Of a DNA stretch of 64,000 bases, positions 1 to 64,000 are shown one piece after another (positions within the stretch are counted from its first letter, which is position 1; every line of letters starts with the position of its first letter). A program made the position numbers and the translations under genes. Origin of the DNA: an uncultured Phycisphaeraceae bacterium (lineage in GTDB: Bacteria > Planctomycetota > Phycisphaerae > Phycisphaerales > Phycisphaeraceae); contig CAWCWR010000001.1 of the NCBI GenBank assembly GCA_963799335.1, forward strand, positions 436,414 through 500,413, in the 5' to 3' direction. Under the pieces are notes generated by a model. That model searched no databases. It was given only the letters and a program-made list of their open reading frames with translations, and had not been told where the DNA came from.

Positions 1-1391
1 CCGACGTAGCTGCGGTCCAACCCGACTTGAGCGGCAAGTTGCTCTTGACTCCATCCTCTCTGGGCACGCAACTCGCGAACGCGACGGCCGAACGAAATTT
101 TTATATTCGGGCGGCTCATCCGACAATTGTCGGGGCTGGGTACTTCACGTCCACGGACTTTGAGTACCCGTCCGGTCGGGTTATCATTAGTGCATGTCAA
201 AGTCGTTCGCCGAATTTTTTGCCGGGATCGGCTTGGTTCATCGCGGTCTGGCCGTGGGAGACTGGCGTTGCGTATACGCCAACGATATTGAGCGCAAAAA
301 AGCAGCAGATGTATGAAGCCGAGTTTGGCCTTGGAACGCCGTTTCATTTGGAAGACGTGTGGGCCACGGACCGGGTGCTCGATTCCATAGTGGATACGCC
401 GTTTTTGGCGACCGCTTCCCTTCCTTGCACGGACTTGTCGCTGGCGGGCCATTGTAGGGGGCTGGGCGGCCAACATTCATCCACGTATTTCGGTTTTGTC
501 GAGGTTCTAAAGCGGCTTGGCAATCAGCGACCGAAGGTCGTGATGCTGGAAAATGTGGTGGGTTTTTTGACCTCCCATCAAGGCGATGATTTTGCGACCG
601 CGGTCACGGTAATGTCCGAACTGGGCTATTGGATCGATGCTTTTGTACTGGACGCAAAATGGTTCGTGCCACAAAGCCGACCCCGTACGTTTGTATTTGG
701 ATATCACGAATCACTGGTGTCGCCGCTCCTACACCGCCGGCCCGTGGGCTTTAACTTTGACCAGGCGTGGAACCAGTCGATCCAACGAACCGCCATTCTG
801 CGGCCTCAACCTCTGCTGACCCTTTACGATCGCATCGATCTCCCTACCGGTTGGGTCACCCTCGATTTCGCTCTGCCCACGCCACAGACTTATGATCTCA
901 AGGATTTCATCGATCTGGACGATGAGCAGGCATGGTGGGATCCCAGCACAACCCTACACCATCTGGACACCATGGAATCACCTTCGCGTCGTCGAGTCGA
1001 AGAGGCTATGGCTGGTCAACAAACCATGATCGGTACCGCATTCCGTCGTACCCGCCGAGGCAAAACCCGCTGCGAAGTCCGTTTTGATATGGCTGGCTGC
1101 CTGCGTACACCGAAGGGCGGCAGTGCGAAACAAATTGTGGTGGTGATCGAATTGGGTCGAGTGCGAATGCGTTGGATGAATGGCCGGGAATACGCGCGAT
1201 TGCAGGGTGCAGCGGACTACGCCATCACCGTTCCGCCGACTCAGGCAATGTACGGATTCGGTGACGCGGTCTGTGTGCCAGCGATCGAATGGATTGACCA
1301 AAACATTTTGACGCCGATTTATCAAGATCACTTACATAGTAAGTCTGAGTTCAAGAGTCGCGATCATTTTAGAACTACCGTCCCAAATTAG
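1..1391 (+). CDS. DNA (cytosine-5)-methyltransferase, 5' end truncated by the window edge
   Basis: The frame is open from position 3. C5-MTase motifs are present: PC motif (LPCTDLSLAGHCRG), ENV motif (VVMLENVVGF), a Q.R.R motif (QSRPRTFVFGY) and a C-terminal GDAVCVPAIEWI motif. The F.G.GG motif I is not seen, so the N-terminus lies upstream of the window. Confidence 0.8.
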   Translation, partial: DVAAVQPDLSGKLLLTPSSLGTQLANATAERNFYIRAAHPTIVGAGYFTSTDFEYPSGRVIISACQSRSPNFLPGSAWFIAVWPWETGVAYTPTILSAKKQQMYEAEFGLGTPFHLEDVWATDRVLDSIVDTPFLATASLPCTDLSLAGHCRGLGGQHSSTYFGFVEVLKRLGNQRPKVVMLENVVGFLTSHQGDDFATAVTVMSELGYWIDAFVLDAKWFVPQSRPRTFVFGYHESLVSPLLHRRPVGFNFDQAWNQSIQRTAILRPQPLLTLYDRIDLPTGWVTLDFALPTPQTYDLKDFIDLDDEQAWWDPSTTLHHLDTMESPSRRRVEEAMAGQQTMIGTAFRRTRRGKTRCEVRFDMAGCLRTPKGGSAKQIVVVIELGRVRMRWMNGREYARLQGAADYAITVPPTQAMYGFGDAVCVPAIEWIDQNILTPIYQDHLHSKSEFKSRDHFRTTVPN

Positions 1392-1471
1392 TATGTGGAG
1401 AAGCGAAAAACGGTTTCTAATCAAAATTTTAGGGATAGTCGAATTCGGCTGAAATCGGTCTCGTCAATGAG

Positions 1472-2458
<987 letters not shown>

Positions 2459-2692
2459 GGCCGCGGAGGCGTCCTGAACTTCTTTGATCAGCGTCTCGGG
2501 GTCGATCGACGCCAGGGGGGGCCGATGGTCGTCGGCGGTCGGGGGGGCGCGTCGCTCATGGCCGACAGTATAAGCACCGCCGATCCGACCTCGGTGGTGG
2601 CGGCGGCGGACGGCAATTCTGTGTGGGCAATGCGAACATTTTTTTTATCAATTTGCCCCGACTTGATCCGGTGCGAATCGCGATAGGACTTT

Positions 2693-5065
2693 ATGATGCG
2701 GGCCATGAACCATCCCGATCCCGCATCTCGTTTCTCGACCTTTCGTTTCCCTATCTCCACCCTTACCTTGGTGGTGGCTGCGACGGCGACCCCGCGGGCG
2801 CTGGGCGCGGTCAGCGACTTCGACCCCGGGTCCGGCGACAGCGTGGTGATCGACACCACCGCGCCCAACCCCGACACCGGCCAGATCATTGCCGACGAAG
2901 GTCCGATCACCCTCGACGTCCGCCCCGGGGCGATCCTCAACAGCGGCACCTCCACCGGCGTGCTCCTGGATTTCGGCTCGGTGGTCGATCTCGACGGCAC
3001 AATCACCGCGACCAATGTCGGCCTGGACGGTCGCAACGCGACCACCGACAGCTTCTTCACCATCAGCGGCACCCTGAGCGTCTCCAACCCCACCGGCGAA
3101 GCCCTCTACTTCGGCACCGGCGACGACACCCTCGTCCTCGAGCCGGGCTACAGCATCACCGGCAACGTGATCGACACCGGCGGCTTTGACACCATCGTCC
3201 TGGGCGGGGATTCGGGCAGCGCAACGTTTAACCTCAACAACATCGGCGCCGCCGCCCAGTACCGCAGCTTCGGCGCCCTCCGCAAGGACGGCGACTCCAC
3301 CTGGACCGTCGTCGGCGCCAACAGTCTGGACTTCGCCGTAACCCAGGGCACGCTGACCAACAACGGCTCGATCAACGGCACGACCAACCTCACCGGCGGG
3401 AACTTGCGTGGCACCGGTAGCTACAACGACCTGTTTGTCCGCGGCGGCAACTTCAGCCCCGGGGCGGGCAACGACATCGCCACCGTCACCGCCAACTCAC
3501 TGAGCGTGCTGGACGACGGCGTGTTCCGCGCCGACATCGACGGCGACGGCAGCCGCGACGTGGTCAATGTCACCGGCAGCGTCTTGTTTAACGCCGGCAC
3601 GACCATCCAGGTCAACGTCGTGGACGACGGCAACCTCATCGACGACGGCGACGAATGGGCGGTCCTCTCGGCCGCCAGCATCACCGACAACGGCGCGACG
3701 ATCACCGACAACTTCGCCGGGTTTAACTTCACCCGCGAACTGCGCAGCAGCGCCACCGGCCTCGTGCTCATCGCCAATCAGGCGGACCTCGAAGACAACG
3801 CGCTCAGCCCCACCGGCCGAACCGTCGGCCGAACGCTGGATAACGAAACCCTGCCTGCGACCGACCTCGACGGCTTCATCAACCGCGTCGGCAACCTCTC
3901 AATCACCAATGCCGAGCGGGCCCTGGTCGCCTCTACCCCCCGCAACGTCGCCGCCACCCGCGCCACCCAGATCCGCACCACCCAGCGTTTCCAAACCGGC
4001 CTGTCGGACTACCTCCACGGCAAGCGCCTGGGCCTGCCCCAGCTCTCCCAGCGCACCGCGCCGGGCCGGACCGTCGGCAGCACGCAGCTCGCCTCCGCCG
4101 CGGCGACCGACCCCTACACCCTCGCCGCGTACTTCGCCCAGGCCGACACCGATCCGAACGATCCCGACCGTGTCGCGACCCCCACCGCCGCGCCGTCGCT
4201 CGACGGTCGATCCGACGATTCGCCTTGGGGCGGCTTCGGCGCGGTCTACGCCGTGTTCGACCAGATCGACGCCAGCGAAGACACCCTGGGCACCGACGCG
4301 TTCACCTACGCCGGCCAGATCGGACTGGACTACCGCATCGACGACGCCTGGCTCGCCGGGGTGAGCTTCAGCTACGCCAACAGCGACATCGACTTCGACA
4401 ACCGCCTGGGCGACAGCAACGGGAGCACCGAGTCCGACACCTTCCGCGTCGGGCCTTACGCCAGCTTCGCCGACGGCCCCTGGGCCCTCGACGCATCGCT
4501 GACCTACGCGCTGCACGACAACGACCTGACCCGCGACAACCTCGCCACCGGCGACCGCTTCGCCGCCGACTACGACGGCCAGGACATCGCCGCTTACCTC
4601 GGCCTGGGCTACACCGTCGATCTCGACGACAAGCTCGAAGGCTGGAAGCTCACCCCCCGCGTCTCGGCCCAGTACGTCTACACCTGGACCGACGCATATA
4701 CCGAGTCCGGCGGCGGCGGGGCCCTATCGGTCGAAGACTCCGAATTCGACTCTCTGCGCGGCACCTTCGGCGTCCGCCTGGCCAAGCTCTGCCGGGTCGG
4801 CGATCTGCGCGTCATGCCCCGGGCCGAAGTCGGCTATGCCCACGAATTCCTCGACACCACCGATGACCTCAACGCCCGCTTCGTCGGCGGAGGCAACGGC
4901 TTCACCCTCGCCGCCGCGGGCCGTGACGAAGACAGCATCTACTACACCGCCGGCCTCACCGCGCTGATCAACGACGACACCTCCCTGGACCTGAGCTACT
5001 TCGGCGAGACCTCCGACGACCAGCAGACCGACGCGGTCCGCCTCGCGCTACGCTTCGATTTCTAA
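2693..5065 (+). CDS. Autotransporter outer-membrane protein (passenger domain plus C-terminal beta-barrel)
   Basis: N-terminal signal-like segment, a Gly/Thr/Asn-rich repetitive passenger, and a C-terminal barrel with alternating aromatic residues that ends in a terminal Phe (LALRFDF). Confidence 0.8.
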   Translation: MMRAMNHPDPASRFSTFRFPISTLTLVVAATATPRALGAVSDFDPGSGDSVVIDTTAPNPDTGQIIADEGPITLDVRPGAILNSGTSTGVLLDFGSVVDLDGTITATNVGLDGRNATTDSFFTISGTLSVSNPTGEALYFGTGDDTLVLEPGYSITGNVIDTGGFDTIVLGGDSGSATFNLNNIGAAAQYRSFGALRKDGDSTWTVVGANSLDFAVTQGTLTNNGSINGTTNLTGGNLRGTGSYNDLFVRGGNFSPGAGNDIATVTANSLSVLDDGVFRADIDGDGSRDVVNVTGSVLFNAGTTIQVNVVDDGNLIDDGDEWAVLSAASITDNGATITDNFAGFNFTRELRSSATGLVLIANQADLEDNALSPTGRTVGRTLDNETLPATDLDGFINRVGNLSITNAERALVASTPRNVAATRATQIRTTQRFQTGLSDYLHGKRLGLPQLSQRTAPGRTVGSTQLASAAATDPYTLAAYFAQADTDPNDPDRVATPTAAPSLDGRSDDSPWGGFGAVYAVFDQIDASEDTLGTDAFTYAGQIGLDYRIDDAWLAGVSFSYANSDIDFDNRLGDSNGSTESDTFRVGPYASFADGPWALDASLTYALHDNDLTRDNLATGDRFAADYDGQDIAAYLGLGYTVDLDDKLEGWKLTPRVSAQYVYTWTDAYTESGGGGALSVEDSEFDSLRGTFGVRLAKLCRVGDLRVMPRAEVGYAHEFLDTTDDLNARFVGGGNGFTLAAAGRDEDSIYYTAGLTALINDDTSLDLSYFGETSDDQQTDAVRLALRFDF

Positions 5066-5094
5066 TTTAACCAGATTTCCGATTCGCCCTTCAA

Positions 5095-5135
5095 TCTGTG
5101 AATCCCACCCCGCGGCAGGGTGGGATTCAGACTTA
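5095..5135 (+). terminator. Hairpin downstream of the autotransporter gene (gaatcccaccc-cgcggca-gggtgggattc)
   Basis: An 11-bp perfect stem is read directly. No U-tract follows, so this is possibly a Rho-assisted or stabilising hairpin. Confidence 0.4.
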
Positions 5136-5179
5136 AGAATCCTTCACCCCATTTAATCACGCGCTACCTGCCAGCGGCA

Positions 5180-5672
5180 GCGCGTGGATGCCCAAGTGGT
5201 TGCCGTTGGCCCGCTGGGTTCCCGGTATGCCGCCGTGGATCGGACGGTTGAGCGTCACCGGCCGACCCGCCGCTCGTCCGCCACGATCAGCGCCGACGAA
5301 CCGCCGCCGTCCATGTTCAATCCGTCGGTCGCCCCGAGTTCACGCCAGCAGGTGCGCCAGCGTGTCAGCCCGCACGCCATCGCTATGGCCCGGCTGTCGC
5401 CCGTCGATCACCAACACGTAGAGGTAGCCGCCGCTGGGCGTCCAGACCCAGAGCCGTACGTGGGTGGTGGCCCCGCGCCGGCCGACGCAGCGCCGGCGTA
5501 TCCTCAATCACCCGGCCCTTCGCGGAGAATGCGGGTAGATAGCCCGCCACCGCGAGGTACGCCTCCGGGTCGTCCCGCCCCGCGTCGATCAAGAACGGCC
5601 GACCGTCGCGGGTCACGGCAAACGCCGGGAAGTCACCCGCCGCCTCCGACACCCGTCGACCGCGGTCCATGC
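5180..5672 (-). pseudogene. Second phosphodiester glycosidase-like domain, split over at least 3 frames
   Basis: By hand translation of the minus strand in three frames I obtain FPAFAVTRDGRPFLIDAGRDDPEAYLAVAGYLPAFSAKGRVIED, then YLYVLVIDGRQPGHSDGVRADTLAHLLA, then ELGATDGLNMDGGGSSALIVADE, then VTLNRPIHGGIPGTQRANGNHLGIHALPLAG. Together these reconstitute a NAGPA-type domain. Confidence 0.45.
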
Positions 5673-6968
5673 TTAGTCCGAAGACGTCCTGCCCAGGCCC
5701 GGTTCCTGCACCACGGGCGTGAACGTTGAGGCGTTGACCGCCATCTCCACGTCAAATTCATCGAGAAATGCTGAGGCGGTCTGCGACAACGTCTCGTCCG
5801 GCTCCCCCCCCTCTTCCCCCCGCCCTTCGCCCCGCCCGGAGTCGGCGGCGGCGGGGTGATGGCCGACACCGCCGGGGTGGTGACAAAGGCGATCCCCTCC
5901 GCCCGGGTATCGATCCGCAACGCCTGACCGGCAATCGGGTAGGGCTGATCCACCGTGAAAGCCAGGTGATCGACGCCGGAAATCGCGGGGACCAGGCCAC
6001 CGCCAACGTCGGCCGCGGCGCCGGGCCCCAAGGCCGCGGGGTCGTCGCGGCATCACCAAGACCGCCAGCCGTAGCGGACGCAGGCCCTCGTGATCGAAGG
6101 TTTTGTTGTCGGTCGGATAATTCATCACGCCGTTGCCCGGCCCGTCGGCGAGCCACATCGTCGTCGAGCCGCCGCCGTCGAGTTCCATCGCGTCGGTGCA
6201 GCCCAGGCCGATCATCAACTCCGCGGCCTCGGCGAGGGTCATGCCCACGGCATGCTCGGGGAACCGGCCGTTGACCGTCACCAGCACCGCGGTCCGCTCG
6301 CGGTCACCCCGATAAGCGTCCGCGGGTGACGCTTGAACGTGAGGTGTCGGACCGTCTCGTAGTTGAGATATTCGCCGTCGCCCCGTCGAGGTGACCAGCG
6401 GATTGACCTGCCCGTCGATGACCAGTCGGCTGCCGCCCGCCATGGCGTCGACGACTTCGGGCCAGTCCGCGTCCCAGCGGCAGTCGGCCGCGTCGGGTCG
6501 ATCCCCACGGGCCCGGAAGTGCCAGCCACCCCGGGCGTCGATCCCGACCGCGTTGCGGCCGTGGCCCTCGACGGTTTCGTGAAACGCCATGTCGTTGACA
6601 AACGGCCAGACCTGCCCGCCAAATTTCATTATCCCGTAGCCCACCTCCGGATGCTTACGCCCCGGGGCGAAACCCCCGTTGATCGCCGCCAACGCGCCGA
6701 CCTTCGCCGCCAGGTCCGGGATCGGCTGGCGGGTTTGCTCCCACACGTCCGCGGCGGTCAGCTGCAGCCGCACCGCCGGGCTGTCGGCCTCCACCCGCAG
6801 CACATTGACGATCTGCGGGTCCCCGAACAGCCGGGCAAGATCGTAACGCTCGTAGGTCAGCCCCGGCTGCATCTCGCGGACCACGTGCCGCGTCGGCATC
6901 AGCTCAACTGTCGCCTGCGCCGCGACACCCGACGGCAGCAGACACGCCGCCAGCAGCGGCAGCGTCAC
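5673..6968 (-). CDS. Phosphodiester glycosidase family protein (NAGPA-like domain); reading frame lost after about residue 300
   Basis: Signal peptide MTLPLLAACLLPSGVAAQA, then AINGGF and MELDGGGSTTM motifs. After ...NKTFDHEGLRPLRLAVLVMP the frame degenerates into Arg-rich nonsense, while alternative frames (e.g. the 5633-6031 track ORF) carry protein-like sequence. Confidence 0.6.
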   Translation of the reverse strand: MTLPLLAACLLPSGVAAQATVELMPTRHVVREMQPGLTYERYDLARLFGDPQIVNVLRVEADSPAVRLQLTAADVWEQTRQPIPDLAAKVGALAAINGGFAPGRKHPEVGYGIMKFGGQVWPFVNDMAFHETVEGHGRNAVGIDARGGWHFRARGDRPDAADCRWDADWPEVVDAMAGGSRLVIDGQVNPLVTSTGRRRISQLRDGPTPHVQASPADAYRGDRERTAVLVTVNGRFPEHAVGMTLAEAAELMIGLGCTDAMELDGGGSTTMWLADGPGNGVMNYPTDNKTFDHEGLRPLRLAVLVMPRRPRGLGARRRGRRWRWPGPRDFRRRSPGFHGGSALPDCRSGVADRYPGGGDRLCHHPGGVGHHPAAADSGRGEGRGEEGGEPDETLSQTASAFLDEFDVEMAVNASTFTPVVQEPGLGRTSSD

Positions 6969-7905
6969 CCCGATTTGGTCGGTGGTTGAAAACCCCTTGA
7001 GTAAAACTAGAACACATCATGGAAAGGGTCTCGTATTTTACACGGGGACAAAAAGAGGGGGGGTTTAATGGAACCACGGCCGACCGGGACGCAGGCTGCG
7101 GGTGGCGGGAGTTGATCGCCGTCGCCGGTGTGGAAGTGCGGCTTGAGAAACGCCTCGCCGTCGACGTCGTCCCAGTCCGCGGAGACCGTCGAAGGCGCGG
7201 CGGAGTGGCGTAAAAGTCCGGCAGGATTTTCCAACGGGCGCTGCCGTCGAGTCGGCCCACGTTGGCCCCCGCGGGGATGAGGCTCTGGTTGACGTGGCCG
7301 CGGTAGAGTTGCACTTCCCAGGGCGAGGCCACCGCCAGGCTCGAAAGGTTGAGCACCAGATCCGCGATCACGGTCTTGGTGTTATCCAGGTCGTCGATGG
7401 TGTCGGGCCGATCCTCATCGGCGACGTAGGCTCACGGTATTCCACTGGTAGCCGGTGAAGAAGGTGTCGCGGGGTAGCCGTAGCTGCTGTGCGGGGGTAA
7501 TTGATCGAGGCCCTCGATTTGGTCGGAGGTAAAGGCGGTGGTGTTGTTGCGGAAGCCGCTGCAATGCAGCAGCCGGCGATCGCTGACGTAGAGGTCCAGC
7601 AGATCGCGTGCGGGCCGTGGATAAAGAAGCTCAAGATCTCGGTCGCCAGCGGCAGGTCCCGACGGGGCGGGGGCGGGGCAGACGGGCTAAAGAGCCGGCC
7701 GTCTTCGTCGGCGGCGTAGGCGAACTGGGCGACCAGGAGCTGATGCACCTGCGAGTTGCACGCCGTCCGCTGGGCCGACTCGCGGGCCGACGCCCAGCAC
7801 CGGCAAGAGGATACCCATCAGCAGGCTGATGATCGAAATCACCACCAGCAGCTCGATCAGCGTAAACGCGGAACGAGATGAGCCACGGCTTTTGATACTT
7901 TCGGT
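6904..7905 (-). pseudogene. DUF1559 / prepilin-type N-terminal methylation plus H-X9-DG domain protein, multiple frameshifts
   Basis: Minus-strand N-terminus MTPKVSKA..(shift)..[28 protein letters not shown] further shift precedes QVHQLLVAQFAYAADEDGRLF. The C-terminal fragment (track ORF 6904-7371) reads LYRGHVNQSLIPAGANVGRLDGSARW. Segments lie in at least 3 frames. Confidence 0.6.
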
Positions 7906-7996
7906 GTCATGTTTCTATCGTTTCTTGGTTTTTAAGAAGACCGGATGCCGGGTCGAGACACCCGATCTTGATTGATCGTTTTGTCAACGGGTTGAA

Positions 7997-8941
7997 TCAG
8001 CCGCGCACGTTTCGCCGCCGGCCGAGCAGGCCCGCCCCGCCCGCCGCGAGCAGCAAGACACTGGCGGGCTCGGGGATCGACGGTGTCACGTCGGCAAAGG
8101 TGGTGCCCAGGCGCAGTTCGTCGTAGTCCGTCGAGTAGCGGCTGTGGATCTGCAACGTGTTGAGCACCAGGTCGATGTCGCTTTCCAGGAAGATGTCGGG
8201 GCTGCCCGTCGGCTCGTCGGTCAGGTCGGGGTTCAGCCAGACGCTGACCTGGTCGGCCTGCAGGAGGGCGGCGTCGCGGAAGTCGATCCGCGCGAGGAAC
8301 ATGACGGGGTTTTCCGAGTCGATGTTGCTGCGGACGGTGGGGACCTGCACGCCCCAGTCGTCGGGCGTGCCGTTGATTTTGCCGAAGAAGACGCCGTCGT
8401 TGCCCTTGCCGTCGGTCAGCCCGACGCGGCTGTAGCGGCTGCTCTCGCCGTTGGAGGACTGGGCCAAGAAGCTGAACCATGCGGTCGTGCCGGTCGCGCC
8501 CAACGACGCCGGGAGGTCCAGCGTGCGGAACTCGCGGTTGAAGTTGCCAAAGGCCCCGCGGTACTGATTGCCGACCGTCGTCAGGGTCTGGCCCCGCGCG
8601 TCGCGGTAGCCCAGCGGGCTGCGGCCGCACGCTAAATCGTAATCGGCAAAGTCTCCGGGATCGCTGACGTCGGCGATGCCGCCGCTCACCGATCACGCAC
8701 CCGGCCTTGATCGTCCACCAAGACGTTGCTCTGATCGTCCCAGGCCTCGCTGAAGCCGCTGCCGCCGTTGAGCCCGCCGATGCCCTGAATCGTTTCGGGC
8801 GCGACGCTGCCGTCAAACCACTGCTGACGCGGGTAGTCGAAGCCTTCGTACGCCAGCAGTTCTGCCGACGCCGGCCCCGCGAGCAGCGTGCCGCCCACCA
8901 GGTCGCGCCATCGATGCCAGTTTCCGGGGCTTCACCTTCAT
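7997..8941 (-). pseudogene. PEP-CTERM sorting-domain protein, at least 2 frameshifts
   Basis: Signal peptide reconstructed as MKVKPRKLASMA..(shift)..LVGGTLLAGPASAELLAYEGFDY. A second shift falls near 8690. The C-terminus IPEPASVLLLAAGGAGLLGRRRNVRG is a PEP-CTERM anchor. Confidence 0.6.
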
Positions 8942-9158
8942 GAATAATTCGATACATATCATTATCGTTTCCTCCGAGATTTCATCGTTGATCCGGGCAC
9001 GCGAAACCGCTCCGTCAGCCCACGGGCGGTAGCCTAAAACCGCGGCGCAAGCCGACGATTGGCATAGGGTGAGACCCCGGTTATTTCTGGGTCAGCATCC
9101 CGTTAATCAGATGAGGAATGCGTCTGACCCCAATCAAGACGACTGACTAAACTGCCTC

Positions 9159-10130
9159 ATGCCCGAATTGCCGGAAGTCGAGACCGTTCGCCGCACCGTC
9201 GCTGCGGCCGTGATAGGCCGTCCCCTGGGCACCCTCACCCTCCACCGCGCCGACGTGCTCCGCGATCCCGACGGCCTGGCCCCGCGATTGGCCCACCGCC
9301 GGGTCGTCGCAATCCTCCGCCACGGCAAGCAGCTCGCCCTCCACCTCGAAACCGACGCCATCGTCTGCGTCCACCTCGGCATGACCGGCCAACTCCGCAT
9401 CGTCCCCTCACCCCCCCTTCCTCCTCGATCGGGCGATGGTCTCACTTTTGCCTCCGCTCCCACCGATCCCCCCCTCCCGATTGATCCCCACGTCCACCTC
9501 GCATGGACACTGCCCGACCAGCTCACCCTCCATTTCCGCGACCCCCGGCGGTTCGGCGGCGTCTGGCTGTTTCGTAGCCAGCAGGACCTCCGCCGCGCGC
9601 GCTGGGGCCGCCTGGGTCCCGACGCCCTGGTCATCACGCCCACGCAACTCCACGCCGCGCTGACCCGCACGACCCGAGAGCTCAAGGCCGCGCTGCTGGA
9701 CCAACACCTCGTCGCGGGGCTGGGCAATATCTACGTCGATGAGCTGCTGTTTGCCGTCGGCCTGCACCCCCAGCGTCCCGCCCACACCGTGGATCGGGCC
9801 GACGGCGAACGCCTGGTCCGGGCCATGCGGCGCATCCTGGGCCGAGCGATCGACGCCGGCGGTTCGACCCTCCGCGATTACGTGGACGCCCGGGGCCGGG
9901 CCGGCGGGTTCCAAGCCCAGTTCAAAGCCTACGGCCGTTTCGGCCAACCCTGCCCCACCTGCCGACGCCCCCTGGACCGCCTCACCGTCGCCGGCCGCAC
10001 CACCACCGCTTGTGCCCACTGCCAAGCGACGGCCCCCCTCCGACGCCCTGACACGCCCTCTAAGCTCTCCGCCACCGAGCCTTACGGGGTGAACCCATCG
10101 CCACCGCTAACGGCTCAGCGACCCCCTTGA
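9159..10130 (+). CDS. mutM: Formamidopyrimidine-DNA glycosylase
   Basis: N-terminal MPELPEVETVRR with catalytic Pro2 and Glu3, the LGNIYVDE motif, and a C-terminal CxxC...CxxC zinc finger (CPTCRRPL...CAHC). Confidence 0.85.
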   Translation: MPELPEVETVRRTVAAAVIGRPLGTLTLHRADVLRDPDGLAPRLAHRRVVAILRHGKQLALHLETDAIVCVHLGMTGQLRIVPSPPLPPRSGDGLTFASAPTDPPLPIDPHVHLAWTLPDQLTLHFRDPRRFGGVWLFRSQQDLRRARWGRLGPDALVITPTQLHAALTRTTRELKAALLDQHLVAGLGNIYVDELLFAVGLHPQRPAHTVDRADGERLVRAMRRILGRAIDAGGSTLRDYVDARGRAGGFQAQFKAYGRFGQPCPTCRRPLDRLTVAGRTTTACAHCQATAPLRRPDTPSKLSATEPYGVNPSPPLTAQRPP

Positions 10131-10678
10131 CGCCACGTACCGGGTCACGGCCGCGACGGCGATCGATTGCCTCAAGCCGACGGTATCCCCGAGAGCCGAA
10201 AGCTGACCGTCGGGCGCGAAGGTTTGCGAAGAGTGAATAGAAATACTTCTCTCTTCTCTAGCAGATAGCGCTGGCGCGAAGTGGATAACCCGAGACGACA
10301 TCACCTTATCCATTGTGTTGTATCTATTTAGTGACTTAGTGTGGTGGGTCTAAGTTGACGCCTACGTCAGAGTTCGCCCGGATGCGCTGAGGTTCGCGCC
10401 GTCAGGGGACGCTGATCGAGACGTGACGTTGCAAAGCGCACGGCCGAGGGCCACTGCCACGGCGCGTCTCGGCGCGATCGGTCAGCTTATCCCCCACCCT
10501 TCCCCCGCTTTCGCGTCAGCCCGTTTGGATGGCTTCATTGATCCCGGAACAAAGCGAATAGGTGGTTCTCCACTTTGCATTGCTCCCCCTGTTTCACGAT
10601 CTGACCTAATCCTCATAACCCCACCCCCCATCCGGGACGGCACCAAACTGCGTCCGCCGGCCCGCCGATGAAAGGCGT

Positions 10679-11657
10679 ATGGTTGAAACCGCAGACCAAT
10701 GTCGCCGGGCCCTGACCGAACGCCTCGCAACCACCCGGCAACGGTCGGCGTTGCACGGCCAACTCACGATCACGGTCCTGCTCACGTTGGCGGTCGGTTT
10801 TGCTCTCGGCCGAGTCGATACCACCACCGCGTGGGGTTTTTACGGCTCGCTGGTGGTGCTGGCGGTGCTGGCGGGTCTCGGGGTGAGGCTGACGTGCCGC
10901 GGTATCGCGGCGCCGTACCTGCGGTTTGCCGATCAGCTCGACGGATTGGCGTTGAGTCAGCGTCACACTGCGTTGCGGGATTTGCCCACCGATCGCACCG
11001 ACGAGATTGGTCGCATGGCGGCCGCGGTCCGCGAGCTGGTGATCTACCGCATCCGCGATCAGCATGACGCGGGCCAGCTCCGCCGCACGCTGGACGACCG
11101 CGTGACCCGCGCCACCCAGCAGGCGGTCCAAAGCCTCGAAAAGATCGCCATGCGCGATCCGCTCACCGACCTGGGCAACCGCCGGTTTCTCGACGACCAG
11201 CTGCCCCGGCTCATCGAGGCCAGCGTCGCGTCGGACACCGATCTGGTGTGCGTGATGATTGATTTGGATAATTTCAAACCGGTCAACGACACCCTCGGCC
11301 ACGCGACGGGTGACGAGCTGCTGAAGTTGTTGGCGGGTCTCTTACAAAACGCTTGCCGCGAGGATGATTTGGCGATCCGGCTGGGCGGCGACGAGTTTAC
11401 CTTGTTCATGCCCGGGGCCGACTTGAATCGGGCCGAGCAGCTCACCGCGCGGGTCCGTCGGCGTTTCCGTGAGCGCTCCGCCGCAGCTGTTGGGGCCTTC
11501 TGTGACGGCGAATCTGTCCGTCGGCGTGGCTTCCATGATGATCGAAGGCTGCCCCGACGGCCAGACATTGATGGACCTGGCCGACCAATACCTCTATCAG
11601 GCCAAGCGCCAGGGCCGAGGTCAAACCTACACCCACCAAGGCCGCAGCACCGCGTGA
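10679..11657 (+). CDS. Membrane-anchored GGDEF-domain diguanylate cyclase, C-terminal frameshift near 11480
   Basis: Two transmembrane segments, then RDPLTDLGNRRFLDDQ...VCVMIDLDNFKPVNDTLGHATGDELL...RLGGDEFTLFMPG (GGDEF). The C-terminal SVGVASMMIEGCPDGQTLMDLADQYLYQAKRQGRGQ continues in the track ORF 11469-11657. Confidence 0.75.
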
Positions 11658-11749
11658 TCCCGCGGATCTCGGGGGGCCTTTCGCCGCCGGCGGTATTGCC
11701 CTGACCTTTTCACCGCTCGCTTCTTGGCCGACAACCCTAAACTTTTGCC

Positions 11750-12610
11750 ATGCCCGCCGAGCCCCGATACATCCTCACGTTCTCCTGTCCCGATACCGTT
11801 GGCCTGGTCGCGGCGGTCTCCACGCTGACCGCTTCGTTTCAGGGATGGATCGTCGAAGCCGCGCAACATGCGGACCCCGATACCGGGCGTTTTTTTATGC
11901 GGCAGGAAATCCGCGTGAGCTCGGTGCCCTTCGACGTGCACGAGCTCCGCCGCCGGTTCACACCGCTGGCCGAACGTTTCGATATGGACTGGCAGATCCG
12001 CGATCCCGCCCAGCCCCACCGCGTGGTTTTGATGTGCTCCAAGCATTCGCATTGCCTCGCGGACCTGCTGCACCGCCACGCCACCGGGGACCTGAAGTTT
12101 CACTTGGCCGGGGTGATTTCCAATCACGACGACCTGCGCGGGCTGTGCGAATACCACGGCGCAGCCTACCACCATGTCCCGGTCGATCCCGACAATAAGG
12201 CCCCCGCGTTCGCCCGGATTCAGCAGCTCTGCCGGAAGGCCGACGCGGAGACGATTGTCCTGGCCCGCTACATGCAGATCATGCCCCCGACCTTGTGTGA
12301 GCAGTATGCCGGGCGGATGATTAACATCCACCACAGCTTCTTGCCCAGTTTCATCGGGGCCCGTCCGTACCACCAGGCCCACGCCCGCGGAGTCAAGCTC
12401 ATCGGCGCGACCTGCCACTACGTCACCGCGGACCTGGACGCCGGCCCCATCATCGAGCAGGACGTGGTCCGCGTCACCCACGCCCACGACCCCGCCGAGC
12501 TCACCCGCCGGGGCCGTGACGTCGAACGCCTGGTGCTCACCCGTGGCCTGCGGTACCACCTCGAAGACCGCGTCCTCCGCGACAACAACAAGACCATCAT
12601 CTTCGCCTGA
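11750..12610 (+). CDS. purU: Formyltetrahydrofolate deformylase
   Basis: N-terminal ACT-like domain plus formyltransferase core (HHSFLPSF, GATCHYVTADLDAGPIIEQDV). Confidence 0.9.
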   Translation: MPAEPRYILTFSCPDTVGLVAAVSTLTASFQGWIVEAAQHADPDTGRFFMRQEIRVSSVPFDVHELRRRFTPLAERFDMDWQIRDPAQPHRVVLMCSKHSHCLADLLHRHATGDLKFHLAGVISNHDDLRGLCEYHGAAYHHVPVDPDNKAPAFARIQQLCRKADAETIVLARYMQIMPPTLCEQYAGRMINIHHSFLPSFIGARPYHQAHARGVKLIGATCHYVTADLDAGPIIEQDVVRVTHAHDPAELTRRGRDVERLVLTRGLRYHLEDRVLRDNNKTIIFA

Positions 12611-12635
12611 CGCCGGCTTATCCCTCTTTCTTTTC

Positions 12636-13796
12636 TCAGCCCGTCCCTTGCCCCAGCACCTTCACCTCTCGTCCCAGGTGGCCGCGTACCCACAGCATTT
12701 GCACCGTGACCATCACCGCCACCAGCAGCGGGGTGGAGACGATCAGCCCCAGCACGCCGAAAAGCAAACCCATCACCAGCTGAAAAGTCAGCAGCATGGC
12801 CGGGGGCACCGACACCACGTACTGCTGGATCATCGGGGTGATCGCGTTGCTCTCGATGAGTTGCACACCCACGAACACGCCCAGGGTCCAGAGCACCAGT
12901 TCCCCGCTGACCGTGCTGGCCAGCAGCATGCCTAGGCCCATCGCCGTCAGCGATCCCAGGTTCGGCACGAACGACAGCAGCCCCGCTAAGAACCCCAGAA
13001 CCCAAGGCAGCGGCACGCCGATCAGCCACAGTCCCACGCCGGTGAAGACCCCCACCACCCCCATCGACAGCAGCCGGCCCAGCACCCACCACCGCAGGGC
13101 CGTGGCAACCTGATCCATCACCGCGCGGGCGCGATCATCGTGACGTTGGGCCACCAGCCGCCGGGCGCCCTTGGCGTAGAGCCCCGGGTCGATGGCTAAA
13201 AACAGCGCGATCGCCAGGACAGCAAGACCGCCCGCCGCGGCCGTGGTGAACGAGGACAGCAGCCCGCCCACCCGGTCCATCACCGCCTGCCCGCCGTAGC
13301 TCGACTTCGCTTGCTCCAGCTGATTCAGGATCGACTGGCCCCAGGGCCGTTGCTCCATCCACTGCCGACCGCCTTCCACCGCCTCGGGCACCCGCTGACT
13401 CAGTTCATCGAACTGTCCTACCAACGCCGGGCCGACCCACAACCCCAGCCCTACGCACGCCGCCGTCAGCCCCAGCACGACCGTCGCCAACGACCACCCA
13501 TACCCCAGCGGCCACCGCCGGGCCAATTGCTCGGAAAGTCCCACCAGCGTCACCGTCAACGTCACCGCCAAAAACGCTGCCAGCCACACCGCCGAGGTCT
13601 GCCAAAACAACCACAACCCCACCACGGCCGCCAGCAACCACCAGGCCTGAACCACCCCCACCGGCCAACGCCGTGCGTCTGCCCGAGTTTGATGCGTTGG
13701 ATCATTCATGCGTTCAACTCTACCTATCTCCAATGAATCTCCATTAACCTCGATCTCGGCAGTTGCCGGTTGCCCGGTGCCGGGGTGCAGGGGCAT
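12636..13796 (-). CDS. AI-2E family transporter (PerM/YdiK-like permease)
   Basis: Eight or more transmembrane helices with LSFVPNLGS and ITPMIQQ motifs. The true start is probably the internal Met at about 13709 (MNDPTHQ). Confidence 0.85.
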   Translation of the reverse strand: MPLHPGTGQPATAEIEVNGDSLEIGRVERMNDPTHQTRADARRWPVGVVQAWWLLAAVVGLWLFWQTSAVWLAAFLAVTLTVTLVGLSEQLARRWPLGYGWSLATVVLGLTAACVGLGLWVGPALVGQFDELSQRVPEAVEGGRQWMEQRPWGQSILNQLEQAKSSYGGQAVMDRVGGLLSSFTTAAAGGLAVLAIALFLAIDPGLYAKGARRLVAQRHDDRARAVMDQVATALRWWVLGRLLSMGVVGVFTGVGLWLIGVPLPWVLGFLAGLLSFVPNLGSLTAMGLGMLLASTVSGELVLWTLGVFVGVQLIESNAITPMIQQYVVSVPPAMLLTFQLVMGLLFGVLGLIVSTPLLVAVMVTVQMLWVRGHLGREVKVLGQGTG

Positions 13797-13891
13797 AGCC
13801 CCGCCGTCCGCCGCGCAGGCGCTTGTCTTGAAAACGTCTCATCCACCCCCCGCCCGAAGAATCGAAATTCTACCTCGCTACAATCCCTCCC

Positions 13892-15517
<1,626 letters not shown>

Positions 15518-15647
15518 TGTCTCGTTACCAAGAAGGTGAATTCCGCTGTCCGCGTAGCTTTTTCGGCAGCTTCAGCTTCCGGTAGAACTTTGCTTACGTA
15601 TCTCGAACCTGAACTAACGGGCCGCGCTCTGGCGGTGATTTCATGTT

Positions 15648-17369
15648 TCATGCCGCCACCGGCGGCGGGTCGGCGGCCGGGAGTTTGGGCGATTCTTCTT
15701 TGATCACTTCGTGATCGCGTTCGCTGTCGGTGCGGACGTTCACCCGCAGGGATTCGCTGAGTTTGTCGCCGACGTGGGCCTCTTCGTCGACCACCACGGT
15801 CGCGCCGGTGGCGCCCAGCAGTTCGACGTAGCGGTGGTATCGGCTGCGGGCGATGATCGTGAGCTTGGGCGACATCTCCCGGGCCTCGACGATGATCGCC
15901 ATCGTCAGCCGGTGGTCGGGCAGGGTGATGACCAGTGCCTCGGCGGTGTCCACGCTCACGTGCTTGAGCAGTTCCGGGGCCGAGGCGTCGCCCACCACCG
16001 CCCGCATCCCCGCGTCCCGCGCCGCCCTGATGGACGTGGGGTTCAGATCGACCACCACCACCGTCGAGCCGGACTGGTACATCCGGTTGGCCACCGCCCG
16101 GCCCGCGGGGCCGAAACCCACCACCACGATGTGGCTCACCAGGTCCCGGCCCACCACCGCGTCCCCCGCGTGGCCCAGCTTTGCCAAACCCCACCGCCGC
16201 AGCAACAGCTCGCCCTTGGCCCCGGCGGTGGTGGCGAAACTCACCAGGTACGGGGTCAAAAACAGCGTCAGGATCGTGATGCTCACCACCAGCGAGAACA
16301 GCTCGGCGGTGAACACCTCCGCTTCCTGCGCCAGCCGGGCGAGTACGAAACTAAACACCCCGACCTGCCCCATGCAGACCCCCGTGGCGATCGCGTGGCG
16401 GTGGGCCAAGCGAAACAGCCGACCCGTGATCCAGATCACCGTCGGCTTGATCAGCAGCAACATCCCCAGCCCGATCGCCACCAGCCCGCCGTTTTGCATG
16501 ATCCACACCGGATCGCCCAGCATCCCGATGCTCGCGAAAAACAGCGTGACAAAAATGGTCTTGAGCGGCCCGACGTCCCCACGCAGCCGGGACGCGATCA
16601 CCGACTCGCCCAGGAAAATCGCCGCGATAAACGCCCCGAGCGCCGGCGACAGCCCCAGCCAGTTCGCCCCCCACGCCGCGCCCAGCGACAGCACGATCGC
16701 AAACAGCACCGTCACCTCCCGGTTGCCCGTCGGCGCGTTAAAGCTCACCACCCGCGGCACGATGTACTGGGTAAACAGCACGCAGAACGCCACGAACGCC
16801 GCGACTACCCCGAACTGCCCCGCGGTCTGCAGCATGACCTGCCCCACCGTCCCGGACCCCCCTAACGCCGCGACGACCAGCACCAGCGGGATCACCGCGA
16901 TGTCCTGCACCAGCAGGATCCCCAGCGCAAACCGCCCGTGGACCGAGTCGACCTCCGACCGCCGGGCGAGGGCGGGCATGACCACGCCCGTGCTGCTGAG
17001 CGACGCCACCGCCCCCAGCGCCAGGCCGGTCTTAAACCCCATCCCGAAGAGCATCGCCACCCCCGCGATCACCGCCATGGTCAGCGTGATCTGCACCACC
17101 CCGGTCAGCAGCGCGGTCATCCCCAGCCGGCGGAGGCGGGACCAGGAAAACTCCAGCCCGATGGTGAACATCAGCAGCGTCACCCCGATATCCGCGATCG
17201 CGGTGATGACTTCTTTTTCGAGGACTTTGAAGACGTTGGGCCCCAGCAACAGCCCCGCGAGCATGAACCCCACGATCGCCGACTGCTTGAGCCGTTCCGC
17301 CACCGACCCCAGCGTCATCGCCAGCGCCAGCAACACCAAAATCCCAAACATCGGGTCCCAGATCGACAA
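15648..17369 (-). CDS. CPA2-family K+/H+ antiporter with C-terminal TrkA-N (RCK) domain (KefB/KefC-like)
   Basis: About 12 transmembrane helices, then a Rossmann VVGFGPAGRAVANRM...VVVDLNP segment. Confidence 0.85.
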   Translation of the reverse strand: MSIWDPMFGILVLLALAMTLGSVAERLKQSAIVGFMLAGLLLGPNVFKVLEKEVITAIADIGVTLLMFTIGLEFSWSRLRRLGMTALLTGVVQITLTMAVIAGVAMLFGMGFKTGLALGAVASLSSTGVVMPALARRSEVDSVHGRFALGILLVQDIAVIPLVLVVAALGGSGTVGQVMLQTAGQFGVVAAFVAFCVLFTQYIVPRVVSFNAPTGNREVTVLFAIVLSLGAAWGANWLGLSPALGAFIAAIFLGESVIASRLRGDVGPLKTIFVTLFFASIGMLGDPVWIMQNGGLVAIGLGMLLLIKPTVIWITGRLFRLAHRHAIATGVCMGQVGVFSFVLARLAQEAEVFTAELFSLVVSITILTLFLTPYLVSFATTAGAKGELLLRRWGLAKLGHAGDAVVGRDLVSHIVVVGFGPAGRAVANRMYQSGSTVVVVDLNPTSIRAARDAGMRAVVGDASAPELLKHVSVDTAEALVITLPDHRLTMAIIVEAREMSPKLTIIARSRYHRYVELLGATGATVVVDEEAHVGDKLSESLRVNVRTDSERDHEVIKEESPKLPAADPPPVAA

Positions 17370-17524
17370 GACAAACCTCCTGTAGCGCGTTGACCGATGA
17401 ATGGCCGCTGGCTGATGGATTCTCCGAGAACGGTGGTGCTTCCGCTGGAGCAGGGTCTCGGCCCGTCGTCAGGTCCTCACCCGAAAACCGCCCCCATCCC
17501 TCTGCGGGTTATGATGATCCTAGC

Positions 17525-18785
17525 ATGTCCTTCCCGAGCCCTATCCGCGACGATCCGGTGGATGCCGACCTCGCTCCGGGTGAGGCGCTGCACTTGCTGG
17601 AAGAATTCGTGGTCGAAAACGACGCGCTGCGGGAACTGGAAACCCGCATCGGCCGGTTCAACATCTTCGACGCGCTGGGCATCGTCAACCAGGAAATCAA
17701 GCACAGCAACTTCTTGGCCTGGCTCCTGGACCCCGCTGAGTCCCACGGCCAGGGCGGCCTGTTCCTCCGCGCTTTCCTCATGGACCTGCTCCGCCAGACC
17801 CCTCCCGGCGAGCAACGCCTCTTCAGCCCGGTCTACCTCGACGGGGCCTAACTCCGCGGCGTCGAGGTCCGCCGCGAGTGGCGGAACATCGACCTGCTGA
17901 TTACCTGCGACGAGCCAAGCTTCGTGATCGCGATCGAAAACAAGATCAACAGCCAGGAACATTCGGATCAACTCGCCCGCTACCGCCAAACGGTCGCCGA
18001 GAGCAGCGAGCTGAGCCACTATGCCAAACCGCAATACGTCTTTCTGACGCGTGACGGAGACGAACCGACCGACAGCAACTGGACGATCTACACCTACGCT
18101 GATCTACACCGTTCCTTGAGTCGTTGCCGTGAAATTAACCACTCGCAGATGGGCGACGACGTATTGGCGTTTCTGGATCATTACCTACGACTCGTCGGGA
18201 GCCGCATGATGGACGACGCGAAAATTACCGAACTGTGCCAGGAAATCTACAAGAACCACCGGCAGGCCATCGACTTGATCCGAGACCGCGTCGCCGACAC
18301 ACCTTTCGGCTATGCGGAAGTATTGGAACTGCTGCAAAACAGCCAAGATTGGCAGGTGCTGCGTCAAGGCAAAGCGTCGATCAATTTCACCTTGAACCAA
18401 GTTTCACCCGAGCATCCTTATTATGTCGCGTTTTCAAAACGGAAAGCCTGCTCCCTGGCTGAATATGTACCTTGAGTGGTGGACTGACGAGTGCCGCTGG
18501 TTCAGCAATATCGGGCCTCACGATAATCAAGGATTGCGACAAGCAGTTGTTGTCGCACTGAGAGAACAAGGTAGCCAACTCAAATTAAAGTCCAGCGGTA
18601 AGATTACGAAACAGTGGACGACGATGACCAATATCCGTGTCGCAAGCTGGAAGAATGCTCCCATCGATCTTGAGGCGATGCTAAAGTCGTTGCAGCAGCA
18701 TCTCGACGAACGCGCCCCCTTGATGAAACGTGCCTGTGATCTGATTACCGAAGTTATAGGTAACCATACTTCCAAGGAAAATTAA
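17525..18785 (+). pseudogene. PD-(D/E)xK nuclease family protein (PDDEXK_4-like; family call is tentative) with an in-frame TAA (about 17849) and a frameshift (about 18440)
   Basis: The track ORFs 17390-17851, 17924-18475 and 18423-18785 are consecutive fragments. The TAA at 17849 is in the same frame as the second fragment, which resumes ...LRGVEVRREWRNIDLLITCDEPSFVIAIENKINSQEHSDQLARY. That segment carries the D...E.K catalytic core. GC falls to about 52% over the 3' half of the gene. Confidence 0.6.
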
Positions 18786-19378
18786 TGGCCCTTACCCCCT
18801 CGACGATGTTGGAACTCGGCACCGTGGCCCCGGATTTTTCCTTGCCGGATGCCGACGGAAAGGTCTTTACCTTGCAAAACTTTCGGGGGCCGTTGCTGGT
18901 GATGTTTATTTGCAACCATTGTCCGTACGTGAAACACGTCGCGCCGGAGTTGGCGCGGCTGGGGCGGGACTATGACGGGCGGGTGGGGGTGGTGGCGATT
19001 CAGTCGAACGATATCGAGGCGTATCCCGAGGACGGGCCGGGGAAAATGAAAGAGGAAAAAGCGGCGCGGGGCTATCCGTTTCCTTACTTGCTCGACGAGG
19101 ATCAGGCGGTGGCCCGGGCGTATTCGGCGGCGTGCACCCCGGACTTTTTTCTGTTCGATCGCGAGCACAAGCTGGTGTATCGCGGGCAGCTGGACGACAG
19201 TCGGCCCCACCGGATCAGCAGCGGAAACTACGACGATCGTAACGGCGCGGCCGACGGCAAGGACCTGCGGGCCGCCCTCGACGCGGTGTTGGCGGGCAAC
19301 CAGCCGACCGACCGCCAGGTGCCGAGCATGGGCTGCAACATCAAGTGGAAGCCCGGCCAGGAACCGGCCTACGCCTGA
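18785..19378 (+). CDS. Thioredoxin-fold thiol-disulfide oxidoreductase (redoxin, AhpC/TSA-like)
   Basis: CNHCPY active-site motif. The ATG overlaps the upstream nuclease stop (TAATG), which suggests translational coupling. Confidence 0.8.
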   Translation: MALTPSTMLELGTVAPDFSLPDADGKVFTLQNFRGPLLVMFICNHCPYVKHVAPELARLGRDYDGRVGVVAIQSNDIEAYPEDGPGKMKEEKAARGYPFPYLLDEDQAVARAYSAACTPDFFLFDREHKLVYRGQLDDSRPHRISSGNYDDRNGAADGKDLRAALDAVLAGNQPTDRQVPSMGCNIKWKPGQEPAYA

Positions 19379-19394
19379 AACGATCGGCGGAGTC

Positions 19395-20366
19395 CTAAGC
19401 CAGCCACGGCAGCGTGCTCAGCACCTTTAAGTGCTCGGCCAGGTCCCGCACGGTCCGTCCGTGACGTGGATCGGCAAGGTCGGTATTCGCGCCAAGTGCT
19501 AACAGGCGGTGGGCCACCGGCGACGCCACACGGCCTCGCATCACGCACCGGTGCAGGGGGGTGAACCCCTCGGGGTCCTTGGGACACGTCGCATTCGGAT
19601 CGGCCCCGGCTTCCAGCAGCATCAACGCGGCCCCCCCCTCTTGCTCGTCCCCCCCTCCATCGTTCCCCCCTCCATCGCCCCCCCCTCCATCGCTCACCTC
19701 CCCCTCGCCCGCATCCCTAATTCCCCCTTCCTTGAGATGGGGCGGCGGGCTGATCCAATGGATGGACCCCGCCGCGGCTTCATCGAGCGGCAGCAGCGCG
19801 GCGTGCAACGGCGTCCGCCCCTGGGCGTCGCGGGATTCGAGGTCCGCGCCGCGGCGACACAGCAACTCGACGACCCGGGCGCGGCGGTGACGGGCCGCCA
19901 ACCAGAGCGGGCTGCGCCGCTGGGCGTCGTGGACCTCCACCTCGGCGGAGGCCTCGAACAAACGCTGGACCACCGCGACATGACCCGCCTGGGCGGCGAG
20001 GTGCAGCGGGGTTTGCCGGGCGTGCAGCGGCGTGATGAACCGCGTCCGACAATCGGGCCGAACGCCCTGGCTCAACAACCAGTCCACCACCTCCACCCGC
20101 CCCCCGTCCCCCCCCTCCCCCCCCTCTCCCCCGTCCCCCCCGTCTCCCGCCACTTCCGTCTCCTGCTTCGCTTCCCCCGCGGCCTCGCGGCCGACTCTAG
20201 GACGTGCGGCGGCGGCGATGTGGAGCGGCATCCATTGTTCCTGACCCCACGGCCGCTCCTGGGGCAAAAACTGCCGCAGCGCCGCGGAACGATCCGCGAA
20301 CGCCTCGATCAACTCGGCCAGCGGGGCGGTTTGCAGTTGCAGGATGAGGGGGTGGAAGTCGGGCAT
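19395..20366 (-). CDS. Ankyrin-repeat protein with Gly/Glu/Asp low-complexity inserts
   Basis: Repeated G.TPLH.AA..GH...V..LL..GA motifs (at least 5 repeats), plus GGDGGEGGEGGDGG and GGGGDGGGNDGGGDE inserts. Confidence 0.8.
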   Translation of the reverse strand: MPDFHPLILQLQTAPLAELIEAFADRSAALRQFLPQERPWGQEQWMPLHIAAAARPRVGREAAGEAKQETEVAGDGGDGGEGGEGGDGGRVEVVDWLLSQGVRPDCRTRFITPLHARQTPLHLAAQAGHVAVVQRLFEASAEVEVHDAQRRSPLWLAARHRRARVVELLCRRGADLESRDAQGRTPLHAALLPLDEAAAGSIHWISPPPHLKEGGIRDAGEGEVSDGGGGDGGGNDGGGDEQEGGAALMLLEAGADPNATCPKDPEGFTPLHRCVMRGRVASPVAHRLLALGANTDLADPRHGRTVRDLAEHLKVLSTLPWLA

Positions 20367-20460
20367 CGGATCGACCGGGGAGCGCTACGGTAAGATGGGC
20401 ATCCTAGCCGGTGAATTGCCGCCTCGGCCGACGCTCGTCGTGCGGGGTGGCCCGGCCTGA

Positions 20461-22389
20461 ATGTTCCGCCCCGATGCCGCGGAGAAAGCTCCTTTTGCCA
20501 TGAACGATGCCGCCCCCCCGTCTCCTTCCTCTGCCCCGATTCATTCCGGCCGATCAAAATCTGCCGAGGAAGGCGAGACGAAGAAGAGCGCCCGCCGTGG
20601 CCGCCGCGCCGATCCGTTGCTGCTGGAGATTGCCTGGGAAGCCTGCAATCAGGTGGGCGGGATTTATACGGTGCTGCGTAGCAAGGTGCCGTCGATGATG
20701 AGTCGGTGGGGCGGGCGGTACTGCCTGATCGGGCCTTATAACGAAAAGAGCGCGCCCATCGAGTTTGAACCCGCGCCGCTGGTGGGGGTGATGGGCACGG
20801 CGGTCAAGGAGATGCAGGAGATGGGCTACGGGGTGGAGTACGGCCGATGGCTGGTCTCGGGCCGACCCCACATCGTGCTGCTGCGTCTGGACAAGACCAA
20901 GTCGTACCTCAACGACACCAAGTTCCGCCTGTGGTCGGACCACGGCATCCCGACACCCAACCACGACCCGCTGGTCGATGACGTGGTGGCCTTCGGCGAG
21001 GCGACGCGGATGTTGCTGTCGCTTTTGGCCAAACGGGAATCCCGCCGCCGCCGCATCGTCGCGCACTTTCACGAATGGATGGCGGGCGCCGCGATCCCCA
21101 TGCTCCGCCAGGAAAAATGGCCCGGGTCGATCGTCTTCACGACCCACGCCACCCTCCTGGGCCGCTACCTCGCGATGCAGAACCCGGTGTTCTACGACCA
21201 CCTCTCGTTCTTCAACGCCGCGGAAGAAGCCAAGCACTTCAACATCGAAGCCCAGCACGGCCTCGAACGCGCCGCGGCCCACGGCAGCCACGTCTTTTCC
21301 ACCGTCTCCGACGTCACCGGCGAAGAATGCAAACACCTGCTGGGCCGGGTCCCCGACATCCTGCTACCCAACGGCCTGAACATCGAACGCTTCAGCGCGA
21401 TCCACGAATTCCAGAACCTCCACCAGCAGCACAAAGAACAGATCCACGAATTCACCATCGGCCACTTCTTTCCGAGTTACACCTTCGACCTGGAAAACAC
21501 CCTCTACATGTTCACCTCCGGCCGGTACGAATACCGCAACAAAGGCATGGACGTGACCATCGAAGCGCTCGCCCAGCTCAACCACCGGCTCCAGGAGGCA
21601 GAGACCCCGATCACCGTGGTGTTTTTCATCATTACCAAAGCGCCGGTGCACTCGATCAACGTCGAAGAACTCCAGAGCAACGCCATGCTCCAGGAGTTTC
21701 AGGACGCCACCGACGCGATTAAAGAACAGATCGGCCGGCGGCTGTTTTACGACGCCACCGCGGGGCACATCCCCGACCTCAACACGCTGGTGGATGACTA
21801 TTGGCGGCTGCGGCTGCGGCGGTCGATCCAGTCGTGGAAGCGGGAAGGCCTCCCGCCGATCGTGACCCACGACATGATCGACGACGCCGCGGACGACGTG
21901 CTCAATCAGCTGCGCCGCTGCTACCTGCTCAACGCCCCCAGCGACCGGGTCAAAGTCGTGTTCCACCCCGACTTCATCACCGCGACCAACCCGCTGTTCG
22001 GCATGGAATACGAGCAGTTTGTCCGCGGCACGCACCTGGGCGTGTTCCCCAGCTACTACGAACCCTGGGGCTACACCCCGCTCGAATCGATCGCCCTGGG
22101 CGTGCCCGCGATCACCTCGGACCTCTCGGGATTCGGCAGCTACCTCCAGCAAAACATGCCCAACCACGCGGACCGGGGCATCGGCATCCTCAACCGCCGA
22201 CAACGCGACTTCCACGGCAGCGCCCACGACTTGTGCGAGCAGATGTTCCACTTCTGCCAGCTCTCCCGCCGCGAACGCATCAACCTCCGCAACCGCGTCG
22301 AATCCTTCAGTGAACACTTTGACTGGCACAACCTCGGCCGGCTCTACCACCAGGCCCACGAACTGGCCCTCGATCGTGTCGCCGATTGA
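20461..22389 (+). CDS. Glycogen synthase, eukaryotic-type (GT3 family)
   Basis: LLLEIAWEACNQVGGIYTVLRSK at the N-terminus, then a GT3-like core (FHEWMAG, a C-terminal E.WGYTPLE). The true start is probably at MNDAAPP, about 20500. Confidence 0.8.
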   Translation: MFRPDAAEKAPFAMNDAAPPSPSSAPIHSGRSKSAEEGETKKSARRGRRADPLLLEIAWEACNQVGGIYTVLRSKVPSMMSRWGGRYCLIGPYNEKSAPIEFEPAPLVGVMGTAVKEMQEMGYGVEYGRWLVSGRPHIVLLRLDKTKSYLNDTKFRLWSDHGIPTPNHDPLVDDVVAFGEATRMLLSLLAKRESRRRRIVAHFHEWMAGAAIPMLRQEKWPGSIVFTTHATLLGRYLAMQNPVFYDHLSFFNAAEEAKHFNIEAQHGLERAAAHGSHVFSTVSDVTGEECKHLLGRVPDILLPNGLNIERFSAIHEFQNLHQQHKEQIHEFTIGHFFPSYTFDLENTLYMFTSGRYEYRNKGMDVTIEALAQLNHRLQEAETPITVVFFIITKAPVHSINVEELQSNAMLQEFQDATDAIKEQIGRRLFYDATAGHIPDLNTLVDDYWRLRLRRSIQSWKREGLPPIVTHDMIDDAADDVLNQLRRCYLLNAPSDRVKVVFHPDFITATNPLFGMEYEQFVRGTHLGVFPSYYEPWGYTPLESIALGVPAITSDLSGFGSYLQQNMPNHADRGIGILNRRQRDFHGSAHDLCEQMFHFCQLSRRERINLRNRVESFSEHFDWHNLGRLYHQAHELALDRVAD

Positions 22390-22488
22390 TCGTCGTCGCG
22401 ACGACCCGGCCCGGCGTGCCGTCCCCGCCCCCAAACAGGCATCATCCAACGTCATGCGTCACGAATCGCCGTCCCCTAAACTGACCGC

Positions 22489-23586
22489 ATGAACCTGCTT
22501 GCTGCCGTCGCCTCCGCTCCCGGTGCTCCCCAGGTGGGGGAAGGCGTCACCGCCGCCAACCTGACGCTGCTGGGGCTGTATCTCGCCTTGGCGATCGGGG
22601 TGTCGTTTCTCTGCTCGCTGCTCGAGGCGGGGTTGCTGTCGGTGCCGATGTCCCACGTCGAAGTCATGGCCCGCGAGAACCGCCGCGGCGGCAAGACGCT
22701 CAAGCAGATGAAGTCCAACATCGACCGGCCCCTCGCGGCGATCCTGACGCTCAACACCATCGCCCACACCTTCGGCGCCGCGGGCGTCGGGGCCCAGGTG
22801 CTAAAAATCTGGGGCAGCGGCTCGGTCGCCATCGGCAGCATCGTCGTCACCCTGTTGATCCTGGTCTTCAGCGAGATCATTCCCAAGTCGCTGGGCGCCG
22901 CGAAAGCCAAGCCGTTCGCCCCCTTCACCGCTTACGCCATCCGCGTGATGATCTGGTGCACCTGGCTGCTGCTGCTGCCGCTGCAGTGGATCTCCAACAA
23001 GCTGGGCAGCTCGCACAGCGCTGTCCTGACCCGCGACGAGGTCGCCATGACCGCCGAATTGGCCCACACCGCCGGGGTCATCGCCCCCGACGAGATCATG
23101 GTCATCCGCAACATCCTCAGCCTCCGCCAGACCCCGGTGAGCACCATCATGACCCCCCGGCCCGTGGTCTTCGTCCTCCCGGCCGACGAAACGGTGCGCA
23201 GCGTCCTGGATCGCTACGAAGAGTTTCCCTACACCCGCATGCCCCTGATCGAGCAGGACAAAGACCACGTCATCGGCTACATCACCCGGGCGGACCTGCT
23301 GCACGCCAAGCACGAAGGCCACCTCGACCAGACCCTCCGCGACATGGTCAAACCCCTGGACCAGGTGCCCCTTACGGCCCACGTCCTGGCGACATTCAAA
23401 ACACTGATCCAGTCCCGGCACCACCTGCTGCGGGTGGTCGATGAATTCGGCGGGACCTCGGGCGTGGTGAGTCTCGAAGATTGCGTCGAAACGATTTTGG
23501 GACAGGAGATCATGGACGAGACCGATTCTGCGGCCGACCTCCGCGCCGTCGCCGAGCGCCTCCGGGCGGACCGCGACCGCAAATAA
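22489..23586 (+). CDS. CNNM/HlyC-CorC family protein (DUF21 transmembrane domain plus CBS pair)
   Basis: DUF21 membrane domain (IIPKSLG), then a CBS pair (TIMTPR...; VVDEFGGTSGVVSLEDCVETILGQEI). Confidence 0.85.
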   Translation: MNLLAAVASAPGAPQVGEGVTAANLTLLGLYLALAIGVSFLCSLLEAGLLSVPMSHVEVMARENRRGGKTLKQMKSNIDRPLAAILTLNTIAHTFGAAGVGAQVLKIWGSGSVAIGSIVVTLLILVFSEIIPKSLGAAKAKPFAPFTAYAIRVMIWCTWLLLLPLQWISNKLGSSHSAVLTRDEVAMTAELAHTAGVIAPDEIMVIRNILSLRQTPVSTIMTPRPVVFVLPADETVRSVLDRYEEFPYTRMPLIEQDKDHVIGYITRADLLHAKHEGHLDQTLRDMVKPLDQVPLTAHVLATFKTLIQSRHHLLRVVDEFGGTSGVVSLEDCVETILGQEIMDETDSAADLRAVAERLRADRDRK

Positions 23587-23639
23587 ACCCACCTCGCCGT
23601 CGCGCCCAGAAAAAACTTGTCTACCTTTCCCCATCCGCC

Positions 23640-23995
23640 CAAACTGCGATTCCTGCGGTTTCAGGCCTTCTGCGGGAAAGCGGTGGATAGTTGTTCACCG
23701 CCCGGCCAAACGGATGCGGAAAACATGTGGAAAAGTCATCATCGACGATCCGTAATAACCGCTTGAAAATGGTCGGGTTAACGTTAGGATAGCATGTGAA
23801 TGGGGATCACCCTAAGTCGTTTTTATGATCTTCAAAATGGGTGAACTATGTTTTTCGCGGTAGAAACAACGGAAAAGCGTTTGATGGGAATTGGGCATTG
23901 ACACGGCAGGCCGCCGCGCAGTACGTTGGGTCCGCACGTCGCGCCGCGGCGTCTCCGACCGACTTGACAACAGCCGTGGCTCCGGCGGTGGCTTG
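23640..23995. promoter_or_regulatory. Candidate oriC / dnaA promoter region
   Basis: The region is relatively AT-rich for this genome and holds about 4 DnaA-box-like 9-mers: GTGGATAG at about 23691, TGTGGAAAA at about 23724, TGTGAATGG at about 23793 and TGTGGACAA at about 23990. Each has 1-2 mismatches to TGTGGATAA. A T-rich stretch (tttttatgatcttcaaaatg) lies between them. Confidence 0.35.
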
Positions 23996-24045
23996 TGGAC
24001 AACACGGGTATTTACCTAAAGCGGACTCTCCGCGAAGGCTATTCC

Positions 24046-25710
24046 ATGACCCAGACACTCTCCCCTGCCCTCCGCCGCGTTGGCTCGACCAAACGACCCC
24101 GGGGCTCCATGAAACGCTTTGACCCCAAGCTCTGGGACCAGCTGCTGGACACCCTCAAGCAGCGCTACGCCCCCATCTGTCGCCAGTGGTTTTCCGAAGA
24201 CCTCGAACCCGGTCGGCTCGACGGCGGGGTGCTCGAAATCCTCACCGCGACCGCCATCCAGCAGAATTATCTGCAGAAGCGTTGTCTCGAACCTTTTACC
24301 GAGGCCGCCCAGGCGGTGACCCAGCAGCTGGTCGCGGTTCGCTTTGTTTGCGAACTCACCCCGGCCCCGTCGGCGGAGACCGCCGAGCCCGACCCCGCCG
24401 CCCTGGAAGCCCTGCTGCCGCCGACGCCCGCCCCGGCCGATGTGGCCGTGGATGCCCGCCCCACCCCCGACGGTGATCCCGACGAGGCGGCCCGCGGGGA
24501 GTCCGGGGTGGCCGAATCCGGGGACTCACCCCGTAGCCTCTCGTCGGCGCACCCCGAGCACCGGGTCGTCCTGCCCGCGCCCGCCGCCGCGCCCGCCGCC
24601 CCTTCCCGGACCACCGCTTCGTTATCTGCCCGCGAAGCGCTGCCCGACTCGGTCGGCGACGTGGATGCCGATTCGATGGTGCTCAGCCCCGATTACAGCT
24701 TCGATAACTTCATCACCGGGCCCAACAACCAGCTCGCCGGCGCGGCGGCCGTGGCGGTCGCCAATCAGCCCGGCACGACCTACAACCCGCTGTTCATCCA
24801 CGGCGGGGTGGGCCTGGGCAAGACCCACCTGCTCCAGTCCATCTGCCAGTCGATCCTCACCCGGCAGCCCGCGACCCGGATCCTGTACGTCTCCTGCGAC
24901 GCGTTCATGAATCAGTTCATCGCCTGCGTCAAGGCGGGCAAGATGAGCCAGTTCCGACATCATTACCGCGATGTCGATCTGCTGGTGATCGACGACATCC
25001 ACTTCTTGGCCAACCGTGAACGCTCGCAGGAAGAGTTTTTCCACACCTTTAACGAGCTGTATCAGTCCAACCGGCAGATCGTGCTGAGCTCCGACGCGGC
25101 CCCGTCGGAGATCCCGAACCTCGAAGAACGCCTGGTTTCGCGGTTCAACTGGGGCCTGGTGGCCCACGTCAGCAAGCCGGGCTATGAAACCCGCGTCGCG
25201 ATCCTGCAGGCCAAGGCCGCGCTGCGCGGTTTCAAGGTCCCGGCCGAAGTCATCGATCTGGTGGCCCGCAAGGTCGATTCCAACGCCCGGGAACTCGAAG
25301 GCGCGATCGTCAACCTCCAGGGCTACGCCCAGCTTATGGAGCGCGAAGTCGATATGGCTCTGGCGCGGGAAGCCCTGGGCGAGCCGGCCATGCCCGCCCA
25401 AGCCAACCGCGCCACCCTCCAGCACATCGTGGACGTGGTCACCCGCTACTACGACGTGAAACTCATCGACCTCCAGTCCCGCCGCCGGCACAAGTCCATC
25501 GTCGAACCCCGCCAGGTCTGCATGTGGCTGGCGCAAACGCACCCGGTTCAGCCTCGAGGAGATCGGCGGCTACTTCGGCGGCCGGGACCACACCACCGTC
25601 ATGCACTCCATCGAGGTCGTCGAAAACCGCATGAACAACGAAGACGGCTTCACGCCGCAGGTCAACACCATGCTCGACGAGCTGGACCGCGCCACCGCCC
25701 AGGCGTATTG
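24046..25710 (+). CDS. dnaA: Chromosomal replication initiator DnaA, C-terminal frameshift near 25530
   Basis: DnaA N-domain, then an AAA+ core (GGVGLGKTHLL; VIDDIHFL; sensor residues). The DNA-binding domain (VCMWLA...) shifts frame, and the corrected frame reads ...RKRTRFSLEEIGGYFGGRDHTTVMHSIEVVENRM...ATAQAY and stops at about 25710. The ORF-track run to 25884 is an artefact of the shift. Confidence 0.85.
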
Positions 25711-25849
25711 ACCCTCCCTCCGCCCCCCCCTCACCCCCCCTTCGCCCCCCGTCCCGACACCTTTTCACCTCGAACTCATTCCACGGTTCCCCGCGCCTCA
25801 TCTCGCAGTCTCTCCTACCCCGGCCGTCCCGCGTTCAGACTCCGCTGGC

Positions 25850-26721
25850 AAACGGGGGTCGGCGGGGGTCGGCGGCGAGGGTGATCCGCTCGATCTTGGT
25901 GGCCAGGCGGGAGCCCGGGTCGATGTCGATGATCACCCCGTGGACCTGGGGATTGGCCTCGCTCACGTCGAAGGCCGCGGGCAGGCCGGTGGACATGTGG
26001 TGCACCACGCGGTCGGCGCGTCGGCCCAAGACCGAGTCCTGCGGCCCGGTCATGCCCAGGTCGGTGACGTAGGCGGTGCCCCCCTTTCCGCGGAGGGTGT
26101 CGGGGTGGTTGGGGATCGACAGCTCGCTGCCGGGGGCCGGGAGGATGCGGGCGTCGGCGGTGGGGACGTGGGTGTGGCTGCCCACGACGGCGGCGACCCG
26201 GCCGTTGGCGTGCCAACCGAAGGCGACTTTCTCGCTGGTCGCCTCGCAGTGGATCTCCAGGATCACCACCGCGGGCGGCTGCTTCCGCAGGTCGTCGAGC
26301 AGGCGATCCGATCGGCGGCGAAGGGGTCGTCGGCCTGCACCGAATTCATAAACAGTCGGCCCATGATCGTGCAGACCACCAGGTCGGGTCCACTCTCGTC
26401 CACGGGGTTGGGCAGCCGCATGTACCCCTTGCCCCAGGCCCGGCCGGGCACGTTGATCGGGCGGATCAGCCGGTCCGTCTCGTTGAGCGTGTGTTTGATC
26501 TGCTGCTTACGGAAGGCGTGGTCACCCAGGGTCATGCCGTCCACGCCCGCGTCGCGGAGCTTCTTGTACTGCTCGGGGGTGATGCCCGAGCCGTTGGCGA
26601 CGTTCTCGGCATTGGCGAGGATCAGATCGACGCCGTGGGTCTCGCGGAGGACGGGAATTTGCTGGGTCAGGGCCTGCCGGCCGGGCGTGCCGACGAGGTC
26701 GCCGAGGAAAGCGATTTTCAT
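25850..26721 (-). CDS. YmdB-like metallophosphoesterase (TIGR00282 family), frameshift near 26270-26300
   Basis: MKIAFLGDLVGTPGR...ILANAENVANGSGIT (N-terminal fragment), then ...VILEIHCEATSEKVAFGWHANGRVAAVVGSHTHVPTADARIL...TDLGMTGP (C-terminal fragment). The two fragments are adjacent ORFs in different frames. Confidence 0.75.
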
Positions 26722-26951
26722 GATGGTGCAGGGTTGAAGGGGAAAGTGCGAAGTTGTGACTACGCGGTGCGAAGTTTGGAGGATGAGGCCATCGGGGTGC
26801 GGTTTGAAATCAAGGCGTGGGCCGGGGCCGCCGCCGCAGGCTATCAGAACTCGGTTAACCTAGAGCAGACGCGGATCGAGCCACCCGCCGCCGCCGTGGG
26901 CAGGTCAAAACTTTTGCCGTTCGCACTTCTAACTTCGAATCCCCCCCTTTC

Positions 26952-27452
26952 ATGCGATGCCCCTTCTGCCAAGCCAACGACGACAAGGTCATCGACTCCC
27001 GCGAGGTCGAGCACGGCGGCTCGATCCGTCGTCGGCGGGAGTGCAAGCAATGCGGCAAACGCTTCACCACCTACGAACACGTCGAAACCAACACCCGGCT
27101 GACGGTGATCAAACGCGACGGCAACCGCGTGCCTTTCGACCGCGAAAAGCTGATGGGCGGGTTGCAGAAATCGACCTACAAACGGCCCGTGACCGCGGAC
27201 CAGCTGTCCACCGTGGTCGACGAGATCGAGGCCGAGCTGTTCCGCCGCGGGGCCAAGGAAGTCGAATCGACCGACATCGGCCGGCTGTGCGTGGAAAAAC
27301 TCAAACGCCTGGACCACGTCGCCTACGTCCGCTTTGCCAGCGTCTACATGAAGATCGCCAACATCGACGACCTGCTGGAAGAAATGATCGAAGTCAAGAC
27401 GACCGGCCCCGAGCCCGAGCGGCCCGACCAGGGGACACTGTTCAAAGGGTAA
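26952..27452 (+). CDS. nrdR: Transcriptional repressor NrdR
   Basis: N-terminal Zn ribbon MRCPFCQ...CKQCGKRFTTYE, then an ATP-cone. Confidence 0.9.
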   Translation: MRCPFCQANDDKVIDSREVEHGGSIRRRRECKQCGKRFTTYEHVETNTRLTVIKRDGNRVPFDREKLMGGLQKSTYKRPVTADQLSTVVDEIEAELFRRGAKEVESTDIGRLCVEKLKRLDHVAYVRFASVYMKIANIDDLLEEMIEVKTTGPEPERPDQGTLFKG

Positions 27453-27759
27453 AAGTAGGTCGAGGTTGAGTTGTAGTTGTGGTTGTGGTTTTGAAGGCAA
27501 GCGCCTCCGCGGCGGGCGGCAAGGGCGTTGCCCCTGCACCCCGAAGGCAAACTGCCGCCCACGGCCCGGCAACGGTTGCGACCCCCCCCCCCCCCCGCCA
27601 CCCTCCGCCATCCCCCTGCCCGGCGGATTGTTCTTGGTGTGTTGGCATGTCGTGCGTAAGATGAAAGCTCCGGGGGTTTAACTTCCGGGGCTAATGTTCC
27701 GGGGTTCATTTCTTTTTTGTCTCTGCGATCTATTTCATCTCTCTCGAAAGGGTTGGCTC

Positions 27760-28197
27760 ATGCCCGAGGTTCAAGCCATTGTGTGTAAGAAGAAGGCGGC
27801 GGTGCGGACGATCGATCCGCAGGCCACGGTGTTGGAAGCGTCGCAGCTGATGAATCAGCACCAGATCGGGGCGCTCATCGTGATCGAGGGTGGGCGGGTG
27901 GCGGGGATCTTTACCGAGCGGGACGTGATGCGTCGGATCGTGGTGGAGCGGCGTGATCCCGCCACGGTGCTGGTGGCGGAGGTGATGACCCGGACGGTCG
28001 TGACTTGCCGGACCCACACGAAGCTGGCCACCGCCCGCAAGCTGTTTCTCGAGCGCCGGGTCCGCCACCTGCCGGTGATGGATGCCGCCGACCAGCTGGT
28101 GGGCATGATCTCCATCGGCGACCTCAACGCTTGGGAACTCGACGGCCAGGAATGCAAAATCGCGGCGCTGGAAGAAGTGATTTACGGAATGGTCTGA
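27760..28197 (+). CDS. CBS-pair domain protein
   Basis: Two CBS motifs (ALIVIEGGRVAGIFTERD; LPVMDAADQLVGMISIGD). The start is taken at the internal MPEVQA. Confidence 0.75.
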   Translation: MPEVQAIVCKKKAAVRTIDPQATVLEASQLMNQHQIGALIVIEGGRVAGIFTERDVMRRIVVERRDPATVLVAEVMTRTVVTCRTHTKLATARKLFLERRVRHLPVMDAADQLVGMISIGDLNAWELDGQECKIAALEEVIYGMV

Positions 28198-28432
28198 ACC
28201 GCCCCCTCCCCCCTCGCCCCCCTCGCCCCCCTCGCCCCTTCTCCTCCCCCCGCAGTGATCGGTGCGGCCGTTTCTCCTCGACAGGGTTGCCCACTTTGTC
28301 AACCCCCGTCCCGCGAGAGCGGCGCGGGGGACCTTGATCGTTGACGTGGCTCATTCGCGAAACTGAAGGCGCGGGGACAACGCAAGTATTTTTGTGGGAA
28401 GCGGGGTTGGGGGGTGAGGGGCGGGGAGGGGG

Positions 28433-29869
28433 GTGAGGGGGGGGAGGGCTACACTCTTGGGCCCCCGACGTGGGGGTGGCGTGAGTGGTTGTTTAATAGA
28501 AGTTGGCGGTGGTTGCCCCGTGATTCCTTTCGTTGCCTGGTTTGTGTGGTCCGCCGCCGCGTTGAGTGCGGCGGTGTGGGCCTGGTTGAATATCCCGCGG
28601 TACGCGAAGTTGCTGCGTCACACGTTGGCTCAGCCCGGCGAAGGGTTCGCGGACGGGCCGGAAGAAGCAGGCGACGGGGGGCCGAGGGCGGGGGGGGGGG
28701 CGGGGAGGGGGGGCTGGCCGGGGGTGGCGATTTTGACGCCGGGGCGGGACGAGGCGGAGCATCTGCCCACGGTGTTGCCCGAGCTGTGCGAGCAGGACTA
28801 TCCCCGGCATCGGGTGGTGTTTATCGATGATGCGAGCGGCGACGCGACGCCGCGGATCACCCAGGCGATGGCCCAGCGGTACGACAACCTGACGGTGGTG
28901 CGCAACGAGCAGCCCCCCCCGCCGGGGTGGATGGGCAAGTGCTGGGCGATTCAACAGGGGTACGAGGCCTTGGTGAAGCTCGAAGCGGAAAGTGCGGGGT
29001 GCGAGCTTGAAGGCAAGCGGATCAGCAAAACATCGTCGGAGGACTCGCCCGATTTATCTGCGGGCCTCGAAGACCGTGCATCGGCCTTCGATTGGCTGTG
29101 TTTCACCGACGCGGACATCCACTGGCACCCGCTGCTGCTGCGGCGGGCGATGGCCTACTGCGCGGAGCACGACGCGGAGTTGCTGGGCGTCGCGCCGACG
29201 CTGCGGTTCGGCAGCGCCGCCGAGGCAATCGTGCAGCTGCAGCTGATCCTGGCGCTGGGATTGATGCTGCCCTACGACGCGGTGGTGAACCCCGACTCGC
29301 CGCGGACGCTCACCGGCGGGGCGTTCATCCTGGTCAAGCGCCGTTACTACGACCAGATCGGCGGCCACACCGCGGTCAAGGGCGAGATGGTCGAGGACCT
29401 GAAACTCGGCATGGCCCTGAAAGCCGCGGGCGCCCGGCACCGCGTCGCGCTGGCGGGCGACCTGCAGTGGTGCCGGATGTACGACGGCCCGGCGGACCTG
29501 TGGGAAGGCCTGACCAAAAACGCCTACGCCGGGCTGATGCACCGCTGGTGGCTGGCGCTGCCCGCCTGCGGAATCCTGCTGATCACCAACGTGCTGCCGC
29601 CGGTCTACTTCATCACCGCGCTGGTCTGGCTCATCCTGGCCCCCGGCGGGTGGATGCCCGCCACCGCCCTGCTCTTCTCCGTCGTCGCGCTGCTCGCCCA
29701 GGCCCGCGCCCTCAACGCCGTACGCAAACTCATGGACCTGCCCGCCCGCTACGCCTGGACCACCCCCCTGGGCAGCGCCGCCTACCTCCTCATCATCCTC
29801 GCCAGCATGATGCAGTACCACACCCGCGGCAACACCTGGAAAGGCCGACGCTACCACGCCGAGTCCTAA
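28433..29869 (+). CDS. Family 2 glycosyltransferase (membrane-bound, HpnB-like topology)
   Basis: VAILTPGRDEAEHL...VVFIDDASGDAT...FTDADIHW (GT-A DxD), then C-terminal transmembrane helices. The start is uncertain within the Gly-rich 5' region. Confidence 0.75.
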   Translation: MRGGRATLLGPRRGGGVSGCLIEVGGGCPVIPFVAWFVWSAAALSAAVWAWLNIPRYAKLLRHTLAQPGEGFADGPEEAGDGGPRAGGGAGRGGWPGVAILTPGRDEAEHLPTVLPELCEQDYPRHRVVFIDDASGDATPRITQAMAQRYDNLTVVRNEQPPPPGWMGKCWAIQQGYEALVKLEAESAGCELEGKRISKTSSEDSPDLSAGLEDRASAFDWLCFTDADIHWHPLLLRRAMAYCAEHDAELLGVAPTLRFGSAAEAIVQLQLILALGLMLPYDAVVNPDSPRTLTGGAFILVKRRYYDQIGGHTAVKGEMVEDLKLGMALKAAGARHRVALAGDLQWCRMYDGPADLWEGLTKNAYAGLMHRWWLALPACGILLITNVLPPVYFITALVWLILAPGGWMPATALLFSVVALLAQARALNAVRKLMDLPARYAWTTPLGSAAYLLIILASMMQYHTRGNTWKGRRYHAES

Positions 29870-29924
29870 CCCTTCCGCGGCCGCGGCTCACTCGGTAGAA
29901 TATGGCGAGCACTGCCCGTGAAGC

Positions 29925-30095
29925 CATCAATCCTTCTTTGACAGGATCAACAGGATTTTGCGGATCAACAAGATCAAGGCAATCCGGTCAATGCTATTGA
30001 TAGCGCTTGCGAGGGGACGTTTGATTCGCCACCCCTATCTCCGGATCCTGTCAATCCGGCCTTAAATCTTGTTCATCCTGTCGAAGCCTTTCTTC
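29925..30095. repeat. Divergent member of the GACAGGAT/ATCCTGTC MITE-like repeat family
   Basis: Contains tttgacaggatcaacaggatt ... ggatcctgtcaatcc ... gttcatcctgtcgaag, the same motifs as the elements at 37296 and 39465, with a palindromic internal layout. Confidence 0.4.
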
Positions 30096-30127
30096 CAAAC
30101 CCCGCACCCTGGCCCGACTCCCCTGAA

Positions 30128-30802
30128 GTGGGAAAGCCCCACCCTCCCCCTCGCAAACCTGCGAAAGCCCCCGCTGGTATCCTGCGTCGGTTCCAGAAAG
30201 GGGTTTCACCTTTGCTTAAGTTTCTCGAATTACTGATCGACTGGCAGGATCTGCGGCTCGAGTTCGGGATCGACGCGGTGGTGTACGCCGGGTTGGCGCT
30301 GCTGGGCACGACCGTGTTTCTGTTGCGGCTGGTGATCTCGCTGGTGCTGGGGTTTGGCGATACGGACTTCGACGTCGAGGACCTGGACCACGGCGGGTTT
30401 CCGCTGATCTCGGTTCTCTCGGTCACCGCGTTTTTTATGGGTGCCGGGTGGATGGGGCTGATCGCGCGGGTCGAGTGGGGGCTGGACCCGGTGCCCTCGT
30501 CGATGGCGGCCGCGGCCTTCGGGATGGTCTGCATGGTGCTCGCCGCCAGCCTGATGTTTGCCGGGCAAAAGCTGACCCAGGACGTGACCTACGACCACGA
30601 AACCGCCGTGGGCCGCACGGGCCAATGCTACATGACCATCCCTGCCCAGGGCGAGGGCAGCGGCCAAGTCCGCGTCAGCGTCTCGGGCCGATCCATGATC
30701 GTCAACGCCACGTCCGCCGGCCCCGCCATCGCCGCCTTCGCTGACGTCAAGGTCATCGCCACCCGCGACGACGGCAGCCTCTTGGTCGAACCCGTTAGCT
30801 AA
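30128..30802 (+). CDS. NfeD-like membrane protein (YuaF-like; transmembrane helices plus C-terminal OB/beta domain)
   Basis: Three transmembrane helices, then GQVRVSVSGRSMIVNATSAGPAIAAFADVKVI (NfeD C-terminal beta-domain). It lies directly upstream of a flotillin gene. Confidence 0.75.
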   Translation: MGKPHPPPRKPAKAPAGILRRFQKGVSPLLKFLELLIDWQDLRLEFGIDAVVYAGLALLGTTVFLLRLVISLVLGFGDTDFDVEDLDHGGFPLISVLSVTAFFMGAGWMGLIARVEWGLDPVPSSMAAAAFGMVCMVLAASLMFAGQKLTQDVTYDHETAVGRTGQCYMTIPAQGEGSGQVRVSVSGRSMIVNATSAGPAIAAFADVKVIATRDDGSLLVEPVS

Positions 30803-30820
30803 ACCAAACTAATGATTGAA

Positions 30821-30868
30821 CGCCATGACGCCATGACGCCATGACGCCAAGACGCCAAGACGCCAAGA
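30821..30868. repeat. Tandem octamer array (CGCCATGA)x3-(CGCCAAGA)x3, with an inverted partner (TCTTGGCG) at about 31013-31050
   Basis: Read directly: cgccatgacgccatgacgccatgacgccaagacgccaagacgccaaga, and downstream ccgcgtcttggcgtctccgcgtcttggcgtttgc. Confidence 0.75.
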
Positions 30869-31082
30869 AATCAAGCAGCCCTATCAAACAAACAACTTCA
30901 GCCACAGACCGCCGACCACAACCTGGTTTTTAGCAATTCGCTCAAATCAACTTTCACAACTCCCCTGCCTTGCATCCGCGTCCATCCGCGGTTTCAACTT
31001 CTTATGTTTTTCTCCGCGTCTTGGCGTCTCCGCGTCTTGGCGTTTGCATCACACCCCCCACTCCTGATTAAGCGATTTTCCC

Positions 31083-32730
31083 ATGATCCACCTCCTCGGT
31101 CTCTCCCTCGCCCAGTTCAACCCCCTTAACGACGACAGCGCCGGCGGCGGGCTGGGGCTGCTGATCCTCGTGGGCATCCTGCTGCTGATCGCCTTCGCGG
31201 CGTTCATCGCGGTGGTCAAACGCTACAAGCGCTGCCCGTCCAACCGCATCCTCGTGATCTACGGCAAGGTCGGCGGTGAGCGCGCCGCCAAAGCTATCCA
31301 CGGCGGCGGCGCGTTCGTCTGGCCGGTGATCCAGGACTGGGCGTTCCTCTCGCTCGAGCCCATGACCATCGACATCGAACTCGCCAGCGCACTGTCGAAG
31401 AAGAACATCCGCGTCGGCGTGCCCTCGACCTTCACCGTGGCGATCAGCACCGAGCCGGACGTGATGAACAACGCCGCCGAGCGGTTGTTGGGCTTGCGTG
31501 AACAGGAGATCGCCGCCCAGGCACGCGACATTATCCTCGGCCAGATGCGCTTGGTCATCGCGATGCTCACCATCGAAGAGATCAACCAGGACCGCGAGAA
31601 ATTCCTGGACCTGGTCAACAAGAACGTCAACTTTGAATTGTCCAAAGTCGGCCTCTACATGATCAACGTGAACATCCGCGACATCACCGATGAAAGCGGC
31701 TACATCGAAGCTCTGGGTAAAAAAGCCGCGGCCGAGGCGATCAACCAAGCGAAGATCGACACCGCCCAAGCGCCGCGTGAAGGGGCCATCGGCACCGCGG
31801 CGGCGGACAACCAGCGCGAGGTGCAGGTCTCGGCGCAGGTCGCCGAGTCCAACATCGGCCAGAAGCAGGCGGAACGCGACCAGCGCATCCGCACCGCCGC
31901 GCTCGAGGCCGAAGGCATCGCCGGCGAGGCCGGCTCGCAGCGCGAACAAGAGATCGCCATCGCCCAGCAAAACGCCCTGGCGATCCAGGGCAAGAAGCAG
32001 GCGGAGGCGGACCAGCGCATCAAGGTCGCCAGCTACGAAGCCCAATCGATCGAAGGGGAAAACAAGTCTAAAGCCGACATCGCCGCCTACGAAGCGACCC
32101 TCGCCGAGGCCCGCGCCGACTCCCGCCGCCGCGGGGACGTGGCCCTGGCTAACGCCAGCCGCGACGTTCTCGTCGCAGAGAAGGAAGAAGAACTGGCGCG
32201 GATGGAAAAAGACGTCATCGCCAAGCAGATGATCGAGCAGCAGCAGGTCAAGATCGAAGCCGAGGCCGAGGCCGAACGCATCCGCCGGATCGCGCAGGGC
32301 AACGCCGACGGCACGCTGGCGAAATACAACGCCGAGGCCGAAGGCCTGCGCAAAGTCCTCGACGCCAAGGCCGCGGGGTACAAAGCGCTCGATCGACAGC
32401 TGCGGCGACCGCAAGGACATCGCCCCGGCCCTGCTGATTATCGAAAAACTCCCCGAACTCGTCGCCGAGCAGGTCAAAGCCATCCAGAACCTCAAGATCG
32501 ACAAGATCACCGTGTGGGACAGCGGCCAAGGCGCCGGCGGCGACGGGACGACGGGTTCAACGGGCAACTTCCTCAAGGGCCTCATCGGATCACTCCCCCC
32601 CATCCACGAACTCGCCGAACAGGCGGGCATCGACTTGCCCGAGGTCCTGGGCAAGGTGCAACGACCCGCGGAAGAAACCTCGGCACCCGATGTCTCGACT
32701 CCAGCCCCTGTCGCAGACTTGAATCGCTAA
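31083..32730 (+). CDS. Flotillin-like SPFH/band-7 protein (FloT/YuaG-like), frameshift near 32390
   Basis: N-terminal transmembrane segment, SPFH domain, then a long EA-repeat coiled coil. The C-terminal ...ITVWDSGQGAGGDG... continues in track ORF 32512-32730. Confidence 0.85.
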
Positions 32731-32787
32731 CTTTTACTGATCTGCAGCCAGTCCGTCTGTTTTGTCTCGCTCATGCACACTCAGTCG

Positions 32788-33684
32788 TCACCCGTTGTTA
32801 TCATCCGCCCCTGCCCGGAAACGCTCATGCAGTGTTCGACCATTGGCATCCTTCCAAGCTAGCCAACCATTACCAGTACCGCCCATTAATACATTTGCAG
32901 CCGCACTCGGGCTACTGAAGGATTCGTCACGGGTTAACACGAGGATCCCATTTTTTTCAATAAGTAAGCCCTCTTCTATCAGGCGTGCTCTTCGCTTCGG
33001 CTGGGAGTGGTTTCCGCTAAAAGAGGGAACAGCATCAAGCCGGCCGGTCGAGCCTTTCAGTACTGTCAAACCGTCTTCGGTATATACCGCTTGAGCATTG
33101 ATACCCCGGTCTGTGCAATAAAATCTTCGTGAAGCTTTATCATTCGTCGTATCGGTTGATACTTTTTTAGAAACCTTGGCTTCGAAAACTGCGAAGCCGA
33201 CAGTGCTCAGCAGCGTTCCCGCCGTCTCAAATACTTCCATCACGTCCGCCTGCATCCACTCGGGGATAGGTGGCTGCGAGCCCGCGTTGCCGTTGGCGAG
33301 TTGGTAGCGGCCGGCCTCGTTGGCTTCCCGGATCGAGAGGAACTCCAGCAAGCGGGCGTGGGCTTTGGTGAGGCTGCCGGTGCGGGAACCGATCACGACG
33401 GCAAGATTCCAAAAATCTTTTTTTGGATCCTGGTGGTGTTGTTTAAGTCGGCTCGCGCAATTGTCTGCCTCGCCGATGTACACCATCGGTTCGCCGTCGT
33501 CGGACTCGCCGAACAGGAAGTAGACGCCCACGCCGGTGAACTCATCTCGCGGCAGCGCCTGATCCAGCTTGGAACGTGGCACGACGGCGGCCTGCACGAT
33601 GCGGGTAGTGATCTCGGCGATCCGCACGCCCCGGGGTTCCCCGGCCGGGCAGTAGATTTGTATGGTCTGGCCACGCTTGTTCAT
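32788..33684 (-). CDS. GIY-YIG nuclease domain protein with C-terminal DUF4357-like domain
   Basis: GVYFLFGESDDGEPMVYIGEADNCASRLKQH (GIY-YIG core). C-terminal LVLTRDESFSSPSAAANVLMGGTGNGWLAWKDANGRTL. The gene is about 50% GC against about 68% in its flanks. Confidence 0.7.
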   Translation of the reverse strand: MNKRGQTIQIYCPAGEPRGVRIAEITTRIVQAAVVPRSKLDQALPRDEFTGVGVYFLFGESDDGEPMVYIGEADNCASRLKQHHQDPKKDFWNLAVVIGSRTGSLTKAHARLLEFLSIREANEAGRYQLANGNAGSQPPIPEWMQADVMEVFETAGTLLSTVGFAVFEAKVSKKVSTDTTNDKASRRFYCTDRGINAQAVYTEDGLTVLKGSTGRLDAVPSFSGNHSQPKRRARLIEEGLLIEKNGILVLTRDESFSSPSAAANVLMGGTGNGWLAWKDANGRTLHERFRAGADDNNG

Positions 33685-33702
33685 CGACGCGATCTTAACG
33701 TC

Positions 33703-34419
33703 TCAGGCGAATGCCTTGGGAGCGGCCGTTATCGCCGACGGCGACGGCGGGGCCGACATGGCCGTGACGTACGCCCGGCCCCGGGCCTCCAGCGAGGCGG
33801 CGATCTGGTTCCACCGGCCGCGGACTTCCTGCTCCGCCCGCTCGGCGGTGGCGTGCCCGGTCGCCGCCTCGGGATCGGACTCCGCCCGGCGGAGCAGGCT
33901 CCGCAGCGGCAGTTTTCGCACCTGCCCAAAGACCTGTCGGCCCGCCTCGACCAGCGGTTCGTCAGCCTGTTTCACCAGCCGGCGGATCGTCGCCGCCGCC
34001 CGTTGCGCCGCCGCCGGATCGTCCAGGTCGCCCCGCCGCAGGGCCACGTCGATCAGGTACGCCCGGGACCAATGCTCCGCGAGCTTGTTGGCCACCGCCC
34101 GCACCGTCAAAAAGATCAGCACCTTCTTGAACAGCTTCAGCGGCAGCTTGATCACGAACCACACCGGCGTCAGCAGGCAGCCCCGCAGCCGCTGGCTCCA
34201 GGACCGCGAAGGATAGAACGCCGCCGCGACCGCCGGCTCCAGCGCCCGGCCGTGGGTGTCGGCCACCGCCGCGGGCACCCGCCGCGCCAGCAGGCTCTCC
34301 ACCACGTCATCGACCAGGGGCAGCGGGATGATCGGCGTGAGGCCCGCCAGCGTCGCACTGGCGTAACGACGCCAGTCAAACTCGGCGGGCGGCACGGGGG
34401 TGGGGTCGCTTACTTCCAT
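33703..34419 (-). CDS. Hypothetical protein (amphipathic/transmembrane segment; no family recognised)
   Basis: Clean 238-aa ORF, co-oriented with the GIY-YIG gene and 18 bp upstream of it. Hydrophobic LTPVWFVIKLPLKLFKKVLIFLTV segment. Confidence 0.5.
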   Translation of the reverse strand: MEVSDPTPVPPAEFDWRRYASATLAGLTPIIPLPLVDDVVESLLARRVPAAVADTHGRALEPAVAAAFYPSRSWSQRLRGCLLTPVWFVIKLPLKLFKKVLIFLTVRAVANKLAEHWSRAYLIDVALRRGDLDDPAAAQRAAATIRRLVKQADEPLVEAGRQVFGQVRKLPLRSLLRRAESDPEAATGHATAERAEQEVRGRWNQIAASLEARGRAYVTAMSAPPSPSAITAAPKAFA

Positions 34420-34610
34420 GAGTCAAGCATAAACGGTCCGCCTCTCGGAGTATTAAACCGGGCAGTGATTGCTACGACGACGGCGGACAGCGGGCGGGAC
34501 TTCGGGTTGCGCCCGACCACCGGCGGTAAGCCCCTTGCGGTTTAATTCATCACTCCGCTGACCCCCCGACCTCGATCCCACCCCGCGTGCGCGGAGGTAC
34601 CATTGGCCCC

Positions 34611-35024
34611 ATGCATCAGGAGGACCTGGACATCTCGACCCGCGGCCAGGGCACGACCGAGATCACCTCACCGGTCCGCGAGGTGCTGCGCGTATCGGGT
34701 TTGACCCGCGGATTGGTGCACGTCTTTTGTCAGCACACGTCCTGCTCGCTGGTGCTGATGGAAAACGCGGACCCGTCGGCGCGGCAGGATTTAGAGGCTT
34801 ATCTAGAGCGGTTGGTGCCGGAGGACGAGCCGTATTTCACGCACACCGCGGAGGGGGCCGACGACATGCCGTCGCACATCAAGATGGCGCTGACGCGCAG
34901 CAGCGAGACGATCCCGTTTGCCGAGGGTCGGCTGCGGCTGGGCACGTGGCAGGGGTTGTTCTTGTGGGAACACCGCACGGCTCCGCACACCCGCCGACTG
35001 GTGGTCACGGTCACGGGGGGGTGA
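34611..35024 (+). CDS. yjbQ: YjbQ/UPF0047 family protein (secondary thiamine-phosphate synthase-like)
   Basis: VHVFCQHTSCSL...HIKMALTRSSETIPFAEGRLRLGTWQGLFLWEHR. Confidence 0.85.
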   Translation: MHQEDLDISTRGQGTTEITSPVREVLRVSGLTRGLVHVFCQHTSCSLVLMENADPSARQDLEAYLERLVPEDEPYFTHTAEGADDMPSHIKMALTRSSETIPFAEGRLRLGTWQGLFLWEHRTAPHTRRLVVTVTGG

Positions 35025-35053
35025 CGAGGGGGTGAGGGGGTGGGGGGGGGCGA

Positions 35054-35941
35054 TCAATCGGCGGCGGGGGGCAGCCAACCCAGTGACACCAGGAAGTCGT
35101 CCATCGCTTGCACGGTGGCGTGGTGCATTTCCATCGACTCGGGTCGGGGATTGAAAAAGCCGTGGGGCTGATCGGGGTAGAGGATCAGGTCGCTGCGGAC
35201 GCCGAGGGCGGTCATCTCGTCGCGGACTTTCTCGGCGGTTTCGACGGGGATGAGTTTGTCCTTCGTGCCCAGCAGGACCAGGGTGGGCGGCATCTCGGCG
35301 TGGAGGTTGTGAACGGGGGAGAACTCGCGCCACCGGTCGCCGAGTCGGTTCTGGCCGTAGCCTTCGGGCGAGTTGTCGTAGACGGGATTGAACAGCACCA
35401 GCGCGTCGGGACGCTGGCTGATGTCCGCCAGCGTGTCGGAGGCGGGGGGTTGGTCGTCGATCCAGTCGGCGGTCAGGGTCGCCAGTGCCATCGCCAGGTG
35501 CCCGCCCGCCGAGCCGCCGCCGGCCCCCAATCGATCGGGGTCGATGCCGTAGGCCGGGGCGTGGGCGCGGGCGTACCGCATCGCGGCGACCGCGTCTTTG
35601 ACGCATTCAAACGGCGTGGTGCCGTGGCCGTTTTTCGTGCGGTAGTCCGCGGTGATGCCGACGATCCCGCGGTCCGCGAGGTGCTGCGCCTGGCTTTTAA
35701 GATGGTTACGGTTGCCGCCCATCCATCCGCCGCCGAAGAAAAACAAGACCGCGGGCGCGTGGGCTTCGGGCGTGTGATCCGCCGGGAAGAAGTATTCGAG
35801 ATGCAGCTCGGCCTGCGGGGTGGTCTTGTAAACCACCAACGTCGCCGGCAACACCTCGACAGATTCCCCCCGCGCGGAACCGCAGGCCAACAACGGTAAC
35901 GCGATGAGGAGTGACCGCCATGGCCAAGCAAGCATGTTCAT
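35054..35941 (-). CDS. Secreted alpha/beta-hydrolase (esterase/lipase, BD-FAE-like)
   Basis: Signal peptide, oxyanion FFFGGGW, nucleophile elbow GGGSAGGHLA, and a catalytic His near the C-terminus. Confidence 0.8.
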   Translation of the reverse strand: MNMLAWPWRSLLIALPLLACGSARGESVEVLPATLVVYKTTPQAELHLEYFFPADHTPEAHAPAVLFFFGGGWMGGNRNHLKSQAQHLADRGIVGITADYRTKNGHGTTPFECVKDAVAAMRYARAHAPAYGIDPDRLGAGGGSAGGHLAMALATLTADWIDDQPPASDTLADISQRPDALVLFNPVYDNSPEGYGQNRLGDRWREFSPVHNLHAEMPPTLVLLGTKDKLIPVETAEKVRDEMTALGVRSDLILYPDQPHGFFNPRPESMEMHHATVQAMDDFLVSLGWLPPAAD

Positions 35942-35989
35942 GATCGTTCTCGGTGATTTTGGTTAATTAAATTGATTGCGTCAATGCCC

Positions 35990-37103
35990 CGCCGAAGACC
36001 CGAAACTTACAAGGCGTCGATCACCATCTGGCCGATGTCGGTGGTCGAATATCCCGAGCGGTCCAGGGACTTGCCGGCAAACTTCGGGGTCACCGCCTGT
36101 ACCGCCTGGCCGATCTTTTGCCCCGCCTGCACCGCGGCGGCGTGGCCCTTGATCCGGCCGACCTCGCGCAGCAGCAATCCCATCGAATCGATGGCGGCGA
36201 TGGGGTTGGCCTTGTTCTGACCGGCGATGTCGGGGCGCTGCCGTGCACCGGCTCGAACATGCTCGGGGCCTTCCCCGTCGGATCGAGATTGCCCGAACTG
36301 GCGATGCCCATGCCCCCCGCGATCGCCGCGCCCAGGTCGGTGATGATGTCGCCAAACATATTGGGCACCACGATCACGTCGTAGATCTCCGGGCTGCTGA
36401 CCATGTACATGCAGCACGCATCGACGTGGTGGTAATGCGTTTCGATCTCGGGAAACTCCTCCGCCACCTCGTGGAACGTCCTCAGCCAGGTCTCGCCGGC
36501 GAAGTTGAGCACGTTGGTTTTGTGCACCAGCGTGAGGTGGCCGGCGTAGCCCTGATTTTTGCGATTCTTGGCGGTGTCAAAGGCGTAACGGACGCAGCGC
36601 TCCACGCCGTGGCGGGTGGCGACCATGGTCTGGTTGGCGACCTCGTGGGGCGTGCCCTTGCGCATGATCCCGCCCAGGCCGCAGTAGAGGTCTTCGGTGT
36701 TTTCGCGGACGCAGACGAAGTCGATGTCGTCGGCGGTCTTGTTTTTCAGCGGCGTGTCGATGCCGGGGTACAGCTTCACGGGACGCAGGTTGATGTACTG
36801 ATCCAGGTCGAAACGCAGCTTCAGCAGGATGCCCTTTTCGATCACGCCGCCCGCGAGGCGGGGGTCATTGGGTTGGCCGCCCACGGCCCCGAGCATGATC
36901 GCGTCGAAGCCGCGGAGCGTGGCGATGTCCTCGTCGGTCAGCACGTGGCCGGTGTCGAGGTAGTGGGCCGCGGAAAAGGGGAAGTCCGTCCGGGCCACGT
37001 CGAGCTTGACACTGGGGGCCACGGCATCGAGGACATCGAAAGCCTGCTCGACGACTTCGGGCCCGATGCCGTCGCCGGCGAGGTTGGCTAATCTAAGGGT
37101 CAT
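35990..37103 (-). CDS. 3-isopropylmalate/tartrate dehydrogenase family enzyme, C-terminal frameshift near 36240
   Basis: GDGIGPEV...VRENTEDLY...NLDPTGKAPSMFEPVHGSAP, then the frame is lost. The correct C-terminus (DIAGQNKANPIAAIDSMGLLLREVG...) lies in track ORF 36007-36417. Confidence 0.8.
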
Positions 37104-37295
37104 GGCAAAAGCTCCGGGAAACGAGACGCGGGAGAGAAAGGGGGGGGCGGGCGAAACATCTTACGCCAAAGGACCGCCGCTGCCGTGCCCGGAGCGCGGG
37201 CATGACCTGCACGGGGCGAGGGTGGTGGGAGGGGGGGAAGGGGGTGGAACCGACCCGAACGACGGCCGTTGGCTATTGTTGTTCCGCTGTGGATC

Positions 37296-37545
37296 GTTAA
37301 GTCGACCACGGAGGCTAGGAGACACGGAGTCACGGGAGAAAGGCAAAAGGCCTTTGACAGGATGACAGGAAGAAAGGCAGGATCGACAGGATTCGGAAAA
37401 AGACATTGATACTGATCTAAGACGATGAAGGCAGGTAACGAAAGTCAGCATCAGATGTATTCCGAACCCTGTTGATCCGGTTTCCATCCTGTCATCCTGT
37501 CAAATTTGCCTTGCCTGCCTTGCTCCGTGTTTCCTACCCCCCGTG
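37296..37545. repeat. MITE-like element copy A (about 245 bp, roughly 27-bp imperfect terminal inverted repeats beginning cgaccacggagg)
   Basis: About 95% identical to the reverse complement of 39465-39718. The ends read gtcgaccacggaggctaggagacacggag ... ctccgtgtttcctaccccccgtggtcgcctcgc. Confidence 0.85.
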
Positions 37546-37590
37546 GTCGCCTCGCTTGCCTTCTCCCCACGAACCCGCGCAAATAGCGAA

Positions 37591-38250
37591 TCACGACGCC
37601 GGGCCGTCGACTTGGCCGCTGGTGGCGGGGCGGAGGGCTTCGTCGAAGGTTTTGAGTTGGATCAGCAGCTGGTCCATCGCGGTGCGGAGGTCGGCGGCGG
37701 ATTGGCGGGCCTGTTCGAAGACCGGGACCATTTTATTCACCGCCGGGGTGGTGGTGTCGTTGGCGAGGTAGGTGCGGATGTCGTCGAGGTGTTGGAGGAA
37801 CGGGCTGTAGGCGTTCTGCAAATTTTGGAACGCGGGGTCCAGGGCGTTGAAGTCTTCGCGGACCGCGACGAGGCGTTCCTGGGCAGCGCGGCGGAGGTTC
37901 TGGTTTTCCATTTCGAGGATGTCGCCGTACCAGTGTTCCTGGTATTTGGCGAACTGGCGTTTGGTCGCGGCGCGCTGCTCGGCGACGTCGTCGGCGCTTT
38001 CATTCATTCGGCGGATTTGTTTGGTCAGGTCCTTGAAATCGCCCGCCAGGTTGGTGCCGGACTGGGGCAACCGCTCAAGGGCGGTGAGGGTGGTGCCGAC
38101 TTGATTTTTGCTGGTCTGGACCGCGGTGCCCAGGCGGTCGGCAGATTCGAGGGTGTTGCGGGCGCCGTCGTGCTTGTCATAGGCCGTGGAGGCGCAGCCG
38201 GTGAGGGTAAGAAAACCAACGACGATCAGTAGGGGAAAAATCGATTTCAT
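37591..38250 (-). CDS. Lipoprotein (DUF2959-like)
   Basis: Lipobox LTLTGC. Helical, Q/A-rich. Confidence 0.7.
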   Translation of the reverse strand: MKSIFPLLIVVGFLTLTGCASTAYDKHDGARNTLESADRLGTAVQTSKNQVGTTLTALERLPQSGTNLAGDFKDLTKQIRRMNESADDVAEQRAATKRQFAKYQEHWYGDILEMENQNLRRAAQERLVAVREDFNALDPAFQNLQNAYSPFLQHLDDIRTYLANDTTTPAVNKMVPVFEQARQSAADLRTAMDQLLIQLKTFDEALRPATSGQVDGPAS

Positions 38251-38426
38251 GATGGAGTCTTTCGGACAGAACCGCGTGGCGTCATGAGGCAGGCGGAGCG
38301 GAGCGGAGCGGGGTGCAGGGTGCGGGGTACGGGGTTCGGGGTCAAGTCATCAAGCAGGAAGCGGGGGCGAAACCGGAGCAGGGGGGGGGGCGGACCCGCG
38401 GGGGGGGCGGGGGCTAAACTACGGCC

Positions 38427-38972
38427 ATGAATGATAGCGCTACGGAACTAAACCTCGCCACCACGGGCATCGTGATCGTTGACCACGGCTCGCGGCGGGC
38501 GGCAAGCAACGAGATGTTGGAAGTGTTCGTGCGGCAGTTCGCCCCCGACAGCGGGTACGACATCGTCGAGCCGGCGCACATGGAGCTGGCCGAGCCGTCG
38601 ATCGAGACGGCGTTCGACAAGTGTGTTGAGCGGGGGGCGACGAAGGTCGCGGTGGTGCCGTATTTTTTGTCGCCGGGCAAGCACTGGCACCAGGACATCC
38701 CCAACATCACGCGAGAGGCGGCGCTGCGGCACCCGGGCGTCGAGTTTGTGGTCACCGCCCCGATCGGGCTCAATCCGATGATGAAGCAGGTGATCGCGAC
38801 GAGCGTGGGCTACTGCCTGGATCAGATCCAAGGCAAGGTCGCGGAGTGCGCCAGCTGCGCGGGGACCGGTCGGTGCAGCCTGAAGACGGCGGAAGAAGCT
38901 GAGGTCGTGGAGTTCAAGGGCGGCGGTGGGGGTGGGCATAGCCACGGCCACGGGCATGGCCACGCGCATTGA
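38427..38972 (+). CDS. cbiX: Sirohydrochlorin chelatase CbiX (short form) with His-rich tail
   Basis: IVIVDHGSRR...VAVVPYFLSPGKHWHQDIP, and a C-terminal GGGGGGHSHGHGHGHAH tail. Confidence 0.8.
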   Translation: MNDSATELNLATTGIVIVDHGSRRAASNEMLEVFVRQFAPDSGYDIVEPAHMELAEPSIETAFDKCVERGATKVAVVPYFLSPGKHWHQDIPNITREAALRHPGVEFVVTAPIGLNPMMKQVIATSVGYCLDQIQGKVAECASCAGTGRCSLKTAEEAEVVEFKGGGGGGHSHGHGHGHAH

Positions 38973-39037
38973 TAGAAGGGGTGGGAGCTAACGTTATAGA
39001 TAGAGGGCGAGGCGGGGAGGGCAAGGTTTCGCCGCGG

Positions 39038-39433
39038 TCACCGCCAAGGCGGGGCGTCGTCGTCTTCATCTTCCTCCTCATCAAGCTCGTCCTCCGGCGT
39101 CCAGCCCGTCGGCGGGTCGTCTTCATCCTCCGGCCCGGTTTGGGGGGACTCGGCGTCGGCGTCATCATCGTCGTCGGCGGGTTCGGCGGTGACGCGGCGG
39201 GCGGATTCGGACCAGATGTCCAGGGGCTCGGTGGCGGGTTCGGGTTGCCGGGTGTCGTTGAGCCGTGCCCGGCGGCGGGCGAGTCGTCGCGCGATCGCGA
39301 TGCAGAACACCACCAGCGCCAGCGCGAGAAACACCGCCCCGACAAAGGCGAGCGTGCCGAAGCCATTGCGCAAGCTACGCAGCTGCGCATCGGAGTAGGA
39401 GGTGGCCAGCAGGAGGGGGAGCGGCAAAAGCAC
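39038..39433 (-). CDS. Hypothetical small membrane protein with acidic C-terminal tail
   Basis: One transmembrane helix, then a D/E-rich tail. No family recognised. Confidence 0.45.
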   Translation of the reverse strand: MLLPLPLLLATSYSDAQLRSLRNGFGTLAFVGAVFLALALVVFCIAIARRLARRRARLNDTRQPEPATEPLDIWSESARRVTAEPADDDDDADAESPQTGPEDEDDPPTGWTPEDELDEEEDEDDDAPPWR

Positions 39434-39464
39434 GGGATTAGTTTACTTTGCGGGGGGGCAGCGG

Positions 39465-39718
39465 AGGCGATCACGGAGGGTAGGAAACACGGAGCAAGGC
39501 AGGCAAGGCAAATTTGACAGGATGACAGGATGGAAACCGGATCAACAGGGTTCGGAATACATCTGATGCTGACTTTCGTTACCTGCCTTCATCGTCTTAG
39601 ATCAGTATCAATGTCTTTTTCCGAATCCTGTCGATCCTGCCGTTTTATCCTGTGCATCCTGTCAAAGGCCTTTTGCCTTTCTCCGTGACTCCGTGTCTCT
39701 TACTCTCCGTGGTCGCTT
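39465..39718. repeat. MITE-like element copy B (inverted relative to copy A)
   Basis: Reverse-complement match to 37296-37545, with a small indel near ccgttttatcctgtgcatcctgtc. Confidence 0.85.
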
Positions 39719-39750
39719 CGATACGGATCGGTCGCGGGGAGCAGCGGAGA

Positions 39751-40614
39751 TCAAACGTTTGCCGGTTTGGGGCCGCGGTAGGTGCAGGCGGTCTTGGTGG
39801 TTTCCCAGACGGTGAGTTCGTCCAGGTGGCTGCCGGGCAGGGCCTCCGCCAGCGGGTCGGCCAGCATGTCCCAGGCGACGGCGGCGATGTGTTCGACCGA
39901 CGGGTTGTGGTCGGCAAATCGGGGGACATCGACGTTGAGGTGCTTGTGGTCCAGGGGGTCGATCAGGGCGCGATCGACCACGGCATCGAGGGCGGACACG
40001 TCGGTGGTGTGGCCGGCGGGGTCGATCGGGCAGCGGGCGACGACCTGGACGCGGTAGTTGTGGCCGTGGCCCGCGGGGTTGTTGCACTTGCCGAAGGTCA
40101 GGCGGTTCTGCTCGTCGCTGTGGCCCGGGACGTGGAGGCGGTGGGCGGCGGAGAATTCGTAATGTTGTTTGATCAGGACGTGTTGGGGCATGGGGAGAGG
40201 TGGGTTTGGGGGGAGGCCGTCGGCCGAGGGGTCGGAAGCGCGTTGGACGGCATAACTGAGGTAGGGCGTGAGCTGCAGCGTGAGGCAAGTCACCCGGTGC
40301 TTGAGGGGGGGCTGGAGGTCCGCCAGCAGGTCGCGGAGCAGTTGACCCAGGGGCACGTCCGCGGCGTCGGCTTCGTCGGCAATCGCGGCACGCAGGCGGC
40401 GCAGGGCGTGGTCGCGGACGGCGGTGTCGATGTGCTTGATATTGATGAAGTAGCCGGTGTCGGGGTCGGCCTCGCCCCGGCAGGTCACGTGCAACTCGTA
40501 GTACCGCGCCAGGCCCCGGGGCGGGGGCCAGGCAGAAAAAGTGTTGTCACGTGGCGTCGGCTCGTCCGCCGAACCGTTGAGGCAAAAGCGGACGGTGCGG
40601 GTCAGATCGAGCAT
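39751..40614 (-). CDS. 6-pyruvoyl-tetrahydropterin synthase family protein, two tandem domains (QueD/PTPS-like)
   Basis: Two PTPS-like halves, with CNNPAGHGHNYRV and EFSAAHRL motifs. Confidence 0.8.
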   Translation of the reverse strand: MLDLTRTVRFCLNGSADEPTPRDNTFSAWPPPRGLARYYELHVTCRGEADPDTGYFINIKHIDTAVRDHALRRLRAAIADEADAADVPLGQLLRDLLADLQPPLKHRVTCLTLQLTPYLSYAVQRASDPSADGLPPNPPLPMPQHVLIKQHYEFSAAHRLHVPGHSDEQNRLTFGKCNNPAGHGHNYRVQVVARCPIDPAGHTTDVSALDAVVDRALIDPLDHKHLNVDVPRFADHNPSVEHIAAVAWDMLADPLAEALPGSHLDELTVWETTKTACTYRGPKPANV

Positions 40615-40620
40615 GGCGGG

Positions 40621-40670
40621 CAGGGGTCGGGTTCAGGGTTCAGGGGTCAGGGATCAGGGATCAGGGATTT
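40621..40670. repeat. Tandem heptamer array (TCAGGGR)x6, G-quadruplex-capable
   Basis: caggggtcagggttcaggggtcagggatcagggatcaggga, read directly. It is an inverted partner of the array at 40801-40860. Confidence 0.8.
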
Positions 40671-40800
40671 TAGATTGGCGTGGGGCGGCACGAGAGTTTA
40701 GGCGTCGAGCGGATTGACAGAGACAGATTGTCTCTTGGCGGGATGCCGGCCTTGCTAAAACCTTCGCCACGTTTCACCCGGCCCGAGTACCAGGCGAAAT

Positions 40801-40860
40801 CTAACTAACCCCTGCCCCCTGTCCCCTGTCCCCTGTCCCCTGTCCCCTGTCCCCTGCACC
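40801..40860. repeat. Tandem heptamer array (TCCCCTG)x7
   Basis: cccctgccccctgtcccctgtcccctgtcccctgtcccctgtcccctgcaccctg, read directly. Confidence 0.8.
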
Positions 40861-40905
40861 CTGACAACTGACCCCCGACCCCTGCCCGCGCCTTACACTG
40901 GCGCG

Positions 40906-41933
40906 ATGAAGAAGATGCTTCTGATCCTGGCGGCGGGGGTGGCGGTGGGTTTGCTGGGTTGGGGGGTCTATTCCGCGACGCGGCCGGGGTCGGTGCTGAT
41001 CAGTGAGGCGGAGGCGGCGGAGCGGTTGGAGCTGCTGGGCGAGCGGTTCAGCGCGGCGATCGAGAACAAGCGGGACGTGTCGCCGTTGCTGCCGGAGGTT
41101 AAATCCATCGTCGCCCAGCGGCCGCGGCTTCGGGCGGGGCGGACGCTGCTGGGGCAGATTTACGCCCGGCAGGAGCAAACCGATCGGGCCTACGCGGAGT
41201 TCGCCGCGGCGCTGGAACTGGGCCCGGACGATGCGCAGCTGCAGAACTTGGCGGGGACCGCGGCGCAGCTGATCGGCGAGGCGGGGTTGGCCGAGACCCA
41301 CCACCGGCTGGCGGTGAAGGCGGCCCCGCAAGAGCCGGCGTTGCTGCTGCCGTTGGCGGACGTGCTGATCGAGGCCCAGCGGTGGAACGAGGCGCGGGAC
41401 GTGCTGCTCACCGCCCTGGAAATGGAGATGACGATGCACGCGGCCCACGCGGCGCTGTCGGATGTCTTTGCCGGGCGGGCGCTGGCGTCGGACGACGCGG
41501 AAGCGCGGGGCGACGACCTGGTGCGGGCGATCGATCAGATGGAGCGGGCGCGGCGCAGGTGCGCAACGACCCCAAGGGCCGTGAGCAGGAGGTGGTGTAC
41601 GTGCAAAAGCTGGCGCGGCTGTACGCGCAGCGGGACGAGCCGATGGAGGCGGTGCGGGTGTTGGACGATTTGATGCCCGAGGAGGGCCGGCTGCGGCCCG
41701 AGGTGCTGGAGGCGATGGCGGGGTACCTGGAAGCCAACGGCCAGGTCGCGCTGGCGGGGTTGCAGTACGAGATGGCGGCCGACGATCGGCCGGGCGAGGC
41801 GTACTACCCCGCGCAGGCGGCGCGGTGGTACGCCAAGGCCGGCAACCGCGACCGCGCGGCCGCTATGGTCGAGCGGGTCCGGCTCGTCGCGCCGCGGCAC
41901 CCGGTGGTGGCGTGGTGGGATACCACTCGGTGA
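40906..41933 (+). CDS. TPR-repeat protein with N-terminal signal/transmembrane segment, frameshift near 41560
   Basis: MKKMLLILAAGVAVGLL, then TPR-like A/L-rich repeats. The C-terminal half continues in track ORF 41382-41933. Confidence 0.65.
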
Positions 41934-41942
41934 TGGTGGATA

Positions 41943-42168
41943 GGCAAGTTTGGAACCGCGGATGGACGCGGATCAACGCGGATAAAGACAAGCTCAAAAT
42001 CCAGATACTTAAGTTCAACTACAGTTGGTAGACATCTAAAATCGCCAAAATAGCACTTTTAATTATATATATCGCGCTCAGTGAACATAAAGATGAGACA
42101 ACCACCCGGTCTCAATATCCGCGTCCATCCGCGTCCATCCGCGTCCATCCGCGGTTCCAAACTTGCCT
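41943..42168. repeat. AT-rich 225-bp intergenic element bounded by 27-bp inverted repeats (caagtttggaaccgcggatggacgcgg / ccgcgtccatccgcggttccaaacttg) and holding (TCCATCCGCG)x3
   Basis: Read directly. It lies between the convergent TPR and hldE genes. Confidence 0.6.
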
Positions 42169-42193
42169 TTTTGTTTCTTGGAAATTCGGAAGT

Positions 42194-43696
42194 TTATCGA
42201 CCCGCGAGTTTGTGGATCAGGTTGGTGGTGGATCGGCCTTCGGCGAGTTCGATGAGTTCGACGCGGCCGCCGTGGGCTTCCACGATTTCGTGGCCGACGA
42301 CCTGGTCGCGGGAGTAGTCGGCACCCTTGGCCAGGACGTCGGGGCGGATGGCCTGGATGAGCTGGAGCGGGGTGTCTTCGTCGAAGGTGACGATGTAGTC
42401 GATGGATTGGAGTTCGCTGAGGACGGTGATGCGGTCGTCCTGGTGGTTGACCGGGCGGGCGGGGCCTTTGAGGCGGGTGATGGAGGCGTCGGTGTTGAGG
42501 CCGACGATCAGCAGGTCGCCCAGGCGGGCGGCGGCGCGGAGGTAGGAGACGTGGCCGGCGTGGAGGATATCGAAACAGCCGTTGGTGAAGACCAGGGTCT
42601 TGCCTTGCTTGCGGTGGGCGCAGAGTTCGCGGACCAGGGCGTCGGCGGTGCGGACCTTGCCGAGGGCGGCGTGGTGGAGCTGAAGCAGGGACAGGAGGAT
42701 TTCGTCGAGGGGGATGGGCACGACGCCGGCCTTCTCGACTTCCAGTCCCGCGGCGACGTTGGCCAGCGCCACGGCGTCGGGCCAGGACGCGGCGTTGGCC
42801 CGCGCGGCAGCAAGCGTGGCCAAGACCATGTCCCCCGCGCCGGTGACGTCGTAGACCGAGCGCGCGACGGTGGGCACCTCGTGAAACGTGTCGGCGTCGT
42901 CGAGTAAGAGCGCGCCCGACTTATCGAGAGTCAGCACGACGTGGGTCAGGCCCAGCTGAGCTTTGAGCTGGGTGGCCATGGCCCGGGGATCGGTCTGGCC
43001 GGTGGCGAGCTGGGCCTCGGTGCGGTTGGGGGTGAGGCAGGTCGCACCGCGGTACTTGGCGTAGTCGGCGACGGCGGCGGGATCGACAAAGACGGGGATG
43101 TTTTTTTTCTGGGCCAATGCGATCAGGCCCTGGCACACCGCGGGGGTCAGCACACCCTTGTTGTAATCTTCGAGGCAGAGCACGGCCGCGCCGTCGAGCA
43201 GGGTGTCGGCCTGGTCGAGGAGTTGCTGGACGGCGGCATCGTCCAGGGGGGTGAGGTCTTCGACGTCGAGGCGGAACATTTTTTGGGGGTGGCGGTGCTG
43301 GGCGAGGCCCACGAGGTTTTGCTTGACGGTGGTGGGCTTGGAGGGATGGACCACGAGGCCCGCGGTGTCGATGCCGGCGTCCGAGAGGGATTGAGAAAGG
43401 GTTTGGCCCGGCTCGTCGTGGCCGATGATGCCCAGGCAGGCGACGTGGCAGCGGAGGGCGGCGAGGTCGCGGCAGACGTTGGCGGCCCCGCCGGGCAGAG
43501 ACTCGGTGCGTTCGACCTGGAGCACGGGGACGGGGGCGTCGGGGGAGAGGCGGGAGGCGTTGCCGTAGGCGTAGCGGTCGAGCATGAAATCGCCGGCGAC
43601 GACGATGCGGGCGGGTTCCCAGCGGTCCAGCAGCGCGATGAGGGCGGCGGGATCGGGATGGGGGGTAGAGGAAGAGAGAGGAGAGGGGGGGGGCAT
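42194..43696 (-). CDS. hldE: Bifunctional D-beta-D-heptose 7-phosphate kinase / heptose 1-phosphate adenylyltransferase
   Basis: PfkB-family kinase N-domain and a C-terminal cytidylyltransferase (FTNGCFDILHAGHVSYL). Confidence 0.9.
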   Translation of the reverse strand: MPPPSPLSSSTPHPDPAALIALLDRWEPARIVVAGDFMLDRYAYGNASRLSPDAPVPVLQVERTESLPGGAANVCRDLAALRCHVACLGIIGHDEPGQTLSQSLSDAGIDTAGLVVHPSKPTTVKQNLVGLAQHRHPQKMFRLDVEDLTPLDDAAVQQLLDQADTLLDGAAVLCLEDYNKGVLTPAVCQGLIALAQKKNIPVFVDPAAVADYAKYRGATCLTPNRTEAQLATGQTDPRAMATQLKAQLGLTHVVLTLDKSGALLLDDADTFHEVPTVARSVYDVTGAGDMVLATLAAARANAASWPDAVALANVAAGLEVEKAGVVPIPLDEILLSLLQLHHAALGKVRTADALVRELCAHRKQGKTLVFTNGCFDILHAGHVSYLRAAARLGDLLIVGLNTDASITRLKGPARPVNHQDDRITVLSELQSIDYIVTFDEDTPLQLIQAIRPDVLAKGADYSRDQVVGHEIVEAHGGRVELIELAEGRSTTNLIHKLAGR

Positions 43697-43775
43697 GGTG
43701 GTGGGGGGTGGGGGGTGGAAGTGAGGGAACCGTCACACGGGGCATCGGTGATTTTGGGCCACGGTCAACTGTCGA

Positions 43776-44939
43776 TCAGGCGTCCGCGGGGGGGAGCGGG
43801 GCGGGGATTTTTTGGTCCAGGAGCGACTGGAGTTGATCCCGGCCGCGGGTGAATTTCATGGCGACGATGGGGCGGTAGACCGGGAGGCGGGCCTTGACGC
43901 CCGAGGCGAAGGTGCGCCATTTGACGTAGTCCTTTTCGGTGGTGACCACGGCGTCGGCCTGCCGTTCGAGGGCGACGCTGAAGATGCCTTCGAGTTCGTC
44001 GCGGCTGTAGCGGAAGTGGTCGTCGTAGGTCAGCACGCCGACGCACGAGCCGGCGACTTCGCGGAGGCGGTCGGCGAAGTCGCGGGGGTTGCCGATGCCC
44101 GCGACGCCGAGGACCGCGCGGTTCGCCAGGCGGTCCAGGGGGTAGGGTTTGAAGGACAGGTGCAGGGCGGTCCAGTCGTGAACGGCGTGGGCCAGGGGTG
44201 GCCGGCCGGTGATTTTTTGGATCGTGTCGTCGAGTGCTTGAAGCTGGGGGGGGGTGGCGCGGTCGGTGCGGGTGAGGATCACGGCGTCGGCGCGGCGGAG
44301 GGCGGAGCGGGGTTCGCGGAGCAGGCCGCGGGGCAGGAGGTGGTCAAAGCCGAAGGGCCGGAGCGAATCGACGAGCACGAGGTTCAGGTCGCGGCGGGCG
44401 CGGCGGTGTTGAAACGCGTCGTCGAGGAGGAAGACGGTGGTCCGGGGGTGTTCCTGGAGCACGCGGGCGGCGCCGGCGACGCGGTTGGCGTCGGGCATGA
44501 CGGGGATGTCGCCGCCGAGGCTGCCGCGGAGTTCGGCGGCTTCGTCGCTGCCTTTTTTGTTTTCGTAGCCCCCGGGCTCGTAGCCGCGCAGCAGCACCGC
44601 GGGCCGATGCCCGGTGGCCTGAAGCAGGCGGGCCAAGGCGATGACCATGGGCGTCTTGCCGGTGCCGCCGGCGGTGAGGTTGCCGACGCTGACGGTGGGC
44701 CGGCCCAGGTCGCGGGTGGGCAGGATGCCGGCGGCGTAGAGGGCGTTGCGGCCGGTGACCGCGGCGCGGTAGGGCAGCGTGGCGGGCAGGGTCAGGCCGC
44801 GCAGGGCGGCGGCGGCGAGGTCGCGGGCCTCCCCGCTCATGATCCGGTGGATACGGTCGTGGCTGGGCAGCCATTGATTGAGGCGGCGGGGCTCGGACAC
44901 GTCAACGGCCCACGCTTTCTCGAGCAACGGGTCCCGCAA
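43776..44939 (-). CDS. lpxK: Tetraacyldisaccharide 4'-kinase
   Basis: SVGNLTAGGTGKTPMV P-loop in an LpxK-like arrangement. The 3' end overlaps maf. Confidence 0.85.
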   Translation of the reverse strand: MRDPLLEKAWAVDVSEPRRLNQWLPSHDRIHRIMSGEARDLAAAALRGLTLPATLPYRAAVTGRNALYAAGILPTRDLGRPTVSVGNLTAGGTGKTPMVIALARLLQATGHRPAVLLRGYEPGGYENKKGSDEAAELRGSLGGDIPVMPDANRVAGAARVLQEHPRTTVFLLDDAFQHRRARRDLNLVLVDSLRPFGFDHLLPRGLLREPRSALRRADAVILTRTDRATPPQLQALDDTIQKITGRPPLAHAVHDWTALHLSFKPYPLDRLANRAVLGVAGIGNPRDFADRLREVAGSCVGVLTYDDHFRYSRDELEGIFSVALERQADAVVTTEKDYVKWRTFASGVKARLPVYRPIVAMKFTRGRDQLQSLLDQKIPAPLPPADA

Positions 44940-45615
44940 GCAACGGCCCGCCCGCGACGCCCAGTTCGAGCAGCTCCGCCTTCAACCGCCGCATCGGCAA
45001 ACCCATCACCGTGCCCGGATCGCCCGCGACCCGGATCCGCCAACCTGCGGCCAACCGCTCGGCCAGGTTGTAGCCCCCGGCCTTGCCCCGCCAGGCCCCG
45101 GTGGACACATAGTCCAGCAGTTGACCATCCTTCATCTCCGCGATCTGCACCGTCGCCGTTTCAGCATACGCCGCATGCTCCCGCGCGGCCCCGTCCTCGA
45201 CCACCCGCAGCGCCACGCCGGTCACGATGCGGTGGCGACGGCCAACCAAACGCCCCAACATCGCCGCCGCCGCCTCCGCGGTTTCGGGTGTGCCCAGCAA
45301 CCCGCCGGCGTGGTCAACGCCCAACGTATCGGCGCTCAGCAGCACGGCTCCCGCCGGCAAGGCCGAGACCTCCACGCTCTCCGCCTTGGCCTGCGCCAGG
45401 TGGATCGCCAGCTCTGACCCGGTCAACGCCGAGGCCGAGGCGGACGACCGGCGCTGGTGGCGGTTCGGATCCGCGGGGTCGGCGTAGGGCGGATCGACGG
45501 TGATGAAGTCAAACCCCGACTCACGCAGCAGCAGCGCCCGCCGGGGCGATCGGCTGGCGAGCACCAGCGGACGCGGGGGCAGAGACGCGGGTTGGCGGGG
45601 CGGGTCGGCGGGCAT
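44902..45615 (-). CDS. maf: Maf-like nucleoside triphosphate pyrophosphatase
   Basis: LVLASRSPRRALLLRESGFDF ... a Maf core with an inserted loop. Confidence 0.7.
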   Translation of the reverse strand: MPADPPRQPASLPPRPLVLASRSPRRALLLRESGFDFITVDPPYADPADPNRHQRRSSASASALTGSELAIHLAQAKAESVEVSALPAGAVLLSADTLGVDHAGGLLGTPETAEAAAAMLGRLVGRRHRIVTGVALRVVEDGAAREHAAYAETATVQIAEMKDGQLLDYVSTGAWRGKAGGYNLAERLAAGWRIRVAGDPGTVMGLPMRRLKAELLELGVAGGPLLAGPVARESVGR

Positions 45616-45695
45616 GAGTCTTCATTGTAAAGCCGCGTCGGGTCGCTGCGGGCCCCGTCATTCAAGCTCGGCCCGCGGTCGTCCCGATAAACCCG

Positions 45696-47554
45696 GTGTC
45701 CCCCTCTCCCCTTACCTTTCAAGGACGGAAGGTTCCCCCCGTGCGCACCATCGCGATCATTAACCAAAAAGGCGGCTGTGGCAAAACCACGACGTCGATC
45801 AACCTCGCGGCGGTGCTTGCCCTGCGTGGCCACCGCACGCTGCTGGTGGACATGGACCCCCAGTCGCACTGCGCCTTGGGCCTGGCGGTCCCCGAAAGCC
45901 AGATCGAACAATCGATGGCGGACCTGTTGGAGCACGGCCTGGACGGCACGTTGTCGGTCTCCGACATCACCTGGCAGATCAGCCGCGGCCTGGACCTGGC
46001 CCCGTCGTCGATGGCGCTGGCGATGATGGAGCAGCAGCTCGCCACCGCTTCAGACAAGGACCGCCGACTCGCGCAGGTCCTCTCGACCGCGGCCGACCGC
46101 TACGACTTCTGCATCATCGACTGCCCCCCCAGCATCGGGCTGCTGACGTTCAACGCGCTGCGCACCGCCGACGAAGTCCTGATCCCCGTGGAGACCGGCT
46201 ACTTCGCGATGCAGGGCGGCGTCCGCCAGGAACAAACCATCGAGATGCTCGCCCGCCGGGTGGGGCAGCGGGTGCGCTTCCGCGTGCTGCCGACGATGTA
46301 CGACGTGCGGACCAAGCTGGCCCGCGAAATCCTGGCGGAACTCAAAAAGCACTTCGGCCAGCGCGTCCTGCCGATGGTCATCAACTTCAACAGCAAGCTC
46401 AAAGAAGCCGCCAGCTTCGGCCAGCCCATCACCGAATACGATGCGGCCTCCCGCGGGATGCAGGACTTCGAGCAACTCGCCGACTGGTTGGCGGCCAACC
46501 CCCCCGCCGCCCCGACCCCCGCGCTGCCGTTGGAAAACGAAGCCCCCGCCTCGGCCGACGCTCAAGCTTCCGCCCATGCCACCGCGGACACGATGACGGA
46601 CTCCACCCCCCCCGTTCCCACCCCCGGCCTGTCCACCGGGGCCGCGCTGCCGACGGGCCCGGGGCCCGAACGCCAATCCCCCGCCGACCGCACCGCCCGC
46701 CCCGCCGCCGCCCTCTCGCCCCTCCACCCCGCGGCCCCCCACGCCCCGGCCCCCGTCGGCCGGTCCGCCAGCGGCAACCCCGCCCTCAGCCGGGCCGCCG
46801 AGCTGGTCGAACGTGCCCGCGCTCTCTCCAACCGCCCCGCCAACCTCAACGATCCCTTCAAACCGGCCCCCCCCCCTCTCGCCCCCCCTCTCGCCTCCCC
46901 TCTCGCCTCCCCGACCGCCTCCCCGACCGCCTCCCCGACCGCTCCCCCCAGGTGCCCCAACCCGTCATCGTGCCCGCCTCCATCACCACCCCCCCTCATC
47001 CCGCCGCCGCCGCCCCCCCGGCCGCGACCCCGGCGGAGAAAACCAACAACGGCCCGGCCACCCTCGTCCCGATCCCCACGCCCCCCGCGATCCCGGGCCC
47101 CGACGCCCCCCGCAGCGAACAACTCGCCCAGCTCTACGGCGTCCGCCTCACCTCCCGCGGCACGTTGTTCGTCCAGCCCGCCGACGCGGTGGGGAACGGG
47201 GACAAGCTGGCCATCGCCGGGGATTTCAACAACTGGAACCCCGCGCAGACCCCCATGATCCGCGACGAAAACCTCGGCGTCTGGCGGGCCTGCGTCCAGA
47301 TCCCCGCCGGCCGATACCGCTACCGGCTGGTCAAAAACGGCCAATGGGTTCAGGACCCCTTCAACGCCACCGTCGAGGCCAACCCCTTCGGCGAACTCAA
47401 CAACCTCATCGAAATCAAACCCTCCCCCCTCGCGAACTCCGCCTCCTCCGGCTCCGCGAACTCCGCCCCGGTCTCCACGGTCAAACCCATCGCCGCCGCG
47501 GCCCCCACCATCGTCACCCGGCCCGGAACCTCGCCCCTTCCCGCCAACGTCTAA
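45696..47554 (+). CDS. ParA/MinD-family ATPase with a Pro-rich linker and C-terminal AMPK-beta-type glycogen-binding domain (CBM48). The fusion is inferred across a frameshift at a C7 run at about 46940-46950
   Basis: Deviant Walker A IAIINQKGGCGKTTTSINLA, and DMDPQ. After the ATPase core a real-looking linker (NPALSRAAELVERARALSN...PTASPTASPTAPP) ends at the sequence gctcccccca. The +2 frame then continues PQPVIVPAS...LAIAGDFNNWNP...GVWRACVQIPAGRYRYRLVKNGQWVQDPFN...FGELNNLIEIK. This matches the AMPK1_CBM consensus (SGSFNNW...EGEHQYKFFVDGQWTHDP...GTVNNIIQV). Confidence 0.7.
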
Positions 47555-47618
47555 CCCCCCCCCCTCGCCCCCCCTCGCCCCCTTTCCCCTTGCCGCACGG
47601 ACGCGGCCCCCCACTGTC

Positions 47619-49696
47619 ATGGACGATCAGCACCCGCCATCCTCCCCCCGTCCCCGCGAGTCGGCGGGCTCCCCGCCCGCGTCACGCACCCTCGACTCCC
47701 TCGCGGACCTCTTCCTCACCGACCCCGGCCACCCCCCCGCCCCCCCCGTCACCCCCTCTGCCCCCGTCACCCCGGCCCCGCCCGTCGCGCAGGACCCGAC
47801 CTCCGCGGAAACTTCTCCCGCCCCGGGCTCGGATGCCATCGACCCCGACGCCCCGGCCGACGATCACCTGACCGGACCCGCCCCCATCAAGCTTCGGCCA
47901 AAGGTCGCGAACACCCCCCCGTCCCCCTCCTCTCCTCCACGCCCCCTGGCGCCGCCCCGGGGCCACTCCACGGCCCGCCGTTGGCCCCCCTTTCCGAGGC
48001 GGCGGCGACGGCCGGGTCCGAGGATTGGCCCGCCGACTCGCTGGCGGCGGCGGCGGAACTCCAGGAACTCGCCGAGTGGGTCCAACAAAACCTCGAAGTC
48101 TCCCCCTCCCCCCCCTCTCCCCCTTCTCCCGCCGTGCCCTCCTCCGTCGCGGCGGACGCGCCCGCGCTCCGCTTGGCGGGCGGATCGGACCGGGATGCCG
48201 ATGCCCAGTGCCGATCTGAAATGTCGGACGCGGCCCCCCCCTCATCCCCGCCCCCCTCGTCTGCCCACGACACGCCTGCGGGTCACCTGATTGCCGAGAC
48301 CGACGGCCCGACCCGCGCGGTGGCGGAGGCGGTGTTGCTGGGCAACCTGCCGGGCATGGCGGGGCCTTGGCTGACCCAGTACGGGCAGCGGCTGGCTCAG
48401 CAGGACGGCACCGTCGCCATCGTCCACCTGGCGGGCGACACCGCGGACCTCGAACTCATCGAACCCACCTCCCGCCCGCCGGCGGAAGCCACCGACGGCG
48501 ATCCCCGGCAGATCCACCGCCGCCAGCACGCCCGGGGCGCGACGCCGGGCCTCGGCTGCGCATCCCGCCCGGCGGCTTCCGCGGCCGGCCCCTGGTCGAG
48601 GTCCTCGACCACCTCTGCCGCCTGGCCCACGCCCCGGTCCGCACGGTGTTGCTGCATCTCGACGCCACCGCGGCGTCGGTGCCGCAGCTGTTGGACCTGG
48701 ACTATTGGACCCTGCTCAGCGGGGCCGACGACGCCGCGATCGTGGCGGGGTATCGCCTGCTCAAGCAGCTGCTGGACGCCGACGAGCGGGTGGCGCGGGC
48801 CCACGTCGGGCTGATGGTCGTGGGCAGCGACCACTCGGCGGGGCAGAACGCGCTGACCAAGCTCCGCGCCGCGGTGGGCCAGGGGTTTCACGCGCCGTTT
48901 GATCTGCTGGGCCATCAGCAGCGCAGGTGACGCCGGCGCACTGCCGCACCCTCGGCCGGTTTTCCGTGGACGCCGCCGCCTGGGATGGTCTCCGCGAATG
49001 GCTGATGGAGTTGCAGCCCCCCGAGGCCGCGGCGCAAACCGCGGCGGTCGCGGAAGAATCGGTGGAAGTCCGGGCGTCGCTGGAGGCCGAGGCTTCCGGT
49101 TCCTCCCGTCGCGCAAGTGCGGGGGCGGCGATGCACCAACCTTTCCGTCCGGCGGCGGGGGGCAAGCTCCCGCCCCTTTCCCGGCCGATCGAAGATCGCG
49201 CCGCCAAGCACGCGACGCACGGCCCGTCCTCTTCTCCCCGTTTCACCGCGGACCTGCACCGGGGGACTCCCCCGACCTGTTCGAGTTGATCGACACCGAC
49301 CCCCGCACCACCGCGTCGATCCCCGGCGGCCTCCCGCTCGAAGCCCGCTGCCCCCGTCAGCCCGACACCCAGCTGGCGGTGGATGCCGCCGGCCGACTCC
49401 ACCTGCTGCACCGCCACGACTCGGCCCACGATGACCTGCCCACCCCCCGCGAGGCCATCGTCAACCTCGTGGCGGTCCGCGACTGGGCCCGGCAGCACCT
49501 CCAACTGCTCCAGCTCACCGAACGCACCCGGCACTTCGACCTCAACACCGATCCCCAGCTGCACCTGTTCACCGACCGGGCGGACCAGGCGGTCGGCCTC
49601 GTCGCCCAGCTCGGCGACCTGATCAAGCTCCACCTGCTGCGCGAAGTCACCCTCGGCGATCAGAAAACCCTCTTCTGCACCCCCCTCTCGGCCTAA
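47619..49696 (+). CDS. Large Pro-rich hypothetical protein, fragmented over at least 4 frames
   Basis: Consecutive overlapping track ORFs (47619, 47981, 48367, 48927, 48899) each carry protein-like segments, e.g. AVAEAVLLGNLPGMAGPWLTQYGQRLAQQDGTVAIVHLAGD, VLLHLDATAASVPQLLDLDYWTLLSGADDAAIVAGYRLLKQLL, and a C-terminal ...LIKLHLLREVTLGDQKTLFCTPLSA. Confidence 0.4.
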
Positions 49697-49848
49697 CCCC
49701 CCCCTCCCCCCCTCTCTCCCCTCCCTTCTCCGTTCCACGGGCAAGTCCGCTTGCGGCGACGAATCAGTCCGACGGCCTGGTTACCCGCGCGATTCACATC
49801 CCTCACAATGCCAAAACCCATCGCCCTCTTTGCGTTACGCTTACCCCC

Positions 49849-50532
49849 ATGCGAACCCTCGCGCTCGGCGATATCCACGGCTGCCACACCGCGCTGACCA
49901 CCCTCCAGGCCTACGCGGGCTTCGCCCCCGACGACCTGATCCTCACCCTGGGCGACGTGGTGGATAAAGGTCCGCAGGTGCCGCAGGTGCTGAATTGGCT
50001 CATCGATCGACAGGCGGCCGGGCAGTTGGTGGCGCTGCGGGGCAATCATGACGTGCTCATGCTCGAAGCCCGCGGGTCGCAACACCGTTTTGACGTGTGG
50101 CTGACCTGCGGGGGCCGGGAGACCCTCGAAGGGTATAACCTGCCGCTTAAACAGAAATCGCTGGGCGAGATCCCCGACGCCCACTGGGCGTTTCTCCAGG
50201 CCACCGTCCTGTTTCACGAGACCGACACGCACTTTTTTGTTCACGGCAACGTCGATCCCGACCTGCCCCTGAGCGAACAACCCGAGCACGTCCTGCTTTG
50301 GGAAAAATTCCACACCCCCCCGCTGCACCCGGTCCCCGAGCCCCACCTCTCGGGCAAAACCATGGTCTGCGGCCATACGTCCCAAAAGTCGGGCCACATC
50401 AACGACCAGGGCCACGCGGTGTGCATCGACACCTGGGCCTGCGGCAACGGCTGGCTCACCGCCCTGGACCCCTACAGCGGCGAATACTGGCAAGCCAACC
50501 AGTCGGGCAAAACCCGCCGCGGGCGTCGCTGA
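49849..50532 (+). CDS. Ser/Thr protein phosphatase (PPP-family metallophosphoesterase, PrpE/ApaH-like)
   Basis: GDIHG, GDVVDKG and GNHD motifs. Confidence 0.85.
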   Translation: MRTLALGDIHGCHTALTTLQAYAGFAPDDLILTLGDVVDKGPQVPQVLNWLIDRQAAGQLVALRGNHDVLMLEARGSQHRFDVWLTCGGRETLEGYNLPLKQKSLGEIPDAHWAFLQATVLFHETDTHFFVHGNVDPDLPLSEQPEHVLLWEKFHTPPLHPVPEPHLSGKTMVCGHTSQKSGHINDQGHAVCIDTWACGNGWLTALDPYSGEYWQANQSGKTRRGRR

Positions 50533-50552
50533 AAGACCGAACTTGGGGACAC

Positions 50553-50592
50553 GAAAAAAAGCCCACGGCGATTCGCCGTGGGCTTCCGGGGG
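50553..50592. terminator. Bidirectional intrinsic terminator hairpin between convergent genes
   Basis: aaaaaaagcccacggcgattcgccgtgggcttcc: a 10-bp GC stem, with an A-run 5' of it that reads as a U-run for the minus-strand gene. Confidence 0.5.
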
Positions 50593-50637
50593 TGTCAGAT
50601 GGCGAAGCGGATCAATGGACGAATCGGACCGAAAGCC

Positions 50638-51315
50638 TCAGCCCTGGCGGCGCCGGCGTGCAAGCAGTGCCAACCCGCCCAGGCCCAGGAGCCCGGCGGT
50701 GGTTGGCTCGGGGACCAGCGTCAGCCGCAGCGTCGCGGGTACCGCGTCGGCGTCGGTGGACTCCAACGCATCGACGATGAAAGACGCAAAGCTAATGGTC
50801 TCGCTGCGGATGGTGAAGAAGTCGTCGCTGTTGGCGTCGGCCAAAACGGCATTGAGGCTCGCGACGCCGGCGGTGAGATCGATGGCGAAGTCGGTGTTGT
50901 TGGCCGTGCCGACCAGGTCACCGCGGCTGCCGATGAGCGTACCGCCGACGTTGTCGGCGACGGTCACCGTGCCGTCGCCCGTAAAGCCGAACAGACTCAA
51001 GGGGGCCGGATTACCGCCAAGGTTGGTGATCTGAATGTCGGTCCGCAGTAGCAGCGTGGCCTCGGTGATGACCGCGTCGAATGCCAGCGAGGAGAGGTCG
51101 AACTCGAAGACCCCGTTGGAAATGTTATTCGGACCCGACATGGAGGTATTGATGTTGACCGCCGACTCGCTTTGGACCGAAGAACCTAGCACCCCGCTGG
51201 TCTGGATCCGGGCGTCGGCAGACACGACGATATCGACCACCGGCTGCGCAATCGCCGCCGAACCACAAGCCAGCGTCAACGACGCGGCGCAGACCGTTTG
51301 AACCAAAGCTTTCAT
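50638..51315 (-). CDS. PEP-CTERM sorting-domain protein
   Basis: Signal peptide MKALVQTVCAASLTLACGSAAIAQP. C-terminal VPEPTTAGLLGLGGLALLARRRRQG. Confidence 0.75.
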   Translation of the reverse strand: MKALVQTVCAASLTLACGSAAIAQPVVDIVVSADARIQTSGVLGSSVQSESAVNINTSMSGPNNISNGVFEFDLSSLAFDAVITEATLLLRTDIQITNLGGNPAPLSLFGFTGDGTVTVADNVGGTLIGSRGDLVGTANNTDFAIDLTAGVASLNAVLADANSDDFFTIRSETISFASFIVDALESTDADAVPATLRLTLVPEPTTAGLLGLGGLALLARRRRQG

Positions 51316-51591
51316 GACTTTCTCCTCCAGGGATGTACAAAACTTCTTGCTCCGGCGTCTCCTCCGGGCATCGCCGCGACCGGCGTTAAGCCCGAACTTA
51401 GCAACCGGACGATCAAGGGTCAACCCCTAATCACGCGATGAGCCGGAAAAAAGGGAAAACCCCGAGTTGTTTGATCGGTGTGCTCCTGCGGCTTGAGGCT
51501 GCCATTTTGACGCTCAATGGGAGGAGCAAACTCCCCTGCCGGGCCATGGTGAGGGGTGCGTGTGGCAAGTCGATTGCGTAAAGTCAAGGGT

Positions 51592-52506
51592 ATGGCTGTT
51601 AAATTTCAAGACTATTACCAAACCCTCGGCCTCCAGCGGAACGCCTCCGCGGACGAGATCAAACGCGCCTACCGCAAGCTGGCGCAGAAGTTTCACCCCG
51701 ATCGGAATCAAGACGCGGATGCCTCCGAGAAGTTTTCGCAGATCGGCGAGGCTTACGAAGTCTTGAAAGACCCCGAGAAACGCAAACTCTACGACCAGTA
51801 CGGCGAGAATTACAAGGCCGGCCAGGACTTCCGCCCCCCTCCCGGATACGGCGGGCGGGGCCGGGCCCGCGGCGGCCCGGGGGGATTTGAGTTTGAAGGA
51901 CAGGACATGTCCGACTTCTTCCGCGAAATGTTCGGCCGCGGCGCGGGTGGCGGCGGCGGGGGCGGGGGCAACCCGTTCGGCGGCGCGGGCGGGGCGGGGA
52001 CGCCGCCGCCCCGCCCCGCGATCAGGAAGCCGAGATCACCGTTTCGCTCCACGAGGCCTACCACGGCGGCACCCGTCAGGTCCACCTCACCGACCCCGCC
52101 TCGCCCACCGGCGGCACGAAAAAAATCGACGTGAAACTCCCCGCCGGCGTCAAGCCCGGCTGCTAAAATCCGCCTCAAGGGCGAACACCTGATCCTCGAA
52201 ATCAACGTCGCCCCCGACCCCCGCTTCAAATCGAAAACAAGCAGGGCACCCTCGCCACCGACGTGATTCATCACCCCCGCCCTGGCTTTGCTGGGCGGCA
52301 AGGCGGACGTGCCCACCCTCGACGGCACCCTCACCCTCACCATCCCCCCCGCCACCCCCTCGGGCCGCCGCCTCCGCCTCAAGGGCAAGGGCCTGGGTGA
52401 TGCCGACCTCCTGGCCCGGGTCATGCTCCGGGTCCCCGACCCCCTGCCCGAGAACCAGCGCGAGCTCTACGAAAAACTCCGCGAACTCGAAATCGATTCC
52501 ACCTAA
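51592..52506 (+). CDS. J-domain co-chaperone (CbpA/DnaJ-like), at least 2 frameshifts
   Basis: J domain DYYQTLGL...[14 protein letters not shown], and a Gly-rich region. The C-terminal substrate-binding part (...[28 protein letters not shown]...) lies in track ORF 52288-52506. Confidence 0.7.
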
Positions 52507-52632
52507 CCCCCCCCGCCCCCCGTCCCCATCGGGGGGGGCACGCCCGCCGGCGGTCTTTCGGGGTGCAGGGGCAGCGCCCCTGCCGCCCGCCGCGCAGCGC
52601 TTGCCTTAAAAACTCAGAAAGGGCAAAAACTT

Positions 52633-55424
52633 ATGGACCCTAATAAATTCACGCAAAAAACGCAGGAAGCCCTGCAGCAGGCCCAAAACCTCGCCGTCGA
52701 AGCGCGGTCATCAGGCTGTCGATGTCGAGCACCTCACCCTCGCGCTGGTCGAGCAGCCCGACGGCCTCATCCCCCGGCTGCTGGACAAGCTCCAGCGTCC
52801 CGCCGACGTCGTCGCCGGCGAACTCCACCGTCAGCTTGCCGGCCGCCCGTCGGTCACCGGCGGCAGCGCCTCGACCGGTCTCCCAAGGCCAGATCGCCGT
52901 CACCCAGCCTCTGCAGCAACTCCTCGTCGCCGCCGAGAAACAGGCGTCAGCCGGCTCAAAGACGAGTACGTCAGCGTCGAGCACCTGATCCTCGCCTTGC
53001 TGGACAAGCGGCAACTCCCCCGCGGCCAAAATCTTCAAAGACCTGGGCATCTCGCTGGACACCTTCCGCGGCGCTCGACCGAGATCCGCGGCAACCAGCG
53101 CGTCCAGTCCGCCAACCCCGAAGCGACCTACGAGTCGCTGGCCAAGTACGGCCGGGACCTGGTCGAAGTCCGCGCTCGGGCAAGATGGACCCGGTCATCG
53201 GCCGCGACGAAGAGATCCGCCGCACCATCCGCATCCTCTCCCGCAAGACGAAGAACAACCCCGTGCTCATCGGCGAGCCGGGCGTCGGCAAGACCGCCAT
53301 CGCCGAGGGACTCGCCCAACGCATCGTCCGCGGCGATGTGCCCGAAGGCCTCAAGAACAAGACCGTCTTCGCCCTGGACATGGGCAGCCTGATCGCCGGC
53401 GCGAAATTCCGCGGCGAGTTTGAAGAACGGCTCAAGGCCGTGCTTAATGAAGTCAAGCAGGCCGAAGGTCGGGTCATCCTCTTCATCGACGAATTGCACA
53501 CCATCGTCGGCGCCGGCAAGGCCGACGGGGCCATGGACGCGGGCAATCTGCTCAAACCCATGCTCGCCCGCGGCGAGCTGCACTGCATCGGCGCGACCAC
53601 GCTCAATGAGTACCGCCAGTACATCGAGAAGGACGCCGCCCTCGAGCGTCGCTTCCAGCCGGTGCTGGTCGATCAGCCGACGGTCGAAGACACGATCAGT
53701 ATTTTGCGTGGATTGCGCGAGCGGTTCGAGGTTTTTCACGGCGTGAAGATTCAGGACAACGCGCTGGTCGAATGCCGCCGTGCTGAGCCACCGCTACATC
53801 ACCGACCGCTTTTTGCCCGACAAGGCGATCGACCTGGTGGACGAAGCGTGCGCGATGATCCGCACGGAGATGGACTCGATGCCCGCGGAGTTGGATGACC
53901 TGACCCGCCGGGTGATGCAGCTGGAAATCGAAGAGGCGGCGTTGAAAAAGGAGACCGACGACGCCAGCCGTTCGCGCCTGCGCGTTCTCCAAAAGGAGCT
54001 TGCGGACCTGCGCGACCGACGCCGACGCGATGCGGACGCGGTGGGAAAACGAGCGGGGCAACCTCGACAAGGTCCGCCACCTGCGCGAACAGATCGAGCA
54101 GACCAAGCTGGAGATCGAGCAGGCCGAGAACGCCTACGACCTGCAGAAAGCCGCCGAGCTGAAGTACGGCAAGCTGCCGGAACTGGAGAAGCAACTCGTG
54201 GCGGAGGAACAGCGGGCCGGGGCGTCCTCGGATGCGTCGCGCACGGGCGTATCCGCCCCGGGCAGATCCGGGCAGCGGGGGGGAGGAGCATAAGGTCCGG
54301 GCCGGGGACGGCCCGGCTCACGGAAGTAGCCGGCTCACGGAAGTAGTCCGGCTCGGGGGGGGATGCGGCCTCGCCCCTCTTCCGCGACGCGGTGACCGAC
54401 GACGAGATCGCCCAGATCGTCGCCCGCTGGACCGCATCCCCGTCGCCCGCCTCGTCGAAGGCGAACGCGAAAAACTCCTCAAACTCGCCGACACCCTGCA
54501 CGAGCGCGTCATCGGCCAGGACGAAGCCGTCCAACTCGTCGCCGACGCGGTGCTCCGCGCCCGCGCCGGCATCAAGGACCCCAAGCGGCCCATCGGCAGC
54601 TTCCTGTTCCTCGGGCCCACCGGCGTGGGCAAGACCGAACTCTCCAAAGCCCTGGCCGAAGCGCTCTTCGATAGCGAAGACAACCTCGTCCGCCTGGACA
54701 TGTCCGAGTACATGGAAAAGCACAGCGTCTCCCGCCTCATCGGCGCCCCGCCGGGTTACGTCGGCTACGACGAGGGCGGCCAACTCACCGAGGCGGTCCG
54801 CCGCAAGCCCTACGCCGTGGTCCTCTTTGACGAAGTCGAAAAAGCCCACGCCGACGTGTTCAACGCGCTGCTGCAGGTCCTCGACGACGGCCAGCTCACC
54901 GACAGCCAGGGCCGGACGGTCAATTTCAAAAACACCGTCATCATCATGACCTCCAACCTCGGCAGCCAGTTCATGCTCGACGATTCCATCTTGATGGGCG
55001 AGTCCACATCCGCGGGCGGCTTGTCCGATCCACCAAGAACCAGGTCATGGCCAGCGTCCGGGCCCACTTCCGCCCCGAGTTTCTCAACCGCGTCGACGAG
55101 ATCGTCATGTTCACCCCGCTGGGCCTGGGCGAGATCCGGCAGATCGTCACGCTGCTGGCCGCCGACCTGCAGCGTCGTCTCGCGGACCGGCGGATCACGT
55201 TGACGATCACCGACGCCGCCGCGACCCACCTCGCCGAGGCGGGCCACGACCCGATCTACGGCGCCCGGCCGCTGCGTCGCTACCTCCAACGCGACCTCGA
55301 GACCCGCCTGGGCCGAGCCATCATCGCCGGGGAAGTCCCCGACGGCTCCACGGTCACTGTCGACCACCGGGAAGACGACGACGCCGACGACCCTCTGACC
55401 CTCCGCATCACGCCGCCCAAGTAA
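52633..55424 (+). CDS. clpB: ATP-dependent chaperone ClpB, at least 5 frameshifts
   Basis: [24 protein letters not shown]-domain. NBD1: [35 protein letters not shown]. Middle coiled coil. NBD2: [31 protein letters not shown], and C-terminal [10 protein letters not shown]. The segments lie in at least 6 consecutive frames (track ORFs 52633, 53780, 54000, 54232, 55047). Confidence 0.85.
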
Positions 55425-55982
55425 ACATGGTTGCCCTGGTAGAGGTGGCGTGATCGACGGCTCTGCATCGGCCACGGCCTATGGCCTGCCCTGAGCGGCA
55501 GGCCATGCCACCCATCCCACCGGGAGCTAAGCACGAGCGGCGGCGCGATCAGCCCGCCTGCGCGTTTTCTCCGCGTCACTCGACTTACGTTCGCCCGCTG
55601 CCTAACAATTCATCAGTGTTGTGAGCATCACGCTAATTCTCTGTAAAAATGTGGAAAAACCACGTCGGAGGGGTAGACGCGCCCGTCGCCAAGTCTATAT
55701 TCGTGCGGCTTTGCCCACTCCCCAAAGCAGCCGCGCAACCCACACACCCCGGTCCGCCCGCCCACGCCTAGCGTTCCTTCTGTGCCTCGGGATACCCCAA
55801 CGACCCGGTACCCCCGACCGCACGGAACGTGACGGATCCACAACTCCCAAAATCACGAAATTTGTACAAACTCCTCATCCCCACCTCGCGGGTCGAGGCG
55901 AACCTAGAGCCTTGAAACACGTCGCCCGTAATGTCGCAGGCGGCACCCCGAACTTGAGCCGATACGGCTCGGAGGAATCGAT

Positions 55983-56594
55983 ATGAACATGCGTACCAGA
56001 GTCTCGACCCTGCTCACCGCCGGCCTCGCTACCGCGATGCTTTCTCCCGTCGCCTCGGCGGCCTTTATCAACGAGTTCGATTACGACCAGCCCGGCAATG
56101 ATAACGCCGAGTTTGTCGAGATCGTTCTCGCCCCCGGCGAGAACATCGCCGACTTCTCGATCGCGCTCTACAACGGCTCGAACAGCACCCTGTACGGCAC
56201 GATCTCCACCTTCACCGCCGGCGAAACCAGCAACGGCTTCACGGTCTACACCAGCGGCATCCTCGCTGCGAACGGGCTGCAAAACGGCTCGCCCGACGGC
56301 ATCGCGCTGCTCAACGGCAGCAGCTTCGTCCAGGCCCTGAGCTACGAAGGCGCCATGACCGCCGACGGCCAGACGTTCACCGACGTCGGCGTGGCCGAAG
56401 ACAACAACTCCCCCAACCTGTCGGTCTCGCTGACCGGCATCGGCGACGAGTTCAGCGACTTCACCTTCGCCACCCTCGCCCCCTCTGCGGGCCAGTTCAA
56501 CCCCGGCCAAACGATTATCCCCGAACCTGCCAGCCTCGCGTTGGTTGCCCTCGGCGGCCTCGCGATGCTCGGCCGTCGTCGCCGCCACGCCTGA
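55983..56594 (+). CDS. PEP-CTERM protein with lamin-tail-like domain (LTD)
   Basis: Signal peptide, INEFDYDQPGNDNAEFVEI, and C-terminal IIPEPASLALVALGGLAMLGRRRRHA. Confidence 0.8.
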   Translation: MNMRTRVSTLLTAGLATAMLSPVASAAFINEFDYDQPGNDNAEFVEIVLAPGENIADFSIALYNGSNSTLYGTISTFTAGETSNGFTVYTSGILAANGLQNGSPDGIALLNGSSFVQALSYEGAMTADGQTFTDVGVAEDNNSPNLSVSLTGIGDEFSDFTFATLAPSAGQFNPGQTIIPEPASLALVALGGLAMLGRRRRHA

Positions 56595-56741
56595 TCGCTT
56601 CCCACGCCTTTCCACAGACGGCACGCCCAACGGCGTGCCGTTTGCTTGCCTCACCGTGTCGGACCCTGTCGCCCTCGCCGAGGGCCGCCCGACTTTCCAC
56701 GCTCCGCGTGTTCGCCTCATCCCTCAGGAGAGAAGACCCCC

Positions 56742-57530
56742 ATGATCCGTACCACCACCACCGCCCTGCTCACCGCCGCCTGCCTCACCGCCGGCTCCGC
56801 CGCGTCCGCCGCGACCTTTACCGCCTCCTTCGGCTGGGAAGACGGCACGTCCACCACCCTCGGCGCCTTCCCCACCGGCTCGACCACCGCGATTAACGTC
56901 GCCGCCGGCAGCGAGATCGACTACGGCACCGATACCGTGCCCCAATCGGTCTACACCGTGACCCCCATCGAGGGCAACCGCATGCTCCAGGTCACCGAAC
57001 TCGACACCAGCAGCACCAACCCCTCCCCGTTCCTGGCCTTCGTTGACGGCCTCGACGACGGCGACACCGTGACCTACAGCTTCCAGGCCTTCGACCCCAC
57101 CAACGGCCGATCGCCCTCCATCCTCCCCAGCGCGACCTACACCGTCGGCGGCGACATCAACAGCTTCGCCGGTTTCGCCAGCCCCCGCCAAGAATTCGAC
57201 GACTTCCCCGCCTCGGGCTGGGACACCTACGACCTGCGTGACGGCACCACCTCCACCCCGATCGTCATCGACGACGGCGACCAGGACGACCGCGACGGCG
57301 TGGTCCTCCGCGCGACCCTCTTCGCCCAGTCCGCCTCGCAGGCCGGCAACGGCGGCGCAGGAACCTACAATTTCTTCCTCGATGACCTGAACATCAGCGT
57401 CACCACCGACAACCCCAACGCCACGATCACCCTGCCCGACGGCTCGGTCGTCGCGGTTCCCGAACCCGCGACCGCGGGTCTGGTCGCCCTCGGCGGCCTG
57501 ACCCTGCTCGCCCGCCGCCGCCGCGCCTGA
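56742..57530 (+). CDS. PEP-CTERM sorting-domain protein
   Basis: Signal peptide [25 protein letters not shown]-terminal [24 protein letters not shown]. Confidence 0.8.
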
Positions 57531-57741
57531 GTTGATCCTTCCCCTTCACGCCCGGCCGCCCACCCGCGGCCGGCGGTTTGTTTCCCCCCCCGAAAAAATC
57601 GGTTCCACGATAAATCGCTCTGCCTGGTGCATCCCGGAAGCCGACGCCGACGCCGAGGTCGCCGAAAAATCTGGTACACGCCCCCCCCTCCCCCCTTCTC
57701 CCTCCACCTTGCCTCCCCCCTGTCCCCAAGGACCACGTGCC

Positions 57742-58647
57742 ATGAATTCTTGCCCCCCCCTGTCGCCCCAGTCTCCTTCCCCCCTCAACGCGTCTGCCCG
57801 CCGCTCCCGCTCCGCCTTCACCCTCATCGAACTCCTGGTGGTCATCTCGATCATCGCCCTGCTCATCGGCATCCTCCTGCCGGTGCTGGGCGCTGCCCGC
57901 GACGCGGGCCGCAACACCGCTTGCATGAGCAACCAAAAGCAGTGGGGCCTGGCCCTGATGACCTACCTCAACGATACCGATTTCCGCCTGCCCGATGAAG
58001 GCTTTGGTGCCGATGCCAACGGCGAGGATCACAAGTCGTACTGGTACAACGCCCTGCCGCCGCAGATCGACCTCCTGCCCTATAGCGAAGTCTTTGACGG
58101 GACGATCTTGGCGGCCGATTCAGACTACGGTGACAACAACATCTGGTTCTGCCCCTCACGCTTCTCACGAGAAGGGCACGGCAGCCCGACTTTCGATAAC
58201 GAAGCGTTTCACTACGCGTGGAACGATGTTTTAGATGGCACCAGTTTCCAGCGCCGGGCCAACAATACTTGGCACTCTACCAATTCGGCGGACTACAACG
58301 ATCTCAATCATCTCAACGCCGACATCGTTCCCATGGCATCCAGTACCGCGTACATGGTTGAAGCATTTAGAAATGACTTTCAGCGCGGATCGTTTCGAAG
58401 TTTGGATTTTGACCGCCACGGGGGTAACGACGGGACAAGAGTAGACGGAGCCGGAAACGTTGTGTCGTCTGTGGAGGATTCGGGAACGGTAAACACTGCA
58501 TTTCTCGACGGACACGTGCAAAGTGATAACGCTGGCCTGCTGCAAGAAACTGCGGTGGATGCCGACGGCAACAACATTTTTACCGGGACGTTTTCCAATC
58601 CCGACTACTCATCGAACAACGGCGACGTGGTTTGGGGAGCGTATTAA
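57742..58647 (+). CDS. DUF1559 protein with prepilin-type N-terminal cleavage/methylation domain
   Basis: [45 protein letters not shown]. Confidence 0.8.
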
Positions 58648-58788
58648 GTGTCGGCTGAATATCAACACCGTGTACCTACATAATGTGATTTCCCAGATCA
58701 CCGATCGTGAGCGATTTCGATCGTTGCAAAACAAATACTAATTCCGTCGGCCCAACCGGTCGTCGGGACTTTTTTCATCGGAGAGAAG

Positions 58789-60441
58789 ATGATAAGGCTT
58801 TCGCTTAATAGTTGTTGTAGGTTTGTCTCTGCAGTTTTGGTGGGGGTAACCGCTTCCGCCGACCCTTTCGACGCCCCGACGGGATATTACGATTCGGCGA
58901 CGGGGACGGGGGTGACGCTGCAGAATCAGCTGCACAACATCATCGACAACCACCGGGTGCAGAGCTACAACGCGGCGCGGTCGGCGTTGCAGGTGACCGA
59001 CGAGGACCCGGACGACGGTCGGCGGATGCTGCTGGTCTATAGCCGGGAGTCGCTGGACGTGTCGCGGATCAACGGGAGCCCGCCGGGGTGGGACAGCGGG
59101 CGGAGCTGGGACCGCGAGCACACCTGGCCGCGGAGCCGGGGGGTGGACAGCAGCGGGCCGGACAATTCGGACCTGCACCAGCTGCGGCCGTCGGACCCGC
59201 AGCTAAACTCCCGCCGGGGCAACCTGAACTTCGGCGGGGCGTTCGGGGCCAACGGCGGCAACACGGGTCGCCTCAGTGACGGCGGGGACGTGTGGTATCC
59301 CGGCAACGAGGACGCGGGCATGATCGCCCGGCAGATGTTCTACATGGACGTCCGCTACGACGGCTCGGACAGCAACACCCAAAACCTGCGGCTGGTCAAC
59401 GGCAACCCCGCGCTGGGCGGCGCGACGCTGGGCAATCTCGACCGGCTGATCCAGTGGCATTACGAAGCGGCGCCCGACCGGTTTGAGCGGCGGCGCAACG
59501 ACGTGATCTTTGATGACTATCAAGGCAACCGCAACCCGTTCATCGATCGGCCGCAGCTGGCGTGGTCGGTGTTCGTAGACCGGCGCAACGACAGTCGGAT
59601 CAGCGTGGCGGGCGGGGTGACGTCGGCAGACGGGGGCTCGACGCTGGAGGTAGACCTGGGGCGGGTATTCGTGGGCGGCGCGGGGCCGGAGATCCGCGAG
59701 ATTACGCTCAACAAGAGCGGCAACGACGGGACGTATTATTCGGTGACGGGGGGCGGAGCCGTCACCGGGGCACTGCCGGAGCTCGCGCAGGCCTTCAGCA
59801 GTCTCGGGACCGACGCGGCGACGCTGCGGGTGGGCCTGGACGCCGATTCGTCGTCGGCAGGGGCGTTTGACGGGCAACTGACCATCGACAACCTCGACGT
59901 GACGGACCAGGGCGGCACGGGTCGCGGGGCCCGCGATGCCGACGACGTGGTCGATCTCCGCTACACCGTATTTGACCACGCGACGGCGAGCTTTAGCGGC
60001 GACACCGCGGAGGACCGCCGGTCGCTGGACTTTGGTGACGTGGAATTTGGCGCGGCCGGCGACGACGCGGAACGGGGCTTTTCGATCTTCAACCTTGACG
60101 GGACGGCGGGCTTTACCTCCGCGCTCGCGGTGGGCACGTGGTCAGCGATCTCGGGGGACACCGCGGTGCTGAGCTTGATCGACGGCGACCAGGCGGGGCC
60201 GGATATCGCAGCGGGCGGGAGCCTGCGGCAGGCGGCGATGATCGACGCGTCGGTCGCCGCGGGGACCTATACCGCGGTGTGGGGCCTGGACGTGGGCGAC
60301 GCACTGCTGCTGGCGGGTGTGCAGCAGGGACGGTTGACCCTGACACTGACCGCTCAGGTCGTGCCCGAGCCAGGCTTGGTCGGATTTATGCTGATCGTGA
60401 GCCTGGGCGTGATGACCCGCCGGCGGCGGGCGGCCGCCTGA
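58789..60441 (+). CDS. Extracellular nuclease, endonuclease I family, with PEP-CTERM anchor
   Basis: EHTWPRSRG...DLHQLRPSDPQLNSRRGNLNFG (endonuclease I motifs). C-terminal VPEPGLVGFMLIVSLGVMTRRRRAAA. Confidence 0.75.
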   Translation: MIRLSLNSCCRFVSAVLVGVTASADPFDAPTGYYDSATGTGVTLQNQLHNIIDNHRVQSYNAARSALQVTDEDPDDGRRMLLVYSRESLDVSRINGSPPGWDSGRSWDREHTWPRSRGVDSSGPDNSDLHQLRPSDPQLNSRRGNLNFGGAFGANGGNTGRLSDGGDVWYPGNEDAGMIARQMFYMDVRYDGSDSNTQNLRLVNGNPALGGATLGNLDRLIQWHYEAAPDRFERRRNDVIFDDYQGNRNPFIDRPQLAWSVFVDRRNDSRISVAGGVTSADGGSTLEVDLGRVFVGGAGPEIREITLNKSGNDGTYYSVTGGGAVTGALPELAQAFSSLGTDAATLRVGLDADSSSAGAFDGQLTIDNLDVTDQGGTGRGARDADDVVDLRYTVFDHATASFSGDTAEDRRSLDFGDVEFGAAGDDAERGFSIFNLDGTAGFTSALAVGTWSAISGDTAVLSLIDGDQAGPDIAAGGSLRQAAMIDASVAAGTYTAVWGLDVGDALLLAGVQQGRLTLTLTAQVVPEPGLVGFMLIVSLGVMTRRRRAAA

Positions 60442-60609
60442 GCGCAAGCCGCGCTTAGTGCCCGGAGGTGAGGTTTGTTTGCATTTTCCATTTAGGATAA
60501 TGCGGCATCGTCAAGCTGGTCGGTTGAGCGATCCGTCCGGTATACGCGGGGGCATGAGGCGAAACACGGGCAACCAGAGGATATTTTAAGCCGTGGTTGA
60601 CGGGGAGCT

Positions 60610-61746
60610 TTAGAGGAAGCGCCAGTCGTGGAAGCCGACGGTGTAGGCCCAGAGCAGGGCGTTGGTGATGCCGTGGGACCAGGCGACGGGGCCCAGGCCC
60701 AGGCGGCCGCGGTTGTGCATCGAGTCGTTGGGCAGCGGCGGCGGGGTGAGGTCGGGGTGGATGCGGACGGAGTCCCAGGTCTCGGGGGTCGGGTCATCGC
60801 CGGTGCCTGATTTCCGGGGGCGGGGGCGGGGTTTGTTGGTGATCCAGACCAGCCAACACCAGACGAGGCCGCAGGCGATGCAGCCGGGCCAGTCGCGCAG
60901 GCCGTGGCTGAGCATGAACACGAAGGTGGAGGCGGCCACGGCGAAGACGCTGATCATGCCCACGGGGGTATGCAGGAGCTGGTCGGTGAGCTGGGGGGGC
61001 ATGGCGTTGGCGCGTTGGCCCGCGGGTCGTCGGCCCAGGGCGTCGCCGATGACCGGCAGGTCGGTGGCGAATTGCAGCAGGCCGGCGAAGGTGGGTCGGC
61101 GGTTTTGCAGGCCCCGCAGCATGGCGGAGCGGATAAAGAGTTCTTCAAATAGGGGCACGATCAGCGACATGCCCAGCAGCCGAAGGATCAGCGCGGTCCA
61201 GCCGACGACGGGGGAATCGGCGATTTGCTGTTGGATGGCGTGGGGTTCGACCTGGCCGTCGGCGTTGAGCTCGGGGCCGAAGTAGTTGGGTTCTTCGCCG
61301 CGCTGGGCGTAGGGGTAAGGGCCCAGGGACTCCTGCCACTGCCCGGCAGTCAGTTGCTCCCACCGCCAACCCAACTCGCCGCACATCGCGTATCCCAGCA
61401 CGACCCAGGCGACCAAGAGAAAGACCCCCGTGGGGATCGCCAGCCAGTGGAACCGCAGCGTGAGCTCGGGCAGCAGGCGGCGGTAGACCCACAGCAGCCA
61501 CAGCGTTGCGAAACACTGGACGGCGTAGACCATTGGCTTCAGCCAGCCCAGCGATTCGGGGATCGCGAAGGCCGCGATCGTCATAAAGATGATCCAGCAG
61601 AAAAACGGCACGATCCGCGGGTGCCAGGGGTTGGACCGGATCCACTCATCGAGCGCGGCGGGTATCAGAGGGGGCGGGGGCGGCGGGGAGGATGAGGGGG
61701 GGATAGACATGGTGACGGCCCACGGATCGGGAAACGGCGGCGGCAA
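60610..61746 (-). CDS. CPBP-family intramembrane metalloprotease (CAAX protease-like)
   Basis: Multi-pass membrane protein with an EELFIRS motif and a later H-containing motif. Confidence 0.7.
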   Translation of the reverse strand: MPPPFPDPWAVTMSIPPSSSPPPPPPLIPAALDEWIRSNPWHPRIVPFFCWIIFMTIAAFAIPESLGWLKPMVYAVQCFATLWLLWVYRRLLPELTLRFHWLAIPTGVFLLVAWVVLGYAMCGELGWRWEQLTAGQWQESLGPYPYAQRGEEPNYFGPELNADGQVEPHAIQQQIADSPVVGWTALILRLLGMSLIVPLFEELFIRSAMLRGLQNRRPTFAGLLQFATDLPVIGDALGRRPAGQRANAMPPQLTDQLLHTPVGMISVFAVAASTFVFMLSHGLRDWPGCIACGLVWCWLVWITNKPRPRPRKSGTGDDPTPETWDSVRIHPDLTPPPLPNDSMHNRGRLGLGPVAWSHGITNALLWAYTVGFHDWRFL

Positions 61747-61771
61747 GACGGTGGGGGCTTACGATACGTCC

Positions 61772-62284
61772 ATGCAGTCCCCCCCGCACCCGGCCTCTCT
61801 GGCTATCGACACCTTGTTGGCGGCGTGTGAGACGCGGCGTGGCCGGGGCTCGGGCCCCGGCGGGCAGCACCGCAACAAGGTCGAGACCGCCATCGTGCTG
61901 ACTCATCGGCCCACCGGCGTCAGCGGGCAGGCGTCCGAGCGTCGGCGGCAGACCGACAACCTCAAGGCCGCGACGTTCCGCCTGCGGGTCAATCTGGCGT
62001 TGGAGGTCCGCACTGACCTGTCGGCCGATGCCCAGCCGAGCGAAAGGTGGCGGGCGCGGGTCAAGGGCGGAAGGCTGGCGCTCAACCCGGGGCACGCCGA
62101 TTTCCCGGCCCTGCTGGCGGAGGCATTGGACCGGTTGACGGCCATCGGGTTTGACCTGCCCGCCGCCGCGGCGGGGCTGGGGGTATCGGGCTCGCAGCTG
62201 TTGAAGCTGCTGCGGCACGAGCCGCGGGCGCTGGCGTGGCTGAATCAACAGCGCTCAGCGGCGGGGATGAATCCGCTGCGTTAA
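61772..62284 (+). CDS. Class I release factor-domain protein (ArfB/YaeJ-like peptidyl-tRNA hydrolase)
   Basis: GSGPGGQHRNKVETAIVLTH (GGQ motif). Confidence 0.7.
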   Translation: MQSPPHPASLAIDTLLAACETRRGRGSGPGGQHRNKVETAIVLTHRPTGVSGQASERRRQTDNLKAATFRLRVNLALEVRTDLSADAQPSERWRARVKGGRLALNPGHADFPALLAEALDRLTAIGFDLPAAAAGLGVSGSQLLKLLRHEPRALAWLNQQRSAAGMNPLR

Positions 62285-62507
62285 GCCGGGGAAGGGTTAT
62301 CGGATGCGCGGCCGCGGGGTTGTGTAAACCATTTATCCACCGCCGATAAGACGAGGTCGCATCAAGCCGGACCCGGGGTGAGTCGAAATAAGGGGGAGGC
62401 AAGGGCGGGTTCGAGGTGGGGTGAGGGGGTGAGGTTGTGGGGGGTGTGTGGTCGATGGTTTCCGGGGAGTTTGGGTTTGATGCGAATGATGTGGCCGAGG
62501 GCAGGAG

Positions 62508-63704
62508 TTGATTGTGCTGCGTGTGGATCTGATGCAGGCCAAGCCGGGGATGAAGCTGGCGTTGCCGGTGCAGAACCCGAAGGTGGTGACGCGGACGCTG
62601 CTCAAGGCGGGGTACGAGCTGACCGACGCCGCGATCCAGCGGGTGGGCGAGATGGGGGTCCGCACGTTGTGGGTGGCGTACCCGAGCTTGGCGGGCGTGG
62701 AGAAGTACGTGAATCGGGCGTCGCTGCAGGTTCAGCAGGAGGTGGTGACCAAGATCGCCGACACGTTCCAGGTGGCCCAGGGTCAGACCTCCGCGAAGCT
62801 GGATTACAACACTTACACCGATTCGATCCGGGGCATGATCGATCACGTCGCGACCAACCCCAAGACGTCGGTGTTCATCGGCGAGCTGTCGGATTCTGAC
62901 GACCACCTGATGCGGCACGCCTCGACGGTGACTTACCTTTCGGTGCTGATGGGGATGAAGCTGGAAGGCTACATCATTAAAGAGCGCAAGCACATCAACC
63001 CCGCGAAGGCCAAGGAAATCGTGAGCCTGGGCGTAGGGGCGATGCTGCACGATTACGGGATCACGCAGCTGGACCCGGAGGTGCGCGAGCGTTACGAGCT
63101 GGAGGCTGACGACAGCGACCCGGCCTACCGGGAACACCCGGCGCTGGGCTTTAAGGTGGTCCGGGGACAGATCGATCCGTCGGCCGCGACGATCCTGCTG
63201 CACCACCACCAGCGGTTCGACGGCTCGGGCTTTGCGGGGGCAGAGTTTCCCGCCAAGGCGGGCCACGGCATCCACGTCTACGCCCGGATCGTCGCGGTGG
63301 CGGACCAATTTGATCGGCTGCGTCGGCCGTTGAACCTGCCCGAGCAGCCCACGGTCGCGGTGCTCTCGGCGATGCTGGGCAGCACGATGCGGCAGCGTTT
63401 CGATCCTGAAGTGCTGCGGGTGCTGCTGGAAGTCGTCCCGCCCTACGCCCCGGGGGCCCAGCTCAAACTCAGCGACGGCCGATCCGCGGTCTGCATCGAC
63501 CACAACGTGACCAACCCCTGCCGCCCGGTGGTCAAGACCATCCCCGACCTGTCGACCATCAATCAGGCGGCGGAAGAAGTCAGCGACGGCGAAACGGTCA
63601 ACCTCGCGGAGATGCCCCTGACGCTGTTCGTTGCCGAATGCGGCGGCCAGGCGGTGGCGGAGTTCAACTTCGGCACCGAGCTGCTGCAAAATGCCGCGGC
63701 TTAG
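62508..63704 (+). CDS. HD-GYP domain phosphodiesterase
   Basis: HD motif (GAMLHDYG), HHHQRFDGSGF, and a GYP-like region. Confidence 0.85.
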   Translation: MIVLRVDLMQAKPGMKLALPVQNPKVVTRTLLKAGYELTDAAIQRVGEMGVRTLWVAYPSLAGVEKYVNRASLQVQQEVVTKIADTFQVAQGQTSAKLDYNTYTDSIRGMIDHVATNPKTSVFIGELSDSDDHLMRHASTVTYLSVLMGMKLEGYIIKERKHINPAKAKEIVSLGVGAMLHDYGITQLDPEVRERYELEADDSDPAYREHPALGFKVVRGQIDPSAATILLHHHQRFDGSGFAGAEFPAKAGHGIHVYARIVAVADQFDRLRRPLNLPEQPTVAVLSAMLGSTMRQRFDPEVLRVLLEVVPPYAPGAQLKLSDGRSAVCIDHNVTNPCRPVVKTIPDLSTINQAAEEVSDGETVNLAEMPLTLFVAECGGQAVAEFNFGTELLQNAAA

Positions 63705-63711
63705 GCATTTT

Positions 63712-64000
63712 TAAAGATCGGAATCGTATAGCTCGCTCAGCCAATCTTGGGCTGCATGAAACACTCGCTCAACGGTCAATACTTTTTCACGATAACTATA
63801 AATAATCAAATAATTCGGATACTTCCGAACAATCGCACGTCTCAGTTCTAGATTGACCAAGGTGTCATGATCTAGTCGTGGGTTGCTCTTTGGCCAAATG
63901 AGCAGATCATCAATCGTTGATCGAAAGGATTCACGAAAGCCTTCGGCCGCTTCAAAGTTATCGCGAGCAATGTATTCCGCAATACCGATAACGTCGGAGG
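63712..64000 (-). CDS. ParE/RelE-family toxin, partial (5' end beyond the window)
   Basis: Hand translation of the minus strand gives ...FRSTIDDLLIWPKSNPRLDHDTLVNLELRRAIVRKYPNYLIIYSYREKVLTVERVFHAAQDWLSELYDSDL*. The region is about 45% GC. Confidence 0.6.

Follow-up and report, generated by a model that had tools for sequence, protein, structure and literature searches.

Paired tandem-array palindromes in intergenic DNA and the association of their array types with GxxExxY nuclease genes

The window considered here, the whole stretch of 64,000 nucleotides (64 kb) that was analysed, contains a 1.9-kb segment of three genes lying between two inverted copies of a short repeat, and the genes are as the initial annotation described them. 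The first (37591-38250, minus strand) encodes a DUF2959 lipoprotein (domain match E = 1.5e-9) with the N-terminus MKSIFPLLIVVGFLTLTGC, in which the lipobox can be read directly from the sequence. The second (38427-38972, plus strand) encodes a CbiX-type chelatase with a His-rich tail (CbiX match E = 1.1e-30), and the contig index holds no record of this exact protein. The third (39038-39433, minus strand) encodes a small membrane protein of 131 aa, with one hydrophobic segment and an acidic C-terminus, that is without a Pfam match and is conserved in relatives. Two of the genes form a divergent pair, which has an intergenic region to itself. Copy A of the repeat (37303-37549, 247 bp) occupies the gap between the DUF2959 gene and a gene of the isocitrate/isopropylmalate dehydrogenase family, both on the minus strand, and copy B (39468-39715) the gap between the gene for the small acidic membrane protein and a PTPS gene, again both on the minus strand. 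The two are about 95% identical as inverted copies, and the boundaries given here fall within 3-7 bases of those first proposed.

In a gapped alignment of A with the reverse complement of B, identity sets in sharply at CGACCACGGAG (37303 / 39715) and is gradually lost past GTCGCCT (about 37552 / 39465). A central stretch of 161 bases (37379-37539 in A, 39638-39478 in B) is 100% identical, and the roughly 12 differences between the copies are confined to the arms, outside that stretch. A repeat finder reported inverted arms of 188 nt at 97% (37373-37560 / 39457-39644) and of 52 nt at 77%, ungapped (37303-37354 / 39664-39715). The flanks of A and B are unrelated to each other in alignment, and target-site duplications were found at neither copy, the flanks ..GTTAAGT / CCTCGCTTGCC.. 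of A and ..ATCGAAG / CCTCCGCTGCC.. of B being without direct repeat.

Imperfect terminal inverted repeats of about 27 bp had been assigned to each copy. The inverted ends are real (in A, 37300-37347 is complementary to 37505-37552 over 48 nt at 77%), but complementarity is not restricted to them, and the element is palindromic throughout. Each of A and B is one long imperfect palindrome whose arms are layered tandem arrays, CACGGAG units on the outside and GACAGGAT units on the inside. The outer left arm of A (37303-37347, plus strand) reads CGACCACGGAGG..ACACGGAG..CACGGGAG, an 8-nt CACGGAG-type array of period 8 and consensus CACGGAGA that is mirrored at 37505-37549; the inner module (37353-37504) runs from TTTGACAGGATGACAGGA to TCCTGTCATCCTGTCAAA around a core of lower GC and is of the GACAGGAT type found across phyla, and the inner module of B (39513-39666) likewise consists of GACAGGAT arrays and a core. 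The entire A element folds into one hairpin with a minimum free energy of about -135 to -137 kcal/mol (-136.6 in one computation), at z = -13.4 against 200 dinucleotide shuffles and about -13 to -14 overall. GACAGGAT occurs 11 times in the window where 1.5 occurrences are expected, a count reached by 0/100 shuffles, and all 11 fall within A, B and a third copy, C. The inner modules of these three are capped by TTTGAC/TTCGAC ... GTCAAA/GTCGAA, so that T-run and A-run caps are present. Scans for sigma-70 promoters and intrinsic terminators revealed no signature inside A or B; Rfam gave 0 matches, rRNA included, over the whole 64-kb window at the gathering threshold, and for A at E <= 10 only generic long-hairpin (miRNA-precursor) models. 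Readings as DnaA-box arrays, a Spo0A box, a tRNA T-arm origin or, for TTGACA, a -35 promoter element were dropped for a misfit of spacing or sequence.

The third, divergent relative reported at the outset is also real. Copy C (29937-30085) is a GACAGGAT-type element with a glycosyltransferase gene on one side and a 224-aa ORF on the other, has TTYGACAGGAT...ATCCTGTCRAA in common with A and B, and folds with a hairpin z of -4.2. Three further elements are built like A and B from different unit sequences: element D (30820-31043), with (ACGCCAWG)x6 / (CTTGGCGT) arms and an inner ATCCGCGTCCATCCGCGG half-arm; element E (41942-42168), with (GACGCGGAT)x3 / (ATCCGCGTCC)x4 arms and an AT-rich core between them; and element F (40621-40887), in which (CAGGGAT)x7 faces (CCCCTGT)x7 in the divergent PTPS/TPR intergenic region. 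The arms of all six, A-F, consist of at least two to three tandem units of 8-10 nt in inverted arrangement, and their hairpins far exceed shuffled sequences in stability (z from -4 to -15). The initial annotation was right in describing a non-coding family, bounded by inverted repeats, for which the window encodes no enzyme; its picture of an isolated 245-bp family gives way to a very large class of layered, modular tandem-array palindromes that occupies many intergenic regions of the window and extends across phyla.

Comparison with related contigs showed elements at several of these sites. At the B site an element with homologous ends is present in three related planctomycete-like contigs. 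The A site is filled in the window, carries a homologous arm (partly filled) in contig L121, and has only a plain hairpin in L122 and L124. L121 also has an element with three nested layers in the position identical to that of D, and a counterpart of F at the matching site; the PfkB-side site of E is kept in both L121 and L122. Compared with L121, a 7.3-kb segment is inverted, and E lies at one of the two breakpoints. Site conservation spans 10-20% divergence in coding sequence, and at the conserved sites the interiors change yet remain palindromic. Since relatives also have elements at the B, D, E and F sites, random recent insertion of A and B is not supported as such.

Palindromes with GACAGGAT arrays are present in more than 10 bacterial phyla. 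A scan of a genome collection with the pattern GACAGGAT-N115-145-ATCCTGTCRAA gave at least 120 loci and, among the loci listed, 63 element instances with at least two units per arm, which came from Planctomycetota, Verrucomicrobiota, Lentisphaerae, Kiritimatiellae, Acidobacteriota, Deltaproteobacteria, Anaerolineales, Saprospiraceae/Spirosoma, Desulfotomaculaceae, Gemmatimonadaceae, Hydrogenedentota and others. The family consensus is TTTTGACAGGAT-TWACAGGAT-TWACAGGAT ... mirror ... GTCAAAA, with a unit spacing of 9 or 8 nt (138 and 52 cases, respectively, in the instances listed), and T at positions -2 and -3, outside the pattern requirement on left arms, is 86-91% conserved. Family cores are mostly without structure (median z -0.4), and single genomes contain families with common cores. 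No target-site duplication was seen at gene-less copies aligned with their flanks. Pairing of left and right ends 400-5000 nt apart among the first 120 loci gave one real long form (L093), a metagenome scan with the outer arm CGAYCACGGRGNNTARGARRCACGGAG gave 0 matches, and a literature search on the array strings returned nothing relevant. No transposase recurs beside the 63 listed instances, and the sole recurrent neighbour is a 125-aa PD-(D/E)XK gene.

This gene encodes a nuclease of the GxxExxY family (PF13366/TIGR04256), and in a tblastn search of the loci listed it was found in 7, all of which have multi-unit elements, and in none of the chance-hit loci. Inverted arrays, scored as bracketing when they lie within ~100 nt of start and stop and exceed the 95th percentile of mismatched pairs, enclose 41/66 metagenomic genes for the 125-aa nuclease; the same score was reached by 5/69 neighbouring genes, one of these five being a second PF13366 gene (Fisher p = 7e-12). 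Arrays flanking GxxExxY genes include GACAGGAT (many loci), CACGGAG/CACAGAG (L203, L192), GCCAAGACGCCAAG/GCCAAG (L206) and CGCGGAT (L161), together with types that contain no GGA (ACAGAAT, CACGAAT, CGCAGAT, GCCAAG), so that each of the window's four main array types is represented. The arm of element E, for example, matches the array that follows the GxxExxY gene of L161 at 96.6% identity over 29 nt. Nuclease clade co-varies with array type, protein identity being 57.6% within an array type vs 45.0% between types, a difference that 0/2,000 permutations reached. The two arms of a single cassette are closer to each other than to same-type arms from other cassettes (p = 0.013 and 3e-5), and L227 and L229 encode the same protein with arrays of different lengths.

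A gene-bearing counterpart with the same array types thus exists elsewhere, but these elements encode the PD-(D/E)XK nuclease and not a known transposase, and the inspected examples (L160, L134, L203) show no target-site duplication. At L036, gene-less cores align to the first ~90 nt of the nuclease ORF (z = 9.1 and 14.2) and are decayed 5' ends of the gene, produced by internal deletion; of the four loci at which cores were compared with adjacent genes at the nucleotide level, this was the only positive one. The cores of A, B and C gave no significant nuclease-gene remnant in a six-frame comparison with GxxExxY proteins, and tblastn found no GxxExxY gene in the 64-kb window. As the window has no PF13366 gene, A-F are classed as gene-less derivatives and not as full cassette members.

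All members of the nuclease family have D66 and E76, and most also retain K78. Profile searching for PF13366 / GxxExxY yielded 30,740 clusters at 50% identity (E <= 1e-3), and a scan of viral contigs for relatives yielded one locus only. PADLOC gave marginal Cas4 matches for one nuclease protein only, a PHROGs search with the nuclease proteins gave nothing, and a PDB sequence search gave nothing significant. Two nuclease clusters were seen inside the same DUF1156/DUF499 operon. Identical nuclease proteins occur on many contigs, with one genomic context per protein and no sign of recent jumping. The family is catalogued as being of unknown function, with multiple transfers between bacterial divisions (PMC3424549); searches of the literature on GxxExxY, PF13366 and TIGR04256 produced nothing beyond this catalogue entry, and no paper was found that connects array-armed hairpins with the nuclease gene.

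Since the array types of the window bracket GxxExxY genes elsewhere, A and B are best read as gene-less cassette members. It is probable, if by no means assured, that they are gene-less copies of a class of array-armed palindromes whose full form brackets a PF13366 nuclease, and that they are renewed by break-and-copy. A, B, C, D, E and F would then be empty, non-autonomous forms that depend in trans on a nuclease gene at another place in the genome, if one survives. Such elements would persist at fixed intergenic sites, where a break induced by the nuclease or by the hairpin would be repaired from another copy (homing or gene conversion), and would not depend on cut-and-paste DDE transposition. 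Renewal of this kind would explain the missing target-site duplications, the nested layers and the conserved sites with swapped interiors, as well as the 161 identical bases common to A and B, which are only 1.9 kb apart; the arms would stay complementary because they pair. As RNA, each copy is predicted to form a ~95-bp interrupted stem between co-directional genes, which would be a likely RNase III or decay-barrier site. At the present locus A and B would be common inhabitants of intergenic DNA and not a dedicated switch. Against this explanation, the arm-clustered differences between A and B could equally well have arisen by tandem-array slippage, and site conservation over 10-20% divergence could reflect host function and not selfish persistence; the nuclease gene itself may in some contexts be a working host component. 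The single context of each identical nuclease protein and the absence of gene remnants from the A-C cores also count against it.

A wider proposal, that GxxExxY genes and tandem-array hairpins together make up an undescribed, cross-phylum selfish class of the homing type, is offered tentatively and is rather more doubtful than not. A minimal, Cas4-like PD-(D/E)XK nuclease would recognise the 8-9-nt arrays, or their cruciform, and would copy itself or a hairpin in by break-and-repair, while thousands of gene-less, nested intergenic hairpins would be homogenised by gene conversion, A and B being a freshly converted pair. Homing genes may be free-standing or intron-borne, and I-Ssp6803I is a PD-(D/E)XK homing endonuclease. 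In both systems a small nuclease gene lies in or beside its presumed target, and the spread proposed here would likewise proceed by break-and-copy without duplications and leave gene-less target alleles behind; unlike a homing site, the presumed GxxExxY target would be a repeated array at many loci and not a single conserved gene site. Should PF13366 genes be the autonomous core of array-armed palindromes, a very large family would acquire a testable role, an explanation would be at hand for a common class of intergenic repeat at which metagenome assemblies of Planctomycetota, Verrucomicrobiota, Acidobacteriota and further environmental phyla break, and small mobile DNA would have a nuclease-based, duplication-free route. 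Dependence on a single-copy enzyme in trans, as proposed for the present elements, is also a feature of REP/REPIN sequences, which resemble them further in being intergenic hairpin palindromes without target-site duplications, at conserved sites and often clustered or in tandem. The palindromic unit of a REP, however, measures 20-40 nt, bears an unpaired GTAG or CGTC tag and goes with a Y1 HUH (RAYT) transposase (PMC3733652), whereas the present elements are 150-250 nt long with arrayed arms, have no GTAG/CGTC tag at their ends and are tied to a PD-(D/E)XK gene.

The hairpins could instead be maintained by the host, as RNA or DNA structures without current mobility that act as decay barriers, RNase III sites or insulators, with ordinary gene conversion accounting for the likeness of A and B. 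This is unlikely, though it deserves serious weight, as it fits the very stable folds, the position of A and B each between co-directional genes, the conserved sites with changing yet palindromic interiors and the co-evolution of the arms of one element. Its nearest described analogue is the 23S rRNA intervening sequence (IVS) of Coxiella and Leptospira, a selfish-looking, patchily distributed and supposedly horizontally acquired unit of ~430-550 nt whose small ORF, of unknown function, lies inside a complementary terminal stem of 28 bp that is cut by RNase III (PMC4990558); the literature on S23p and PF05635 provided this analogy only. Both the IVS and the present class are selfish-looking, patchy units in which a small ORF is enclosed by complementary ends forming a long stem, but IVSs reside inside rRNA helices and encode a four-helix-bundle protein (S23p), whereas the present elements are intergenic, have arrayed arms and carry a PD-(D/E)XK nuclease gene or none. 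Pairing alone leaves the cross-phylum conservation of GACAGGAT units and TTTT/AAAA caps unaccounted for, as it does the tracking of one nuclease gene family by the arrays, and the lack of terminator and promoter signatures in A and B further weakens a host role. With respect to RNA-level effects, host maintenance is compatible with the nuclease-linked explanation and differs from it only in denying nuclease-driven spread.

MITE-like, independent insertion had been suggested initially, and the terminal inverted repeats on which such a view draws are indeed present. A classical MITE would derive from an insertion sequence by deletion, and a DDE transposase that recognises those repeats would move each copy by cut-and-paste, independently, into intergenic sites. 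The small, non-coding elements with three related copies in 10 kb, the variable filling of the A site (full in the window, partial in L121, a plain hairpin in L122 and L124) and the common-core families within single genomes all agree with this, and, as with MITEs and their parent insertion sequences, short inverted-repeat-bounded copies exist in multiple related versions per genome beside a longer, gene-bearing form with the same ends, the gene-less form arising by internal deletion in L036. The identification is nonetheless improbable. A defining test failed, no target-site duplication being seen at A, B, the inspected gene-bearing relatives or the flank-aligned gene-less copies. The family also has no linked DDE transposase, and the partner gene that recurs beside the 63 listed instances is that of the 125-aa nuclease. 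Conservation of the B, D, E and F sites between relatives also argues against independent insertion. Copies are nested in layers, their arms are tandem arrays of 8-9-nt units, and we know of no insertion-sequence ends built from three 9-nt units.

Inversion of the 1.9-kb segment between the two repeats, proposed as a switch of promoter context for the three genes, is very improbable as a regulatory device. Inverted repeats with 95% identity and 1.9 kb between them do offer homologous inversion a substrate, and element E marks a breakpoint of the 7.3-kb segment that is inverted in comparison with L121. RecA-mediated flipping may take place at low frequency. The order and orientation of the PTPS, small-protein, cbiX and DUF2959 genes are nevertheless identical in the window, L121, L122 and L124, a scan of ten neighbouring proteins detected no recombinase domain, the enclosed divergent pair has its own intergenic region, and an independent contig backs the junction of the window on the A side.

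It is hardly credible that the ACAGGAU and CACGGAG units are GGA motifs of a CsrA/Rsm-type sponge or target titrating a CsrA-like RNA-binding protein: ACAGGAUG agrees with the CsrB repeat CAGGAUG and is similar to the SELEX consensus, and GGA is present in many array types of this lineage, but in the predicted fold of a full-length transcript the GGA arrays pair with mirror UCC arrays, sister array types around the same gene family are without GGA, Rfam matches of A go no further than generic hairpin models, and Bacteroidota, which to our knowledge lack CsrA, contain the elements. A local duplication or assembly artefact, which two near-identical copies lying close together might suggest, is effectively refuted by the unrelated flanks, by copy C and several sister elements and by the homologous ends in relatives; A is not an artefact of assembly because the independent public assembly Logan ERR12040027 reproduces the sequence and its A-side junction in contig L125, at 99.9% identity over 38851-37376. 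This contig ends at 37376, at the edge of the stretch in which A and B are 100% identical.

The paired inverted copies that the initial annotation placed around the DUF2959 lipoprotein, cbiX and small acidic membrane protein genes are real, and the three enclosed genes are as it described them. Inverted arms were located by a repeat finder at 37373-37560 / 39457-39644 (188 nt, 97%) and at 37303-37354 / 39664-39715 (52 nt, 77% ungapped), and gapped alignment of copy A with the reverse complement of copy B, in which identity sets in sharply at CGACCACGGAG and wanes past GTCGCCT, delimits A to 37303-37549 and B to 39468-39715. They show about 12 differences, none outside the arms, and over 161 bases 37379-37539 of A matches 39638-39478 of B exactly. 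A public Logan contig (99.9% identical) has the same cbiX-DUF2959-A junction and ends at 37376, the edge of this identical stretch, which is how a repeat should behave in a de Bruijn graph. The divergent third relative, copy C (29937-30085), was also confirmed; the window has 11 occurrences of the GACAGGAT unit where 1.5 are expected, each of them within A, B or C. The ends of A and B are inverted, as had been proposed, but they are not limited to 27-bp terminal repeats, since each whole copy folds as a single long imperfect palindrome (MFE -136.6 kcal/mol, z = -13.4) with about 95 base pairs across its centre. The arms are layered: CACGGAG-type 8-mers (CGACCACGGAGG..ACACGGAG..CACGGGAG) make up the outer arm, GGCAAAAGGCC is a short linker to the inner arm (TTTGACAGGAT-GACAGGA-..-CAGGATCGACAGGAT), and inside this lies a lower-GC core; the period-8 arrays were corroborated by Tandem Repeats Finder.

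Further elements of this build, with different unit sequences, lie between 28 and 43 kb of the window. Element D (30820-31043) sets (ACGCCAWG)x6 opposite (CTTGGCGT) with an inner ATCCGCG half-arm, element E (41942-42168) sets (GACGCGGAT)x3 opposite (ATCCGCGTCC)x4, and element F (40621-40887) sets (CAGGGAT)x7 opposite (CCCCTGT)x7; a G/C-rich inverted pair of 9-nt arrays, CCCCCCTCG / GGGGGGTGA, at 28202-28448 has a very stable fold (z -7), and all these sister elements fold much better than shuffles. C-rich or G-rich 9-nt arrays of the same units occur also at 20082-20159, 25714-25761, 46689-49740 and 57681-57721, in many intergenic regions, and may add one more array type to this class of palindromes. 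Between the divergent DUF2959 and cbiX genes (38293-38420) lie (GCGGA)x4 and (GCGGGGT)x5 arrays and long runs of G, for which nothing in the vicinity is an obvious mirror partner.

The GACAGGAT module proved to be distributed well beyond the planctomycetes. A scan of the genome collection with the single pattern GACAGGAT-N115-145-ATCCTGTCRAA returned at least 120 loci, many by chance; among the matches listed, at least 63 instances have two or more units in each arm, and they are spread over more than 10 phyla. In these listed matches the consensus is an A-rich stretch, TTTT and then GACAGGAT TWACAGGAT TWACAGGAT, with T at -3 and -2 conserved at 86-91%, positions that the left-arm pattern had left free. 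Units in the listed matches, mostly three per arm, are spaced by 9 nt (138 cases) or 8 nt (52 cases), and the cores in this set are shared within one genome, unrelated across genomes and mostly unstructured (median z -0.4). Whole elements sometimes stand in tandem arrays, as at locus L015.

When the ORFs adjoining the 63 listed instances were clustered, a single recurrent family emerged, a protein of about 125 amino acids identified as GxxExxY (TIGR04256, E = 1e-40; Pfam PF13366), whose gene was found by tblastn in seven of the listed loci, all seven with multi-unit elements and none a chance-hit locus. Its position relative to the arrays differs by locus: inside one element, with its left array on one side and its core on the other (L093), between left-array units 1 and 2 (L044), between two complete hairpins (L036, L075, L108), or beside other arrays, of CACGAAGG units and ATCACG units (L067, L115). 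The association was extended by a metagenome scan with the GxxExxY alignment, in which 593 of the 600 matches listed were relatives and 80 loci were kept. Inverted flank similarity was scored against mismatched upstream/downstream pairs for the 66 genes that had 150 nt or more on each side; among these listed matches 41/66 GxxExxY genes exceeded the 95th percentile and 20/66 the 99th, compared with 5/69 neighbouring genes from the same loci above the 95th, one of these being a second PF13366 gene (Fisher p = 7e-12, Mann-Whitney p = 3e-15). The typical cassette (L160, L134, L203), about 520-560 bp in total, has three 8-9-nt units per arm, a 30-70 nt spacer, the ORF, a 10-70 nt spacer and the mirrored arms. 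Array types at the gene comprise GACAGGAT, GACAGAAT, CACGGAT, CACGAAT, CGCAGAT/CGCGGAT, GCCAAGACGCCAAG, GCAAAGACGCAAAG, CACAGAG/CACGGAG and GGGGAT types, including all four main types of the window, and over 29 nt the right arm of E shares 96.6% identity with the downstream arm of the L161 gene.

A, B and C are members of a class of array-armed palindromes, in which D and E can also be placed by their array type; the gene-bearing members of this class carry a PD-(D/E)XK nuclease gene, and the window copies are gene-less. This cross-phylum link to GxxExxY nuclease cassettes is the more interesting outcome; PF13366 is catalogued as of unknown function with multiple transfers between divisions (PMC3424549), and the part of the literature covered yielded nothing that connects it with flanking arrays, so that an earlier description elsewhere is possible. 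A profile search gave 30,740 clusters of the family at 50% identity (E <= 1e-3); PADLOC and PHROGs gave no meaningful match for the protein, and a PDB sequence search nothing significant. In loci L207-L226 two protein clusters, P0006 and P0096, both occupy a defence-like operon, between its DUF1156 and DUF499/HEPN_Swt1 genes; GACAGGAT hairpins flank them, and about 20 samples show the same context. Several members (P0125, P0131, P0137 and others; 250-290 aa) contain a tandem pair of GxxExxY domains, consistent with read-through or fusion of tandem gene-plus-hairpin arrays as in L108.

Gene and arms have evolved together. Protein identity averages 57.6% within an array type and 45.0% between types, a difference reached in none of 2,000 permutations; the arms of one cassette are more alike than like arms of other same-type cassettes (p = 0.013) or opposite arms of other cassettes (p = 3e-5), and non-consensus units are mirrored across the cassette, for example ACATGAT / ATCATGT in L134. 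In L036 two gene-less cores align with approximately the first 90 nt of the adjacent ORF (z = 9.1, 14.2), and these two elements are deletion derivatives; L044, L075 and L108 showed no such alignment, nor were gene remnants detectable in the cores of A, B and C. Between L227 (1760-2000) and L229 (400-530), which encode an identical GxxExxY protein, the upstream arrays differ by several extra GACAGGAT..GGATCC blocks in one, indicating that arrays expand and contract quickly.

The few homologues of the DUF2959 protein led to contigs including L121, L122 and L124, syntenic with the window and 77-90% identical in coding DNA. At the B site, which separates PTPS from the small protein gene, all three have a palindrome whose ends are homologous (GCCGATCACGGAG ... 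CTTGCTCCGTGTCTCC..CTCCGTGATCGCC) and whose interior varies, L121 having outer arms and a 30-nt loop and the other two GCGGAT/GGAAC arrays. The A site retains a homologous left arm in L121, broken up by duplication and an insertion sequence, and is only a plain hairpin in L122 and L124; the D site of L121 has three concentric layers, from outside in GCCAAG, TTTTGAAACCGCAGATGGACGCGGAT and CAGGAT arrays, and the E site has GCCAAG and CGCGGAT layers in L121 and GCCAAG alone in L122. The elements have therefore long occupied particular intergenic sites, and their layers are nested and exchangeable. In L121 10730-12090, the A-equivalent site, a CACGGAG-type left arm is duplicated and a DDE_Tnp_1 insertion sequence sits inside one of the REP-like GGGCGGGCATACCTGCCCGCC palindromes.

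We infer that such elements would spread and be renewed by break-and-copy, in the manner of homing or gene conversion, and not by DDE transposition. Break-and-copy would account for missing target-site duplications, for sites that stay fixed while their interiors are swapped or nested, for the variable ORF position and for 161 identical bases in copies 1.9 kb apart, this last being explained equally well by slippage-prone array arms around a young core. Reading A and B as a non-autonomous, inverted-repeat-bounded repeat holds in spirit for these gene-less palindromes, but a reading as classical MITEs is not supported, as alignment with flanks revealed no target-site duplication at A or B; none was present at the gene-bearing L160, L134 and L203. 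A gene-bearing form with the same array types does exist elsewhere, encoding the PD-(D/E)XK nuclease and not a known transposase. The suggested inversion switch is disfavoured, the three enclosed genes keeping one order and orientation relative to PTPS across the window and the three relatives, with no recombinase domain in the ten neighbouring proteins scanned.

A larger block, 34608-41920 (7.3 kb; L121 6067-14396), running from a YjbQ-like gene through a TPR gene and including A and B, is inverted in L121 relative to the window and L122. One breakpoint falls at element E (about 14425-14710 in L121), and no array is visible at the other (34393-34607); rearrangements thus end at such palindromes, which is no demonstration of a switch mediated by A and B. 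The cumulative GC skew has its minimum and sign change at about 34000-35000, coinciding with a gene-orientation switch and the left breakpoint of this inversion.

Both A and B are flanked by co-directional genes (A by DUF2959 and the dehydrogenase, B by PTPS and the small protein) and contain no canonical terminator or promoter. As RNA they would be predicted to form long stems, and by analogy with rRNA intervening sequences (PMC4990558) they may act as RNase III or decay-barrier sites.

Other repeats in the window include a 41-nt inverted repeat with 93% complementarity (CTCCGCGGCGGGCGGCAAGGGCGTTGCCCCTGCACCCCGAA; 27505-27545 / 52557-52597) in distant intergenic regions, another small repeat family, and an 88-nt inverted repeat with 82% complementarity (7791-7878 / 57805-57892). 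The 57.8-kb copy of the latter encodes a prepilin-type N-terminal segment like those of the large DUF1559-like families of planctomycetes, and its translation suggests paralogous gene starts, not mobile DNA. Patches at 18300-18880, 58280-58900 and 63650-64000, with GC 10-15 points under the window average, are apparently coding and may be horizontally acquired genes; the remaining low-GC spots are ordinary intergenic or coding DNA.

Follow-up and report, generated by a model that had tools for sequence, protein, structure and literature searches.

In classical ParA systems, the adaptor, and not the ATPase, binds the cargo. ParA proteins are themselves anchored elsewhere by PopZ/TipN, HubP, DivIVA, or bactofilin–PadC. 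Storage granules are tethered to the nucleoid by PhaM in Ralstonia and by PhaF in Pseudomonas; these proteins bind DNA via histone-like tails, without a nucleotide switch, and the PHA granules are spread on the nucleoid and pass to both daughters. CBM48-like domains can also serve sensing or protein contacts. In Myxococcus xanthus ParA, residues Y81, E82, D110, and E117 make up the pocket that receives the basic residue of the N-terminal ParB motif, and Y81, which contacts the arginine of that motif, is invariant among chromosomal ParAs (PMC12462528).

We analyzed a stretch of 64,000 nucleotides (the window) from an uncultured Phycisphaeraceae bacterium, for which an earlier note had proposed a ParA-type ATPase fused to a glycogen-binding domain. 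Positions 45741 to 47554 of the forward strand are one gene, encoding a Soj-type ParA ATPase, a Pro/Ala-rich linker with a conserved helix, and a C-terminal CBM48 (ParA-CBM48). Together with the gene that follows it (the partner), it constitutes a two-gene module specific to Phycisphaerales. The author of the note knew of no description of such a system, and none was found in our full-text literature search.

The module resembles McdA/McdB and the orphan positioners (ParC/ParP, PpfA, and PomXYZ) in that a ParA-family ATPase is encoded beside a system-specific partner rich in disordered sequence, and it shares with these systems the nucleoid as the proposed matrix for distributing a large cytoplasmic cargo. 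Unlike in these systems, the putative cargo-binding module is carried on the ATPase rather than on the adaptor, the proposed cargo is a polysaccharide granule, and the ATPase is only weakly similar to McdA in sequence (E 1e-13). As with PhaM and PhaF, a single polypeptide would contact both DNA and a storage granule; its sequence is unrelated to theirs, and its binding would be gated by ATP.

A single gene across a frame break

As assembled, the two halves of ParA-CBM48 lie in different frames, mod-0 before the break and mod-2 after it. Profile searches identified a ParA/MinD ATPase (PF13614, E 4e-47) in the mod-0 frame, read from 45696 or 45741, and AMPK1_CBM and CBM_48 domains in the mod-2 ORF at 46952 to 47554, in accord with the earlier note, whose quoted peptides from the CBM region are present as written. 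GC3 and codon-usage Viterbi profiles placed the switch between frames at approximately 46860 to 46950, and alignment with homologs bracketed the indel, with mod-0 valid to approximately 46876 and mod-2 valid from approximately 47040. Within the zone where the frame changes by −1 (46867–46949) are three cytosine runs, C10 (46867–76), C7 (46882–88), and C6 (46944–46949). The C6 run is the most natural junction of the two frames; the note had taken the run between 46930 and 46960 to be a C7. Addition of one C at 46949 restores a product of 604 amino acids to which relatives encoded by single ORFs align over 100% of the length (E 1.9e-230), and the 120 best database relatives all carry both domains (PF13614 and PF16561) on one protein, so that a single indel does fuse the halves, as had been suspected. 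The most likely start is the GTG at 45741 (MRTIAIINQKGG...), as in all relatives, rather than 45696; these relatives are single ORFs of 428 to 645 amino acids with the N-terminus MRTIAIINQKGGCGKTT.

If the sequence were instead right as given, the locus would be a recent pseudogene, a pair of overlapping genes, or a site of programmed −1 ribosomal frameshifting. Both listed ORFs are indeed open, the change of frame is −1 and occurs inside a C-rich, slippery-looking stretch, and the four breaks in the partner gene are likewise all −1. The version with two genes would comprise a ParA with a junk tail and a separate CBM protein with GTG 46952 as its start codon. We consider any of these very improbable, because no relative requires a frameshift and because equivalent breaks interrupt the essential or housekeeping genes dnaA, clpB, and ymdB. 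The break is not particular to ParA-CBM48, being one of at least 12 indels within the window. They include a break in the DNA-binding domain of dnaA, at least three in clpB, and others in ymdB and a flotillin gene, and amino acid identity is high (66–77%) on either side of every break. Housekeeping genes are affected and some breaks are of opposite direction and at non-homopolymer sites, a pattern that fits assembly error rather than biology, and the break in ParA-CBM48 is almost certainly an assembly indel of one base.

The ATPase domain and a possible role in chromosome segregation

Residues 1 to 255 (45741–46505) form a Soj/ParA-type deviant Walker-A ATPase domain that scored 160.9 bits against PF13614 (cutoff 27). 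Among solved structures, the top matches were M. xanthus ParA (8RAY, E 1e-46) and the Soj proteins of Thermus thermophilus (1WCV) and Helicobacter pylori (6IUB), at E 1e-40 to 1e-38; Foldseek TM-scores against Soj/ParA structures, normalized to the target, were 0.83 to 0.88. The 255-residue domain aligns with these chromosomal proteins end to end, at 38 to 43% identity, and matches them far better than it does McdA.

Residue conservation was counted over 42 family members, using M. xanthus ParA numbering. As in chromosomal ParA/Soj, the deviant Walker A motif (NQKGGCGKTT) has the signature and catalytic lysines, the equivalents of K31 and K36 being present in 42 of 42 sequences, and the aspartates of motif 2 (LLVDMDPQ; D58 and D60) and of Walker B (FCIIDCPP; D127) are invariant. 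Basic residues of nonspecific DNA binding are shared as well: the equivalent of the DNA-binding R238 is lysine in all 42. R190, which corresponds to R189 of Bacillus subtilis Soj, is invariant within the sequence TMYDVRT, which aligns with TMYDGRT of T. thermophilus Soj. These residues point to a competent ATPase with a basic surface that would bind DNA.

The pocket for the ParB arginine differs. At the position of Y81, all 42 sequences have Ala, Pro, Ser, Gly, or Thr; the D110 equivalent is acidic in two of the 42, and the E117 equivalent is Glu in seven. Only E82 among the pocket residues is kept, as Asp or Glu, and the conserved ParB-arginine pocket is thus missing from the ATPase. ParA-CBM48 departs from chromosomal ParA/Soj also in having His in place of N64 (42 of 42), in its C-terminal extension of approximately 170 to 390 residues with the conserved helix and CBM48, in the lack of an adjacent parB, and in its dedicated downstream partner, a putative pseudo-ATPase.

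Like chromosomal parA and soj, the gene is located near the origin, 20 kb from dnaA (23968–25884). A search of the window for a ParB motif found none. In six of six Phycisphaerales contexts, ParB is an orphan that is never adjacent to parA, yet it keeps the canonical ParA-binding peptide LGRGLSSLM, and parS-like sites are present; such a ParB needs some ParA. No second ParA was seen in approximately 1 Mb of Phycisphaerales loci, and in L028/L085, L061, L070, and L076, ParB is encoded 4 to 5 kb from ParA-CBM48, on the other strand. The ATPase domain is also unusually conserved across loci (60–94% identity, versus 32–61% for the neighboring Maf). Because the closest matches are chromosomal Soj/ParA, dnaA is 20 kb away, and ParB is always an orphan, chromosome segregation must be taken as a serious rival to a role in glycogen positioning. 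ParA-CBM48 would then be the Soj ortholog of a Phycisphaerales ParABS system, segregating ParB–parS complexes, with the CBM as an add-on and the partner as a lineage-specific regulator. The CBM could anchor or sequester free ParA on (polar) glycogen, or it could let glycogen ride with the segregating nucleoid. We nevertheless think this assignment unlikely. Three of the four pocket residues are not conserved, and Y81 is gone from every sequence; identity to the two bona fide chromosomal ParAs, those of M. xanthus and T. thermophilus, falls short of the 50% that these share with each other; and it is the dedicated partner that is tightly linked to ParA-CBM48, whereas in most genomes the distance to parB is 20 to 640 kb. 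The earlier note had not weighed chromosome segregation as a role for this gene.

The carbohydrate-binding module and the partner protein

The linker is Pro/Ala-rich and variable except for a conserved helix, NPALSRAAELVERARALSNRPANL (46776–46847), in which R351, A352, A353, E354, L355, V356, R358, A359, and L362 are invariant (alignment A1); the AF2 model of P0116 predicts a helix for this segment (residues 282–316). The CBM48 domain, preceded by a short helix, spans 47105 to 47425, and the gene stops at 47552 to 47554. The domain exceeded the thresholds of both PF16561 (AMPK1_CBM; E 3.5e-12, 46.8 bits, cutoff 26.8) and PF02922 (CBM_48; E 4.7e-07, 30.5 bits, cutoff 22.4), and CBM structures of AMPK beta1 and beta2 matched it at E 1e-11. 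Its motifs FNNW, YRL, GQW, and LNN align with FNNW, YKF, GQW, and VNN of AMPK beta. The sugar-contacting residues W, R, W, and N, the counterparts of W100, K126, W133, and N150 of rat AMPK beta1 (1Z0M/1Z0N numbering), are invariant in alignments of 14 and of 42 sequences.

The domain thus shares with the CBMs of AMPK beta (1Z0M/1Z0N and 2F15) and SEX4 the Pfam family, the positions of the sugar-contacting Trp, Lys/Arg, Trp, and Asn, and a beta-sandwich of approximately 85 residues, modeled by AF2 with pLDDT >90. Unlike them, it is bacterial and cytoplasmic, is attached to a P-loop partition ATPase, where they are attached to a kinase scaffold or a phosphatase, and has Arg in place of K126 and Phe or Tyr in place of L146. 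The C-terminal module is a genuine CBM48 of the AMPK-beta type, and its W/R/W/N residues suggest that it binds glycogen. The organism makes glycogen, as the GT3 glycogen synthase at 20461 to 22389 indicates (PF05693, E 1.9e-216); the enzyme is the one that the note had recognized in the window, and its distance of 25 kb provides no evidence of gene linkage.

The partner gene (47619–49696, forward strand) is orthologous to genes for 'hypothetical proteins' of 540 to 710 residues. The note had described a Pro-rich protein of roughly 690 residues here; the Pro-rich gene is present but is not an intact ORF. Read by tblastn with the L001 (585 residues) and L003 (710 residues) orthologs, the longer of which extends over five frame pieces, it runs in mod-0 from 47619 to approximately 47920, in mod-2 from approximately 48000 to 48500, in mod-1 from 48520 to 48924, in mod-0 from 48930 to approximately 49230, and in mod-2 from 49260 to 49693. 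Searches of Pfam and NCBIfam with the partner gave no match. Two short peptides near the N-terminus are conserved in an alignment of 38 sequences (A3): LDSLADLFLT (47691–47720; family consensus LDELADLFLTG), with L12, A13, and L17 invariant, and GPAPIKLRPK (47874–47903; consensus GPAPIKLxPK), a hydrophobic–basic–hydrophobic peptide with P37 and K38 invariant. By analogy with the ParB motif (PMC12462528), the second is a candidate ATPase-contacting motif. In McdAB-like pairs, the partner rather than the ATPase carries the cargo-binding determinant, together with an ATPase-stimulating peptide at its N-terminus.

Between long disordered regions, the partner has a central domain (48317–49004) with a MinD/ParA-like (SIMIBI) fold, which sets it apart from partners of the McdB, CheW, and coiled-coil types. 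Its degenerate P-loop, GNLPGMAGPW, conforms to GNLPG(M/L)(A/S)GPW in 38 of 38 sequences, none with the Lys or Ser/Thr, and neither Pfam nor NCBIfam returned an ATPase family match; we read the domain as a putative pseudo-ATPase. The closest folds are the MinD-like ATPases FlhG and FleN (12–14% identity), from which the partner differs in the P-loop (GNLPGxxGPW), the disordered flanks, an extra C-terminal domain, and the lack of a flagellar context. That C-terminal domain, a conserved alpha/beta domain (IPGGLPLEARCP...HLFTDRAD...LKLHLL), is encoded at 49262 to 49693.

Glycogen granules as proposed cargo and the conserved neighborhood

Fusions of this kind, for which the earlier note had suggested a search of other Planctomycetota, occur in at least 93 species-representative genomes. 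Among 80 genomes examined, all are titled Phycisphaerae or Planctomycetota save one labeled Gammaproteobacteria. In 76 of 76 loci, the CBM lies directly 3′ of the ParA domain. A same-strand partner gene adjoins ParA-CBM48 downstream at 76 of 79 loci, so that the co-occurrence which the note had wished to see tested does hold. All three loci that lack an adjacent partner come from Poriferisphaera or organisms closely related to it; P. corsica has its partner approximately 8 kb away.

From the sequence of the module, we tentatively infer glycogen-granule positioning, the role suggested in the note, and we give not quite an even chance to ParA-CBM48 and its partner acting as an ATP-switched tether between the nucleoid and glycogen granules. 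ATP-bound ParA dimers would bind the nucleoid nonspecifically, as the retained catalytic and basic DNA-binding residues suggest, and each dimer would use its two tethered CBMs to grip the alpha-glucan of glycogen particles, consistent with the retained sugar-binding residues. Many weak, ATP-switched tethers of this kind would keep granules from exclusion to the poles by holding and spreading them across the nucleoid, and granules so spread would be inherited by both daughter cells. The ATPase cycle would be set by the partner and not by ParB; strict co-occurrence and the loss of the ParB-arginine pocket point in this direction. The fuller proposition, that in Phycisphaerales a nucleotide-switched ParA with a glycogen-gripping C-terminus, regulated by a pseudo-ParA, distributes and partitions glycogen granules on the nucleoid, is possible but more doubtful. 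If true, a polysaccharide storage granule would for the first time be known to have an active positioning system, and ParA-CBM48 would be the first member of the ParA family with a cargo-binding domain covalently in the ATPase. Counting against the tether are the much stronger match to chromosomal Soj/ParA than to McdA, the nearby dnaA, and the orphan ParB; moreover, directed motion is not obviously possible for a ParA permanently tethered to its cargo.

A different cargo would be implied if the C-terminal module did not bind glycogen in vivo but was a beta-sandwich that contacts proteins or binds another glycan; something else would then be positioned by the ATPase and its pseudo-ATPase partner. 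The same CBM type is frequent in many other architectures, multi-repeat proteins included, and neither alignment nor NCBIfam searches found a carbohydrate-related domain in the partner. The surroundings could be taken in the same sense: upstream on the reverse strand (43776–45615) lie lpxK (43776–44939) and maf (44902–45615), maf is divergently upstream of ParA-CBM48 in 62 of 73 loci, and maf, whose product belongs to the septum-associated nucleotide pyrophosphatases, is, like lpxK/hldE, related to division or the envelope. We judge this improbable. Invariance of the AMPK-beta sugar contacts W, K/R, W, and N is unexpected in a pure protein-contact module, and the best CBM matches are solely glycogen or starch binders (AMPK beta, SEX4, pullulanase, and GlgB). 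The conserved neighborhood, for its part, reaches to many unrelated genes (cbiX, PTPS, dnaJ, and clpB) and therefore says little about function. Division-site or envelope machinery would be examples of such other cargo; the lineage is described in the literature as FtsZ-less.

Beyond the partner lies a calcineurin-like (PPP/ApaH-type) metallophosphatase (49849–50532, forward strand; PF00149, E 1e-13), with NCBIfam matches to ApaH and PrpA/B that are sub-threshold only. The downstream phosphatase of the earlier note is therefore real, but it is a neighbor rather than a core part of the module, being found downstream in just eight loci, every one in the close clade of the window.

Reconstruction of the ParA-CBM gene

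A ParA/MinD ATPase (PF13614, E 4e-47) is encoded on the forward strand in frame mod-0 from 45696. On the same strand, an ORF in frame mod-2 (46952-47554) encodes an AMPK1_CBM/CBM48 domain (PF16561, E 3.5e-12; PF02922, E 4.7e-07). These profile matches bear out both domain assignments made in the earlier note. Third-position GC and a Viterbi path through codon usage both place the switch from mod-0 to mod-2 at ~46860-46950, a zone that holds three C-runs (C10, 46867-76; C7, 46882-88; C6, 46944-49). The earlier note had described an ATPase and a CBM48 domain lying in two frames of one gene, which holds, and a C7 run at the junction, which does not: the run at the coordinates it gave is the C6. 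Beyond the ATPase, the mod-0 ORF continues as a Pro/Arg/Cys-rich reading that stays open up to 47258. With GTG 45741 as the likely start and one C restored at 46949, the gene (45741-47554) encodes a 604-aa protein, ParA-CBM. The position of the indel is bracketed only to 46876-47040; GC3 and codon scores cannot tell the two frames apart within the Pro-rich repeat.

The reconstructed protein has full-length relatives encoded by single ORFs (best E 1.9e-230, coverage 100%), and PF13614 and PF16561 occur together in 120/120 relatives among the matches listed. Named isolates among them are Poriferisphaera corsica, where the protein is called "Soj-like protein," Poriferisphaera sp. WC338, and Phycisphaeraceae bacterium D3-23. 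A scan with the CBM alignment, using one genome per species, matched at least 93 genomes; 79 of the 80 retained genomes bear Phycisphaerae or Planctomycetota titles. In all 76 loci with upstream room, the CBM is directly preceded by the ParA domain in the same orientation. The fusion was thus recovered in other Planctomycetota genomes. In NCBIfam, no equivalog scored above its cutoff for the fusion.

The partner gene immediately downstream (47619-49696, +) is likewise interrupted, falling into five frame pieces relative to orthologs of 710 and 585 aa (loci L003 and L001), with every change being -1; all five breaks within the two genes run in this direction. Housekeeping genes in the window are also split. 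The dnaA gene (23968-25884 with 25460-25711) is cut inside its C-terminal DNA-binding domain, so that Bac_DnaA_C profile positions 2-42 and 40-67 fall in different frames. Profile positions 2-129 and 144-253 of ymdB (25835-26721, -) lie in separate frames, clpB (52507-55424) is broken in three or more places (AAA_lid_9 1-32 and 31-102; AAA_2 and D2-small), and a Pfam domain of the flotillin gene (31068-32918 with 32233-32730) is divided between frames. An isocitrate/isopropylmalate dehydrogenase gene (36013-37103) is likewise split, and Iso_dh, GGDEF, and PDDEXK_4 are present as truncated Pfam domains. Since a cell with a broken DnaA DNA-binding domain is not viable, the window derives from an indel-rich assembly, and its gene and ORF calls therefore need frameshift-aware handling. 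The break between ParA and CBM is almost certainly an assembly artefact; counting it, the window contains at least a dozen errors of this kind. A programmed frameshift, or the two overlapping out-of-frame genes that the earlier note had weighed against its own reading, is unneeded given the single-ORF relatives and the broken housekeeping genes, and we regard the chance that the break is real as very slight.

Systematic homopolymer deletion was rejected as the sole error model. Some breaks in dnaA and clpB fall at non-homopolymer sites and run opposite to -1, so no single error model fits. The hexamer CAGGTG is common to two break sites (46944-46955 and 48922-48931), and three other break sites lie near CCCGGGG-like strings. 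This pattern possibly marks a context-specific basecalling error, given that the window also encodes a C5 cytosine methylase (27-1391), or it is a coincidence; we treated the shared hexamer as the latter.

The partner gene and its protein family

In 76 of 79 loci the partner adjoins ParA-CBM in the same orientation, in agreement with the co-occurrence that the earlier note had suggested looking for. The other three loci (L002, L030, L045) belong to Poriferisphaera or close relatives. In Poriferisphaera the place next to ParA-CBM is taken by N_methyl (pilin-like) genes, and the P. corsica homolog, which is longer (at least 935 aa), lies ~8 kb off on the opposite strand (L002 19296-21353, -). 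We conclude that the ParA-CBM fusion is genuine, as is the partner, and that both are conserved across Phycisphaerales.

Members of the partner family are annotated as hypothetical throughout, and Pfam and NCBIfam profile searches of the partner returned no match. In an alignment of 38 partner sequences, an N-terminal peptide, MDD...LDELADLFLTG, and a second peptide, GPAPI(K/R)LxPK, followed by an LRL motif, are succeeded by a central domain of ~220 aa, a disordered Pro-rich spacer, and a C-terminal domain of ~130 aa. The P-loop position reads GNLPG(M/L)(A/S)GPW and carries no lysine, for which reason we read the central domain as a putative pseudo-ATPase.

Domain relationships of ParA-CBM

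The closest solved structures to the ATPase domain are chromosomal partition ATPases, led by M. xanthus ParA (8RAY, E 1e-46; PMC12462528). T. thermophilus Soj (E 2e-40) and H. pylori Soj (E 5e-39) follow, whereas matches to McdA (E 1e-13) and MinD (E 1e-12) are far weaker. Foldseek is in accord, with target-normalised TM-scores of 0.83-0.88; its top match is an integrative Soj-NrdR model (9a6n), and NrdR is encoded near dnaA (26952-27452). By its sequence, the domain is a divergent offshoot of the Soj clade, as its identity to M. xanthus ParA and T. thermophilus Soj is 38-43%, compared with 50% between those two.

Family residues were mapped on M. xanthus ParA numbering in 42 sequences. All 42 keep both lysines, signature and catalytic, as well as the aspartates of motif 2, and the equivalent of the DNA-binding R238 is a lysine in every one. 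R190, within a TMYDVRT motif, is invariant in the family alignment, and we take it to correspond to B. subtilis Soj R189. The N64 equivalent is a histidine in 42/42, and those of D110 and E117 are mostly lost. Y81 of M. xanthus ParA is invariant in chromosomal ParAs and contacts an arginine of the ParB N-terminal motif (PMC12462528); its equivalent is A, P, S, G, or T in 42/42 ParA-CBM sequences. The domain looks to have retained competence for ATP and DNA binding, with a remodelled partner surface.

Across the family alignments, ParA-CBM comprises three conserved modules, with a variable Pro/Ala-rich linker between. The first is the ATPase (aa 1-255), which is 60-94% identical across loci, far above the conservation of the neighbouring Maf or LpxK. 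The second is a nearly invariant segment, NPALSRAAELVERARALS, helical in the AF2 prediction, and the third consists of a short helix and the CBM beta-sandwich, predicted by AF2 with pLDDT >90. The CBM aligns with those of rat and human AMPK beta1/beta2 (E 1e-11), and the positions that contact sugar in AMPK, namely FNNW, YRL (Arg for Lys), GQW, and LNN, are invariant across the ParA-CBM family; the weaker matches (SEX4, pullulanase, GlgB) are all alpha-glucan binders. A non-glycogen role for the beta-sandwich seems unlikely.

CBMs of this type are very common, with 6972 representatives at E <= 1e-3 in the representative-protein library. Among database proteins P0361-P0510 they often form tandem repeats, including a recurrent ~480-aa class with four copies and giant repeat proteins with up to 18 copies (P0361, 1812 aa).

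Genomic setting and possible function

The neighbourhood is kept in relatives and is the same in the window, with cbiX, PTPS, a TPR gene, hldE, lpxK, and maf on one side and, divergently on the other, ParA-CBM, the partner, dnaJ, and clpB. The maf gene lies divergently upstream of ParA-CBM in 62/73 loci. A metallophosphatase, PPP/ApaH-like with only sub-threshold NCBIfam matches, had been listed in the earlier note among the supporting context as a PP2A-like phosphatase; it occurs only in the close clade of the window (8 loci) and was rejected as a member of the module. The GT3 (eukaryote-type) glycogen synthase that the note had cited in support is present (20461-22389; PF05693, E 1.9e-216), so the organism makes glycogen, but the 25 kb of unrelated genes between it and ParA-CBM mean that no linkage is implied. 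The synthase gene is flanked by genes for an ankyrin-repeat protein (19395-20366, -) and a CNNM/CBS protein (22489-23586). With dnaA in the window ~20 kb away, the ParA-CBM locus is origin-proximal.

No canonical parS (TGTTTCACGTGAAACA) occurs in the window even when three mismatches are allowed, and a regular expression for the GERRxRA box found no ParB there, where frame breaks could hide one. In related loci, the ParB of Phycisphaerales has the canonical three domains and the N-terminal motif LGRGLSSLM. There, parS-like palindromes (TGTTCCACGTGGAACA and variants) were found only at parB, either within the gene or immediately upstream. The parB gene lies 4-5 kb from ParA-CBM in four loci and 20 kb to 640 kb away in others. 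A small HisKA/HATPase_c gene lies divergently upstream of parB in 4/6 loci. ParB has no adjacent parA in 6/6 contexts (L085 4992-6011; L086, L087, L088, L090, L091), and ~1 Mb of Phycisphaerales loci contained no second Soj-type ParA. ParA-CBM might thus also, or instead, be the ParA for this orphan ParB, in which case glycogen could anchor ParA, act as a sink for it, or simply be carried along. The pocket for the ParB arginine is lost in ParA-CBM, however, and we consider this main alternative possible but less likely than glycogen positioning.

ParA/MinD ATPases are a general bacterial means of placing chromosomes, plasmids, carboxysomes, chemoreceptor arrays, and division sites. To our knowledge, a separate adaptor joins the ATPase to its cargo in all established cases, whereas in Phycisphaerales a predicted glycogen-binding module is built into a Soj-like ParA. 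The evidence favours a ParA dimer that binds DNA under the control of ATP, with a flexible tether of ~100-300 residues joining each subunit to its glycogen-binding module. In large numbers, these dimers could link glycogen particles to the surface of the nucleoid, ATP hydrolysis would free the particles, and the co-inherited putative pseudo-ATPase partner may set the hydrolysis rate via its N-terminal peptides. Granules would then be distributed and inherited rather than excluded to the poles. Glycogen positioning is a plausible, partly supported reading, and we give the full proposal, in which partner-regulated coupling to the nucleoid serves granule distribution and inheritance, slightly less than an even chance.

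Full-text searches, with most subscription journals outside their scope so that absence is not proof, turned up no account of a ParA-glycogen link, consistent with the novelty claimed in the earlier note; a PVC division review holds no ParA/ParB content. The component families are known; the novelty lies in an architecture that puts the cargo-binding domain on the ATPase itself, in the pseudo-ATPase partner, and in the cargo that this arrangement implies. Across a bacterial order whose cell cycle is poorly understood, a Soj-like ParA carrying a predicted glycogen-binding module is conserved together with a degenerate ParA-like protein. If the proposed function is true, ParA-type positioning would reach polysaccharide stores through a novel design, in which the ATPase is tethered to its cargo and regulated by a pseudo-ATPase, and carbon storage would be tied to the organisation of the nucleoid and perhaps to segregation of the chromosome.

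Unrelated to ParA-CBM, the window also encodes an autotransporter with a beta-domain (2693-5065), a protein with a C-terminus that seems PEP-CTERM-like by eye (50638-51423, -), and a member of the Endonuclease I family (58789-60441).
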